From: Setoptus koraiensis
Taxonomy: Eukaryota; Animalia; Arthropoda
Assembly: GCA_048013815.1 (NCBI GenBank)
Contig: CM106586.1
Location: 22,444,001-22,508,000, forward strand
DNA: 64,000 nucleotides
Reading direction: 5' to 3'
The notes beneath the pieces are model-generated. The model ran no database searches and was not told where the DNA came from. It was given only the letters and a program-made list of their open reading frames with translations. Position numbers and translations under genes: made by a program. Shown piece after piece: positions 1 through 64,000 of the stretch. The first letter of the stretch is position 1. Every line of letters begins with the position of its first letter.

Positions 1-49
1 ACGGTGCATCGATTCAATGATCCCCGACGGACACCGATGATAGGCTCAC

Positions 50-3000
50 CTTGTACAGGTAGTAACCGTCTTGGCAGAGTTTCTTGAGAAGGGCGTCCAG
101 TATGACCAGCTTGCCGTTGGCGCACTCCCATGTCTTGGAGCCCAGTTTGGCCCCGTTCTGCAGCAGATATTCTATGAGTATCATGTTGTCCTGTGACGCG
201 GCACAATATTGAGCTGCAGCGTTGCGTTGTTGCGATGTGGGGGGGGGGCGAAAAGAATTGTGCGGACAGGTGAGCCGAAAAGAATTGCGCGGACAGGTGA
301 GGCGAAAGTTGCGACTTTGGGCGCCATCTCGATGTGCTCACTGCGGTCCTCATACTCACCGATTACCCGATCCAGCAGTCGCAATCCGTTCTTGTCTTTG
401 TGCTCGAAGTTGGCCCCACTGTCCACCAGCATCTTGAGCTGTCGTTTCGCGATGGGGGCGCGCATTTGCGACAGATTGGGATAGAGTGCATACGATGCGA
501 TGATGGGGGATATAGAGAGATATTCAAATTAGCCAAAGCAATGTGATATTCAAATTGGCCAAAAAAGCGAAATATTCAAATTAGCCGAAACAGCGACATA
601 TTCAAATTAGCCAAATCGCATTCGGCGAGTCGGCGGAGCTCACCATTTTCAGTCGCGAGCCGCGCAAACAGGCGTAATCGAGGGCAGACATGTCGAGCTC
701 GTTGCGCACATTGAGTTCCGCGTCGCGGCTGTCCAAAATATACTGGACACTCTTGTAATTATCACATTGAATGGCGTGCATCAGCGCACTGGAACCCTGT
801 ATGTCCGTCGTGTTGACATTGGCCCCATGACCGATGAGGATCTTGGTCACCTTCGAGCTCAGATTGTCCCTGTCCTGGCCGTTGCCGTTTGTTGTCCGCA
901 TTTGGTCCGTTTCGTCGCTCGAATCGTCCTCGGTCGAGGTGGAGCCGGCCGATAGTTGCTTGCTGTCCGCGTGCAAATGTTTGCCGCAATTGTCGGCCGC
1001 ATTGTCGCCGCTTGCGCTCTTGTTCGGATCGCCACTGGTGGCCGGCAATACCCGAGCGGCGTGTATGAGAGCACTAAAACCAAACGGTTTGTCCTGATTG
1101 TTGATCAGCATGGGAATGTTGGAATCGTTGGTCGCATGGTCGGTTTGTTGTTGCGCGTGCTTGCCGGAAGTGCCCGTGCTCGAGCCGCTGCTTGCGCTGC
1201 TGGCGCCCTTGAGCAGTAGTTGCACCGTGTCCAACAGGTCCGATTCGTGGGCCAATTTGTCGTGTGAGCCAGCCGGCAAATGTAAGCTGGCCAAAAAGCA
1301 ACTGAGCGCGGTTTGATTGAACGCATTCAGCACGTGATGGCTGGCGTGAAAGTCCTCAATTAGCGATCGGCATATATCCAGATTGTTGTTGGTGGCGGCC
1401 GAGGCGGCCCCAGTCAGCGGCGTGTGCCCAGTGAATCGCCTGTCGCATCTATTGATGACGCTCATCAGATCCGGTTTGGTGGCGCTGCTGCTCTGCTTTA
1501 TGAAATATCTCAAGAATCGCATGAGGGCGTCGTATATCTGATAGTGGCCCCTGATGCAAGCGATCACCATAGACTGGTGCAACAAATCCACGAAAAACTC
1601 CTCCTGGTGGCCGCTGTTGATACTGACACAATACACGTAATACAGGTGATCGGTGAGATACTCGACTATTTTCAGCCGGTTGAAGCAGCTCGCCACCAGC
1701 AGCGGATGATAGTGCTCGATGAGCTTGTCGTCCAGGGGCGAACAGCACTGGCGCAGCATTTTTATCTGGCGCGGCGTGATGCGATCCGAGGCCCCGTGCT
1801 CCACAAGCAGCTTCAGTATTTCGGTGTGGCCCTCGTGGGCTGCTATCACCGACGGACTGGACAGGAGCAAATGACGGTGTTGCGCGTCTTCGCGCAACTC
1901 CAGCGCGGGCTTGCCGGCGCCGCTCTTCGCTGCGGTCCGCGCGGTCTGTTGAGCGGCCGCCGAGCCCGACTGGTCGGCGCTCGACAGGTACGGGCTCACG
2001 ATGCACGCGTCGGGATCCGCCTGAAACTGAAGCAACAGCTTGACGAATTCCAGATCGTTTCGCTTGCTCATCATCACTATGAGCGGGCAGTCGCGGCTTT
2101 GGTGGCGCGGGCCGGATTTGCGCGCGGCCCGATCCTGGAAACGGTTGTTTGGTTGGGGCAGCGGCAGCAGCATGTCGACGGGCACGCTGACGTTGGCGTT
2201 GGCGCCCGCGGACAACAGCAACCGGGACGCCTCCAGTTGCGCGTCGAACAGGTTGACGGGCAGCGACAGGGCGCTGCTCAGTAGCGCCTCCTCTTGGTCG
2301 CACAAGATGCCCAGCAGCTCGTCGAACCACGGGCTGGCGAGCGGATCGAGGGCGCTGTTGTTGTTGGGACCGCCGCTGGCGCTGTTGCTGGCGCTTGCGC
2401 TGCCGCCCGTAGCGGGGGGCGTGTGCTGCTGCTGAACGGCGATGGCCGCCGATGAGCGGCGCCGATTCTGCAAACAACTCTGGGCAAACAGTAGCTCGTC
2501 GTTGAAATTGAACACAAGTTGCTGTTGCTCGCCGGCCGGCGATTGCTGCTGGCTGGTGGCGGTGGCCGACAGCAGCGTGGGCGACGACAACGAGTCCGAG
2601 GTGCCCTCGCGGACGAGGTGCGCGCCCGACATCATTGTGTTGTCGTTGGTGTTTGTGGCCGCCATTTGGCTTATGCCCGAATCAATGGACCGGTTGTTGC
2701 TTTGCTGCTGGGCGCCCGCGCCCGTCTGCTGCTTCATCATGGCCAGACTGTCCTGCAGCGAGCCGTCCTGCATGGCCTGCGCGTTTCCGGTCAGCAGAGA
2801 GTTCGGCCCGAACAGGGTCCAGTTGAACGAGGTCGTGGACGAGGAGCGCCGCCGGCGGCACGACGACGCGAAACAGTGAACGGCGTGCGCGGCGATCTGC
2901 AAACAATTGGCCGGACTCAGGCAGCGCGGTTGCGGTTGCTGCTGTTGCTGTTGTGACGGGTCGCCGTTGCCACTTCCGCCGCTGACGTAATTGTTGGCGC

Positions 3001-6000
3001 TGCTCTGGTTGATGCTGTGTCGCCGCTGCAGCAGCATGCGCACCAGCGACGGGTCCATGCCTTGACACAATTGGCTCGACTTGTTGTTGGGCTCGCTCGT
3101 GCAATCTGCACCGCTGCTGCTGTTGACATGCTGCGACTTCCGGTCGGCGCTGTCATGCGACTTCCGGTCGGCGCTGTCATGCGACTTCCGGTCGGCGCTC
3201 TCGTGCGACTTTCGGTCGGCGATTTCGCACGAGCCTGCGGGCGGCAAATCGCTCAGCTGGTTGTTGGTGCTGTACTCGGGCAACAGCAGCCACTTGGCAA
3301 GACAATAGTGGCCGTAGGTGGCGTCGATGTTGAACCGGTGACTGTTGATCACGATGGACGGACGGCTGCTGGTGGCAGTGACGCCGTTGTTGTCCGCAAA
3401 CGGGGCCCAGCCCGTCAGCGCCGAGCCCGGCCAGCCGGTCGTGAGCGACAGGTGACAATTCGAGAGCCACTGGCGGATGAAATCGTGCCGAAACATGAGA
3501 CTCAGATCCTTTGTTAGATGCTCGAAATCGGCCCGGCTGCTTCCGCAACCGGAAGCTAGCGCAGTGCTGTCACTCTGGGCTGGCGCCGCTCGCTGCACCT
3601 TCAACAGGTAGGCGCACGTAAGCTCGTTGAGTGTCTTCTCGAACGCCTTCCAGCGTTTTATGATCTCGCCAGACAATGCCGAATTGGTGACTGGCCCACT
3701 TCCGGTTGCTGATTTCTGCTGCCTTGCTGATGCTGCGGCTGCTGTGGCACTGCTGCTGTTGGCCGTTGCGCTGGTGGGTGGTGTTGATGCGGTGCCCGTG
3801 TTGCCGCTGCCGCTAATAACGGGATCCAGACTGGGCGCCGATTGGGTAGAGGGCGCCGCTGCGTTCAGCACCATGAACAGGTCCAATTGGTTGAGATTTG
3901 TGCTCGTACAGGTACAAGTGGCCGACATGAGTATTTGCAATATGTTTGTGGCTTGATCGCTGAACGATTTGCTCCTGATGTGCGGAAATTTGTACTCGAT
4001 ATACAGGTAAAACAATTGCTCTAGGCGCAAATTGTTGGGCAGCTCGAGTTGTTTCAGTAGCGACGCTTGCAAGTCGCTCTTTTTAAGCTGCTGCTGACTC
4101 TTTTTCATCAGGGCCACATCTCGTGAGGCCACGCTGGCGCCCCCGCAATGGCCGCCCATCAGATACTGCCAGCCGCTGCGACTTATCGAGTGCGCAAACT
4201 GTTTGTTCAGGCGCAACACAATGGCCCTGGCGGCCTCACACTCACTCGTCGCGTTACTGCCACTTCCGGTTTGGATGTTACTGCCACTTCCGGTTTGAAT
4301 GTTACTGCCACTTGCAGCGGCTGCTGCTTGGTCGCTGCTCAGGTCAAATTCGAGCTTTTTGGCCTCGATCAAGTCGAGCAACAGGTCGCAATAAAAGAAC
4401 GATCCGTGCGCGTAACAAGCGAGATAATTTATCACCGTTGCGATGGCCCGTCGCCTGGGCGAAACCTGGCTCCGTTTGTTTGTCTGTTCGAATGTTGGCT
4501 CGTCGCCGCTGGCCACTTGTTGATTTGAGTCGGGCTTGGCGGGCGCCGCTCCCGCCGTCGGGTCCGCATTGAGGCCGCTAACGCGCTCGAACAATGAGGG
4601 CGACCACAGTTTTGTGCGGCCGTGTATGTAGGCCAGCAGGTCCAGATCTTTGCACGCAGGCTTGGGCAGCGTCGGGCCGGTTGGTGGCGCCATGGATGCC
4701 GCGTCACCATGCAGCTCGTTGGACAATGAGCGATAAAACGATTTCACGTCCAGCGCGTCGTCGAAGGACCGTCCGAACGACACTGCCGAGTCTTGCTGCG
4801 ATTCGGAGGGCCGCTTGTGGGGTCCGCTGGCGGAAGCGGGCCCCGGGCCGGCGCTGTGGTTGACGTCCAGTGACAGCTGTTTCCATACAATCACCGTGCG
4901 GGCGTCGCCACTCGCATTGTTATTGTGATTGTTGCCGGCCGATTGTTTGCACTGCATTATGTAATCGCCCAGCGGTGTGGAGTGCGAATTCCGGAAGCAC
5001 AAGTGGCTCGAATTGACCGTAATGACAAACTTGATCCACGACGGAAACAGACCGATGATTTTCATCAATAGATCGCCAATGGGATTGTCGCATTTTGAGA
5101 AGAATGTCGCAGTGTGAGATGTCGATGTGTGAAATTTGTTGTTGCTACCACTGTTGGCGTTGTTGTCCGCGGTGAGCGGCCCGTGTCCGGCGGCTGCCGC
5201 GAGCGCGGGCGCATTGTTGCCGGCGCCGCCGGCGCCGCTGTCCGCCAGTGACATTGAGTGTTTAAGATCATTCGCGGGGGGCGTGGCGAAGGTGTCGTCG
5301 TCGGAACAGGCCGAACTTTGGCACGATCCCGTGTCCAGCCGGGTGGGCCCGTCAAACGGTTGCGGGTGGTTGGGGCACGCAACGGAGCGGCACGCCTCGT
5401 CGAGCGCGTCTATCACTATGATGAGGGGCAGGCCCGGCCTGGGCAGGCTTATTTTGCCCTGCTGCCACAGAGTGTGCAGCGGAACGAGCAGTCCGTCACG
5501 GACGGCCCGCACGGGATTTTTGAGGCACGACGAGCGGGACAGCAGGCGGCGCAAGTGGGCCGCGGGCTCGGTGTCGGCCGACAGCAGCTCGCGATAGGCG
5601 CCCACGTGGCCGCTTGTGGCTATTTGATGGATGAGATTTTGTATAAAATCGGCGGTGTTTTTCGTTGAATAATTGTGCACTTGACAATAGTGATAGGCCA
5701 ACAATTGTCGGCACAATATGTTCTCGGCCTTGTTTATCTGGTATTCGTCCTTGAGCGAGCACGTCGACTGCTCCAATTGTTGCTGCGTCAAATACCCCAA
5801 ACTGGCCGTGCCCTGACGGGCCGCCTCGCTGGCCGTCTGGCGCAACCGGAACTGCTGCTGCCTGCTCCACTGGCTGCTGGCGAGCTCACTACTTCCGGTT
5901 TGGCGAAACTGTTGCTGTTGCTGCTGCTGTAGGAATTGTCGGAATCGCAGCGAATTGGCAACCAAATTCGCCACAAACAACGTCTTGCCCGAGCCCGTGG

Positions 6001-9000
6001 GCCCGCTTATGACCACATGGTGACTCACTGGCGCCCGCTGGTGGCTGGTGGCCAGCGCGGCCTGTTCGTCGTATCTCACCAAACACTTGAGCATTTTGTA
6101 CAATTTGCGGGAGTGTCGCGGGCGCCGCTTGCAGCGCAACAATGCCGCATCGGTCTCGTTCTCGAGGGCGCGGCGCGATTGCTGCGCCAGTCTATCCTTG
6201 CGAGCTTGCGTTGCGCTCATGCCCACAGGCCGGCTCTTCACGCCGGCCGCGTCGGCCGACTGGTCGAACAGGCCACTTCCGGTTCCGGTCGGTGTCGGCT
6301 GGAGCAGCAGTGGGCTGTCTGGCAGTTGCTGAATTTGAGTATCGACGTAAAATTTGATCTGCTGTTGGTGCGGCCACACGCAGCTCGCCGGGTCGTCGGG
6401 GTCGCCAGCGTCCAGGTCGTCGTAATTGTTGTCGTTGCTGGTGCTGTCGGTATCACAACTGGCGCTCTTGAGCGGGCCCACATTCAAGCTGGGCATCTCG
6501 ACGGGCAGCAGGGGCCGCACGAGCTCCAGATAGGGGTCGTTGAAAAAGAATTGGTCGTTCAGAATGAGCTCGCCAACGAAGGTCGCCCGATCATTGTGGT
6601 CACTCGTATGTCCGTGGCTCGCTTGCTCAGGCCTGGCCCGGTGCAACGGCGCCACACTGGCCGTGGGCGCCTCCCTCGAACACATCACGTCTGAGGGATG
6701 CTGGCCGCTTCCGGTTGGGGCACTTTGGAAGGAATTCATTGAGGCACTGGACGACATTTTGAATGGTTGCCGGCTCTGCTTGAAACTGGTGGCGTCGTTG
6801 TGTCGCGGGCGTCGCATCAAGTCGTGCGACGACGACGACGACGGAAACTGGCGTTGTATGCTGGACAGCATCATCGACGCCATTGGCTGACCGGAAACAG
6901 TCTGATGCTGCTGCTGCTGGTACGGGTTGTGGTGTTGCTGGTGAAGGTAAGCGTTGACTGGAAAGATGGCGGCCGGGGCGGCGTTGCCGTTGTCGTAGTG
7001 GCGCGGGTATGCCGACAAGGGGCTCGCATAAAACGACCCGTCAAACTGACCGCTTGCCGTTTCATCGACGCTGCTCAGCTCGTGATGATAGCTCGCCGGA
7101 AACGGAGGCTCAGCGTGAAACGATCCTGGCGAGCCCATGTAATGATGGCTGTTGTAATAATTGTTCAATATGTAGGCGGCGCTGTCTTGGCCGGGCGATT
7201 GCTGGAAGGATTGGTGCGGTTGTTGGCTGCTGAACAAGTGCGCTTGCTGCTGTTGCTGCTGGCTGTAGAAACTGTTTGCCGCCGCCTGGTGGTGGTGGTG
7301 GCCGGCAAGCGCCAATTGATCGTGATACGAGCAAGATTGTCGCATTACGCGCATGGCGCCACCCGGTGGCGGCAAATTGGTGGCTGGCGAGCAGCAGTTG
7401 ACCACTTGTTGTTGGTTGATCAATTGGTGATGGGTGTGGCTGGCGGTGTTGCCGGTCAGCATCAGCGAGGCGGGCCGGTGCGCTTGCGACGCCGGGTAAT
7501 GGCCGGCGTTGATCAGTGCTGAGCTGCACTGATCCGCATAGTTGGTGCCCGGTGGCGGTGCAATGGCGGGCATTAGCAGCGGATTCTGAAAGAAAATCTC
7601 CGGTCGGTTTGAGTGCTGGCCCGCGACGCCGGCCGGCCCGAACGGGCTGCCGCGTTGCGGGCCGCCGTGATAGTGAATGCCCGACTTGATTTGAAGCGGC
7701 GTTGCGCGCCCGTGGTGGCGCACATCCGAAGAGTTGTCGCTACTGTTGTTATTGTTTATTGATATCGAGTCGACACTGGTGGCCATTTCGGGCGTTTGAG
7801 TGGACGGCGACGGCGACAAGCTCAACTTGGACCCGTTAGAGGGTGCAGCGCGCGCATTGTCTTGCTGTGCTGGATTGTGCTGATTGTTGTCGCTGTTGTT
7901 GTTGGTTGTGGTGCCCACCGACAGGGAGCTAGAAATGGACGATGTGTCGCCCGTGGACAGCGACGATTGCGTGCTCAGCACCGACCGGGACCCGGCCGAA
8001 CCGGAACCGGAGCCGGTTTGTTTGGCGGGCTGTGGCTGGTGTTGTTGCAGTTGTAGTTGCAGTTGTTGTTGTTGGCTGACTAGCGGCAGGTCGGCGTTGC
8101 CGTGGTGATGATGATGGCTAACTATTATGGGCTTAGAGGCAAATGTTCTGGTTGTTTGTTTCACGCTGCTGGTGGTTGCCTTGTTGGCTGTCAGGGGCGC
8201 TGGCTGCAACGCCAAGAGCTTGGCGCGACCCGGCTTGTGCTCTATGAGTTGCTGCTGATACTGCTGATGGGGATAGGAGAAGAAATTGTTTGTTGAGAAA
8301 GACTTTGTAATGGGATACAATTTTTCCGCCTGATTTGTCACAACTACGGGCCGGCGCGCGTTGCCCGCGCCCACCAATTGGCTGTCTAGCGGCACCGAGT
8401 ATACGTTTGTGACGGTGAGCTCGTGGTCTAGCCGTTGCTTTTGGGCCAGCAGTTGCTGCTGTTGCAGCTTGCTGGCGCCGCTTTTGCTGTTGTCACTAAT
8501 TAGCTGTTGTTGTCTATTGTTGTTGTTGTTGTTGTTGTTGTGTTTGGTGGAAAATTTAAATTTAAATTGGTTCAAATCGTTCAATTGGTTGGAGCTAGAC
8601 ACAGGCAATGGAGTTAATTGAATGCACGGTTGCGCAACGATGTTCATGTGACTAGTGGCAAGCTCGTGGCCGTTCAATGTGGTTGTTGCGCTCTTTTTCA
8701 CGAGGCTCTTCTTTTTCTTGCTCTTCGTCTTGGCGCTCGGGGGGCCGTTGCTCGCTTGCTGGCCAATTCTGGTGCTGCTGTTGCTGCTTGTGGAATTCAC
8801 TTGGGAATTAATTGGGAGCTCGCCGGCCACGGTGGACCGGTGCCCGAAAACGTGCGACTTGCTGGTTGTTGGGGCATTTTGGCTTGAATTTCTCGTTGCT
8901 GTAATGCTCGAATTGGCTTGATGTGGAGCGCCGCGCAACGGCGAACATGACGCAACGCCGCTGCCGCCGCTCACCTGTGCGCCGCTGTCTGCTTGGGTAT

Positions 9001-9186
9001 TTATGTAAATTGCATTGGACACGGTTTGTTGGCTGCCCATCGAGTGGTTGTCGCCCGATGACGACGCGCCCGACACACAATTGGGCACGGGGTACTGCTC
9101 GCCGGGTATATACTCGAAATTGGAGGCCGTGTCCGGCTCGGCGCTCGAGTTGCGCAGGTGGTTGCGGTGTCTTCGCAGTTTGGCCA
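50..9186 (-). CDS. TANC: TANC1/2 / rolling pebbles-family scaffold protein (P-loop NTPase, ankyrin repeats; TPR part expected beyond the left edge). Exons 9186-644, 438-360, 213-50; 3'-partial
   Basis: Walker A GPTGSGKT (5981-6004), LLAYHYCQ, Walker B IIVIDALDEA, FPSWIKF, then several ankyrin repeats. Phase-compatible GT-AG splicing (donors GTGAGC at 643, GTGAGT at 359, GTGAGC at 49) gives LKMLVDSGANFEHKDKNGLRLLDRVIAQYCAASQDNMILIEYLLQNGAKLGSKTWECANGKLVILDALLKKLCQDGYYLYK, which resembles the TANC ankyrin-to-TPR junction. Confidence 0.88.
3132..3220 (-). repeat. 24-bp coding tandem repeat (ADRKSHES/ADRKSHDS, ~4 copies) inside the TANC exon
   Basis: tgcgacttccggtcggcgctgtca units start at 3132, 3156, 3180 and 3204 (last partial). 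Confidence 0.9.
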
Positions 9187-9200
9187 CTGTTTCAGTGTGC

Positions 9201-9340
9201 ATTTCGGTGAATTTCGATGGGTTTCGATGGGTTTCGGTGAATTTCGGTGAATTTCGGTGAATTTCGGTGAATTTCGGTGAATTTCGGTGAATTTCGGTGA
9301 ATTTCGGTGAATTTCGATGAATATCAGTGAATTTCGATGG
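9201..9340. repeat. 10-bp tandem array (ATTTCGGTGA)n, ~14 units, in the putative TANC intron
   Basis: Seven consecutive perfect units at 9241-9310, flanked by degenerate units. Confidence 0.95.
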
Positions 9341-9862
9341 ATTTGACATATTTCGGTGCATTTCGACATATTTTGATGGATTTCGATGCATTTTGACGGA
9401 TTTCGACATTTTTCGGGATTGCATTCACAGATAGTTGGGTTGTTTGCGGGCAGCGATGGGGGCGAAACGGTGAGAGAGAAATGTCGAGATCGAAATGGTG
9501 AGAGGGAAACGTCAAGATCGAAATGGTGAATTCGGCAGATCATCGCGAGCGATCAATTTAAGACACTCTGGAATCGCATTCTGGAATCGCACTCTGGGAT
9601 CGCACTCTGAAACCAATTTCCGAAATAAATTTCCGAAATCAAACTCTGACCACCGGAGATGTCGGAGGGCGTGTTCGGGTATGCGCGGTTTGTTCGGGCG
9701 CCGGTCGGCCGGACAACTGGCGCGACAGGCGGCGGGACCCGTCGCCCGCCGGCCCGGCTGCTCGGCCGCTCGCCGCGACTCACAACTACACACAAACAAA
9801 CATGTAAATACACACAAATAAACATGTAAATGCACACAAATAAACGTATTGCTGATACTCAC

Positions 9863-10190
9863 CCTTGACCAGCGACCACACCTTGAAGAAAATGCCCGTG
9901 ACGGGGCCCATTTTTGGTCCGTTGTCGTCGTCATCGTTGTCGGGGCAGTCGTCGTCGAAGTGGCCGTCGGTGTCTTGGCAGGACACGATGGAGCGGGCGT
10001 CGTGATTGTCGGCCTGGCTGTGGCGCGGCCGCCCGATGGACCAGTGCTGAATGGGCGACACAGATTGGTCATGGTGCGATTTGAATTTGTTGCTGCTTCC
10101 GTTTTGGCTCGAGCCGCTGCGTTTGTGGCCGCTCGCTGGCTGCTGTTGCTGCTGGCTGGTTGGCGACGGCGATTCCGTCAGTTCGTTCAT
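9863..10190 (-). CDS. Putative first coding exon of the TANC/rols gene
   Basis: ATG at 10190, open frame to a consensus donor AAG G|GTGAGT at 9863/9862 (phase 1). This matches a CAG acceptor at 9189-9187 and keeps the 644-9186 frame (...SLVK-V-AKLRRH...). No homology support for this exon. Confidence 0.55.
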
Positions 10191-10239
10191 GGTTTTGTTT
10201 CGGCGACACTTATCACTGTTGTTATTTATTTATTATTTT

Positions 10240-10311
10240 GCTGCTTCTATTCACTGTATTGCTGCTATTCACTGTATTGCTGCTATTCACTGTATTGCTG
10301 CTATTCACTGT
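10240..10311. repeat. 18-bp tandem repeat tgctgctattcactgtat, ~4 copies
   Basis: Direct reading of the sequence. Confidence 0.9.
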
Positions 10312-11507
10312 ATGATTGTCGCGTTATGTAATTGTTGCTGTTGTTGTGGTTGTTGTTGCGTTGCGATGCGTGGGCGCCGGTCATCGTTGGCCGGCTCGCG
10401 TCGGCCGGGCTGGCGGTTGAGAGTGATTGTCGGCGTGTCACTTGCGATCGGGCGCATTCTTATTCGCGACGGGCGCGTTCATGGTGAGCATCGTCATTAG
10501 CTGTCGTTAATGATAATTAACCATAATTGAGCTATCGTTAGCTGGCGCGTATTGTTTATTGATTTGTTATTGTTGCGATTATTATTATTATTATTATTGT
10601 TCACTATTAATCATAACTTTGTTGTTGTGCAGCCCGTTGCCCGCTAATTAGCGCCGCCGTTGCTTGCTCATGTTTCTAATTGCTATGTTTGTGAATACTG
10701 TTGCGCAATATTGCGGATGCTGCTGTTGTGTTTGTGGATATTGTTGCCGTTCGCTGGGCTGTTGCTCGTCTTCGTTATCGTCTAGCTATTATTATCTCGT
10801 TGTTATCATCTCGTCGGCGACGCATCTATCGCGTCTTGCCATGCCCGTACTGCGGCTGTATGTCGCGACTCGCGAGCAGTATATATCGTGTGTATTTCGT
10901 GTGTATAAATCAGCGTTTGTGTGTATAAATCAGCGTTCGTGTGTGTATATCAGTGCTTGCAGTATAGCGAGTTGCGTATTATTAACCTTTCTTCTCCTTC
11001 TCTGTTTGTCGCGAGCTTGCCGTGGTGTGCGATATGCGCTCTTCTCGGCTGCTCTCCCGTCTGCGCGGCTGTCTACGCGGCCGTCTCGTCGCCCGACTGT
11101 CGCCGGGCTATCGGGCTGCTGGGTGCATGCAATTCGCTGGGCTTGCTGTGGCTTGCAGTGGCGGCGGTGGCGGCGGTGGCGCCAGCAACGGCGGCGTTTA
11201 GTTTCATGCGAGCGATTACGTAAAAACAAACACAGTATGCCAGTTGAGCGTCGACGATAATTTCAAGTTAACACCACTCCGGCATAATGCAATTTATGTC
11301 CCGTCTCGTGTGCGTATGTGTGTGCCATTGTTGGCCATTGTGTGCCCAAAGGATTCGTTGAAAATGCTTCTCGACAATTGTAGGCGCTGGCTCGCCAGCG
11401 AACGCGCGAACAGGCGAATGATGGAACAAGCGCGAAGGCGAATGATGGAACAAGCGCAAAAGCGAACAGCCGAATAAGCGAGCGCGATATTTCGTGCCAC
11501 TGGCAGC

Positions 11508-11595
11508 CAGATATTGCGAGACTGGCGGCTGGATATTGCGAGGCTCGCGGCTGGATATTGCGTGAGACTGGCGGCTGGATATTGCGTGAGACTCA
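11508..11595. repeat. Imperfect 22-24-bp tandem repeat (gatattgcg(tg)agactggcggctg), ~4 copies
   Basis: Direct reading of the sequence. Confidence 0.85.
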
Positions 11596-14500
11596 CGGCC
11601 AGAGCCAGAGCCAAAGATTACCAAGATTCGACTGACTGCGATTATCCGAGTGCGCCGCTCGAGGGGCGCCTGCGCGCGCGGCCGCCCGCTCGCGAGCGGG
11701 CCGCCGCCGCCAGGAACCGCTAGGCGCGCACCGCCTTGAGCGGGCGCCCTCGAACGGCGGCTCGCAGCCGTGCAGCAGCCGCCGCCGGGCGCCACTCGAA
11801 ACGCTCGCCAGCCCGCAAACAAACGGCAACGGCGACGCCGAGCCCAGAGTGACAGCGACAAACGGCTTACAGCAAAACAAAGCGCGCTGCTAATATCCGA
11901 GATCTAATAATCTTAGAGCGATAATAATCATTGAACAAAACATGACATGCCTCCGCCAGGCAGCCAGTCTCCGCTCAGCCAGCAGCCATGTCGCTTAGTC
12001 AATCATTCATGAATTTGCATATCTCTCGCATGATGCACATTATGCAAGACTCACTCGCCCGCTAACCCTAGATCGTGAAGCGCCGCCGAGACCGCGCCGC
12101 TAAGCTCGCCGTGCATTATTATTATCCGTGCCTTGTTGTCGTGTGTGTGTGTGTGTGTAGACATTGTAGTGCGTCGCTAGTTGCTAGCCTAGTTACAAGT
12201 TAGAAAGTTTCCAATTGAAACAAAAAACTCGCAGCGGCTTCTCGATTACTCACAATGATTCTCGCAAGCAGCGACTCGGCGCTCGTAACGACGCAACAGC
12301 GACCGAGCTCGCTAAACGAGCTAATAGCTGGATACTTGAGTGCAATCACATGAGCATGTCGCCTAGCTCGCATCGGGGGGATTTGCGACATTTACATAGT
12401 CGTTGTTGTCGTTGTCGTCGGTGTCGTCGGTGTCGTCGGTGTCGTCGTTGCCGCCGCTACAACTGCACACGCAGGCCCGCTGCCGGGCACTCGCTCTGTT
12501 TTTGCCTCTTTGCTGCTTCCGGTGCCGGCGCAACAGCCGCCCGATGCCTGGGCACTTCGAGGCACTTGCAAGCCGGCTCGCGAAAATACCCGCCAGCGAT
12601 GCCCAATTAACACCCCCATGGAGACCATTGACAGCTCGAAGCGCACACTTTTCGTGCCGGATAGCCACTCAAACTCAATTGGCTCTATTGGCATTAGGCC
12701 CGAGCCGAGCTGACACGCCACGCCCGCAAATGGCAAATCCGGCCCCTGAGAACCGCGGACAGCCCGCCCCGGGTCCGCACACCCGTCAACAACGCCCCAC
12801 CATGTGCGAATGTACCGTTAACGTATCCGTTGTGGACAGGCCGCAGCCGAGCCTGTCCCCAAGCCGGCCGCCGAGCTAGCGGCTTGCGGGCCGGGTTCGC
12901 GCAGCTGTGGCGGGCATGATGACGACAACTGCTTTTCATATTGCATGCAACCATAGATTAGACACATTAGAGACAGCATCTCGGCAACAACAACGAGCAG
13001 CGGCAGCGGATAAAATAGCTGACAATAGATGATGAAATAGAAACACGGCGATGCCATGTCATCCGACGCGATGAAAACTGCGGCCAAACAAAGAGGCGCT
13101 GCTCTCATCATTACTAATATTATTGTTATTATCATTTTCATTTTAATTATCGTCGTTGCCATGTTGTGACAATTCGTCGAGCTTGCCATCGAGCAGACGC
13201 CGCCGTCAGATACAACCAGTCAGATATAAACAACGCCAGCCGGCGATGTAGCGAGCGTAAGTGGTGCGGCCTCTCTGCAAAATTCACAAACTTCCCCAGT
13301 GTCGCCCTTACCTGATCAGCGAGTCAGTGAGTCGGTGATTATCAGCGATAATCGGCGATAATTGAATCGTTTTCTGCCAATGAGTTCATGCAAATGCTCG
13401 AGCAAATATCCATTGATTTGGCGAAACTCATAACTGACTGTTCCACACTCAACAGTCTGTTGACAGACCCATCATCGTCTTCTGCTCGCTGGGAAACTCA
13501 TCCAATGTTATATCAACTTTTATTAACAAGTTAGCCGAAATGGCGATTGGGTAATTGCATGGCAGAGTAATTGAGGCGCGGATAAACTCTCAATATCCTC
13601 TGCTCAATCACAATATAAGCGGAGGCTAACAACACACACACACTCTTAAGTGTGCGAGCAATTAATGAAAATTGAAAATTGATCTTCAGCATGTCGACTC
13701 TAATTTCGGCTTACACAGTTTGCGCTGGCCGGGCCGGCCTCGTCTCATCCACTTCGCGGGTGCCCCAAATGGCCCATGTCATGTTGTTGCGTGGCATACA
13801 TTCGCAATTACAATTGCAGCATCAGTCTGATACTATCAGAGCTTCTCACTGAGTAAACATCCTTCGTCGTTGTGTCTACATTGAATCGATTTCCCTGGTC
13901 GGGCTCAACACAAAGAAGTTTATCAGAAACCCAGAAAAAAAAACTTCTGAGAGCTTCTGCAATAGTCTGCAATCGTAATTTCTAAAACAATTTCACAAAT
14001 TCGAGCAAGCCGAAGTTTTTTTTTCAATGAGGCCAGTTGCGAAATTTCCAATTTTCCATTTTGTGCGCTCGCATCGCCTCGAATACATGGGCGAATGCGC
14101 ATGAAAAATTTATTTTTTGCGCTACATATCTCGAAAATCGGTTTTTTTATGACGAAAAAAAAATGTTTCCGTGCTTTTCAGAAACAGGGAGATTCGAAGA
14201 GACAAGAGCTGGATTGGAGTGGATGTCGTGCCCATTCACTCACCTAGTTGGTTGATCGCCAGTTGGCGAGCGAAATACGGACAAGACGGCAAAATATTGG
14301 GGTAAATGGTTGAGAAATGAACAGAATTGCACTTAATTTACAGCTCCATTCATGCATGAAAACATTTCAAATATTATCAATGTTCAATTTAATTTAACTA
14401 CGATTACACCAGAAATAGCTGGAAATCGTATAGCTAGAAATGACAGCAATGCATGGACGACTGATGTATGAATTGAGACACAACTGAACATATGTCGATG

Positions 14501-17500
14501 GTTAATCGAAGCGAATGAATTTTTGTCACATTAGAAACAAAATGTTGATGCGGCTTCGTTTCGGCACGACATTTCCGATGGCAAGGCTGACGATTTCGAG
14601 CGAACAGACAATCACAAACTACTGAAAAACTATTGCATAATAGTAAAAAAGTTCCGCTGCAGTCGGCAGAGCATCATTTTCGCGACCACCGTTCAATTTA
14701 TTGTTGTGTGCCGTTTGATTGAGGTCGCCAGCAAAAAGTTTGCCAGACATTGGCGTCTATGTTGGTGGCGGTTGATGCGTTTAATTGGGCGATAGTCAAG
14801 TTATTCGGATATTGTCAGCAAGGAAATTGGTTGTTTGGGGTCAGGAAAATAAGGAAAATTAATGCTCCGTTCGTTGGCGCACCAATAGCGAGCGGCCTAT
14901 TTATTCGCAAGTCGCTCGCTTTTTCATTGAGCGACTTTATTGCAGCGATCACGTCCAACCATCAAATCCATAGGCAGCCATGTCGGCTGCCATATATACA
15001 GCAGATCCATGTGTGTTATAATGGTCCCAAGAGCAAAATAATAGACACAAACGAGCGCATTAAATAGAAGAGGAGCGAGAGGATATAATTTGAGCAAATG
15101 TAGAAACTTTTAAACTGACAATCATTGAAAAATTATATGTTGCTGTTAACAGACAGACAAAGTATATAATCTCATCTTGTCGCGCAAATAGAGAGCTCTC
15201 GCTGTCTATTTGTCTAGCGGGGAGACGATTTAATAGTTTTAATAGTTTTTGACTCTTTGCAATGCGCCAGACAAATAGATTAGCTGCTGGATATTCAAAG
15301 AGTTTGCGTATTTGCGAGCAGCAGAGTTGCAAATGCGTGCGTTGGGGGCACACAGAGGAGATAAAACAATCACTTGTTATGGTTGGGTTTGCCTCGGCAA
15401 CTCGTCATCGGCCAACTTGGAATTGAAAGTTTCAGCGGCCTTGGCATGAGTGGCGTCGCTGAAAAACGGCGAGCACTTCTTGCGGGGATTAAATGCCGGT
15501 CAAAACGGGACGCCACCATTTCGTTGCACTAATTCCCGTTTGTTTTCTTTTTGTCGTTGTCGTATAAAACACAAGTCATTTTACAAGCGGCCATGGCGCC
15601 GAAATTGGTCGCGAGGGGCGCCGATACTCGGCGCACAAATTCGAATTGGCCGAAATCGAGCGCCTGATTTCGGGCAAAACAATTAATCAATCACAACTGC
15701 AAATTGATGCTGTTTACCGCTGATTAGAGAGAGTGCCTCCCGTCTGATTATTGGCACTGATTGACGTGCCAACGTGCACTGTTTTGGGCAGACTTCGGAG
15801 GGGGCCAATGTCAGCCGAAAATGCCACAAAAAGCCGCGCTCGTTCATGTATATATCGCCGCTTGTTTGTGGGGCCCCCTTCGAAAAGTAATTGTCCACCA
15901 GGTTGGTGTGTGTGTTGGGCGCTTCGACAGGCCGTCCAAATCGGCCAGTGGGCGCACATCGTGGCTGCCCGACCACTGGCCTCGTCGGCCCCACTGGTCA
16001 GTCGAGCGGCCTGTCCATGCGCCCATCCGATCTGATCCGATCCGATTTGGAATGGGCCATGCGTTTGAGTTCAGCGACCTCTGAGCAATTGTTTGTGGCC
16101 GAGCGGGGGTCTGTCGCCCGTCGCCGTCGGACGATCGTCAGCCACCAGTGGGCGCGCTGCTGGCCCCAGCGCTAGAACGGCACGGGCCCCAGCGCCAGAA
16201 CAGCACTGGCCAAATACTGGCCAGCGGCCAGCTCGGCCAACGTGGGGCCAGCGTTTTGGCCGCCGGCCCGAGCCACTGCAAACAACGCCGAGCGTTGCGC
16301 GGCCAGTAATGGTTGATGAATGGTTTGCTCTGTTATTCCTCTTATTATATATATATATTATCGAGAAAAAGCGGATATATATATATATTCGCTATTTATG
16401 TGCTGCTCGCTCACCTGTGTGGCCGGCGCGAGTTTACAGCGACACAGTTATGTCGGCGACGTGCAACGCTCGATCCATTGATGGATAGCGGGCCTGTTTT
16501 GATTTGTGGGCCCGCATTGGGGTCACGTGGGCCGCAGCTGCTGCTATGCATGGGCCCCAGTTTGGCCCAATTGCTTTTTTGCTTTTGCAACTAATCAAAT
16601 GACGATAAATGCCAAATCATCATTGGCTGCGCGAAATCGGGCGAAATCGGCCGATATTGGGCGATAGCGGGCGATTTCGGGCGATTTCGGGCGCCCCCTT
16701 GGAATGTGGGCCTCGCCTGCAGCAACCTGCGCGCGCCCCAAATGATAATTGTCCGCTCGGTAGGTGAATTACAACGGCAGTATAATTCATCTGTCGAGCC
16801 GACGAAGAAAGTTTTTATATCCGCCAGCCACTGGCTGCATTGGCTCTGTACGCAGCGCAGTTGTGTGTCCGTGCGTATTATATAATAACCAGCCACTGGG
16901 GCCAGCGCTGGGGCCAGCAGCCAGTGCTCAGTTCAGCCAGCGCCGCTAATGACTATTCATTTTCTCGCTGTTGGATCTAGTTGGCAACTATTTATTTTCG
17001 TGTGTCTCGCTGCTTTCTTGTATGTAACTTTCTTGTATATGCCGTTATATGGGCCGTTATAGAGGCCACTCGCTCACTCGGCCGCAAATGAGAGCTGGCA
17101 AGCTCAGCGCTGGCCACCGCGGCTCTCACTGAGGGCTCTTCGGGCTAACAAGCCGGCGGATAACTTATCCGGCGGGATAAGGTGCCAACCGAGCGCAGAG
17201 TCGGGCGCTGCACACGTAGACGGGACCCGATGCAAACGAGCGCCGGTGGACGAGCCGGGTATAACGAAGGAGAGCGGACTGGCGCTAATCCGCGGACAGC
17301 GGCGCCACAAGCAAACACGACTGTACAAACACACTCTGTTTAACGGGCAAAGGGAGATTGCATAAGTAACAAAAGATGATGATCGTGCTCGGTCGGTGGC
17401 GGCCCGCATTACGCAACACCGACAACAGCACCGACAGCAACAACAACAACAGCAACAACAACAGCACCGACAGCAACAACAACAACAACAACAGCAGCAG

Positions 17501-20500
17501 CAGCAACAACAGCGATGTTCATCATAGATAATGCGCAATGGATATTGCAGATTACGTAACAGGCATTGGTGGCATTGGTATCATTGTTGCACCATTGTGT
17601 AACAGTGGCCACCAAAGAAGCAAATGAGATTTCAAACAAGATATAAGAAGATGATGTAACGCGTTAACGCTAATGTTGATTAAGTTCTGTGTGCGGCGCT
17701 GGTCATCATCATCATCATTTTGCCAGACAATTTTGCCACACAAACACACACACACAAACACACAGCGCGCAAACACAAACGGGTGACGCAACGCGGGCCC
17801 CAATGGCGCGCCCCAAACAACTTGTAACTCGCAAGCTGTGAGTTGGGCTGTGGGCTGTGGGCTGTGGGGACCCTCAGCACTCAAGTCCAGTGACTGGACA
17901 CGACCAACAAACTGACGCAAGCAGCAGTGGATAAATGAATGAACAGAGCAATGAATCGTCAGCTGTTTCGCTGTCAGTGATCGCGAACAATCGGAATGAA
18001 TGAACGCGAACGCTTGCATAATTCAGTTGTGGCCGGTGGTAAACAAGCAATTAGAGTGACAGTGCGCACGAGTTGTGCGTCCCCCTCGAACTGGCCGCTT
18101 CGAATGGGTCGCTGCGAGTCGCTCGGCTCGAACCGGCCCGCCGAAGCAGCGCCCCTTTCGAGGCCACCGCAAACGACACTGACCGACCCGGCCGCAGCGA
18201 GCAACAGCAGCCAGCGGGCCCAGCCAACAAGCCATCAGCTCAACTGGCCGCTGGCCCGTCTGAGGCGCATTTGGCCGCACTTCCGGTCGCTCTTGAGCCG
18301 GTCTATTAGTGGCTGAGTGGGCAGTTACAGTTTGGTTTTGGTGCCAGCCGCGCACCGCCGCCGCCGCTGTCGCGTGAGTGCAGCTACCGAAATGTAATTG
18401 AACTTGAAGTTGAAGTTGACCAACGCGCACCAACAGACGCACTCGATTTGCGTCTTTTGGCCCATTGGTATCTCTAACATCTCTGTAATATCGCTGCAAT
18501 ATCCCTGCAATATCCCCGCAATATCCCCCCAATACCCCCGCAATACCCCTGTGATATCTCTGTGATATCTCTGTGATGAGCGTATAAATGTGCGCGTGTT
18601 GTGAACGTGTTGTCTATGCAATTATTGCCCGATGCTGTCACGCAAGCCCGGTGTCTGGTGCGTTATTTGGGGTTTACAACCCCATGTAATGGCATTAGAA
18701 ACAACCGTTGCTACGCACTGTCTGTTAGTAGCTCACTAGCGCCGGCTTACGGCTCATTACGGGTTAAAGTTTGGCATTTCAGGGTATTATTGTGGCATCA
18801 TTATTGTGGCATTTGGTTCATATGATTCGCAGGCACCCTGATAATGAGTATTATCACTGGTAATTTATCAGTGGTAATTTATCAGGGGGCCGTGCACACT
18901 GTTGTTGAATTTGTGTATAATTACCTGTTCACAAGCTGCACTGAAGCCTGTTAACCAACCAGGCCTGTCAGCCTGAAAATAACTGTACGTAGCACGTGGC
19001 ACGAGTTGGGTCGCTTGGTGCGTTGGCGTCCCCTGCAGCGGCCCCTGTCAGCGCCGAGGCGTGCGATATGCAAACAATTTTCGGACATTGGCAGCGCATA
19101 GTTGCAGCGTATGTTTGCATGTTGTTTGTTCATTTGTGTCAGTTGTGCAATTGTTGTCGGTTCTATTATGTAACGCGCCGCTTGTACAACGCCGATTGTG
19201 TAACGCACCGCTTGTGCGATACTGGTTGTGCAACACCAGTTATGTAACACCAGTTGTGCAATATCGGTTGTGCGATACCGGTTGTGCGATACCGGTTGAG
19301 CAATACAACTGGCGGCGGAGATGGAGACTCTCGATCGATTCGAGAGTGAATTGAAACGCATACGTGACCGGCAGCTTGCGACGACTGGCCAATGTTGGCC
19401 GTGATTGCATGCCGAGACGACGACTGGCGGCGGCAATTCATATCACATTGCTGCCAATATCGGATTGCCGGAACATTGCTTACATCAGACACGTTAGTTA
19501 CTTAAATTGCGCAATATCCGCCCCCGAAAAGAGGCCCAGACGCTTGTTGCGATGCTTGCACAACGAGCGGGCCCGGCACCAGCGACCAGCGCCACCAGCG
19601 ACCGGCGCCAGCGACCCGCGCCAGCGACGGGCCTCCGCGGGCGACAACAACAATGGGCCATTAGTATTCATGATTTATAAACTTGTTTTAGCTGATTGCT
19701 TGTAACCACTTACCAATTCTTCTGTTCGCATCCAATAATCAATGGCTGCCAATCTGTGCGCTGTGGCTCGAATCGCATTTCCAACAGCCAGCCATTGTGT
19801 CTGAGGCGCCCGTTGATGGCAACTGCGCACAATATCAAAGTTTGTCCCAGACTCGGCAATCCCGACTCGGCAGTCCCGACTCTGCAGTCCCGAGTAATTT
19901 GCTCGCCCCAATCACGGCGCCAATCGTTCCATAAGCCACAAAGGGGCCCCGAGCGCAAGCTCTTTGTTGTGCTGTCAAACGTTTGATTTATAACTGAATC
20001 ATTGAGTGGCGCCATTCTAGTTTGATTATTGAGTGGGGGGCCCCGCTCAACACTGAAACTGGTCGCACGATGACATTTTTCAGGCGGCTCACTTGGCCGC
20101 CATTTGCAGGCGATTCCAATTTCACTTGCGCAACTTGCCCAACTTGCGTAACTTGCTCAACTCGTCATTATTATTCGCGACTCACACACAACTTATAAAC
20201 AAGTTGCATTTTCGTGAAACTCTAGCCCCCTCGTGGCACGACAGCCAAACAATCTCGTTCATTCGCGCGAATCATTGCTCGCCATTGCGAATCATTGTTG
20301 CTCGGCAATGCCGAGTCGACGTCGCGGCTCCAGACGGCGCCTCGGCCACCCGCGTCCGGGCCGCAGCGAGCGACTCCTGGCGACCATATTCACAGTTGGG
20401 GCGCCCTGGGGCCGCCAGAGGGCCGGATTAAATTTAAAGCGAGCGCTCGCAAATTAATAACTCGCGGGGCGCCCAATGGCAGCTCATTATTGTTATTATT

Positions 20501-22654
20501 ATTTTGGCATTTCGCTCGAGTAGGCGACCAGTTTGTGCGCAATTGCCGGCGAAAATTGCCACTCGCCGGCGTCACTCGGCAAGGGGCCGACACGCGACGA
20601 GAATCAGTATCATTCAGAGTTAGTATCATGCAGCGTTGGCAGCATGCCGAGCAGCGGTAATAGCTCGCCGCCAGATATGAGATTGCTGAATGGGCCCCAT
20701 TCAATGGGGGCCCCAATGCGCCAGACGGCGCTCATATTTGAGCGCCAGCGGGTTTGATAAGGAAACGGTTAGATAACGGCATTTTAAACATTATGCATGC
20801 CATTAGCGCTATACCGTTAACTAGCGCCGCGCTATACCGATAACTGGCGCCCCCGGTGGGCGCGCTACTTGTCGAAATTGTTGCCGGGCGACAAGTGCGA
20901 AATTAGAAATTTTTCGCTATCAGTTCATTCAACCAACCATGCCTGTTTGCACGTGCACGAGCGTGCTCGTGTCGGTGCCCCATCGAACTGGCATTGGTCT
21001 GTCGAACTGGCATTGCTCTGTCGAAGTGGCGCGCGTTAACGTGCGGGCTCCCGCAGTTTGCGCCGAAATGGCCGGCGTCAAAAATCAATTCCGGCGCCCC
21101 GACGATAATTATCATTAGCCGGCATTTCCGCCGGGCCCACCGGCGACAACGCACCGTCTTGGCCGTATTAATTCAGCCTTAATTTGAGGCTGGGGTCTGA
21201 TAAGCAAAGTTGTTGCGCAAGTTGGGGTACGCTCATAAATATCCGTGCCGCTGCCACTGTTCGCCGGGCTTGCTCGAAGCATATCCGAGGGCCCGTGTGG
21301 CCCGTGGCACGCACCTATGTTTACCTTGAGACAGTTTACCTTGGGCCAATTTACCTCTATGTAATGGCTGGCTGGCTGGCAGTTTACAGTTACAGCCAGC
21401 GACACATCGGGCGCCGCGGAAGGTGGGGCGTCCGGCGTGTCGCGGCAAATTATTTGGGACTGTTGGCGGCTGCAGCTCGCGATTCCCGGCTCGCCGGGCA
21501 ACCGCGCTCGGCCGCGAGCCACTCAAAGTCGAGCACGCACTGAACGCGCAGCGGAAGTTGCCGCGGATATTCTCTACATGGTGTACATGTCCGGGTGACA
21601 ATATCCATGCGGCGGCACATGGCAAACATCTTGTTTTGATATCGTAACTGGCTGATAATTAATTTGATTAGCGCGCCATCTAATTCGGGCCCCACATAAT
21701 ACAACATAACATGACATGCTAAATGGGCTGGCTGAGCCACCGACTTCGCAGCGGCTCGGTGCTACCGCGCTGGACAGATCGTGTCGGGCCAGCACAGCAC
21801 CGCTCCGAATCGCCGGCGAATTTGCGCCCTGTTGGGGCCGTTCACCCCGCCACTGCTGGCCGCTGGCCAGCGACGCGATCGTGCTGGCCAGTGACCGAAC
21901 CGAGCTGCCGCCATCGGCGCGCGTGGCGATAATATGTATAATTAGGGCCCAGGGACCGCTGGCAGTGGCGGCCCGGCACGCATTAGCGGACATTGTCGGA
22001 CAGTGTCGGGCGTTGTCGGACACCGTGCACATTAACGGGTATCCGTGGTACTATCGGGTCGGCTAGGTTGGTGCGGGGCCGAAAGGGGGCCAGTGGAGCG
22101 TTGCTAACAAGTGCGGAGACAATCGAGACGGCTTCGTGCATAAGCGATATGTTATGCATGCAAACAAACATTGCGGCGGGCGCCCCTACAGTGGCATAAA
22201 ATGAATTAAACAAACAATTTTGCACACTCTATCGGCTCGATTGGCTCTATTAGCCATATCAGCCCTGTCGGCTCTATTAGCGCGATCGCGGATCCCTGTC
22301 GCCCGCGTGATCCGCCGATCGAGGGCATGACGTCGGACATCGGCACGGACCGGCCGGCCAGCTCACTGTGACGGTGTCACGTACGGTCGGGAATCGCGCC
22401 AAACAACCAGCAGCGGGCCGCCGCCGCTGACAGCGAGCCCGCACCGGCGACAATTCAATCAGCGGGCCCAATCTTTTCGCCCGCACTGTGCGCCCTGCCC
22501 GCCGCTGGCCCTGCCCGAGCGGTGCCCGACGGCCGCAAGTGGCCGGCGCCGGCCCGTTTGTTTTGCTGGCCGCTCATCAATCACGCACATCACGCGACAA
22601 CAATCGACCGTCGGCCAAGTGCCGCCATTCTTCTCAATTTGTCGCAAACATTCG

Positions 22655-22745
22655 CTCATTTCGCTCATTTCGCACATTTCGCACATTTCGCACATTTCGC
22701 CCATTTTGCACATTTCGCAAATTCGCGCATTTCGCACACATTTCA
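22655..22745. repeat. 9-bp tandem array (cacatttcg)-like, ~9 copies
   Basis: Direct reading of the sequence. Confidence 0.85.
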
Positions 22746-25700
22746 CACATACTGCGTCGCACGGGTTCGTCGGGCCCCGCCGCCGGCCGAGTGCGCGCCG
22801 GCGACGGGCCCATCTGACAACAGCACTTCATGTCATTAATCATACTCCTCTGTCACGAGCGCGAGTCCACGTGAACATGTTGAAGATGCGCAAAAATGGC
22901 GCGCGCTGCCAAGATTGCGATTCGTGGGCCCCGCGACAAAACCAGAAAAGAACTCGGGATCGGGCCGGTTCGCAGGGCCATTGCGCGGTGCGGGCGAGCG
23001 GTCGGGCAAACGGGGCTCGAATGGGGCCCGATTGGAGGGGCCAGAGATGCGTCGGCCGGCATTATCGTCATGCGGTCGTTATTTTGTTGCCAGCGCCCCG
23101 GGCCACAACAAACAGCGGCGACAACAATTATGGCGACACGACGAATTGAGACGACAACAAAAGCACTGGCGATAAGAATAATGCGCTGCCGATGACGATA
23201 ATAAAAATAATAATAATATCTGGCGCCGGGCCCCATGCCAGCGCCAGTGAAGTGGCCTCGCGACGCATCTTGACTCCGGCGGGACCCGCCGGCCTATCGC
23301 CGCCGGTGCATCGGCCAACACTGTCTGTGTTGGCACTGGTGCGCTAGCGGGGCCACCTATCGGCCAGCGGGCCATTGGCACGGTATTGATGGGGGGGCCT
23401 TTGTTGGGGCCGCTATTGGCGATGCAAACAATGCAACCGCGCCGACAAATAATAACTCAATTTATCTCACGCATGGATTAAGCTGCTCGCTTGCTGTTGC
23501 TCAAAACTGCCACCGGATCGCTGCAAACAGACGCCGCTTGCCCGCTTCTCCGTGGGCTCTGTTTGCCCGGCGACAGTGGGGCCCCGGCTATCTCTGGCTG
23601 GCATCTGCTCGTCACTGTTCGAGCGCACCGAACCGACCGACTGGCCGTTGCTGCCGGCGCGCCTCTTCCGGCGAGCTGTGGCGACAGCCAGCGAATCGCG
23701 CTGCTTGTTGCGAGAACGTTGTTCGTTGTGGCGCGAGTTGCGAGTCGGACAGCGAGCAGCCGGGCGAGCCGCCGACGAACGGCGACGAACGGCGACGAAC
23801 AGCGACGAGCGGCGACGAATTCGAAATTGCAATTTGAATTTGAATTAGAGAATGGGGCCAGCGAGGAATTTGCAAGCGCCGGATTTGGCCTCATCATCGA
23901 GCGCTGTCTGTCAGCCACTGCAAACACACACACGCACGCACACACTTTATCCACCGCGTTGTCATAATAACAAGGCTAATGCGCCCTTGTCAAAACAGGC
24001 TGCGTCGCTGTTTGTACACAATGATGTCGCCACTTTAAACATTTGGGGCGACTTGTGCAACTTGCGCGACTTATGCAACTTGCGCGACTTGTGCAACTTG
24101 TGCGAATTATGCACAAGTTGCAACTCGACAAACTCGCCGCACTCGGTCCCCGATCGCTCTGACAGAGCGGCCGGCCGCCAACTTTTGAAACTCTCAAACG
24201 GGGCCTCAGACGGGCCCAGCCTCGAACATGCTCAAACGGCCTCACACTCGGGATCAGCACGCGGCTCCGCTAGGCAACTTTTGCCGCCGTGCCACGCCGA
24301 GTGCGCCACGCCAAATCCAGCGCTTTATACGCTTGACATACGCCGACGCTGGCCAACGTGCTCGTTGTGACAGAGGGGCCCCTCTGTCGCAAAAGCGCTC
24401 CGTCATAGTGGCGCCGAAATTGATTTATTTAATGCAACCTGACTGGCCAATGCGGCGCCCACAATGCGACAACTGCGCTCACTGTGTCGCTTATCTCTCA
24501 CAGTGTCCGTTTCTTGCTTCGACAGTGTCGAGCCTCTCGACGATCGAGGGGCCCCGCAATCTGTGTGCGCGTGTGTCGCGAACATTGTGTGCCGAAACTG
24601 GCACTTGTCACATTTATCTCGCCAGACGTTCGGCTGGCACCAACAGGCTCGCAACAAAGGCGACAAACGCCAACTAAATATGGATTATCCTCTGTGATGC
24701 TGCCTCGAGCCGTGCGCCGTTCGAGTTGGTTTTGCGAGAGTTTTGCGGCTCTCGCAAATCTGGCGAAACTGGCAAAATGGCCGCGTTTTTGGAACGAGCG
24801 TCAGGTGAGCGGCACTCGGGCGACGTTTGGCCGAGTTTTGCGGCGCAACTCTGGCGCGGCGTGCAGTTGTCAATTGATAAGAAATCAAAAGCGAGCAGAT
24901 TATGTGCGTTTGAAAAAGTTGAGCCGGAAACGGCGAGCGGCGTCCTCGTCGCCCGTCCGCCGTCCACCGCCAGTCACCCGACCGCCGTCCACCGCCAGTC
25001 ACCCGACCGCCGCCAGTCACCCGTCCGCCGCCTGCCCCGAGCGGCGGGCCGGTGTGGCTGTTGGTCGCGCCAGTCACCGACCGGTGCGAGCATCGCGCAC
25101 CCCCGGCTACACAAATCATCATCGGATGATATGATAATGGTGCCCGTCGGCTGGGCGTTCCTCTCGAGCGAGCAAATTATTTTGACGGCAACAGCCGCCA
25201 GCATTTTGGATGAATCAGAGATCGCCCACTGGGGCTCCTCTGCCGGCTGGGCGCAGAGGCTGGCGCGAGGCGCCTCACAGCGACTTGTGCCAGTATGAGA
25301 ATATCAAAGCAGCGATTGTTTGGCGGGTGTGCGGGCCACTTGCACGCGCCCCTTACGTAACAGGCGTATGTCAAGCTGGCGCTTGCGGGCGCCGATTCGG
25401 CTAGCGGGCCCCGTTTGGGTGCCGCGAGCAACCTGTCACGGCGCACAACGCTCTATATGTTAACCGGCAGCTCTAAGGGCCCGACGCCAACTGCGGGCCC
25501 GCTCGGCCGGCGCGAGACACGCAGCAACAAACGACAAACAAATTCACACAAATCCCAACAAATTGAGCGAGTCGGGTCTGGCCGCCAATCGAGCCAGCCG
25601 CATATCCAGCCGTTTTATGCTGCCCGTATGGCCGTATATCCGCGCCTCAGCGATGCGCGCGGGCCGTGCGTCGATGCAGCGAGGGCCGTGTGTCGATGCA

Positions 25701-26069
25701 GCGCCCGACGCCGGCCCGGATAATGATGCCGGCCCCGCAGAGGCGCGCAGTAATGACACGAGCCAGCCGACTGCACCTACCGAAAGTTTCAAACAAAAGC
25801 TGGCGGCGCTGGCATTTTTTGCTGCCGGCTCGCACAATATTATATACTGTTACGTAACCTCGTATCATTCGAGTCGTATAATGCGAGTCGTATAATGCGC
25901 GAGTGATACGCGAGCAAAGAGAGTGATACGACTCGTCTCATACGAGGCCAAAAGATGCGCCCCAAATTGCGAGTTTGGCGCCGCTCGCGGGTAATGGGCG
26001 CCCGCTCGGCACACGCCGCCAACCATTTATATTGTGCGGGGTCGGGTATGTCCGCGTTTGTGTATGTGC

Positions 26070-26314
26070 TGTAACGATCGTATCGGTCTGGTAGGCTATT
26101 TTGGGGGCGTTTTCTTTTTGGTAGGCCACGGCCTCTTTATTATACATATATTTGTACAGTGAGTGAGTACTTGATTATAGTGAGTATTGAGCGAATGAGT
26201 GAGTGAACGCGACTCATGAGTGAATATCGACTCAGTGACTTGAGTCGGTTTATATAGCCCTCGTGAGGGCGACCCCTAGCGGGTTAGTTTGACGGGGCGG
26301 ATTCGACCGTCACA
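26070..26314 (-). repeat. 3' LTR (245 bp)
   Basis: Identical to 32957-33201 except at 26101, 26113 and 26121. Minus-strand TATATAAA at 26256-26249 and AATAAA at 26141-26136. Confidence 0.97.
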
Positions 26315-26318
26315 ATCG

Positions 26319-26326
26319 TCCCTTCC
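26319..26326 (-). other. Short polypurine tract GGAAGGGA upstream of the 3' LTR
   Basis: Purine run 4 nt from the LTR edge on the element's sense strand. It is short for a PPT. Confidence 0.55.
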
Positions 26327-26349
26327 AGATTTTACTCGCCTCGAGTAAA

Positions 26350-27252
26350 TCACTGCTGAGGCCCCTTGCCTAACAGGTTGGCTTTAATTGTTTCGCCAGG
26401 CTTGACCTCACGAGGTACAACTACCAAGTAGTTGGTTTGCCGTCGTCGTAGACCGGCTGCCCATAGGGTTTCACAGGTGCGGAGAGAAACGGACTCCATA
26501 TATAATACATCGAAGTTATAATCAGGTATGTTTAGTCGTTCCTTGATTATTTTGCCAATGGCTGACGTTTTGGTATTCCTATGGACTGACATCTTGATGT
26601 CCTCTCTTCCTTTGCTGGAAATTTGTATCTCTAGGAGATCAGTACCTGTGGGATGATCGGGCCCCAAGGCTCTGTTGTTGACATTGGTCAGTATTCCGTC
26701 TATTCTGATCGGTTGTTCGACTGGCTCGCATGATGCGGCTACTGCTGGTCCGTCTGGCACCTCTGGAGGTTCTGGTGCGTTTCTTGGTGGACTAGTTGGC
26801 TCCTCTTTGACTTCTACTTTTACCTTCTTTAGGTTCACGTGAATCAATTGGGATACCTCTTGAGGTCGTTGTGTCTCTCTTTTAATAGTGGCTATAACCA
26901 ATTTCCTCTCTAATTCTTCGAGCCGATTCATGATATTGGCTTGCTTATCAAGCTGCTGTTGAGCTACAGCTTGGCCTTCTTGTAGAACGCTGATCTTCTG
27001 CTCATAGGTGCCAAGTTTCTCGGTGCAAGTCATAAGATTAAGCTCTAGAGCTTCTATTTTTTTCTTGCTGTCTTCTATTTCTTGCTTTTGCTTGACAATT
27101 AAATCGTTGAGAAAGTCAAACTTCTTTTTTAGCTGTCCACTCATGTCGACTAAACCATTCCGGACATGTCGGAGTCGGTCTCCGATGACTTCGGTGCAGA
27201 CATGTTGTTCTTCTTCGGTGAATCCGCACAACGGGCATCTAGATGTGTCCAT
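26350..27252 (-). CDS. Retrotransposon accessory ORF3 (300 aa): CxxC-x7-HxC motif, ~100-aa coiled coil, Pro-rich linker, C-terminal ubiquitin-like fold; not env
   Basis: Intact ORF between the pol stop and the 3' LTR, with the element's base composition. No signal peptide or TM segment. The C-terminal ~75 aa align by eye with the ubiquitin beta-grasp pattern. Confidence 0.85.
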   Translation of the reverse strand: MDTSRCPLCGFTEEEQHVCTEVIGDRLRHVRNGLVDMSGQLKKKFDFLNDLIVKQKQEIEDSKKKIEALELNLMTCTEKLGTYEQKISVLQEGQAVAQQQLDKQANIMNRLEELERKLVIATIKRETQRPQEVSQLIHVNLKKVKVEVKEEPTSPPRNAPEPPEVPDGPAVAASCEPVEQPIRIDGILTNVNNRALGPDHPTGTDLLEIQISSKGREDIKMSVHRNTKTSAIGKIIKERLNIPDYNFDVLYMESVSLRTCETLWAAGLRRRQTNYLVVVPREVKPGETIKANLLGKGPQQ

Positions 27253-27665
27253 TTTTGAATATTTTAATTATTTGCTAGGTCTTGACCTCTTGTTGTTGTT
27301 AAATATTTGTGTTGGTCAATGGATTGCTGTCTTGGTAATAATCAATTTATATATTAGGTCTTGACCTTGTGTATCTTAGTGTGAAATGAGCGTGGTATGG
27401 TGTGCTCGCGCATTCGAGCATGTGTGACGATAGGGTTGAGCGTGTTGTTGAGCGACACTATGGTAATGTAGTTCAACACGTTGTTTTAGGTAACAGCGCG
27501 TAAATTCAAATCGTGTTATGGCACCGGAAGTTGTGTGAATAGTTTGATTATAAGCGGTGTCATTGCTATTTCTTGATTCATGAATATTTACATAATGTTG
27601 AGATCTTGATCTTTCTAGTTGGAATTTGAGGTTTTGACCTCTATATTCTGTTCGCCCCTACCGAG

Positions 27666-30600
27666 TCAAGACTCGCCTCGAGTCTGATACTCTTTGAGGT
27701 GGTTGACGTGAACTATGAGTTCTTTCTTTGTTGAATCTTCAACTATTTGATAGTTCAAATCACTAAATTTTTTGACAACTGTATATGGACCACGGTATTT
27801 GATCTTAAATTTTTTCGATTCGCCTGCATGGTAATGCGGTCGATATAACAAAACTTTCTGACCTACAGCAAACGTTTTCTCTCGATGGTTCTCGTTGTGA
27901 CGAGTAATTCTTGTTTGCTGATTCTTCTGGATAAGCTTTTGAGCGAAGCTTCGTAGCTCTTGTCGCTTCTCGTGGTCGTGACCATCTTTTTGAATTGTTT
28001 CTAGCATTAAATCAATTGGTAGTGTTGGCTCTCTGCCAAACACTAGCACATATGGCAGTTGCTTGTGAGATTCATGTATAGTTGTGTTATAGGCGTAGGC
28101 CAGGGCCTCGACATATGAACACCAACTCTTCGGCTTGTCATGAGCAAAGATTGCTAATTGATTGCCTAATGTCTTGTTGTATCTCTCCACCTGTCCGTTA
28201 CCTTGCGGTCTGTAAGGACTGGTAGTTCGGTGTTTGATCCTGTTGGACTCAAAAAATTGTTCCATCACGTCCGAAGTCAAATTCGAACCATTATCGGTGA
28301 TTATAGTGTTCGGAAAACCATACGCGTAGAACACATTGAGTTCTAGAACTCGTTTAATTATGTCACTGGACGCTTCCTTAATTGCCTTGGCAATGACAAA
28401 CTTTGTTAAATAATCGGTTATCGTAATTATGTACTGATTACGTAACGATGATGGTGGCAAAGGTCCAATGAGGTCTAGACCTAATGTTTCAAAGATTTGT
28501 GATGGAATTGGTATCGAACCAAGTAAACCATACGGTTTATCATGTCTACTCTTCCGCTTCTGACAGATATCGCATGTCTTGACATATTTATGCACATCTT
28601 CTTGAAGAGTGTTCCAGAAAAATCTGTCTCTAACTGAATTAAGTGTTCGTTTGCCAAAGTGACCACCCGTTGGTTGGTCGTGCATAATGTTCAGCACATT
28701 ACTGACCATTGACTTTGGGAGCATCAACAAGTAATTAGTTGTGTGAGGTCTGCGACCTCGTCTATACAACTTGCCGTCAATTAATTTAAACTTCTTCATT
28801 AAGCCTTTCGCTTGCTTCGGTTTCAATTGTGGCTGTTGTAGAATCTCAATGATCTTCTTGAGATCTTCTTGCTTGAGTTGTTCTGTTGCTACGTCTTTAA
28901 TTGGCAACAACGGTAATGCTATATCCTCTTGAGGAGTCGTAGTTCGTCTTGATCTGGTGACCACATTCACTGGCCACGTTGGTACGTCGTCGCTGTACGT
29001 CTTGACGTTCTCACTATCCTCTGGATATCTTGATAAACAGTCAGCATCGTTGTGGCTACGACCTGTATTATATTGTATCTTAAATTTATACTCCTGGAGT
29101 AACAAAGCCCACTTAATTAGTCGACCTAACGGGTCTTTGAGGCTCATGAGCCAACACAAAGCATGATGATCTGTTTGAATTGTGAACTCATGACCGAATA
29201 AGTAAGTTCTCCAATGAGTTACGCAATGAACTAAAGCTAAGCATTCTTTATGAGTTGTCGAATAGTTTAGTTCTGCTCCCTGTAACTTTCTGCTGGTGAA
29301 TGCTATTACACCTTTCTTCACAGAGTCCTGACTCTCTTGCAACAAAACACCGCCTAGACCATAGCCTGAGGCATCACATCTGATTGTCAGGTGTCCTTTC
29401 TGGTCGTAATGGACAAGCACCGGCGGATTGGTTAGCTTCCTCTTGAGGACTTCTAATGCAACTTCCGCTTCCGGTGTCCATTGGAATTTTTGTTTCGTTC
29501 TTAGAGTGTCTGTTATTGGCTTTGCGTGACTCGCAAAGTCCTTGATGTAACGCCTAAAGAAATTGCACATCCCCATGAAGCTACGTGCTTCAGTGAGGCT
29601 CTTCGGGCTTCGAAATTGCGTAATCGCAGTTATCTTCGACGGGTCGGGCTTGATACCTTCGGGTGTAACTATGTGGCCCAGATACATGATTGAGTTGAAT
29701 GCCATCTCGCATTTCTTTGCATTCAACCTGATGTTGGCCTCATGAAGGCGCCCAAAAAGTTTCTCTAGAGAACTCAAATGTTGTTCAAACGTCTGCGTGT
29801 AGACTAATACGTCGTCATAGAACACAAAACATTCGTTCTCCATGTTACGAGTTACGTCATTCATTACTCGCATCGCGGTCATCGGGGCTGACACCAAGCC
29901 AAACGGCATAACGTTGAACTCATATTGGCCTAAGTGTACCACGAAAGCTGTCTTTTGGCGATCTTCGTCGCACATCTGGACTTGCCAGTACATGGCTTTC
30001 ACGTCTAGCTTACTAAACCAGTGATTACCTGATAGATTCTCTAGCACTTGTTCCATATTTGGAATCGGATAGGCGTCAGTCTTTGTTATCTTGTTCAATT
30101 TGCGATAATCCACGCAAAATCGAAGGTCTGACGTACCTCTTTTCTTCACTAAGACGACTGGACTAGCCCAAGGGCTCCTTGATGGTCGTATTATTTGTGC
30201 ATCTAACATTTTCTCTACCATGGTCTTAATAACTTCACGTTCCTTCTTGGATACGTAGTAAGGTTTGGTTGCAATCGGTGATGCTTCACCTGTATCTATG
30301 TGGTGACGGATGTGAGGTACTAAACCTATCTCTTCGTCATTGCTGACAAATATTGACTTGTGTTTGTCTATCATATTCTTCAATGCGCTGCGTTGTTTAT
30401 CTTCTAGAAGATTATTTATCACTATATCTTCATGACAACTTGCACTTTCTCGTTGGTCCAGACCACTTATTGAACCGACATTGGTATTCTTGTCGATGTA
30501 GACAGTATTGTTCGACACATTAAATACTTCTATTGTTGATGGTCTGTTCTTTATCACACCTGGAACAAACGAAAGTCCAGACTTATGATGAGGTTCGATG

Positions 30601-32708
30601 ATTAACAATTCATCTTCTATGTTTTGAGGTTTCACTAACATCACCGCTCTATGAGCCGGTGGAATGATTGTATGTTGACACGACTTGAGAACTGGTTCTT
30701 CTTTATCACTGTCGTTCTGTTCTATAAGTGTCACTTGGTTGATCTTGATCACTCCTTTCGGATATTCAATAAACAATTCTTGTTTTGATTTATCTTCCTC
30801 TGGTTCGATGGCGTTGATTGTGTTGAGTTCTTGAACTTCCGTATCACATTGACAACAATTGTCTACCTTCAGAGGTCGACTGTTCTCTATGTATCGACGA
30901 GCATATCGATCGATGTAACGGTCATGATACGTCACGACGTTGTCCGGAAATGACATAACCATACCTGCCTTGTGGGCGTAATCTCTACCCAACAGTACAT
31001 CAGGTGCGTTACGTAAGATGAGGGCCGAAATTGTTATAGTCCGTTGGTCATAGACTATAAACAATTCGCAATATCCAAGTGGCGCTTCTTGATGACCATC
31101 TGCCAATCTGACCAGCGGTCCTTTCCATCGATAGACCGGTGTCCACGTCTTTTCTGCCAAGCTTGCGGGTATTATCGTACAAAAGGCACCTGAATCCAGG
31201 GTTGCCTTGAGTTCCACTCCGTTGACTCTGACATTGAGGACCTGAAATGGGTCTCGCTTTCCACTTGTGGATATGTTTGCAACTTCAACTGATGATAATC
31301 CATCTCTTTCAGTTGATAACAACGACTCGATCTCTGGAGATTCTTCTCTGTAATTGAGGTAAATGCCTGGTTGCTGTTCGGCCGCATTCACCTTCCTTGA
31401 TCTCGCTGGATATTTCGGTGTCGTTGCCTCTGCGGGCTTCTCTACTTTCTCTTGAGAATTCTTCTCTTGTGACCATTTAGGACATGTCCTTACATAATGG
31501 CCTTTCTCTTTACAGTGGTGGCATTCGACGTTCTTCATACGTTCTTGCCTAGCCACTTCATTTTCTTTTTTGGGTGATGGTGGTGACTTTCTCGGTTCGT
31601 AAGGCTTCCTCGTATACCGCGTTGTCTTCTCTGTTCGTTTATTCTTCCATGAAACGTTCAAGAGCTTGACCATTCTTAATAGATTGACTAGCGTTTGAGG
31701 ATCATGCATCTTCACGGTCTCTTGAGACTCACTATCTAACCCTTTTATCACATACGAGATGATAGCTCGTTCGGACATGTTCTTATCTAACATCCGACAC
31801 AGCTCGATCACTCGATCATAATAGCTCAGAGGAGATTCTGTAGGGTCTCGACCCACCATTCTGAGTTTTTCTCTGAGTATGTCTTCTTCGTTGCCGATGA
31901 AGAAGTGTTGTTTGAATTTATCTTCAAATTCTAACCAAGTTCTTGGATTTCTATCACTGAATGTATTGTGATACCATGATCTGGCACTGCCCTCTAATGA
32001 TCCCCTGGCTTGGGCGATCTTGACTGGTTCAGTCCACGAATTAATATCAGCAATATCATTGAATTTAAACAAGAACTCCATGGAGTCATCAGCGTCTCCC
32101 TTGAAGACTGGAGCTCTTCTAGCTTCTATCTTCTGATGTATAACGATCGTTGCCTCTCTCGCTGGTAACGTCGAACTTGTTTCATTGTCGCTTAAATCGA
32201 GCAACAGTGTGTTGTCGGTTGCGTCCTGAGCATGCGTTCGTCGTTCATCCGGAACCGACTTATCAACAGGCGCGCGATTCGAACCGACTTCTTGAGGTCT
32301 CGGGCTCTCGAGCCTCCCTAATAAGAGATTCATCATTCTCTCGTTCGACTCTTGTATCGCCGACAGGATATTCATATTCTGTCTCTCACTAGATTCTTGT
32401 ATCGTTGTCAAGATATCTCGATTTTGGTTCGTCAAGAGCTCCATTGACTTCCAGAAGTCCTCTTTTGATTCACGTTGATATATAGATGTCTGAATCGAAT
32501 GTTGTACCAACAAACTCAATGATTCCTGTAAGGTCGGCGTGACATCACCTGTATTCTCTTCATCCAGTAGACTCATTCGAGACTGCTCAACCTGACCCTC
32601 AGGTATTGTTTCTTGAGTATCTGTACTCTTGGCAGCTTGACTTCTTGTCGTAACTCCTGGTTTCTCTTGAGAATTACCGAGGTTCTTTGTCTGGTCTTGA
32701 CCACTCAT
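27666..32708 (-). CDS. Gag-Pol polyprotein (1680 aa) in a single frame
   Basis: Capsid-like region (PVFKGDADD...SARSWY), CCHC knuckle CHHCKEKGHYVRTC, protease LDSGA, RT (WASPVVLV, LRFCVDYRKLN, MPFGL, FYDD), RNase H (CDASGYGLG, TDH, DCLSR), integrase HHCC + D,D(35)E (LDLIGP, TDNGSN, ERYN) and GPY module. Confidence 0.97.
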   Translation of the reverse strand: MSGQDQTKNLGNSQEKPGVTTRSQAAKSTDTQETIPEGQVEQSRMSLLDEENTGDVTPTLQESLSLLVQHSIQTSIYQRESKEDFWKSMELLTNQNRDILTTIQESSERQNMNILSAIQESNERMMNLLLGRLESPRPQEVGSNRAPVDKSVPDERRTHAQDATDNTLLLDLSDNETSSTLPAREATIVIHQKIEARRAPVFKGDADDSMEFLFKFNDIADINSWTEPVKIAQARGSLEGSARSWYHNTFSDRNPRTWLEFEDKFKQHFFIGNEEDILREKLRMVGRDPTESPLSYYDRVIELCRMLDKNMSERAIISYVIKGLDSESQETVKMHDPQTLVNLLRMVKLLNVSWKNKRTEKTTRYTRKPYEPRKSPPSPKKENEVARQERMKNVECHHCKEKGHYVRTCPKWSQEKNSQEKVEKPAEATTPKYPARSRKVNAAEQQPGIYLNYREESPEIESLLSTERDGLSSVEVANISTSGKRDPFQVLNVRVNGVELKATLDSGAFCTIIPASLAEKTWTPVYRWKGPLVRLADGHQEAPLGYCELFIVYDQRTITISALILRNAPDVLLGRDYAHKAGMVMSFPDNVVTYHDRYIDRYARRYIENSRPLKVDNCCQCDTEVQELNTINAIEPEEDKSKQELFIEYPKGVIKINQVTLIEQNDSDKEEPVLKSCQHTIIPPAHRAVMLVKPQNIEDELLIIEPHHKSGLSFVPGVIKNRPSTIEVFNVSNNTVYIDKNTNVGSISGLDQRESASCHEDIVINNLLEDKQRSALKNMIDKHKSIFVSNDEEIGLVPHIRHHIDTGEASPIATKPYYVSKKEREVIKTMVEKMLDAQIIRPSRSPWASPVVLVKKRGTSDLRFCVDYRKLNKITKTDAYPIPNMEQVLENLSGNHWFSKLDVKAMYWQVQMCDEDRQKTAFVVHLGQYEFNVMPFGLVSAPMTAMRVMNDVTRNMENECFVFYDDVLVYTQTFEQHLSSLEKLFGRLHEANIRLNAKKCEMAFNSIMYLGHIVTPEGIKPDPSKITAITQFRSPKSLTEARSFMGMCNFFRRYIKDFASHAKPITDTLRTKQKFQWTPEAEVALEVLKRKLTNPPVLVHYDQKGHLTIRCDASGYGLGGVLLQESQDSVKKGVIAFTSRKLQGAELNYSTTHKECLALVHCVTHWRTYLFGHEFTIQTDHHALCWLMSLKDPLGRLIKWALLLQEYKFKIQYNTGRSHNDADCLSRYPEDSENVKTYSDDVPTWPVNVVTRSRRTTTPQEDIALPLLPIKDVATEQLKQEDLKKIIEILQQPQLKPKQAKGLMKKFKLIDGKLYRRGRRPHTTNYLLMLPKSMVSNVLNIMHDQPTGGHFGKRTLNSVRDRFFWNTLQEDVHKYVKTCDICQKRKSRHDKPYGLLGSIPIPSQIFETLGLDLIGPLPPSSLRNQYIITITDYLTKFVIAKAIKEASSDIIKRVLELNVFYAYGFPNTIITDNGSNLTSDVMEQFFESNRIKHRTTSPYRPQGNGQVERYNKTLGNQLAIFAHDKPKSWCSYVEALAYAYNTTIHESHKQLPYVLVFGREPTLPIDLMLETIQKDGHDHEKRQELRSFAQKLIQKNQQTRITRHNENHREKTFAVGQKVLLYRPHYHAGESKKFKIKYRGPYTVVKKFSDLNYQIVEDSTKKELIVHVNHLKEYQTRGES

Positions 32709-32940
32709 ATCTATATTTCTCTATCAACTGAATTCAGGAATTCAAATTATCAATGGCAGTTCTTGAACTCTTGCCTCCTCTACTAACCGAATATCGTTTT
32801 GTTCTGATAGCTTTTGAGCTTTCTCTTAGCTCCTGAGCTCTATCAATTTTCTATAGCTTCTGAGCTTCTTTATACCTAATTAGCTCCTGAGCTTGTCCAC
32901 GAGTTCTTTCTCGGTGAGATAACCTGATCAATAGGCTTCT

Positions 32941-32954
32941 CGGCGTCTCCACCA
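32941..32954 (-). other. Primer-binding site TGGTGGAGACGCCG, probably for tRNA-Ala
   Basis: Lies 2 nt inside the 5' LTR. It is complementary to a tRNA 3' end CGGCGTCTCCACCA; eukaryotic tRNA-Ala ends ...CGGCATCTCCACCA (recalled, not searched). Confidence 0.8.
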
Positions 32955-32956
32955 AT

Positions 32957-33201
32957 TGTAACGATCGTATCGGTCTGGTAGGCTATTCTGGGGGCGTTTA
33001 CTTTTTGATAGGCCACGGCCTCTTTATTATACATATATTTGTACAGTGAGTGAGTACTTGATTATAGTGAGTATTGAGCGAATGAGTGAGTGAACGCGAC
33101 TCATGAGTGAATATCGACTCAGTGACTTGAGTCGGTTTATATAGCCCTCGTGAGGGCGACCCCTAGCGGGTTAGTTTGACGGGGCGGATTCGACCGTCAC
33201 A
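32957..33201 (-). repeat. 5' LTR (245 bp)
   Basis: Paired with 26070-26314. TATATAAA at 33143-33136 on the minus strand. Confidence 0.97.
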
Positions 33202-34916
33202 GTGCACGCGGCCAATTGTTTCAATTTCGCTGCCCGTCCGGTGGCCCCTTCAGCGTGCCGAATCGCTTCGAAGCGCTCGCCGATCGGTTCGAGTCGGGCG
33301 GGCAACCATCGGATCGCGGGACGGCCGCAGCAATTTGATGGTTGCCCGCCCGACGCGCCGCCTCAATATAATGGGGGCCCCGTTTTATACGGGCCGTATG
33401 ATGCAATATAATGCAGTGCAGTGCCGGCTAATTGTGTGTCTGTGTGCACCATTTACCGCGCCCGATGCGGCGCCGGCCCGGCCGTATAATTTGCTGGCCG
33501 GCTGGCTGACGAGCGCAATAACATGACGTATTTCATCTTTTTCGCGGCTCCGCCGCTGAAATGTATTAATAAATCTAACTTATGCGGCTTATGCCGGCGC
33601 ACACTGTGCGTCGGGCGCACTCGCGGGCCCCAACGGGGCCCCTCCGAGGCACCCCCAACTGAGCGTGTAATAGAGCCCGGCGAGCAGCACAAATGTTCAT
33701 ATGCGAGTCTATAGTGAGTCTATGGCGAGTTTTTAGTGAGTTTACAGCGAGCGCCGCGAACCTTGTCGCGCTCTCAAGTCGCTTCGCCTCGCTTCTCGAA
33801 CACGACTCACTTTCGAGAGAATATCCGGATAAAAATGTAGCGACAGCGACACAAGGACAACGGGGATTAGGGCACGGGCCGGCGCAAGTTTATCCGCACA
33901 ACATCGTCTTGCGATGCTTGATTGACCAGACGGTGTGTTGGCTGTAAAATGCTCACTGCTCCATTTATTATCCATGTATTATCCGCGCACAGAGATTACC
34001 CGCTCGCCGTGTATCTACAACTGTGATTATTTGTATCGCGGGGCGGCCACTTGATCAGCGACACGCTGGCAGCGTCGCGCCAGCGACGACGACATCACGA
34101 TGCGATTCGAGCGCCCCTCGCGGGGCCCCCGAATGCGACACTTTATATTCTTGGGACGTGTCGGCACGTGAAATTGTCAACAATCCATTGGCCAAACTCA
34201 CGTGAATGGGGCCCCAACGCGCGCACACACACGCGGAATGTCGAATGAGATTTATGTCAAACAAAGATTATCCATCAATACAAATAAACAACCAACAATC
34301 AATGCGCAATGATAGGCTCGCCCCGTTGCCGTCCATGAATATCCGTGCATGCGCTGCATGCAGTCCCCTCGGCGTTGTCGTTATTTCATCTCTTTATATC
34401 CATCTATCATATCGTTATATCATGTGTGTCGCTGGCAAGCTGCTGGCCGGGCTCCACGGGCCCAGCAAATGAGCAGACGAGCGATAACGAAAAGTTAAAC
34501 ATGCCAGCAAAAAAATGACTGGCCGGCGTGGCAAACATCACAATTTACCAGCAAACATCTCAGAGAAAAAGCACTTAAATCCGCGCCGATGCCAACCGCC
34601 AAAATGATTGATTTTTATGTTTATGTTTGTATAGTGTGCTTGTATCGGTCCGCTTGAGGCTCCCACAACGATTCGCTAAGAGTAATTCGAAGCGAGGCGC
34701 TCACCTTTTCTGAGCGCTGTGACACGCTGGATCGTAACAGCGCGCAAACTCACATGCCAGTTCAAATGGGGCCGAGCAGCGATTGGGGGCCCATCTCGAG
34801 GCCAACTATCGCACCACGCGCGCGTTACTGGCATCGGACTCCGCTGATCGGAGGCACACGAAAATTTAGACAGGGCCGTTTGCTCAACGTGCGAAATCTC
34901 GCCGTACAATATCTCG

Positions 34917-35265
34917 AATCATATATTACATATTTATATATATATATGTAATAGAGACTCCTCACCTCCCGAGTCACCCACGATAGTGGTTGGATTTGCA
35001 CCTCGGGAGGGAGAGGAATCTACAGGCGCTGCCTGTTGTAGCGACAACGACAACAACGACAGATAGATTATAACGAGGACTCTACAGAGTGGCCGTGAAG
35101 TCCTCGTTATAATCTATCTGTTGTTTGTTGTTGCTGTCGCTACAACAGGCAGCGCCTGTATATTCCTCTCCCTCCCGAGGTGCAAATCCAACCACTGTCG
35201 TGGGTGACTCGGGAGGTGAGGAGTCTTTATTACATATCTATATAAATATGTAAATATATATGATT
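34917..35265. repeat. ~350-bp fold-back inverted repeat (arms ~165 bp, 17-nt loop at 35082-35098)
   Basis: gagactcctcacctcccgagtcaccc... at 34954 pairs with ...gggtgactcgggaggtgaggagtct at ~35202-35226. About 6 substitutions and 1 indel in the core. No TSD found. Confidence 0.95.
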
Positions 35266-35412
35266 GGGGTGATTGGCGGCCGCGCCAGCAGCAGTTTGGC
35301 GTTTCTCTCTAGGTGTTTTGATACCCTGGGCCGGGATATCTACGATTGATCCCGAAATATCCGGAGTGCTGTTTGATCATCATTTTTACGGGTCAATTTA
35401 TGGCGGATAGAG

Positions 35413-35832
35413 TCAGACACAGATGGGCGAGTAACATTGACATGACACTTGATAATCCGAATCGGAGACCGTCTTCCCGAGCCTCTTAATTGATGATGCC
35501 TCCACGGCCGAAACTATTATTATACTATTAATATGTTCGCCACCAATGTGTTCATATATATACTTGGCCATGGGGGTGCCTTCGATACCTTTGGTACGTT
35601 TAAATGGTTTTAAATATACCAGATATAAGGTTAAACCGTTGGATCGTTTCTGCCTCGCTCACCCTTTGATATTATCATAATATTATTATGACGACATAAG
35701 GCCATGCTTGAAAAGTGACGCTTGAGTGTCTTCTTTGTCCGCATACTTGAAATCTTCAACTTTCTGTCCGAAGAGCTCGTCGAGGGCATCGTTTAGAGAA
35801 TCAATTGCATCAATCAACTCGTTTGGCCAGTT
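35413..35832 (-). pseudogene. Possible decayed coding sequence of unknown origin
   Basis: One frame reads for 140 codons with only three internal stops (two adjacent TAA, one TGA) and protein-like composition. No family recognised. Confidence 0.3.
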
Positions 35833-36115
35833 GATTTATCAACACAAATCAGTGATCCACAGAAATGAGAATTTCAGATGCAATTTTGCGACTCTAAAGG
35901 TGGAGCTCGAGCGCTTTTTCTAGTAGAGACTTGTGAGGCTTATTCTATCCGCGTGAGAGATGATTCAAAACAAATTCATGTAGACAGTCACGCAGCACTA
36001 CACTAATTGCTGAAAAATTAGCTACTTCTATCTTGTTCCAGAAACTACTAGAAATGAGTTTCTCACGAGACGTGACGACAAGTGTAAACAACATTTACAG
36101 TTCGCATTGGAGCTT

Positions 36116-36194
36116 TGTCGAGATTTTGTACTGTCGAGATTTCGTACTGTCGAGATTTTGTACTGTCGAGATTTTGTACCGTCGAGGTTTCGAC
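36116..36194. repeat. 16-bp tandem array TGTCGAGATTTTGTAC, ~5 copies
   Basis: Units start at 36116, 36132, 36148 and 36164, with a degenerate unit at 36180. Confidence 0.92.
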
Positions 36195-36868
36195 CCAGAC
36201 CCCAAAAAATAAATATTTGAAACAAATATGATGACGACTAGCTGTCTGGTGGCCGAGCAAACTGGCAGCCTTCCGGCATGACTTGCGGAATTCGAGGCCC
36301 GAAGGCGATTGGTTGATCGAGAAAGCGCCAGTTTCTCCCATTGGCACCGCATCGAAAAAACACACAATCGCAGCCAAACCGACAACCAGTGACAATTTCA
36401 CGGCGCTCACCGGGCGACGGCGTAGTCGCCCGAAGCTGCGATGAGAATTGATTGATTTGTGTGATGTAGTGCAAAAGTCAACAGGTGAGCCCAATCGGCG
36501 GCTCGATCATTCGTGTATCTGAAAATATCTTTTTGCGTGTCAGCGATAACATCACAGTGATATCGCGTTTCTCTGATTGCTTTCTCCAATCGACGGATGG
36601 CTGGCGAAAGTGAATTTTCTCTTGCGTTGCAATGAAACTAATTTTATAAATTGCGGCTACGATCTCATGTTTCACAGTGTGCGCCAGCTTGCCATTGCGA
36701 GCTCGCCAGATAAATTTGCTGAGATTTCTCGACTGGCTCCACTAAGTGAGCAAGCGGATGGCTGGCCAACCAACAACTGATACTAACAAGCGGCTTGCCA
36801 TTTTCAGCCCGCATATTTCGTAGCTCGTTGCTTGTGTACGGTCGCAGTTGCACCCTGACTCGATACAC

Positions 36869-36952
36869 TATTGGCGATACATTATTGGCGATATATTATT
36901 GGCGATATATTATTGGCGATATATTATTGGCGAGACATTGCTGGCGATATAA
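36869..36952. repeat. 14-bp tandem array TATTGGCGATATAT x6 just upstream of the 599-aa gene
   Basis: Six contiguous units ending 60 bp before the ATG at 37012. Confidence 0.92.
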
Positions 36953-37011
36953 ATTAGCGGCTCGCACCCATTGGGGCATTATTACTATTATTGTCTGCGC
37001 GTTAATCAATC

Positions 37012-38811
37012 ATGGCAAGATTGCTCATCGGTTTGAGCGTTATTTTGCTGTTGGTCGGCGCCAACTGGGCCGATATATATAAGAAACGCGAACCGAAAGT
37101 GACCAGTAAAATAATTTATGCATCATCGCAGGACAGAGAAAACAGGGGCCCTTGGGTGCCGTATGGGCACGACGACGACGCCGACGACGACGGCCCCATT
37201 GTGCCGTACGCGGATGAACCCGAGTCTGAATACCCCGAGCTGACGAAAAAATTACCGTACGCCTCGGACGACAGCGAGCCATGGGACGGCGAGTCGCGGA
37301 GCGGCCTAGACGGCGCCGCCGGGCAGGCGGATCTGAAGGCCAAGATGGCCGATTTGCGCTCAAACGCGCACAAATCGTACGAGCTGATCGAGTGGTTCGA
37401 CGACAAAATTGTCGCCGACCGGATGCTGGAGCGCTGCGAAAAGGACATTCTGATTTTGCCCGATGACGCCAAATATAGCGCCCATGCGTCGCTGGGCAAG
37501 ATCGTTACGGGCGCCAAGGGCGCCTGCAACGAGCTGTTGTCCGTGGTGGTAGAATTGGCGCACGATCTCGACTCAGCGCCGGCCCAACGGAACCCCGCCG
37601 TGGAATGGATGCAAGCGCGATCTTACCTGGCCGTGAGACGATTGGGCGACGCGGCCAAACGGAACGCGGCGCTCATAGTTGAGCTGTTCGTGAGCGGCGC
37701 CAAGCTCGCTTGCGATCTCATGCAGGACTTACTGCAGCCCGAGCCGGGCGACGCCTCAGTGATGGAATACCTAAAGGAAATCGTCAGGGAGGTGTGCGGC
37801 CAGATAAACAATGACACGTTCACCGAGATCCTCATTGGGCCCAACAGGAAGTCGCGAACGCAAGTGGTTTGCCGCCGGGTGATAGTGCCCCATTTGCGCA
37901 AATTACAGGATAGTGGCGAACGCGAACGATTTGTGCGATTGTGCCGACACAATGCAGAAGCAGCCGGCCCGGCAACCGCGGCCACGCCCCAGCTGAGATT
38001 TTGGACGCCGCCGGCGGCCAACCGCAGAGATTGGCCGCCGGATTGGCCTGTCCCCCAACCGACTTCCTGGCCGCCCTCCTGGCCGTGGCCCAAACCGACT
38101 TCCGGGCCGACGTCTGCGCCTGGCCCCCCGGCCAAACCGACTTCCTGGCCGACCTCGTGGCCGTGGCCCTGGCCGACGTCCGGGCCGGGTGGGCCGGGTG
38201 GGCCTTGGCCCATACCGACCTTCTGGCCTTGGCCAAAACCGACGTCTGCGCCTGGCCCCCCGGCCAAACCGACTTCCTGGCCGACCTCGTGGCCGTGGCC
38301 CTGGCCGACGTCCGGGCCGGCGGCCGCACGGACGCCCGAACAAATTGGAGAGGCTTTCGTGTTGCGCATCCGCATCAAAGTGTGCCGGTACGTCAAGATG
38401 TTGCTGCAAGCGCCCAAGGTCAGATACATAAGCCCCGAGCGGGCGATCGAAGTACTGAACAGTTACTATTGTCTGTTGGGTGGCAGTGAGTCCGAAGAGC
38501 TGATTGAGCGTGCCAAGACTGCGCTCGAGCGCGCCCCTACTGGAGGGGCCGCCGGCAGCCCCTCCACTAGCGTAACCTCCACTAGCGCCCCCCTGCGGCC
38601 GCGTGCCCGCATCGAGATATGCTCAAGCTTCGACAACATTCTGGAATTGCTGCCGGAACTGCTCGTGGACGTGCTGCTCACAGTGTGCGACTTCCTGGAG
38701 AGCCTGATAAACAGCATTCTCGACAATTTTCAACTTGACTCAACTGATGCGCTTAAGCAAATCGGCGTATCGACCGGCACGCCGGCCAACACGTCTGCTT
38801 ATCGCTTGTGA
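37012..38811 (+). CDS. Secreted orphan protein (599 aa): signal peptide, acidic segment, Cys-containing helical domain, Pro/Trp/Thr/Ser repeat, helical C-terminal domain
   Basis: Long intronless ORF with GC-rich third positions like neighbouring genes. Hydrophobic N-terminus MARLLIGLSVILLLVGANWA. AATAAA near 38965. No family recognised. Confidence 0.8.
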   Translation: MARLLIGLSVILLLVGANWADIYKKREPKVTSKIIYASSQDRENRGPWVPYGHDDDADDDGPIVPYADEPESEYPELTKKLPYASDDSEPWDGESRSGLDGAAGQADLKAKMADLRSNAHKSYELIEWFDDKIVADRMLERCEKDILILPDDAKYSAHASLGKIVTGAKGACNELLSVVVELAHDLDSAPAQRNPAVEWMQARSYLAVRRLGDAAKRNAALIVELFVSGAKLACDLMQDLLQPEPGDASVMEYLKEIVREVCGQINNDTFTEILIGPNRKSRTQVVCRRVIVPHLRKLQDSGERERFVRLCRHNAEAAGPATAATPQLRFWTPPAANRRDWPPDWPVPQPTSWPPSWPWPKPTSGPTSAPGPPAKPTSWPTSWPWPWPTSGPGGPGGPWPIPTFWPWPKPTSAPGPPAKPTSWPTSWPWPWPTSGPAAARTPEQIGEAFVLRIRIKVCRYVKMLLQAPKVRYISPERAIEVLNSYYCLLGGSESEELIERAKTALERAPTGGAAGSPSTSVTSTSAPLRPRARIEICSSFDNILELLPELLVDVLLTVCDFLESLINSILDNFQLDSTDALKQIGVSTGTPANTSAYRL

Positions 38812-39229
38812 GCCACACAAGTTGTGCCATGTTACGCAACATGTTACGCAACGTGATGTTACGCAACGTGATGTTACGCAACCGGCGCCACTTGGCCATT
38901 GCACAACTACCGCTGCTTGCCATCACAGTTGGCACGTGCCCGATGAGTCATCAGCGATGACCGAATAAAGTCGATGGTGAGTCGCGCATAATTACTAATC
39001 ACAATAAATTGCAATTATTTTGTCGATTTTATTGTCTTTTCGGGCACCGCCGTGGCTCTTCTTTTTCCCTGCTTTTATCATTCTTTTATCGTTCTTTTTC
39101 CGTTCTTTTATCGTTCTTTGCGAATGTTCTTGCTTCGTTTTTTCGAATGTCCTCTGCGAATGTTCGCAGAGAACGTTCGCAGCGAATGCTCGTGGCGAAC
39201 GTTCGTGGCGAATGCACAGTGTGCAGCGG

Positions 39230-39655
39230 TTAGGCCGACTCGCCCATGTACGCGACGCTGTTCTTGTCCGTCTCGTATATTCGCACCGAGTGCATTTTCA
39301 CGTTGTCCGGCAGCTCGCTGGCCATTCTGTCCCAAACGTGAACGGCGATGTTCTCCGCGGACGGTATTACCTGCTTGAAGTGCTCAATGTCCATGTTGAG
39401 CATCTTGTGGTCAAGCGGCTCCACGACCTCGTTTATGATGCGCTTCAGGTCGAACAGGTTGATCACCATGCCCGTCTCCTTGGTTATTTTGCCCTTGACG
39501 ACCGCCTCCACGGTGTAGTTGTGACCATGTCCGTTTTCGTTGTTGCACTTGCCGAAAATCTGCTTGTTCGTGGCCTCGTCGAACAGCACGTTGTGCATCC
39601 GGTGGCCGGCGCAAAACGTCTCCGTTCGTTGCAAGTACAGCACTGGCTCGGGCAT
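39230..39655 (-). CDS. PTS: 6-pyruvoyl tetrahydropterin synthase (Drosophila purple orthologue), intronless
   Basis: Metal/catalytic motifs: F-C-A-G-H-R (His), GKCNNENGHGHNY (catalytic Cys + HGH), PLDHK, SAENIA, YETD (Glu). 141 aa, typical length. Confidence 0.96.
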   Translation of the reverse strand: MPEPVLYLQRTETFCAGHRMHNVLFDEATNKQIFGKCNNENGHGHNYTVEAVVKGKITKETGMVINLFDLKRIINEVVEPLDHKMLNMDIEHFKQVIPSAENIAVHVWDRMASELPDNVKMHSVRIYETDKNSVAYMGESA

Positions 39656-39670
39656 CGCGTCGCTCGTTTA

Positions 39671-39744
39671 TAATTAATGCTCGCTAATTAATGCCGTGTC
39701 GCTAATTAATTCCGTGTCGCTAATTAATGCTGTGTCGCTAATTA
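39671..39744. promoter_or_regulatory. Five TAATTA palindromes in an 18-bp repeat directly upstream of the PTS start codon
   Basis: TAATTA at 39671, 39685, 39703, 39721 and 39739. A regulatory role is inferred only. Confidence 0.45.
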
Positions 39745-40736
39745 GTATCGCCAACTAATATCGCCAACTGTGAATCGAGTGAATGAATGCATTTTGCCCG
39801 CAGCAACTGGCAGGCGGCCGAACGCGATCGTCGCTCGCATTTGCATGCTGATTGGCGCTGATAAACAAACAAGTAACCTAATTGTCGGGGTGCACCGAGC
39901 AATTGGGCGCTGGCACAACAATGGAAAGGGCACACTCTCGCCAAATCGCTTATCCGCTCATCAGCTTATCGGCGCTCTTATCTCGGCATCGAGAGCTTTC
40001 TTGAGTCTCGGCAACCACAATCTGCCCGCTCGCCGCGGCAAACAGATCTCAATCTCACATCTCTCAACAGACCAATTGTCGTGCGTCTGATACCGTATCA
40101 GACGCATCAGTGATACGACTGATACGACCGCTGCGGCCGCCCAGACCGCCTAGACCGATACGACTGCTAAGACTGATACGACTGGTGCGACTTGCCGGAA
40201 TCCGCTCCGATCAGACACTCTGGCAACAATTGATGCCACCGAGCACGTGATCGGCACGCCGCGGCTCGCCCAATCGACAATTGACAATTGACAATCGACA
40301 ATTGACAATTGCCAATCGACAATTGGCAATCGCGCAGATTGTGCGACGGGCCGGGATGAGTCAATCGGCGCCGTTGATTCAACGAGCGACGTCACGGGCG
40401 CACTAATTGCCAGTGTCGCACTTGTTGCTCGATTCACAACTGTCAATGGGCTGCCAAAAGTGACAGTTGCCAGCTGACAACGGTCGCCCGTGGATATCTC
40501 ATTGAAAACCGTGATTAGTAATCGCTGATTGCACTTGCTGTATTCACGGGTGAATAGCAGGGTGTCGTGAATAGCAGAGTGTCGTGAATAGCAGAGTGAC
40601 GCGAATAGCGGAGTGCGTCGTGAATAGTGAAATGTGTCGGCAATCGGTGAGTCGAAAATTTATTAGGGGGCATTTATTTGTTAGGGGGGCATTTATTTGT
40701 TATGGGGGCATTTGTAAAGGCATTTGGAGAGGGCGC

Positions 40737-43633
40737 TCAATTGGCCAGGTAGCCCGTGCTGTACCAAATGCCGTAGGTGAAGTAAATGAAAAAGCCCACC
40801 AGCATCCAAACGGAAAATCTGAGCCAGGTTAAGTAGCCCAAATTGAGCATTAGGTACGTGTTGATGAGGATGCTCAAAAAGGGTATTGCGGGCACCAGCG
40901 GCACCCTGAAGGCGTCCCGGCTGTCGGGCCGACTAGTGGGCAATCTGGTCAATAAGTAAGATAATATAATAATGATAAGTACAAGTACGCCAATGGTTAA
41001 TTGGGCCAACAAATTGAATTGAATGCATTGCGTAACGCACAATTGTATGGCAGTGTCTAGACAAATAATAACAAATATCGACATGGCAATTAGTCGCTTA
41101 GAGCTGCTGCACGTGCCATCTGTTGGCTCTGGCTGGCACGTGCTGTTCACTATAAATTGGTCGCTGTTGATGCTTTTAGTGGTGGCTATGGTTGTTTGGT
41201 CGAACGAGGCCGATTTGTTCAGGCCGCCCTGGCAGCCGGCGCACAAATCCGCGCCGCTCGTGGCCGTGGTAGTTGCCGTCTTTGTCGTTATGATGGATCC
41301 GTTGAATGTGGTCACCGTGTCGCTGTCCGTCCCGTACTGGCCCTCCGCACTTCCGGTGCCCGGCATTGTCTCGTAAACGGTTGTCACGGGCCTGGGCGGG
41401 GCGCCCTCGCGCGTCTTTTCGGCGCCGCTCACCACGACCACGCGCGGCTCCTGGTCGGGCGCGCATTGATCCGCACATTTATCCGCTCGTTGGTCCGCAC
41501 GTTTATCCGCACGTTTATCCGCACACTGATCCGCACACTGATCCGCGCACTGATCCGCGCACTGATCCGCGGGCGGCCACTGGGGCGCCGCGTCGCTCAC
41601 CGAGTGTCGCCTCATCTTGAGCTTGCCGTCTTGGCCGGCCGCCGCGTGCTGCCGGATGTTGTTGACGTAGTTGCCCCGCCTGGCGGTCGGTTGTTGTCGC
41701 TTGTTTGCGTCGCCCGTCGCGGTCGCCAATTCACCCAAGGCGGCGGTCGCCTTCTCACCTAAAGCGGCGGCCGCCGAGTCGCCCGATGCGGCGGTCGCCT
41801 TTTCACCTGATGCGGCGGTCGCCCGGTCCAACAGGTACATCTGGTGGCGCCTGTTGGCCACGCTCTGGTGCTTGGCGTTGTTTTGGGGCGCGGGCGGCAG
41901 CGGCCGGTGGCCCGCATGTGAGTGTCGCTCGTGCGCGTTTGCAGCGGCGCCCGCCACGGAATTGTGTCGCGGCGCAGTTATGTCCGGGTAACTGAGCCGG
42001 TTGCTGGGCATACCGCTGTTGTGCCCGATGCGGTTCTCGTAGCGCAATATCAGCACGGCCACCGACACCAGGCTGTAGGCGGCCAGCGTGCCGATGCTGA
42101 CCATGTCGGCCAGCTCCTCGATGTCCAGCAAACAGGCCAGCAGTCCGATGAACAGCGAGCCCACAATGGTGGCCCTGACGGGCGTTTGCAGTCTGGTGTT
42201 GATCTTGGCCAAATAATTGTAAATGATTGAATCGCGCGCCATTGAGTACATTGTCCGGGGCAACGGGTACAGGCTGCCGCACTGGCTCGAGGTGAGGCCC
42301 GCCATGGCCCCTATCAGCAGCACCCAGTAGGTGACGGGCATGTCGAGCCTATCAAATATGTAGGGCAGCACGGCGATTTTGTTCTGGTCGTAATAGGGCC
42401 AAATGAGCGTTTGAATGGCCGCAGTGGCAAAGTAGGCCAAAAACGATATGGCCAACGACAACACAATGGCCAGCGGGACGTTCCGTTTGGGATTGCGCGC
42501 CTCCTCGGCGCTTGCGGCTATCGTGTCGAACCCGATGAAGCCAAAAAAGCAGGTTGCCGAGCCCGCTAGCACGCCCGACCAGCCGTACGGCATGAAGCCG
42601 CCCGTGCCCACGTTGCGGTGTCCGTCTTGGGGCAGCTCCCACATTTCCAAATTCCAATTATGCAAATCGATGCGGCCCAGGCCGCCGCACACCGTCGTCA
42701 CCACAACCATCAAATTGACGCACGTGAACAGCATGGTGAAATTGGTGGACTCCTTCACGCCGTACAACATCAGACAGGTGATGACGAATATTATGACCAG
42801 CGTCAACAGGTCGAAGTTGGCTAGCAAGTGGTCCAGCCAGTGGGGCTCGGCGACCGCTGCCGCTGTTGCGGCCGTTGCGTTCCCGAGCGACGATAGGTTT
42901 TGCGATAGGTTTTGCGCCACCGACGGCGCCGATGCGGTTAGCAACGGGCCGCCCGGAAGGGCGGAAAAATTGCCAGTTTGCGCGGATTGCGCGCTGGAAA
43001 AATTTGAGCCCGCCGGCGCGCCGCCACTTGCCGGGCCCGACGCAATTGCCGACGCGGTTGCGGGGCCCGACGTGAAGTGGCTGCGAACCACAAACAGAAT
43101 GTAGCCGCTGAAGCCGCGCGCCACCGAGGCGGCCCCAATGACGTACTCGAGGATCATGTTCCAGCCGATGATGAAGGCCACGAATTCGCCCACCGTTATG
43201 TAACTGTAGGCGTAGGCCGATCCGGCCTTGGGTACGCGCGCGGCAAATTCCGCGTAACACAGCGCCGAGAAGGCGCTCGCCAGGGCGGCGAACGCGAACG
43301 ACACGATCACCGCGGGCCCTGTCGGCGGTCATCGGCATGATAGTGGCATGATTCGCAGCCATATAGACAATTGACGTAATTAATAGTTGATGATTGATAT
43401 TTGATATTTGATAATTGATAATTGATAATTAATAATTGGCATAATTAATAATTGACGAAATCAGTAATCGATAATGGTCAGTGGTTGACCGACAGACGAC
43501 GACTCGATTGGCAATCGCTGGCAATTGCGTCATATCTTACCTGCCTTGTTCGCCGCCACCTGTCCGGCCAGCACGTACAGGCCCAAGCCCAGAGTGGAAC
43601 CCACACCTAGTGACGATCGCGTGCGTGTGTGCG

Positions 43634-43695
<62 letters not shown>

Positions 43696-44399
43696 GGCGG
43701 GATGAACAAATCAATTAGAAAGTGAACGAGCGACATGCAACATGAGTGCGCGGTGTTACGTAACAGTCGGATCGGGCGCCGATATTGGCAGACTGTCGGT
43801 GACAATATCAGTGCCATTCACAATTGGCAGTGATAACGAGCGACGAGATAGCGATCGCTGGCGCTCGCTGGCGCCACAACAAACAATTTGTGTGTGTGTG
43901 TCTAATTGATCGCAAATTAGTCGCAACAATCAATCAGTCTGTTTGACACAGTGTGCGTGGGTGGCATTCATTGAGTGTCATCAAGTCGTCAAGTGTCGTG
44001 GTTGCGGCGATGAGTCAAGTTTGTTGACAAGATAAGGCCGCCGATGACAGTTTGCTAGGCAACTTGGCGAGCTCGCTGAGACGAGCTTTGCTTGATGGCG
44101 AGCTCGACGAGACGAGCTTGGCAGACAATTGTGCCACTTGACAGAATGTTCTCGTTCTGCTGGTTGTCAACAACTTGAAGCTGCCACAAATAGTCGTTGT
44201 GACATCGTGCATCATCCACAGCTCCACTGTCAACTAATTAGCTTGGCAACAATCAATTCAGCTCGCACTCACCTAAAGCTGTCAAATCAATCAGATTGAG
44301 ACACCTGTTGAGCTGAGTGTCTGTGCTGCAATCGAGCGGCTTCTTTCTTGTCAGGGCCCGATAGAAGCGCCCCAATGAATGGGCCGCTGATTTGGGCAT
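40737..44399 (-). CDS. SLC7A: Cationic amino acid transporter (SLC7A1-4/slimfast family). Exons 44399-44273, 43606-43541, 43318-40737
   Basis: Spliced N-terminus MPKSAAHSLGRFYRALTRKKPLDCSTDTQLNRCLNLIDLTALG|VGSTLGLGLYVLAGQVAANKAG|PAVIVSF...YAEFAARVPKAGSAY matches the CAT family. Also FFGFIGFD, SAEEARNPKRNVP, ELADMVSIGTLAAY and C-terminal FRVPLVPAIP. Both introns are phase-1 GT-AG. Confidence 0.93.
43621..43694. repeat. (TG)n microsatellite at the 3' end of transporter intron 1
   Basis: ~37 dinucleotide units ending ~14 nt from the acceptor AG. Confidence 0.97.
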
Positions 44400-47363
44400 G
44401 ATTGTCAATGGTTGCTGTTTGTGATTGTGATTGTGATTGTGATGTAACTAACTCAAAAATGTGTGTGTTCTAACAATGTAAAACGAAATATTATATTACT
44501 ATTGTGTGTTGTTATTATTGCAACAGTGCTGTGATTAATTTGACAGTTAAATCAATGCCAATTTCACTGGTAAACTTGATCATTATAGCGGCGATATTGT
44601 GATTGTCTCATTGGGTTTCAATGGGTTTCATTGGGTTTCTTCGGGTTTCATTGGGTTTCGTTGGGTTCGATTTGGGTTGTTGTGTTGGTGTGTTGTGTTG
44701 GCTTGTCCCGTGACTCATGCCAAGTTGAAGACACAGATTTATTGTGTGTGTGTGTGTGCGTGTCCAACAGACACTTGTGTGTGACTCTTGTGACAGAAGA
44801 CTCTGTTTGACACTTATTGAACAGTATTATATAACGCAATCACATGATAAGCCATTTTTATTAAGATTGTAAAAGTTGTCAGAGCATTGTTATCGGTATG
44901 ATGTACACATGTAATGCGGTAATGCGGTGTAATGTTGGTTTCGCTTGCAAATGCGGCCAACAAACAAAGCGCTAATAATTGAAACAACAAGTGCGCTAAT
45001 TACCAACAATGATCGACTATAATCTATATATTTGACAATTAAACGGGATATACTGAACTCAAATTGAACTGTTGCTGTATTATGTCTGTATTGCGTTTGC
45101 ACGCAGGCGACACTAGCGACTTTGTGCCTTTGTCAGCTCACAAGTTGCGAGTCACAACATCACCAGCGATCAAGATGTGACAGCAGTGATAATGACAATT
45201 GAACAACAACAATTGACAAGTGAGCGCAAGTAGCAAGCAAACTATTAGTGAGCAAAGGATAAATACAATAATAAATATGAAAATAAATCAACTGACTCAA
45301 ATGATACCATCGATTTCAGTTGGCTGGCCCAACAATCTGGCACAATTGACAGCTGTCATAAAACACCGGCCAGCTCACAATGATACAGTCACATAGTATA
45401 TGCACTTGGCTTTTTGGTTGCCTTCAAAAATCACATTGCACACAATGTTAATCGCAAGCTCGCGCGCTGTTAATCTGCCAAAAACGCTAACTATGTCCAT
45501 GCTAAATCATTGCATTTCATTGCAATCATTTGACAGCGGCCATAAATATAAATTAAAAATTTCGTCGACACGGTCGATACACGGCTGACATTGGCCACAA
45601 ATCAAATCGTATCAAATCCAAAATGGTGCCAGTGCGACTGTTTGTTTTGCATGATTTAAGTATGATAATTGCCATTGTTATCGCGATGATGATTGTGTGT
45701 CAAATGGCGCGATGACATGAGCCATGAGCTAAAATCAAATCAGTCATACTGCCAATGTGATACTGGCGCCCATTGTCATGAGGAGCACTGATTGTGAAAT
45801 CTGTGCTGTGGTTGTGGGCGCAGCTCGCAATTATTGCCTTGGTGCTGTTTGTCTCGATCACAGCGAAAGCTTGCCATCATCAACACAAACAAACAACAAC
45901 ACTCTAAATAAACAAATCGGCACACCATTGAACTTGTCAGTGACACAATTGCAGCAGCAACAGCGACCACGACAACAGCAACAGCGACCACGACAACAGC
46001 GACAACAACAACCACGACAACAGCGACAACGACAACAACAACAACAACAACGACAACAGGTACCGGAACTGGCGGCAAGTTGCGTTCGGCAGCAACAACG
46101 CCGATTGCATATGACAAGCCAGCCAACTAAAACAATCTATCAGTGTATGAGTGTGTGCATTTAATTGGAGCAATAGATGCAGCAGTGATCGCATTTGTCA
46201 CATCGCATCGCTACACTCACAGATATAACACAATCACAAACGATCTGTCATTCACATATTTATTCTCGCCGGTGTCCTTAAAATAATAATAATTATTATT
46301 GCTCACGTCACACTTGCCAAACAATGTTATTGGTTTATTTAAACAAACATCATCATTTTTTCAGCTCGCAAGTCACCACAGCGAGCAAGAATAAATTTAT
46401 TTTGTATCAAAAAAGTAGTCCTCCACATGGCTGGCAATGGCTGTTTCCATTGGCGCACATTTGCACCGACAACACCGCTGCCATCGTTGTCGCCAACTGA
46501 TGCGCCTGGCTGGCATTTATCACGGAAACCTACATTTTTCTCTCTCACTATTCAGGTTACCTGACAACGTTGCACGCCTTGCGAAGCGCACGCCTGAGCC
46601 GGCTCGGCGCAATCCCTCTGACGCAACCGAACGATGAATTGCACCTGGAAATTGCCCGAGATGGCCCGAAGTGGCCCGAAATTGCCCAAGACGTGTCATA
46701 CAAAGTATGTATGTACAGAGTATCGCCGCTGAAGCCCGATCTGTTTCAATCGGGGGCGCACCGAAAATCTTCAGTGTGTTCCGGAACAAACTAACGAAAA
46801 TAATCGAAATCAGATTGTCGACCGGCCAACTGCTCATTTGCGATTCGAAAGTGGCTCGATCGCAGCAGAGAGCAAAGTGCAGAGTTTTGTGGTCGACGAA
46901 CGATCGCGAACAAACACTCAGTCAGACAACCCGTCAAGAAATACACGTTCCGACGACGCATCAGCGCCAAGCCAAGGGGCGAGCATTACACTGCTCACAA
47001 AATGTAAATTGTATCTGCGAGTCAGAGATTAAAGTAATCGATTCGTGGTGTTAATTATTTAGACAGGCAAACAATAGTTGATTGTTCATCTAAATACAAC
47101 TTGTTCTAGCGCTGTGTGGCAAATAAGCAAATAGTCTTCAAGTGTCTCTATGATGTAACAAAATCATTTGAGCTTGTTGACAAGTGCAATGCAATCAGTC
47201 GATTGTGTAAATATAATAAGTCTTATGTAATGTATATCTGTGTACATGTGTATATTTGTTGTAACGATCAATAATAAAATCTTGGCGATATTATAATAAT
47301 ATTATCTTGTTTGTTTGTTTGTTTGCGTAGAGTATTAAGCGTGCCAACAATTTTAAACGGCCA

Positions 47364-50300
47364 TCAACTCTTGTTTGAGCTCTTGCTGCCGTTCGAGTTA
47401 CTATTGCTATTGACTAGATTTAGGTGCTTGGAAAGAGTTGCCGGCTTCACCGGCGGGGCCGGCTTTGGTTTACATTTGGCCCCGTTCGTATTGTTGTTGC
47501 TGTCTTGATTTAGGCTGGCCAGATTGCCGGCAGGTAGACTAGTTGTTGTTGTTGTTGTTGCTGTTGTTGTTGGTTTTGCATTTTCACTGTCCGATTTTTG
47601 TTTGTCGGCGTCCGTTGTTGCAGTGTTGTTGTTTGTTGTCACGGGTTTTATTATCTCTTTGGGCGTCTTGGCGTCTTGCTGGTTGCTGGCCAATTGCTGC
47701 TGATTAATGTTGGCCGCTACTATTGTGCTCACTTTTCGTATCGCTGCCACCGGTTTAGCTCGATTTACACCGCCTGTTGCTATTGTTTCGTGATTGCAAT
47801 TGGTGGCGATTGGTTTGATATCTTCTGAATTTGAGAATTTGTTCGCGCTGTCCTGTAGTTTGGCCGCCTGAATTGAGGGTCGCACAGGAACTAATGGGGC
47901 TCTGTTGGCACTTGACAGGCCGGTTGTCTGTTGTGTATCCTTGGCCTGGTTTGTGGCGCTTGGTTGCTGTTGAAGTTTTGCGATCATAGACTTGACAGTG
48001 ACCTTCGAAACGGAACTGGAAGAACTGCTCGAACTCATAGTATTTTCTTGTTGCTGCTGCTGTTGCTTTTCAACAGCGACAGGTGGTTCGCTGGTGAACG
48101 TTTTCACTACAACGTGCTCTATTGAACTATTGTCGCAACCAAATTTAAAAAAGTTTCTTGGAATGCGATCGAGACCGGTGGTTGAATGACGCCGATTGTA
48201 GCGATCGGTGCAAGCACGACGAGCGCCACTTGGAGAACGTTGTTCCAATTGTAGCGACTGAGGGGCCGCTATATCATTGTTTTGTTTGGCTGTAGCCTCG
48301 TCATCATCATCTTCATTGATATTCTTTGTTGTTGTTGTCGTCGTTGTTGTTTTGCTAAGCTTGTTTGGCACACTATAAATGGGCTGTTGACTAGAATTAT
48401 CCGTGTTGTTCGCATTGTCATCATTGTTGGTCTCGTTTTGAGCGTGGGCGTTTGTCAATTGTTGATTGAAACGACTGATGATAGAGTTGACTTGATCTCT
48501 ACAGTCCAATTTAACGCCATCATCACGCTTTTTGGCTAGTTGTGACTTTTCCAATTTAGCCATATGTGGTCCATCTATCACCAATGAGTAACTTTCGTCG
48601 CCGATGGCAATTGTTGAGTTGCGTCGCCGGGCTATAGCAGAAGAATAAGTGGGCCTAATAGCGCTGCTGCTGCTGTCCTTGGCGGCTGAACAAATCACAT
48701 CGCTGCCGGTTGTAACGGTTGCCGTGGCAATGCTACGACGTTTGGGCAAACTGGACAACATGGCAACATCATCGGGGCCCACAATGTTGTCCGAATCGTT
48801 TAACTCGTCCCTTCCGTTCGGGGCTAATCCGCTCGGGGCTAATCCGTTCGTTCGCTCACAAACGTGCTGACTGTTTTCATGGGCCAAAGCTATTGTAGTT
48901 TCGTCGGCCTCCGACTGCTTATCGCTGCTCTTCGGAGGCTGCTGAGCGGGCCTCTTCCTTCTCAGCGTGAACTTTATGTGACCCGAATCATCAATTGCTG
49001 CGCACAATTCTTCGTCTGTCAACGTCTCGGCATCGCGTGATCTCCTTTTGGCCATTCGCTTCAGTTCCTGATGGACAAATAGAATGGATGATTCAATAGG
49101 TAGAGGGCGTTAGATTGGTGAATAGAAAGGTTGACAGGTTTATCATTGATGGAAGCTCGTTATTATTATACACAAGCACGACCAAAGAAATTGTTGAATT
49201 CTTTTGTGCGCCAAAAGAATTCAAATGAAACAACAAAATTCATGACATAAGCAATTCAATTAGGATAAACTAAATAAACTAAACAATAGCTTACTGAAAC
49301 ATCGATGTAGAAAACGTCGTCTTGTGGCTGGGTCTGATCAATCAAAACGTTGAGAGTGGCTTGTTTTTTTGCCACTTGTGTCCCCTTTTCATCGGCTCTG
49401 TCGTGGTTGTTGACTTGATGGTGTTCGCAGGATCTTGCATCATCTTCGCGCTGCTGCTCAGTTTGTGTGTTGGCCTCGTTCGAGCTGTATAACGCGCCAG
49501 CCTGAAGATGATCGTGATGATCATGTAAAACTGCCAGCCCTGTATAATAATCATTTGCACGGATCACCTGTTCGGGATCAATTCGCGAATTCGCCCCTTC
49601 GGACAGAGAATCTCGCTCATCGTCATCATCGTTGGAGACATCGTGCTGCGGACTGGACGAGCTGGACGTCATGGTGCCCGTTGACAATAAACTCTCGGCA
49701 TGTTTGTGCGTACTGTGCATAGTTTCCTTGTTCGTCTTGAGTGCAATTAAATAATAACGGGAGTGATGAAATGGTAAATAAACGAAATAATAATAAAACA
49801 ATAATGAAATAATAATGAAATAACAGGGTAATGCAAACAAAAAACTCTCAAATAACAACAACAAAATGATCGAAATGACGATGATGATGGCCGAACGGGC
49901 AGCGGCAAAAGCCGCAAATTCCAACTCGGCCAAATGCGAGCCTCACTTACCTGTGCTATTGGATTCAAGGCGAACTCTATGCCCTGGAGCGCGGTGTGGG
50001 GCGAGGGCGGCGAGGCGTCCGGCGTGCCCGTTTGCGACGCGCACGTATCATCAACGATAGTCTGGCCGTACTGGTCCAACATTTTGTGCCCGCGCTCCCT
50101 AGCGGTCACTTTGGTCGACTGAATGGCGTGATGCAATTGGTCAGCGTCGTCTTCGTGATTGGTGCTGGCAGGCGAATTGCTGGTGCAAACTCCCGAATCT
50201 GGCTGAGAATCGTGATTCATGATCAGATTTACATTGTTGAGATGCAGATTGTTGGTGTGCAGCATAATTTGATTTGTCAGTTGTCTGTTGTTGCTCTTGT

Positions 50301-53300
50301 GCTGCTGTTGCTGCTTGTGATGTTGTTGCTCGTAGTGGTCTGCACCATGGTCCGCTGGCTCAACGCTGGCAAGCTCGCCCGATGCCGGATGTTGCGAGGG
50401 CAGCGGCGGCGGAGGAATGCTGGGCGCCTCCGTCAGTGAGGAGCGCAATTTTCTCAGGGTGCGCCGGTCCAAGGTGGCGGCCGCTCCGTGACCAATCTGA
50501 CAATTTTGACTGCCCATTGAACTGGATCGGCTGGCGGTGCAGTTGTCCGCGGCAGCCTGCATCTGTTGCTGTTGGCTGAGATTGTTGTACGACGTAGACT
50601 GTTGCAACAAACCATGAGGCAGATCGTAAATGACCGCCGCCGCCGCCGCCGACGACGACGACGAGCTCGCCATGGCCGGCGCGTCGCTCTGACAGTTGCC
50701 GTTCACATTGATTGTCATTGCCTGTGTCACGCTGGTGTCCATTTGCTGCGACAATGCCTGCGACTTTTGATTAACGGAAAATCTCGGCGGCTTGGCGGGA
50801 ACAACGACGCTTTGGCTGGTTGTAATTTTGTGCCTGTTGACCGCTCTGCCGTTGCCGTGGCCGTCCGGTGGTTGCTTGTTGTGCAACTTGTTTTGTTGGC
50901 CGTTATTGTTTTGTTGCCCGTTATTGTTTTGTTGGCCGTTTTGGTTTTGTTGGCCGTTTTGGTTGGTGTGCTGCTTCAGCATTGCCGCCTGTTTCTGCTC
51001 GTCGCATCGCACGCTGTTGCTGTTGTTGCTGTTGTTGTTGTTGTTGCTGTTGAGATTTGAATCGGCACCGGAAACGAGAGAATCGCCGCACGAGGCGGCC
51101 GAGCCCGACGACTGGTTGCTCCACGTGCTCAGCGACGCTCTAGATTGGCTGCGCTGGCATTGCTGCATCTGGTTGCGATTGTCCACCACCAGACCGTGAT
51201 AGCCGTTGTCTATGGTGTAATTGTGATGATGATGGTGCAGCCGTTGTCGGCCATACCGATGCTCGTGTTCGATGTTTTGGTCGTCGTCGTGGTCGCCGGC
51301 CTCGTCGTCGTCGTCGTCATCGTTGTCGATTCTGTGACTTATGGTAATTCTTTCCTCGCTTCCGTTCAGATCGAGCGACACCGCGGTCATTGGACTGCGA
51401 CTGTCCACGAGGCGGCGTTTGTGTCGGCGATCGTGGCGCCGTCTTCTGTGCGACCTCAACACGGTGCCATCGTTCAAATGCAATTGTTGCTGCTGTAAGC
51501 GATAGTCTCGCCCGTAGTCGATCATTGAATGTCGCCCATTTGAGCTGGCGTTAATCACAACAAGATCACTTGCCGTATGGTCCCGGCCCGGCTGTCCGGT
51601 CAACTCAAACTCGTCGCTGTGATTTGAGCGAGTTGTGATTTGAAACAACTGAGGCTCGGAAATGGTGCTCTCGAGACTGTTGTGGCTGAGCTGTTGGTGT
51701 TGTCGGTGCACGGTGTTGTTGTTTACGGGCTCTAACAGCAAGTTTTGTTGACGGGCATTGTCATTATTATTTTGGCACTGTCGTCTCATTGCGTCATCGT
51801 TGTCGTCGTCGTCAATAATTGGATAATTGTTGTTGTCAATTGGCGTGCACAGCGAATGTAGCGACTGAAACTGATCGTGTTGGTGTTGTTGTTTGTGCGA
51901 CGCGAGCTGTTGGTTGTGATGATGATGATGATGAGCTGACGCAAGCTGGTTTGTTGGCGTGTTTGTTGTCGGCGCAAACACTCTCGGCGGATAAAACTGA
52001 TGGTCGTAGACGTGAAAATGCCGATTAATTTGCTGTATGACGCTGGGCTTCTTGTTCCTCGAGGAGGGTCGCTGGCGTTGCTGCTGCTGCTGCTGTTGCT
52101 GCTGCAACAGGTAGTGATTATGCTGCTGCTGACTGGTAATTTGGCGCTGGCTGTCGTCCGCGGCCGGTGCCGAGTGCTGATCACATTGCGTAACAAAATT
52201 GGCCGTCGCTGTTGCGGCAGCGCCCGTGCAGTCGGTGTAAGATCTCACAAGTGGCATAGTTGGCTTATGCGCCGATTTGTCGCATGCGTCGTCTCTAGAC
52301 AATTTATCTCTCGACAAGTTATCTCTCGACAAATTATCCCTGGATAAACGCTGTTGCTGGTGCTGCTGTTGCTGCTGGTCCGCGGATAATTGCTGCACAT
52401 AGGCGTTGTCGTAATGTCGCTGCTGCTGCTGCCAATCGGCGTGCTGCTGCCAATTGGCCGGCTGCTGCTGGCCGTAGTCGCGACTCTTGCTCCGTTGCGC
52501 CTTGTAGTCCAATCGCTGAATGCTCTGACTAATCGATTGGTGGTGATGATTCTGGTAATTATGCTGCAGCATCACGTGACCCGCCGGCTGCTGCACCGGA
52601 AACTTGCAACTGTCGCCTTGGTTGGCCGCCTCATAATTGGGCGCCTGATGATTGGGCGCCTGATAATTGGCGCCATAGAGCACGGCGCTTGTGGCGCTGT
52701 TGTCGTAGCGGTCCTCATCACAGTAGGCGGGTGGCGGCATCAGGGCCGGATCGAGCTGTTTTATATCACTGCACAGGGTGGATAAATAGTGTTGGCTACT
52801 GTTGTTGCCGGTGTGCCTTGGTGCGCCGTTGGTCGCATCGGCCAGCGCATAGTTGAGATTGGTGGCCGAGCGGCTCAGCTTGCCGTTTTGCTGCTGCTGC
52901 TGCTGTTGTTGTTGCGACAAAAACCTGTCGTTGTTCACTGACCTGATCTTGTCGTTGTTGTTGTTTGAGACCTGTTGTCCATTCAGACGCTGCTGGCCCA
53001 AATTGTGATGCAATGTGTGGTGAGCCCAGCAAGGTTTCAGGCCCCGGCGCGACGATTGCAGCGTCGCCGACGAGCCCACAAATTGGTTGCTGTTGTTGTA
53101 GTGGCCACTTACGGCATGATTGGCTATAGTTGATCTGTTTTTGTCATGCATGAACATGAGCATTCTGTCAGCAGCCTGCTGCTTGTTGTTGTTGTCGCCG
53201 GCGCCGTTACTTGTCGCCGTCAAATTGTCCGACGATTGTTTCGGCTTGCCGTCGCTCGCATGATAAGGCTCCTTCATTTCCGTTTTGCACACTGACTGGA

Positions 53301-54187
53301 CAACCTGTTGCTGCTGCTGCTGCTGATGCTGCCTGTCCTTTGGGACACTCTTTCCATTGTAATCGAGTGCCGCAGTGGCGCTGTTGGCGGCGCTGTTGAA
53401 TTGACAGAAAATTGCTCTCATTTCGGCGGCTAAGCGATTATTTTGCAATTCATTGTCCATCAATTGCAAACTTGTTCTCTTTCTGCCATCAACCAATGTC
53501 ATGTAATCTATGCCCGATTCCAGCAAACATTTGATTATGTCCAATTTGGCGCCCATAATAGCCTCATGCAACGCGCTACCGTGACTTGTTACATGATTTA
53601 TATTGAAATTGTGCCTCAGCAGCACCTCAACCACTTGCTTGTGACCATTTCTGGCGGCATAATGTAACGGTGAGTGATCTATGCTGACGTTAGAGCCGCT
53701 TGCAGCATTCAACAACGACCTTTGGTCCAATTGTAATAGATTTGATCGCGATTCTAACAACACAACAACTGTCTCTAAACGGCCATATAAACATGCCAGA
53801 TCCAGTGGTGACTCTAAACGTTTGTTGCGTATTAACGGATCAGCGCCACAACTCAACAATAACGCGGCCACTTGAGTGTGGCCAAATTGAGCGGCCAGTG
53901 ACAACGGAGTCTGATGATCATTGTTGATTAAATTGATTTCGGCCAATTGGTTGTGGTTGCCTGCGGCGCTTGCGCCAGTCAACAATAGCTTCACTATTTG
54001 TAAATTGCCAGACCAGGCGGCTAAATGGAGCGCCGACGAGCCTTTATAATCGACTAGATTAACATTGGAACCATATTGCAATAGGATGCCTACCACATGA
54101 GTGTGGCCATTCAAGGCAGCGTGATGTAAACAGGTGAATCCGGTCACTGGGTCTCTAATTCCATTTGGCCCGGGAGCGCGCCGCAAA
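47364..54187 (-). CDS. ANKS1: ANKS1/caskin-family ankyrin-repeat protein. Exons 54187-49951, ~49735-49295, 49067-47364; first exon not located
   Basis: About six ankyrin repeats with ANKS1/caskin-like motifs (TCLHHAALNGH, ALHLAAWSG, PLDLACLYGRLE, PLHYAARNGH, GSALHEA). Consensus donors at 49950 and 49294, acceptors at 54188 and 49068. The middle-exon acceptor (AAG) is less certain. Confidence 0.8.
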
Positions 54188-55679
54188 CTGATAGGTATCG
54201 ATAGAGAGGGCAACAGTTGGAATAAGAGAACGTTAGAGATTGGCTAGTTTCACTTTTTGCAAGACATTTTTTTTGCATAACTTTTCTCTCTTTTCGGAAC
54301 ATTTTTCTTTTTTCAAAATATTTTTCTCTTTTCGGAATATTTTCCCCTTTCAGAGCCATTTTTTCGAAGCGGTTTTTTGGGCAGATTTTTTCAGAGATTT
54401 TTTTTTGCAAAAGTTTGTTCGAAAAAATCTCCCCATTCTCCGGCCGAGAACATGAGCGAACATTGGGTCAGGCTGCTGACAGCTTTGTTTCGATTCGAGG
54501 CATGCGAACGGGGAATTTACAATTCAGAAGTAACTTTGCTTTCCTTGCGCTCAATTTAGATATCATCGGTAATCTAATCTGGGCAGCTATTTAATTTTGT
54601 CTATTTTTTGTGATTCGCACCTAGACCGGCCAGACCAACCAGTTCGGTTGACTGGCTGATGCCAAGTTGAGCTGGCTGCCATTTTCATATGCATCCAGCA
54701 GGCTTTTCATAACTCGGGACTCATGAACTGTTTCGAAATTGTCCGGAATTACAGAGCCAATAATAACCTGAAAACGACACACACATACACTCAGTTGTAG
54801 TAGGAAGAATCTGTTTGCAAGCTAACGGCGAAAAGTGGTTTAGTTGGTTTGGATACTACTGCAAGTGAGTGTGTTTGCGCAAATTTCGTGTGGTTGCGTA
54901 AAAAAAGTTCATATAAACTGTTCACTTTCCCTTACATCATCAACTGAAGAGATATCCTGACATTATGAGATTGTCACGGAATCAGCTGTATCAAAATGTT
55001 GCAAATACAGCGGCTATACTGTAAACTGCAACAACTTTAATAATATCGCCTATACGCAATTAATAGCAGTGGTCATAATTTAGCGGCGAGCTCTAATTAC
55101 TAACTTGTTTATGTGCGCTGATTCCTCGACTAGATCCTCGACTAGAGTGAGCGATGGCAGGTCGCACAACAGTTACTGATGATACCGATGTTGCACTGTC
55201 GCATTAATCAAGTCTCTATCACCTGTTCAACAGTGGCCTCGGCGATATGTGCTACTTAATCAGGACGATACTGTGTCCAGTTATGTTGGGCAACAACAAT
55301 GACAAACAGATAGACAAACATCCTTTGGTTGGTTCCTGCCCGACGCGTTAATGATAAAGTTACTATTACACACAGATATAACTGGTTATTTCTTGGCATT
55401 TAGCGACAAATACGTTGTAGACGCTTTCTCTGCATTTCGAATATTTTTATGTTTCGTTCACAATCGGGCTAATTGCCATCAATTTTTCGCATCATTGTCG
55501 ACAGATGAGCAAACAAATAACAAGTAAATTTTGCACAAATACGAATTACGTGTCGCTTTTCGTACAATTTTGCCACAGTGGGCACAATTTTTTTCCTCGA
55601 AAATATTATGAGACACGCAAATTTAAAACATATTAATCATTAATAAACATCATAAAGATGCCCACAACAAAGTGTAACA

Positions 55680-58600
55680 ATGAGTAGCGGTTTGTATCAG
55701 CAGCACCGTCGAGACAATTTTGATAATTTTTCAGTATCAGTTTCGTCTAAAAACAATATTATAATGATGACAAAAAGTAACAACGATAGTAATAAATTGG
55801 TCAAACCATCATCAGTCATAGTAGTGATCTCATTCATCAACTTGCTTTTACTAATTCTATTGGCGCGGCCAACAATAGGAAGAAAATCACCTGCCTTCGG
55901 GGGCTTCGATTCAATAGTTGGCCAAAGGCAACAACAGCAAAGCAACCATTTAGTAGTAACGCGCGACACTCCATTATCAGACTCGAGCAACATAGATAGG
56001 ATATCCTTGTCATCAATAAGTGACTCCGTAAAGTCGTTGATTTACAAGCCGACAAGCGTATCTAAGGCAACATCAAACATGACCAATAATACAAGCGGCA
56101 AGAGCACTTTTAGGCGACCAGGCCAACGAGCAAGACAATTGATGATTCTGCGACACAATAGAGCACTTCGAACGTTGGCCGACAATAGCACAAGACAACA
56201 ACAACAACATCAATTACAACATACAAAACCGGAAGTAGGAAGTGTGAACAAGGTGAAACAATCGTTTTCAATGATAAATCCAATGAAGACCGTGAAAAAT
56301 ATCAAGACTGCCACTTCTTCTGTTAATTATAAAAAAAGAAAACAAAAGAAGATGCTACAGTATCCGATGGGTGAGTTTTTGGATAGTGTAACGACTAGTA
56401 GCTCTATTGGTGTTATTGAAAACGAATATCATGATGTCGACAATAACAATGTTTACAAGAAGAAATTTGCTATTGATCTGCTGACAATGATACACGATCA
56501 ATATAAACAAAGTGGTGAAAATTCTTCGCAAACGCGCCAAACAATATTGACAACAATCGGCAACAACAACGGCAACAATCAACGCCAGTGGGCTGTCACA
56601 CAATTGACCAGCATATTAAATTCCGATGGTGACATAACGCGTCTCGTTGAATGGATTCGCTCTGTTTTTAGTGTGGCAACTGTGGGCGAAATGACCACTC
56701 AATTAGTTGTTAGCAAGTTGGGTCTGGTCAATTGTGCGGCCATTTTGGCGCCAGACAGAGAGTCCGAGGTGATGCCGAGATTTTTGGTATTCAACAAACA
56801 ATTTGTCGATGTTCCGTTTGAGCTGTCGCTGCATGCCACGATGAAGGATATTCAACAGTCGCAATTTGACTCTAACAAAAAGACAATCATACTGTTGCAC
56901 GGCTACTTGGGTGGCTACACAATTATCGATGGCATAACAAACATCAAGAACCGCATAATAGACACACCCGACTCGGCGGCTTACAATGTCATAATTGTCG
57001 ACTGGTTCAAAGGTAACACAACAGCCTCATAGGCTCCTCGAATAATTGACTCGATTGCTTGACTCGAATAATTGACTCGATTACTTGACTCGAATAATTG
57101 ACTCGAACAATAATTGACGCAGATCAGCTGAGTGGATCGTTACGGATCGAGTGGCAGCGAAATGATCGCAACAACTTTGATTGATTAATGATAAACATTC
57201 AAGTTCTCTCATCATCTCCCACACTGTTTAGGCGCCAACCCCGTGCCCCGGTCCAACTATATCAGAGCGGCGGTCAACGCACAAATAGTAGGCGAACTCA
57301 TTGCAAGATTTTTGGTGCTTCTAATACGACTGGGTCAGGCGAAAGCAGGTGAGTTGTTGCGAGCATGTTGTGCTGGCACCATTCATAATTTCTTCTCTCT
57401 GACTCTTTGATCAGAGTTTCAATAATGATAATAATAATAAGCTGTGCGTTAACACCCTGGCTAACTCGATCGACTCGCTTGCCGTTGATTGTTGGCCGGC
57501 TCAAACGTCAAATGTCGAACACACACATCAACAATAACAACAATTTATGCTGGTGGTCTGCGCGAATCAAATTCAACAATGACAACAACAACAACACAAC
57601 AACGACAACAACACAACAACGACAACCACAACCACGGACATGGACACACAAATCAAATAAACAACAATAATCTATTAACAAAAAATGTTATCTTGCAAAG
57701 TGGACATGCACATCCTGGCCCACAGTCTAGGTAAGAGCGCAGCTAACCAGACTGGCCAGACTTTGAATTGTGGCTGGCCAGTTAGGTGAACTGTTTCACG
57801 CTCATCCATCTTGATTAACAGTGTGCTTATATAAGCGCCATTACAACAAAATGATTATGATTACCACCATTATGATGATAACCACTGGCTCTTCCATTGC
57901 GTATAAAACTCTCCGCTCTATCACACATTGTCCCTACCAACATGACCACCAATTAAACCAACACTGACTGGCATGCAGGCTGCCATGTAGCCGGATTTAC
58001 AGGTGAGTGGTGCCGCTGCTGCTGCCGGCCAATGTAATAAAAGAGCATGTGTCATGATTGCTGGATATCTTGGATGGATATCTCATCGGTCAATATCAGC
58101 CAGCTCCTAACTAGAATCGCGCTTTGTGAATCGCCTTTAAAACATATCCGACAGTCTGTTGGAAATTCTCTCTTTTATTTAGTAGAAATCTCTTTTCGTG
58201 GTATCAATTGAGTCTGTGTTTAGGTGCACACTGACAATGCCAAAATAGAAAGTTTTAGCCGAATAGAAGTTTTAGTGCACTGCTAACCGAGCTAATGACC
58301 ATCAAGTATTAACGACTAAAATAATGCGAGGGCGTCCGGCGGCGCTTGTTGCAATAGAAAAATCGACAATAGAGACGCAGCTTGTTTGTTTGTAATTTTC
58401 TGACGTCGTACAACCGACTAAAAGAGCTAGAGAGAGCTAGAGAGAGAGACCAAAAGAAGGGCCGAGAAAATAATAAATAATTTGAATGAATGTGCTCCGT
58501 GTTCGAAGCGGGCACGCTTGTGCTATGCCACACAGAGATTTTCGCCGTGCACCGGCGCTCTAAACCCACGCAACTATCGAGCCCCCGTTTAAGACCACCA

Positions 58601-60693
58601 AACTAAAACGGATCTTATGCAATAATAATAGAGTAGCTTCCAAAACTGGGGTTATGATCATTATCGTGCTCTTGTAATGAATAATTAATGTGCGGCTATA
58701 TAACGATGCTATATAACGAGCACACGACAACAGCAGCAACAACAACAACAATATGCCAACGATGATGATCCCTGTTAGAGTCAGAATCAATTTTCAATCT
58801 CATTCATACTCCCACACACACACACACACACTGTTACGTAACAATACATCTGGTTATGACAGGGCCACAAGATATCAGCAGCCGTTGGCTGTATTTGCAT
58901 GATGGCATTAACCTTACTTAATTCTGCTGCTGCTGCTTTGCAATTGCCCATTCCCCATTATCGTCCGTTTGTTTGTGTATATATTCAGCCAAAGCGATGC
59001 AATCGCGCGGATTAAAACTGGGCAAAGTCACTCACTTGGATCCCATTGGATTGTGTTTCGGAAAACTGTTCTCTAAGCCGATTTACAGGTTACATCCAGA
59101 GGATGCTCACGAGACAAACGCAGTGCATGTGTCATTGAATTTATTTGATAATCCTCTGGACGGTGCTCAAAACAACTTTTTGGTTAACGGTGGCCGCGAT
59201 CAAATTGGTTGCACAGGTCAGTCTGAGGTGAAAAATTCAACCGCCAGCTCTGTTTCGCTACTGTGGGACAACGAGGGCAAATTTGTTCCGTGTAGCCACC
59301 TGAGAGCGCTGGCTCTGTACGAGGACGACATGGGCAAGACGTGCCAAATAGTTGGTTATACGTGCGCAAGTTACGAGCAATTTCTTCAGGGCAAATGTGG
59401 CAACTGTGGGCCCAACAACGAGCACTGTCGTCTCATGAGCTTGCCAGAGCCTCCAAAAGCGACCCAAAGAAACAATAAGCAGCTGCACAACGAGAGACCC
59501 ATTACGGGCGCCAATCACCACGGCTACGATGGTCAGCAACAGGTGACCTCGAACAACGGCGGCGGCGACAATAGTTGGAATCAGAAATATCATTATCATG
59601 GTTACGACGACGACGACGACGACGACGACGATGATGATATCACTCAGCATAATACTGACTCTATGGAGTCAGAACAAACCGACGAGGTGCCCAAGTTGAT
59701 GAACGAACACAAAATTGGCGACAGTCAAACGCTGAGTTATTTAGATCGCAAGAAGCAACAACAACATCATCAATTTGGCAATCCCATAGAGCTCAGTGTT
59801 TTTGCGCTACCCGGCACAAGCACACACTTAAACGAGCAAGATTTGCGCAACATTCAAGATGTAGCTAAACAAACGCTTGCGTCATTGGAGGATAATCAAC
59901 AAAATCAAGCGACAGCAAGCAAACAACCGACAACAGTTACCGCAGTGGCCATTGCAGAGAGTGTCCGACGACTGAAAAAGAGGCAGGCGACAATTGAACA
60001 ATTAGAAGGGCAAGAGGGCACGACGAGGGATCATGATGAAACGACAATGATTGCCAATGAACAACCGCACACCTCCGATCTGTTAGCAATGGAATCGCTG
60101 GATGCTATTGGTCAGATTTTGCCGGCACCATCCGCGAAATTGTCGACAATGGTGAACGGTGAAAATCATCCACTGCTCAATGGCATCAACGACACGGTCT
60201 ACAGTGACAGGATGACACTGTGGCCCTCAATAAAGTCATCTTCGTTCTTTCAAAACAGTCCCAAACTGACAGTGACAGTGCCAGAGTCTTTGCCCGATCT
60301 CATGAAACTAGATAGACACAAATTGCATTTGGATCTGAGCGCCATACCGACGTTGCTGAATGGCCCTTGGACGGCCTCTATAAATCTGCCCAAATTTTCG
60401 CTACCGGATATGGGCAGCGTTGGTTTCGGGGCCCCGAGTGTTCCTGCGCCACCAATGTCAAATTCGCCAGTGAACCATCAGCAACCAATGATAGAAAACG
60501 GGTTCAAGTCTGTGATATTGAGTGAGCCAAGTCAGGGACGTCTGTACTATGTTGGCACGGGTCCAATATCGACCTACTGCGTCAACTATTATCAATTCAA
60601 AGTGTTTATATCGGTCAATAGATTGCGAAGCAGCAACATGAGACAAAACAGCAAAATTATGCAACCCAGTTCGAGAGATGACGAACAAAACGA
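55680..60693 (+). CDS. Pancreatic-lipase-family protein 1. Exons 55680-57012, 57232-57348, 57701-57730, 57979-58002, 58989->60693 (runs into gap)
   Basis: TIILLHGY, VIIVDW, NYIRAAVNAQIVG, nucleophile motif HILAHSLG, LDPIG (Asp), NGG...C, CSH (His), CASYEQFLQGKC. All four introns are phase 1 with GT donors. Confidence 0.82.
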
Positions 60694-61193
60694 NNNNNNN
60701 NNNNNNNNNNNNNNNNNNNNNNNNNNNNNNNNNNNNNNNNNNNNNNNNNNNNNNNNNNNNNNNNNNNNNNNNNNNNNNNNNNNNNNNNNNNNNNNNNNNN
60801 NNNNNNNNNNNNNNNNNNNNNNNNNNNNNNNNNNNNNNNNNNNNNNNNNNNNNNNNNNNNNNNNNNNNNNNNNNNNNNNNNNNNNNNNNNNNNNNNNNNN
60901 NNNNNNNNNNNNNNNNNNNNNNNNNNNNNNNNNNNNNNNNNNNNNNNNNNNNNNNNNNNNNNNNNNNNNNNNNNNNNNNNNNNNNNNNNNNNNNNNNNNN
61001 NNNNNNNNNNNNNNNNNNNNNNNNNNNNNNNNNNNNNNNNNNNNNNNNNNNNNNNNNNNNNNNNNNNNNNNNNNNNNNNNNNNNNNNNNNNNNNNNNNNN
61101 NNNNNNNNNNNNNNNNNNNNNNNNNNNNNNNNNNNNNNNNNNNNNNNNNNNNNNNNNNNNNNNNNNNNNNNNNNNNNNNNNNNNNNNNNNNNN
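60694..61193. other. Assembly gap (500 N)
   Basis: Run of n characters. It probably hides the C-terminal domain of lipase 1. Confidence 1.
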
Positions 61194-61559
61194 GACGTGC
61201 TAGCTCACACACTAGCAGACACACATTTTCATGTATACAAACAATAAAAAGAGAGACACAGAGAATTGGACCTGATCCAATGTTGTCTAATCTACTGTTC
61301 TCATTAATTTTCACCTCTGTGCGCCTATCTGTTCCTTGTGTTACTTTGTGATGATTAATCAATGGTGATAAGCAATTATCTTTCAGACAATTAACACAAC
61401 AACGAGTGACTATGCGAGCAGGAACAATTGTATCCATCATCAGCATACAAGGTACGGTAGTTGTTGGCGGCAACAAATTTCATTGGGCTTGTTCGCAACA
61501 GGCGCAACAACATCAAAGAATCACTGAGAAAAAAGAATTGCCTCTGCGTACACTAGATC

Positions 61560-63734
61560 ATGATCGCATCAATCGGACTAGTGCTGGCAACAGCCACATT
61601 AATAGCGATCGTGACCGATGCTTCCAGCTTTACTAGGGGCCTGAGAATAGTAGCGCCAACGGTAGATCAGACAGTCAGGCCAATAGTAGGTGTAGTGAGA
61701 AGTGTTAGCAATCGCGCCCTTTCAGGCAATTTGTCTGATTTTTCGGCCGATAGCAAAACAACTCAATGTCCAGTGATACCAATAGTGGACATAGATCCCC
61801 ATAGTGTTCAACCTGATATTTATTTTTTCACCTCAAGCAACAGCGATAATAATAGCGAATACAATTATGATCAAAAGTTCTCATATAATGCCTCCAATCA
61901 ACAGTTGAGCAAGTCAAAATTCAATTCAAAATGGTTCACCTATTTTCTTGTGCACGGCTTTCTGGCCTCGTGGACGGATGATCCCTGGATGGTGGAAACG
62001 AAAGATTTGATATTCAACAAAACAAAACAAGTCAATGTGTTCATAATAGATTGGTCGTCCTGCTCTAAGCCATTGATTCCGGGCGATTATCCCCGTTCTG
62101 CGGCATGCACACACATTATCGGCGATCAGGTGGCACAATTTGTCAACAGATTAATTCGTGCAACAAACGCCAGACCGGAACAAATTGAATTCGTGGGTCA
62201 CTCGCTGGGCTCTCATATATCGGGCTTTGTGGGCAAGAACATCGAGGGAGATTTGGGTCGTATCACTGCCCTAGATCCGGCCGGCCCGTGTTTTGGTATG
62301 ATCAGTGCCACAAGCGACAATATGAGATTGAGCCGAGGCGATGCGTTAATTGTCACCGCATTGCACACGAACGCCTTCATATTTGGCATCAACGAAAATC
62401 TCGCCGATTTTGACATCTACATCAATGGTGGCGATTCGCAACCTGGCTGCCCATCGATAAAACAGTCATTCGCTGAATTGCTAACGCTTCAATTGGTATC
62501 GTTCGTCAAAGATTTCTCACTCACGTGCTCACATTCCTACTCGCACGATCTAATTACGCCAGATCTGGGCCAGTGCCAATCTGTGGCCTACCGATGTTCG
62601 TCCTATCGTTTGTTCAGGCTGGGCGAGTGTGGTCAGTGCGATCAAGAAAACGAAAATTGTCATCTGTCCTCACTAACGATTCAATCGGACAATGTGCGCT
62701 ATTATATGGCACCGGAAGAGCTTAGTTTGTTGCAGAGGCGCCGCCATCAATCAGTGGGACAGAACAATTGCACCGACACTGTTGACAACTCGGACAACAA
62801 CATCGACAATGCCGACGATTCGCAAGATGCCGATCTAAGTGAGGAATTCGAAGAATATGACCTAGTTGGACAACAGCAACAACAACAACAACAGCAAGAT
62901 GGCAGAGGCAACAACAATTCGGACAGCGGACAACAATCTCCGGGTCGGCCACTAGAGAATGACCGCAACGAGCGCAAAGAGCACCGGTATTACGTGAGAA
63001 CAACCTCTGATAGTCCGTATTGTTGTAAGTATGAATAGTCTTAATGGGCCACGCTTAAATGTAATGGCCACGTCATGCAACAATTACATAACTGATAATT
63101 ACATTATGCCAATTACTGTTCATCATTATACTGTACTGTCGTCACCATAACAGTGTATCACTACCAAATTATTATAGAACTGAAGGAGAGGATGACTCGC
63201 CACAATAAACCAATATATCACGTTGAGCTCATAAAGGAAGACACGAAAGCCACAAGTGATAATGGTGCGCATGACGATGGTGATGATGAAAATTTTAAGT
63301 CACGTATTGTGCAAGTGAAACATTTGGTTTCGTCGTGCTTTAGAAAAGAAAATTTATTTGGCGATCATGATGAAGCCATGACCGCATTGATTACATTCCC
63401 CTATGCTGATGCAAATTCAACAGACGAACAAACTTTGGCCTGTCCGATAAAATTCCAACAAATTAGATTGTTTACAGACGACAAAAGCCAACTGACTAAA
63501 GTGAAACAAGTTAAAATTAACTACATGAGCAGTATAGATTATGACACACGCCAATCTCTATCAAGTGTCTATCCTGTGCCCAAAGATCAATCACCTAGGA
63601 AAAGGAAACGTTCCACGGCGTCGTGGTCGCTCGGATTGTGCGCACAAAGCTTGCTGTCGCCATCTAATCAGGATGGATGCTACAGCGAGCAGCGTGAGAC
63701 CTTCTATGAAATGAGTTTGCATGCTCAACAATAA
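61560..63734 (+). CDS. Pancreatic-lipase-family protein 2. Exons 61560-63024 and 63154-63734
   Basis: Signal peptide MIASIGLVLATATLIAIVTDA. FLVHGF, VFIIDWS, GHSLG, RITALDPAGPCF, HTN, DIYINGGDSQPGC, CSH. A phase-1 intron (GTAAGT...CAG) joins YC|LYHYQIIIEL, which would begin a PLAT-like C-terminal domain. Confidence 0.9.
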
Positions 63735-64000
63735 TCATTATGATGATATCCGCTTTCATTCGAAATGCCTGAAATGAAATAAAAGATCGACACTTCATTA
63801 ATTGTACCCTTCACTATTCTGTTTTTTCTGTCATCGCTCGTCATTCCAGATTGTCGTTTAACTAAAACTCGAGATAACAATAAACGCTCGCTTAGGTGCC
63901 AGAGAATTTGAATTATAGAAAATTGCGAAACCATTATGCTGAATAAAAAGTGACAGTTGTATCTCGCTCTCTATTGATTGATGACGACACTATGCAAATA

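Follow-up and report, generated by a model that had tools for sequence, protein, structure and literature searches.

Which gene occupies the env position of a retrotransposon that appears to have no env, and what might its product do for the element? The question is raised by a locus of Setoptus koraiensis, where a Ty3/Gypsy element carries an extra gene, here called ORF3, downstream of pol. We analysed this gene within a stretch of 64,000 nucleotides (GCA_048013815.1, contig CM106586.1, positions 22,444,001 to 22,508,000), to which we refer as the window and to which all coordinates below apply. An earlier note, made from the letters of this stretch, had proposed that ORF3 is a non-env third gene encoding a zinc knuckle, a coiled coil and a ubiquitin/SUMO-like domain. 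Our analysis supports this view of a non-env third gene with three modules, with reservations about two of the modules that are explained below.

A complete Ty3/Gypsy element with an intact third gene

ORF3 lies in an LTR retrotransposon of 7132 bp (26070..33201, minus strand), which we delimited from its pair of LTRs and by reading its ends and flanks. The flanks contain a 4-bp target-site duplication (26066-26069 and 33202-33205). The 5′ LTR (32957..33201, minus strand) is 245 nt long, has TG..CA ends and contains a TATA-like box; the 3′ LTR (26070..26314, minus strand) has the same length, and the two are identical at 242 of 245 positions, with three mismatches. Direct reading of the internal sequence located a primer-binding-site-like stretch that starts with TGG, 2 nt past the 5′ LTR (32939..32954, minus strand), and a polypurine tract 1 base away from the 3′ LTR (26316..26326, minus strand). 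The leader of the element comprises only about 250 nt. Gag and pol are encoded by one uninterrupted ORF of 1680 amino acids (27666..32708, minus strand), in which Pfam recognizes, in order, gag (residues 237-325), a CCHC knuckle (395-411), protease (492-577), reverse transcriptase (854-1014), RNase H (1104-1207), integrase (1331-1501) and an integrase C-terminal domain (1640-1672). According to these matches the gag part is capsid-like and carries a classical CCHC knuckle, and the integrase ends in a GPY/F-type domain, without a chromodomain. The direct LTRs with TG..CA ends, the target-site duplication, the primer-binding site, the polypurine tract and the Gypsy order of domains place the element in the Ty3/Gypsy group (Metaviridae).

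The window contains a single copy of the element, both of whose gene ORFs are intact, with none broken. Because the LTRs are identical at 242 of 245 positions, the target-site duplication is present and gag-pol is uninterrupted, the element is complete and young. Its neighbours in the window are genes for pancreatic-type lipases and a cationic amino-acid transporter, as well as giant ankyrin-repeat ORFs. Rfam and tRNA scans of the 64-kb window gave no matches.

ORF3 itself extends from ATG to stop over 300 codons (26350..27252). The earlier note had reported an intact ORF of this length in the env position without stating its strand; we found it on the minus strand, as is the rest of the element, and rejected a plus-strand reading of the same interval, which is full of stops. 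The gag-pol stop and the ATG, which has the context AAAATGG, are 413 nt apart, and the ORF3 stop precedes the 3′ LTR by 36 nt. The non-coding spacer between pol and ORF3 (27253..27665, minus strand) thus measures 413 nt, with a GC content of 0.375. The gene is bracketed by two identical copies of a 13-nt hairpin motif, both on the minus strand, of which the first lies within the final pol codons (27671..27683) and is followed by a G-rich purine run (27655-27662), and the second lies 3 nt past the ORF3 stop (26334..26346).

The ORF3 product is predicted to have three modules

Searches with the full-length protein were of little help, since Pfam returned only coiled-coil noise and a search of PDB sequences only noise. 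A BLASTP comparison of ORF3 with gag-pol of the same element detected no relation, and ORF3 is therefore not a duplicated piece of gag or integrase.

The N-terminus contains a putative zinc-binding motif, C-x2-C-x7-H-x-C (residues 6-19; 27196..27237, minus strand), which is present in all four of the family members described below, with the second Cys and the His separated by 7 or 8 residues (C-x2-C-x7-8-H-x-C). The motif is followed by a conserved Arg/His-rich stretch. The suggestion of a zinc knuckle in the earlier note thus holds insofar as four potential ligands are present in four of four members, but the spacing is not that of the classical retroviral zf-CCHC motif (C-x2-C-x4-H-x4-C), and there is no Pfam match.

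AlphaFold predicts a single long helix for residues 13-126 (26875..27216, minus strand) with a pLDDT of 83-95; the length of the helix differs between relatives. The fraction of hydrophobic residues at its heptad a and d positions is 0.52-0.58, compared with 0.36 overall. This heptad-like pattern agrees with the previously suggested coiled coil, which the helix probably forms, and judging from the predicted helix, the protein is most likely a coiled-coil oligomer. A linker rich in Pro, Glu and Val comes next (residues 127-185; 26698..26874, minus strand), which is predicted to be disordered and has a psi-K-x-E motif at residue 144, with a second one adjacent to it at residue 148.

The remainder of the protein is a conserved C-terminal domain of about 95-115 amino acids (residues 186-300; 26353..26697, minus strand), with 17 invariant columns in an alignment of the four family members. 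Within it lies the peptide of residues ~205-280 that had been singled out as ubiquitin-like, and which we located at residues 206-279 (26416-26637, minus strand). As had also been observed, there is no di-Gly tail; Gly-Gly is absent throughout the window ORF3, whose conserved tail lacks it as well, so this protein, as judged from its sequence, cannot be conjugated to other proteins. Two of the three relatives (P0001 and P0003) likewise have no Gly-Gly, but the third, P0004, has one located 10 residues before its end, and given this dipeptide the statement may fail for the family as a whole.

ORF3 belongs to a small family maintained by selection

To find relatives, we scanned 1.84 billion representative proteins exhaustively with HMMER. 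Only three true relatives were obtained, namely P0001 (E 1.8e-73), P0003 (E 2.1e-6) and P0004 (E 3.4e-4), and together with the window the family therefore comprises four loci. A fourth match, to the long and repetitive coiled-coil protein P0002, is confined to the helix, and was set aside as spurious. No further members came from word-indexed protein searches, whether ORF3, the four-sequence alignment or the alignment of the C-terminal domain served as query, and no recorded protein was identical to ORF3 or to a host lipase ORF of the window. Metagenome scans with the family alignment and with the single domain found nothing.

All three relatives adjoin LTR-element sequence. On the Logan contig L001, the final codons of a pol ORF are followed by ~600 nt of spacer sequence, then by P0001 and then by the start of an LTR. 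P0003, from the locus L002, is read in two frames, which corresponds to one frameshift or an assembly error, and the upstream part of this copy still codes for the N-terminal module. P0004 comes from a locus, L003, on contig UWJE01007793.1 of an Olea europaea assembly; because the GC content of its flanks is 60-65%, this contig may not be olive DNA. L003, read with flanks of 10 kb, has two tandem elements with the gene in each, ~400 nt past pol and ~36 nt before the LTR region, and holds a complete related element with a 1580-aa gag-pol upstream of P0004. This gag-pol is 44% identical to that of the window overall, with 70% identity in the reverse transcriptase and 30% in the capsid. The same three modules, i.e. 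the Cys2-His-Cys motif, the long helix and the C-terminal domain, are found in all members of the family.

Comparison of these sequences reveals where selection has acted. Between the window and L001, the C-terminal domains share 76% of their amino acids, with pN 0.16 and pS 0.81, the latter being saturated, while the N-termini are 54% identical and the helix and linker only 34%, with changes in length. The most conserved part of ORF3 is thus the C-terminal domain, not the N-terminus. Between the two copies in L003 there are 7 synonymous substitutions and 1 that is non-synonymous (omega ~0.04; binomial P 2.9e-4). Between the subgroups the C-terminal domain has diverged about as fast as the capsid (28% versus 30% identity). 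Finally, the GC content at third codon positions is 0.45 in ORF3 and 0.43 in gag-pol, compared with 0.72-0.76 in the two largest host ORFs and 0.49 in the host lipase ORF; the codon composition of ORF3 is element-like, not host-like.

We therefore regard it as very likely that ORF3 is a real gene under selection. Since non-synonymous change is strongly suppressed while synonymous sites are saturated, and the third-position composition is element-like, the sequences indicate that it is an old, functional resident gene of its Gypsy clade. The opposite view, that ORF3 has no function, being an ORF that arose by chance or the decaying remnant of a host gene picked up by the element, has nothing in its favour except the missing database annotation. 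It conflicts with the conservation of the protein despite saturated synonymous sites, with the 7:1 ratio in L003 and with the element-like composition, and no host parent was detectable among the 1.84 billion representative proteins. The HMMER relatives and the selection analysis together refute it, leaving it a negligible probability.

The same data bear on whether ORF3 could be a degenerate env or another membrane-fusion protein. The position downstream of pol is the one used by errantiviruses, and coiled coils are also found in fusion proteins. However, neither a signal peptide nor a membrane segment is apparent from hydropathy, just as the earlier note had stated: the highest Kyte-Doolittle mean over 19 residues in ORF3 is 0.56, the mean of its 20 N-terminal residues is -0.49, and all four members are alike in this respect, with maxima of 0.3-0.94 and no hydrophobic segment. 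No env or fusion family was matched in Pfam, in PDB sequences or in a viral fold library. Moreover, ORF3 is under purifying selection and therefore is not decaying; a copy disrupted or evolving neutrally would have spoken against the proposal of a third gene, and the family instead has been maintained (pN 0.16 versus pS 0.81, and 7:1). A derivation from env is thus exceedingly improbable.

The C-terminal domain probably has a ubiquitin-like fold

The assertion that the C-terminal domain follows the pattern of ubiquitin was more difficult to evaluate. AlphaFold models of the whole protein and of the domain alone have the same order of elements, beta-beta-alpha-beta-alpha-beta, with strands at residues 206-212, 219-224, 248-251 and 276-279 and helices at 229-240 (12 residues) and 261-265. 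The pLDDT of the domain is 40-79, and the alignment behind the models contains 4 sequences only. The reference topology of the beta-grasp fold is beta-beta-alpha-beta-beta-(short helix)-beta, against which the predicted order is to be read at a pLDDT of about 55-65.

Several kinds of searches led to the same group of proteins. In Pfam, the L002 copy matches the Rad60-SLD family (PF11976) with an E-value of 3.9e-4 and 20.6 bits, where the cut-off is 23.8, over profile positions 1-46 of 72; the window domain matches the same family with E 0.11, and two family members match UCH_UBL1 with E 0.13-0.14. A profile of the domain compared with PDB ranks SUMO2 first (E 0.06), followed by the RAWUL domain of BMI-1 (E 0.12). 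With the L002 domain as a single sequence, the top PDB match is a ubiquitin variant (E 0.67), with nearly the whole fold aligned, and the RBD of ELMO2 is fourth. Foldseek against PDB returned nothing at E<=0.001, its best E-value being 0.6 with TM scores of 0.35-0.5, and about 35 of the top 50 matches are Ubl or beta-grasp proteins as judged by their descriptions. These include Ufm1, SUMO1/2, the UBLs of BAG6, UBL4A and PLIC2, LC3/GABARAP, UBX, the UBLs of USP7, the ELMO RBD and the FERM F1 lobe. In the viral fold library, an entry described as 'ubiquitin family protein' ranks first.

Since the sequence-profile, PDB and Foldseek matches converge on Ubl domains, the C-terminal domain probably adopts a beta-grasp fold, with its core at residues 206-279. 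The proposed ubiquitin pattern therefore has consistent support from the different tools and from the predicted order of elements, but every sequence or fold match is below the curated threshold. Whether the probable Ubl domain is SUMO-like or ubiquitin-like is a further distinction, and the data fit either.

An orphan fold that is not ubiquitin-like, with the Ubl signals being noise attracted by a small beta-alpha domain, would explain why all matches are sub-threshold, why the pLDDT is only 40-79 and why the domain of the L003 copy has no Pfam or PDB match at all. This explanation is rather unlikely, however, as Pfam, the PDB profile, the single-sequence PDB search and Foldseek, used with different members of the family, agree on both superfamily and register, and the succession of strands and helices in the models agrees with a beta-grasp rather than with, for example, an RRM.

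Palindromes and expression signals around ORF3

The spacer upstream of ORF3 (27253..27665) contains three perfect palindromic 12-mers and one imperfect copy. The 64-kb window has 10 perfect AGNTC-NN-GANCT palindromes, and every one of them falls within the 7.1 kb of the element, for which the expected number is 0.17. They concentrate in the leader and in the spacer between pol and ORF3. Six more occur in the 2 kb of L001, and their arms covary. The spacers of the window and L001 can scarcely be aligned except for the pol end and these short palindromes. On the other hand, L002 and L003 have the ORF3 protein but no palindrome of the AGNTC-NN-GANCT form.

A TATA-like octamer is located 101 nt upstream of the ORF3 ATG, and is flanked by two palindromes. 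Since no ATG intervenes between the octamer and the start of the gene, an internal promoter for ORF3 at this site is conceivable. We saw no convincing splice acceptor in the sequence upstream of ORF3.

These palindromes raise the question of whether ORF3 could be a nucleic-acid-binding regulator of its own element, such as a Rev- or CERV-like factor for export or expression, or a factor that binds DNA as a dimer. In its specific form, this explanation would have the zinc motif and the adjacent basic stretch, dimerized by the coiled coil, recognize the palindromic 12-mers of leader and spacer, whereas the C-terminal domain would serve only for interaction with proteins. The confinement of the palindromes to the element within the window (10 versus 0.17 expected), the six in L001 and the covarying arms would be in line with such a function, as would the Cys2-His-Cys motif and conserved Arg/His-rich stretch that close relatives share. 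There is also a precedent in CERV of Cer1, a non-env protein that is needed for the export of genomic RNA (PMC10309623). However, L002 and L003 carry the protein without such palindromes, no known DNA- or RNA-binding family was matched in Pfam or among PDB sequences, and conservation is strongest in the C-terminal domain instead of the N-terminus. We consider a regulator of this kind to be a serious rival, though a rather unlikely one.

A possible role for ORF3

In the reading that we favour, with a probability of roughly 45%, selection maintains ORF3 as an accessory gene in a small clade of Ty3/Gypsy elements that lack env and have gag and pol fused, and the ORF3 product is an oligomeric, Ubl-presenting adaptor. 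The product would be a soluble protein made of a Cys2-His-Cys putative zinc module, a helix of ~110 residues, an acidic and proline-rich disordered linker and a Ubl-like domain. As an oligomer, it could present at least two integral Ubl domains to those host proteins by which Ubl folds are recognized, for example readers of the SIM or UIM type or the SUMO E2, while the zinc module and coiled coil would anchor it to a partner from the element, either nucleic acid or protein. The outcome would be a coupling of the life cycle of the element to the host SUMO/ubiquitin system. That the product engages host Ubl readers is itself a tentative proposal, to which we assign somewhat less than even odds.

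A more specific version of the adaptor relates to host defence. In animals, SUMO plays a central part in silencing transposons, and in Drosophila, SUMO and its ligases are needed for piRNA-guided transposon silencing. Furthermore, SUMO-like domains of the Rad60/NIP45 type act as non-conjugated mimics. By analogy, a SUMO mimic multimerized by a coiled coil might stand in for a poly-SUMO chain, occupy SIM effectors or the SUMO E2, and thereby blunt SUMO-dependent heterochromatin silencing guided by small RNAs. This idea of an anti-silencing decoy is borrowed from Drosophila biology, and we consider it improbable in its specific form; if true, ORF3 would be a transposon counter-defence gene.

Ubl folds are common docking modules, and a Ubl-like domain might alternatively serve in targeting or tethering, by docking on a host chromatin or nuclear-import protein and so steering particles or integration. 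By analogy, the role would be that of chromodomains or of integrase-host contacts in other LTR elements, and the fact that the integrase here ends in a GPY/F-type domain without a chromodomain is compatible with it. On the other hand, the single copy in the window gives no insertion-site preference to read, and no link between ORF3 and the integrase was apparent. Tethering is thus quite improbable as the function of ORF3.

Relationship to known accessory genes and Ubl proteins

With regard to its position, ORF3 most resembles the env gene (ORF3) of insect errantiviruses, which belong to the same superfamily and have env in the same slot, from pol to the polypurine tract and 3′ LTR. The characteristics expected of an errantivirus env are a signal peptide, a C-terminal membrane anchor and similarity to an env or fusion family; none of these was found in ORF3, which encodes a protein of 300 amino acids that is predicted to be soluble.

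With regard to its C-terminal domain, the best Pfam and PDB profile matches are to SUMO and to the SUMO-like domains of Rad60, Esc2 and NIP45 (RENi), which likewise are C-terminal, built into the protein and non-conjugatable. These proteins have a tandem pair of SUMO-like domains, whereas ORF3 has only one, and the remainder of ORF3 is helix and disordered linker. In addition, ORF3 is transposon-borne, scores below the cut-off, and has a zinc motif and a predicted coiled coil that are foreign to that family. The RAWUL domains of PCGF proteins such as BMI-1 are the second-best PDB profile matches (E 0.12-0.6), over the stretch from the helix to the third strand, and PCGF/BMI-1 proteins follow a similar logic, with an N-terminal zinc module and a C-terminal interaction domain of ubiquitin fold. 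However, this match extends over only 26 residues and lacks significance, and ORF3 has no RING finger.

Among accessory proteins of LTR retrotransposons, CERV of the Caenorhabditis elegans Ty3/Gypsy element Cer1 is made from a spliced mRNA and functions in nuclear export of genomic RNA (PMC10309623). CERV and ORF3 are both non-env accessory proteins of Ty3/Gypsy elements, CERV being regulatory and not structural, and the HMMER family scan with ORF3 gave no match to CERV. Drosophila elements of the MDG1 group have two small ORFs upstream of gag, sORF1 and sORF2, of ~110 and ~70 amino acids, the second of which encodes a transmembrane fusogen-like protein (bioRxiv 10.1101/2025.03.14.642691). Like ORF3, both evolve under purifying selection as accessory ORFs of Gypsy elements, here of insects, that have no env, but ORF3 is downstream of pol, and the leader upstream of gag in the window element is only ~250 nt. 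Plant LTR retrotransposons can have lineage-specific extra genes (aORFs) between pol and the 3′ LTR (PMC7264820), which represent the same general phenomenon in another kingdom and in other lineages. In the literature that we searched, these aORFs included, we found no case in which an extra ORF of an LTR retrotransposon encodes a domain resembling ubiquitin or SUMO. Accessory genes of Gypsy elements are thus already known, in the form of env, the MDG1 sORF1 and sORF2, and CERV, and a Ubl-like one is new with respect to that literature.

Extra genes of LTR retrotransposons provide a rare view of the dealings between an element and its host, and env, the sORF2 fusogen and CERV each revealed a new mechanism. 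Even if its function were modest, the ORF3 family marks a new clade of env-less Gypsy elements, and the duplicated module of hairpin and polypurine run that brackets ORF3 gives a hint as to the route by which such genes may be acquired. Because SUMO is central to the silencing of transposons in animals, ORF3 becomes a concrete candidate for counter-defence by a transposon, or else for a new form of host tethering. If the Ubl domain is real, ORF3 would be the first indication we have found of a Gypsy element that plugs directly into the Ubl system of its host.

Protein motifs in ORF3 and its relatives

Residues 144-155 of ORF3, the accessory gene of the Gypsy element (window about 26788-26823, minus strand), comprise two adjacent psi-K-x-E motifs, which resemble the sumoylation consensus, and then Pro-Thr-Ser-Pro. 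The pair of motifs is located in the linker directly upstream of the probable SUMO-like domain. It is kept in the relative P0001, but is not conserved in the relatives P0003 and P0004.

The C-terminal end of P0004 (about 11040-11077 of its locus, L003) carries a Gly-Gly with a tail of 9 residues after it, the arrangement seen in a Ubl precursor. Among the four family members, only P0004 has this Gly-Gly and tail; the other three are without it. L003 lies on contig UWJE01007793.1 of assembly GCA_900603015.1, whose database entry is Olea europaea, and comprises two tandem Gypsy elements that have one LTR in common, with an adjoining short-chain dehydrogenase gene; Ns account for about 5.7 kb of the locus. 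Since the contig flanks have 60-65% GC, their composition suggests that this may not be olive DNA.

Other features of the window

An inverted repeat at 34932-35249 (125-nt arms, 94% complementary, with a 68-nt loop) lies 1.7 kb past the element's 5′ LTR, and has a MITE-like or long-hairpin shape. Two very long uninterrupted ORFs, both on the minus strand, occupy 602-9424 (2940 aa) and 49747-54213 (1488 aa); each has ankyrin repeats at one end, outside which Pfam shows no match. A cluster of three ORFs at 55680-63038, all matching the pancreatic-type lipase family PF00151, has an assembly gap of 500 N (60694-61193) within its middle ORF.

Repeated nucleotide motifs around ORF3

The 64-kb window contains 10 perfect AGNTC-NN-GANCT palindromes, and all of them are inside the element, where shuffled sequences lead us to expect 0.17. 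These 12-mers, at 27041, 27277, 27356, 27601, 28339, 28471, 30826, 32758, 32828 and 32882, cluster in the 5′ leader and in the spacer between pol and ORF3. The P0001 locus, L001, has six within 2 kb (positions 93, 117, 549, 621, 1097 and 1456), and there are none in L002, the P0003 locus, or in L003. The third base of the palindromes covaries with its partner. A dimeric factor could use them as sites, or they could form small hairpins.

The spacer and ORF3 are also bracketed by a duplicated module, in which a G-rich purine run comes after a 13-nt hairpin motif. The pol end has one copy (hairpin at 27671-27683) and the other is immediately 5′ of the 3′ LTR (hairpin at 26334-26346), both on the minus strand; the two hairpins are identical, and these 2 matches compare with 0.05 expected. 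Copies are likewise found in L001 (about 38-52 and 1743-1757), where the stem covaries, and in L003 (about 9543-9556 and 11155-11170). The duplicated module may represent an internal second polypurine tract, or may be a trace of gene acquisition.
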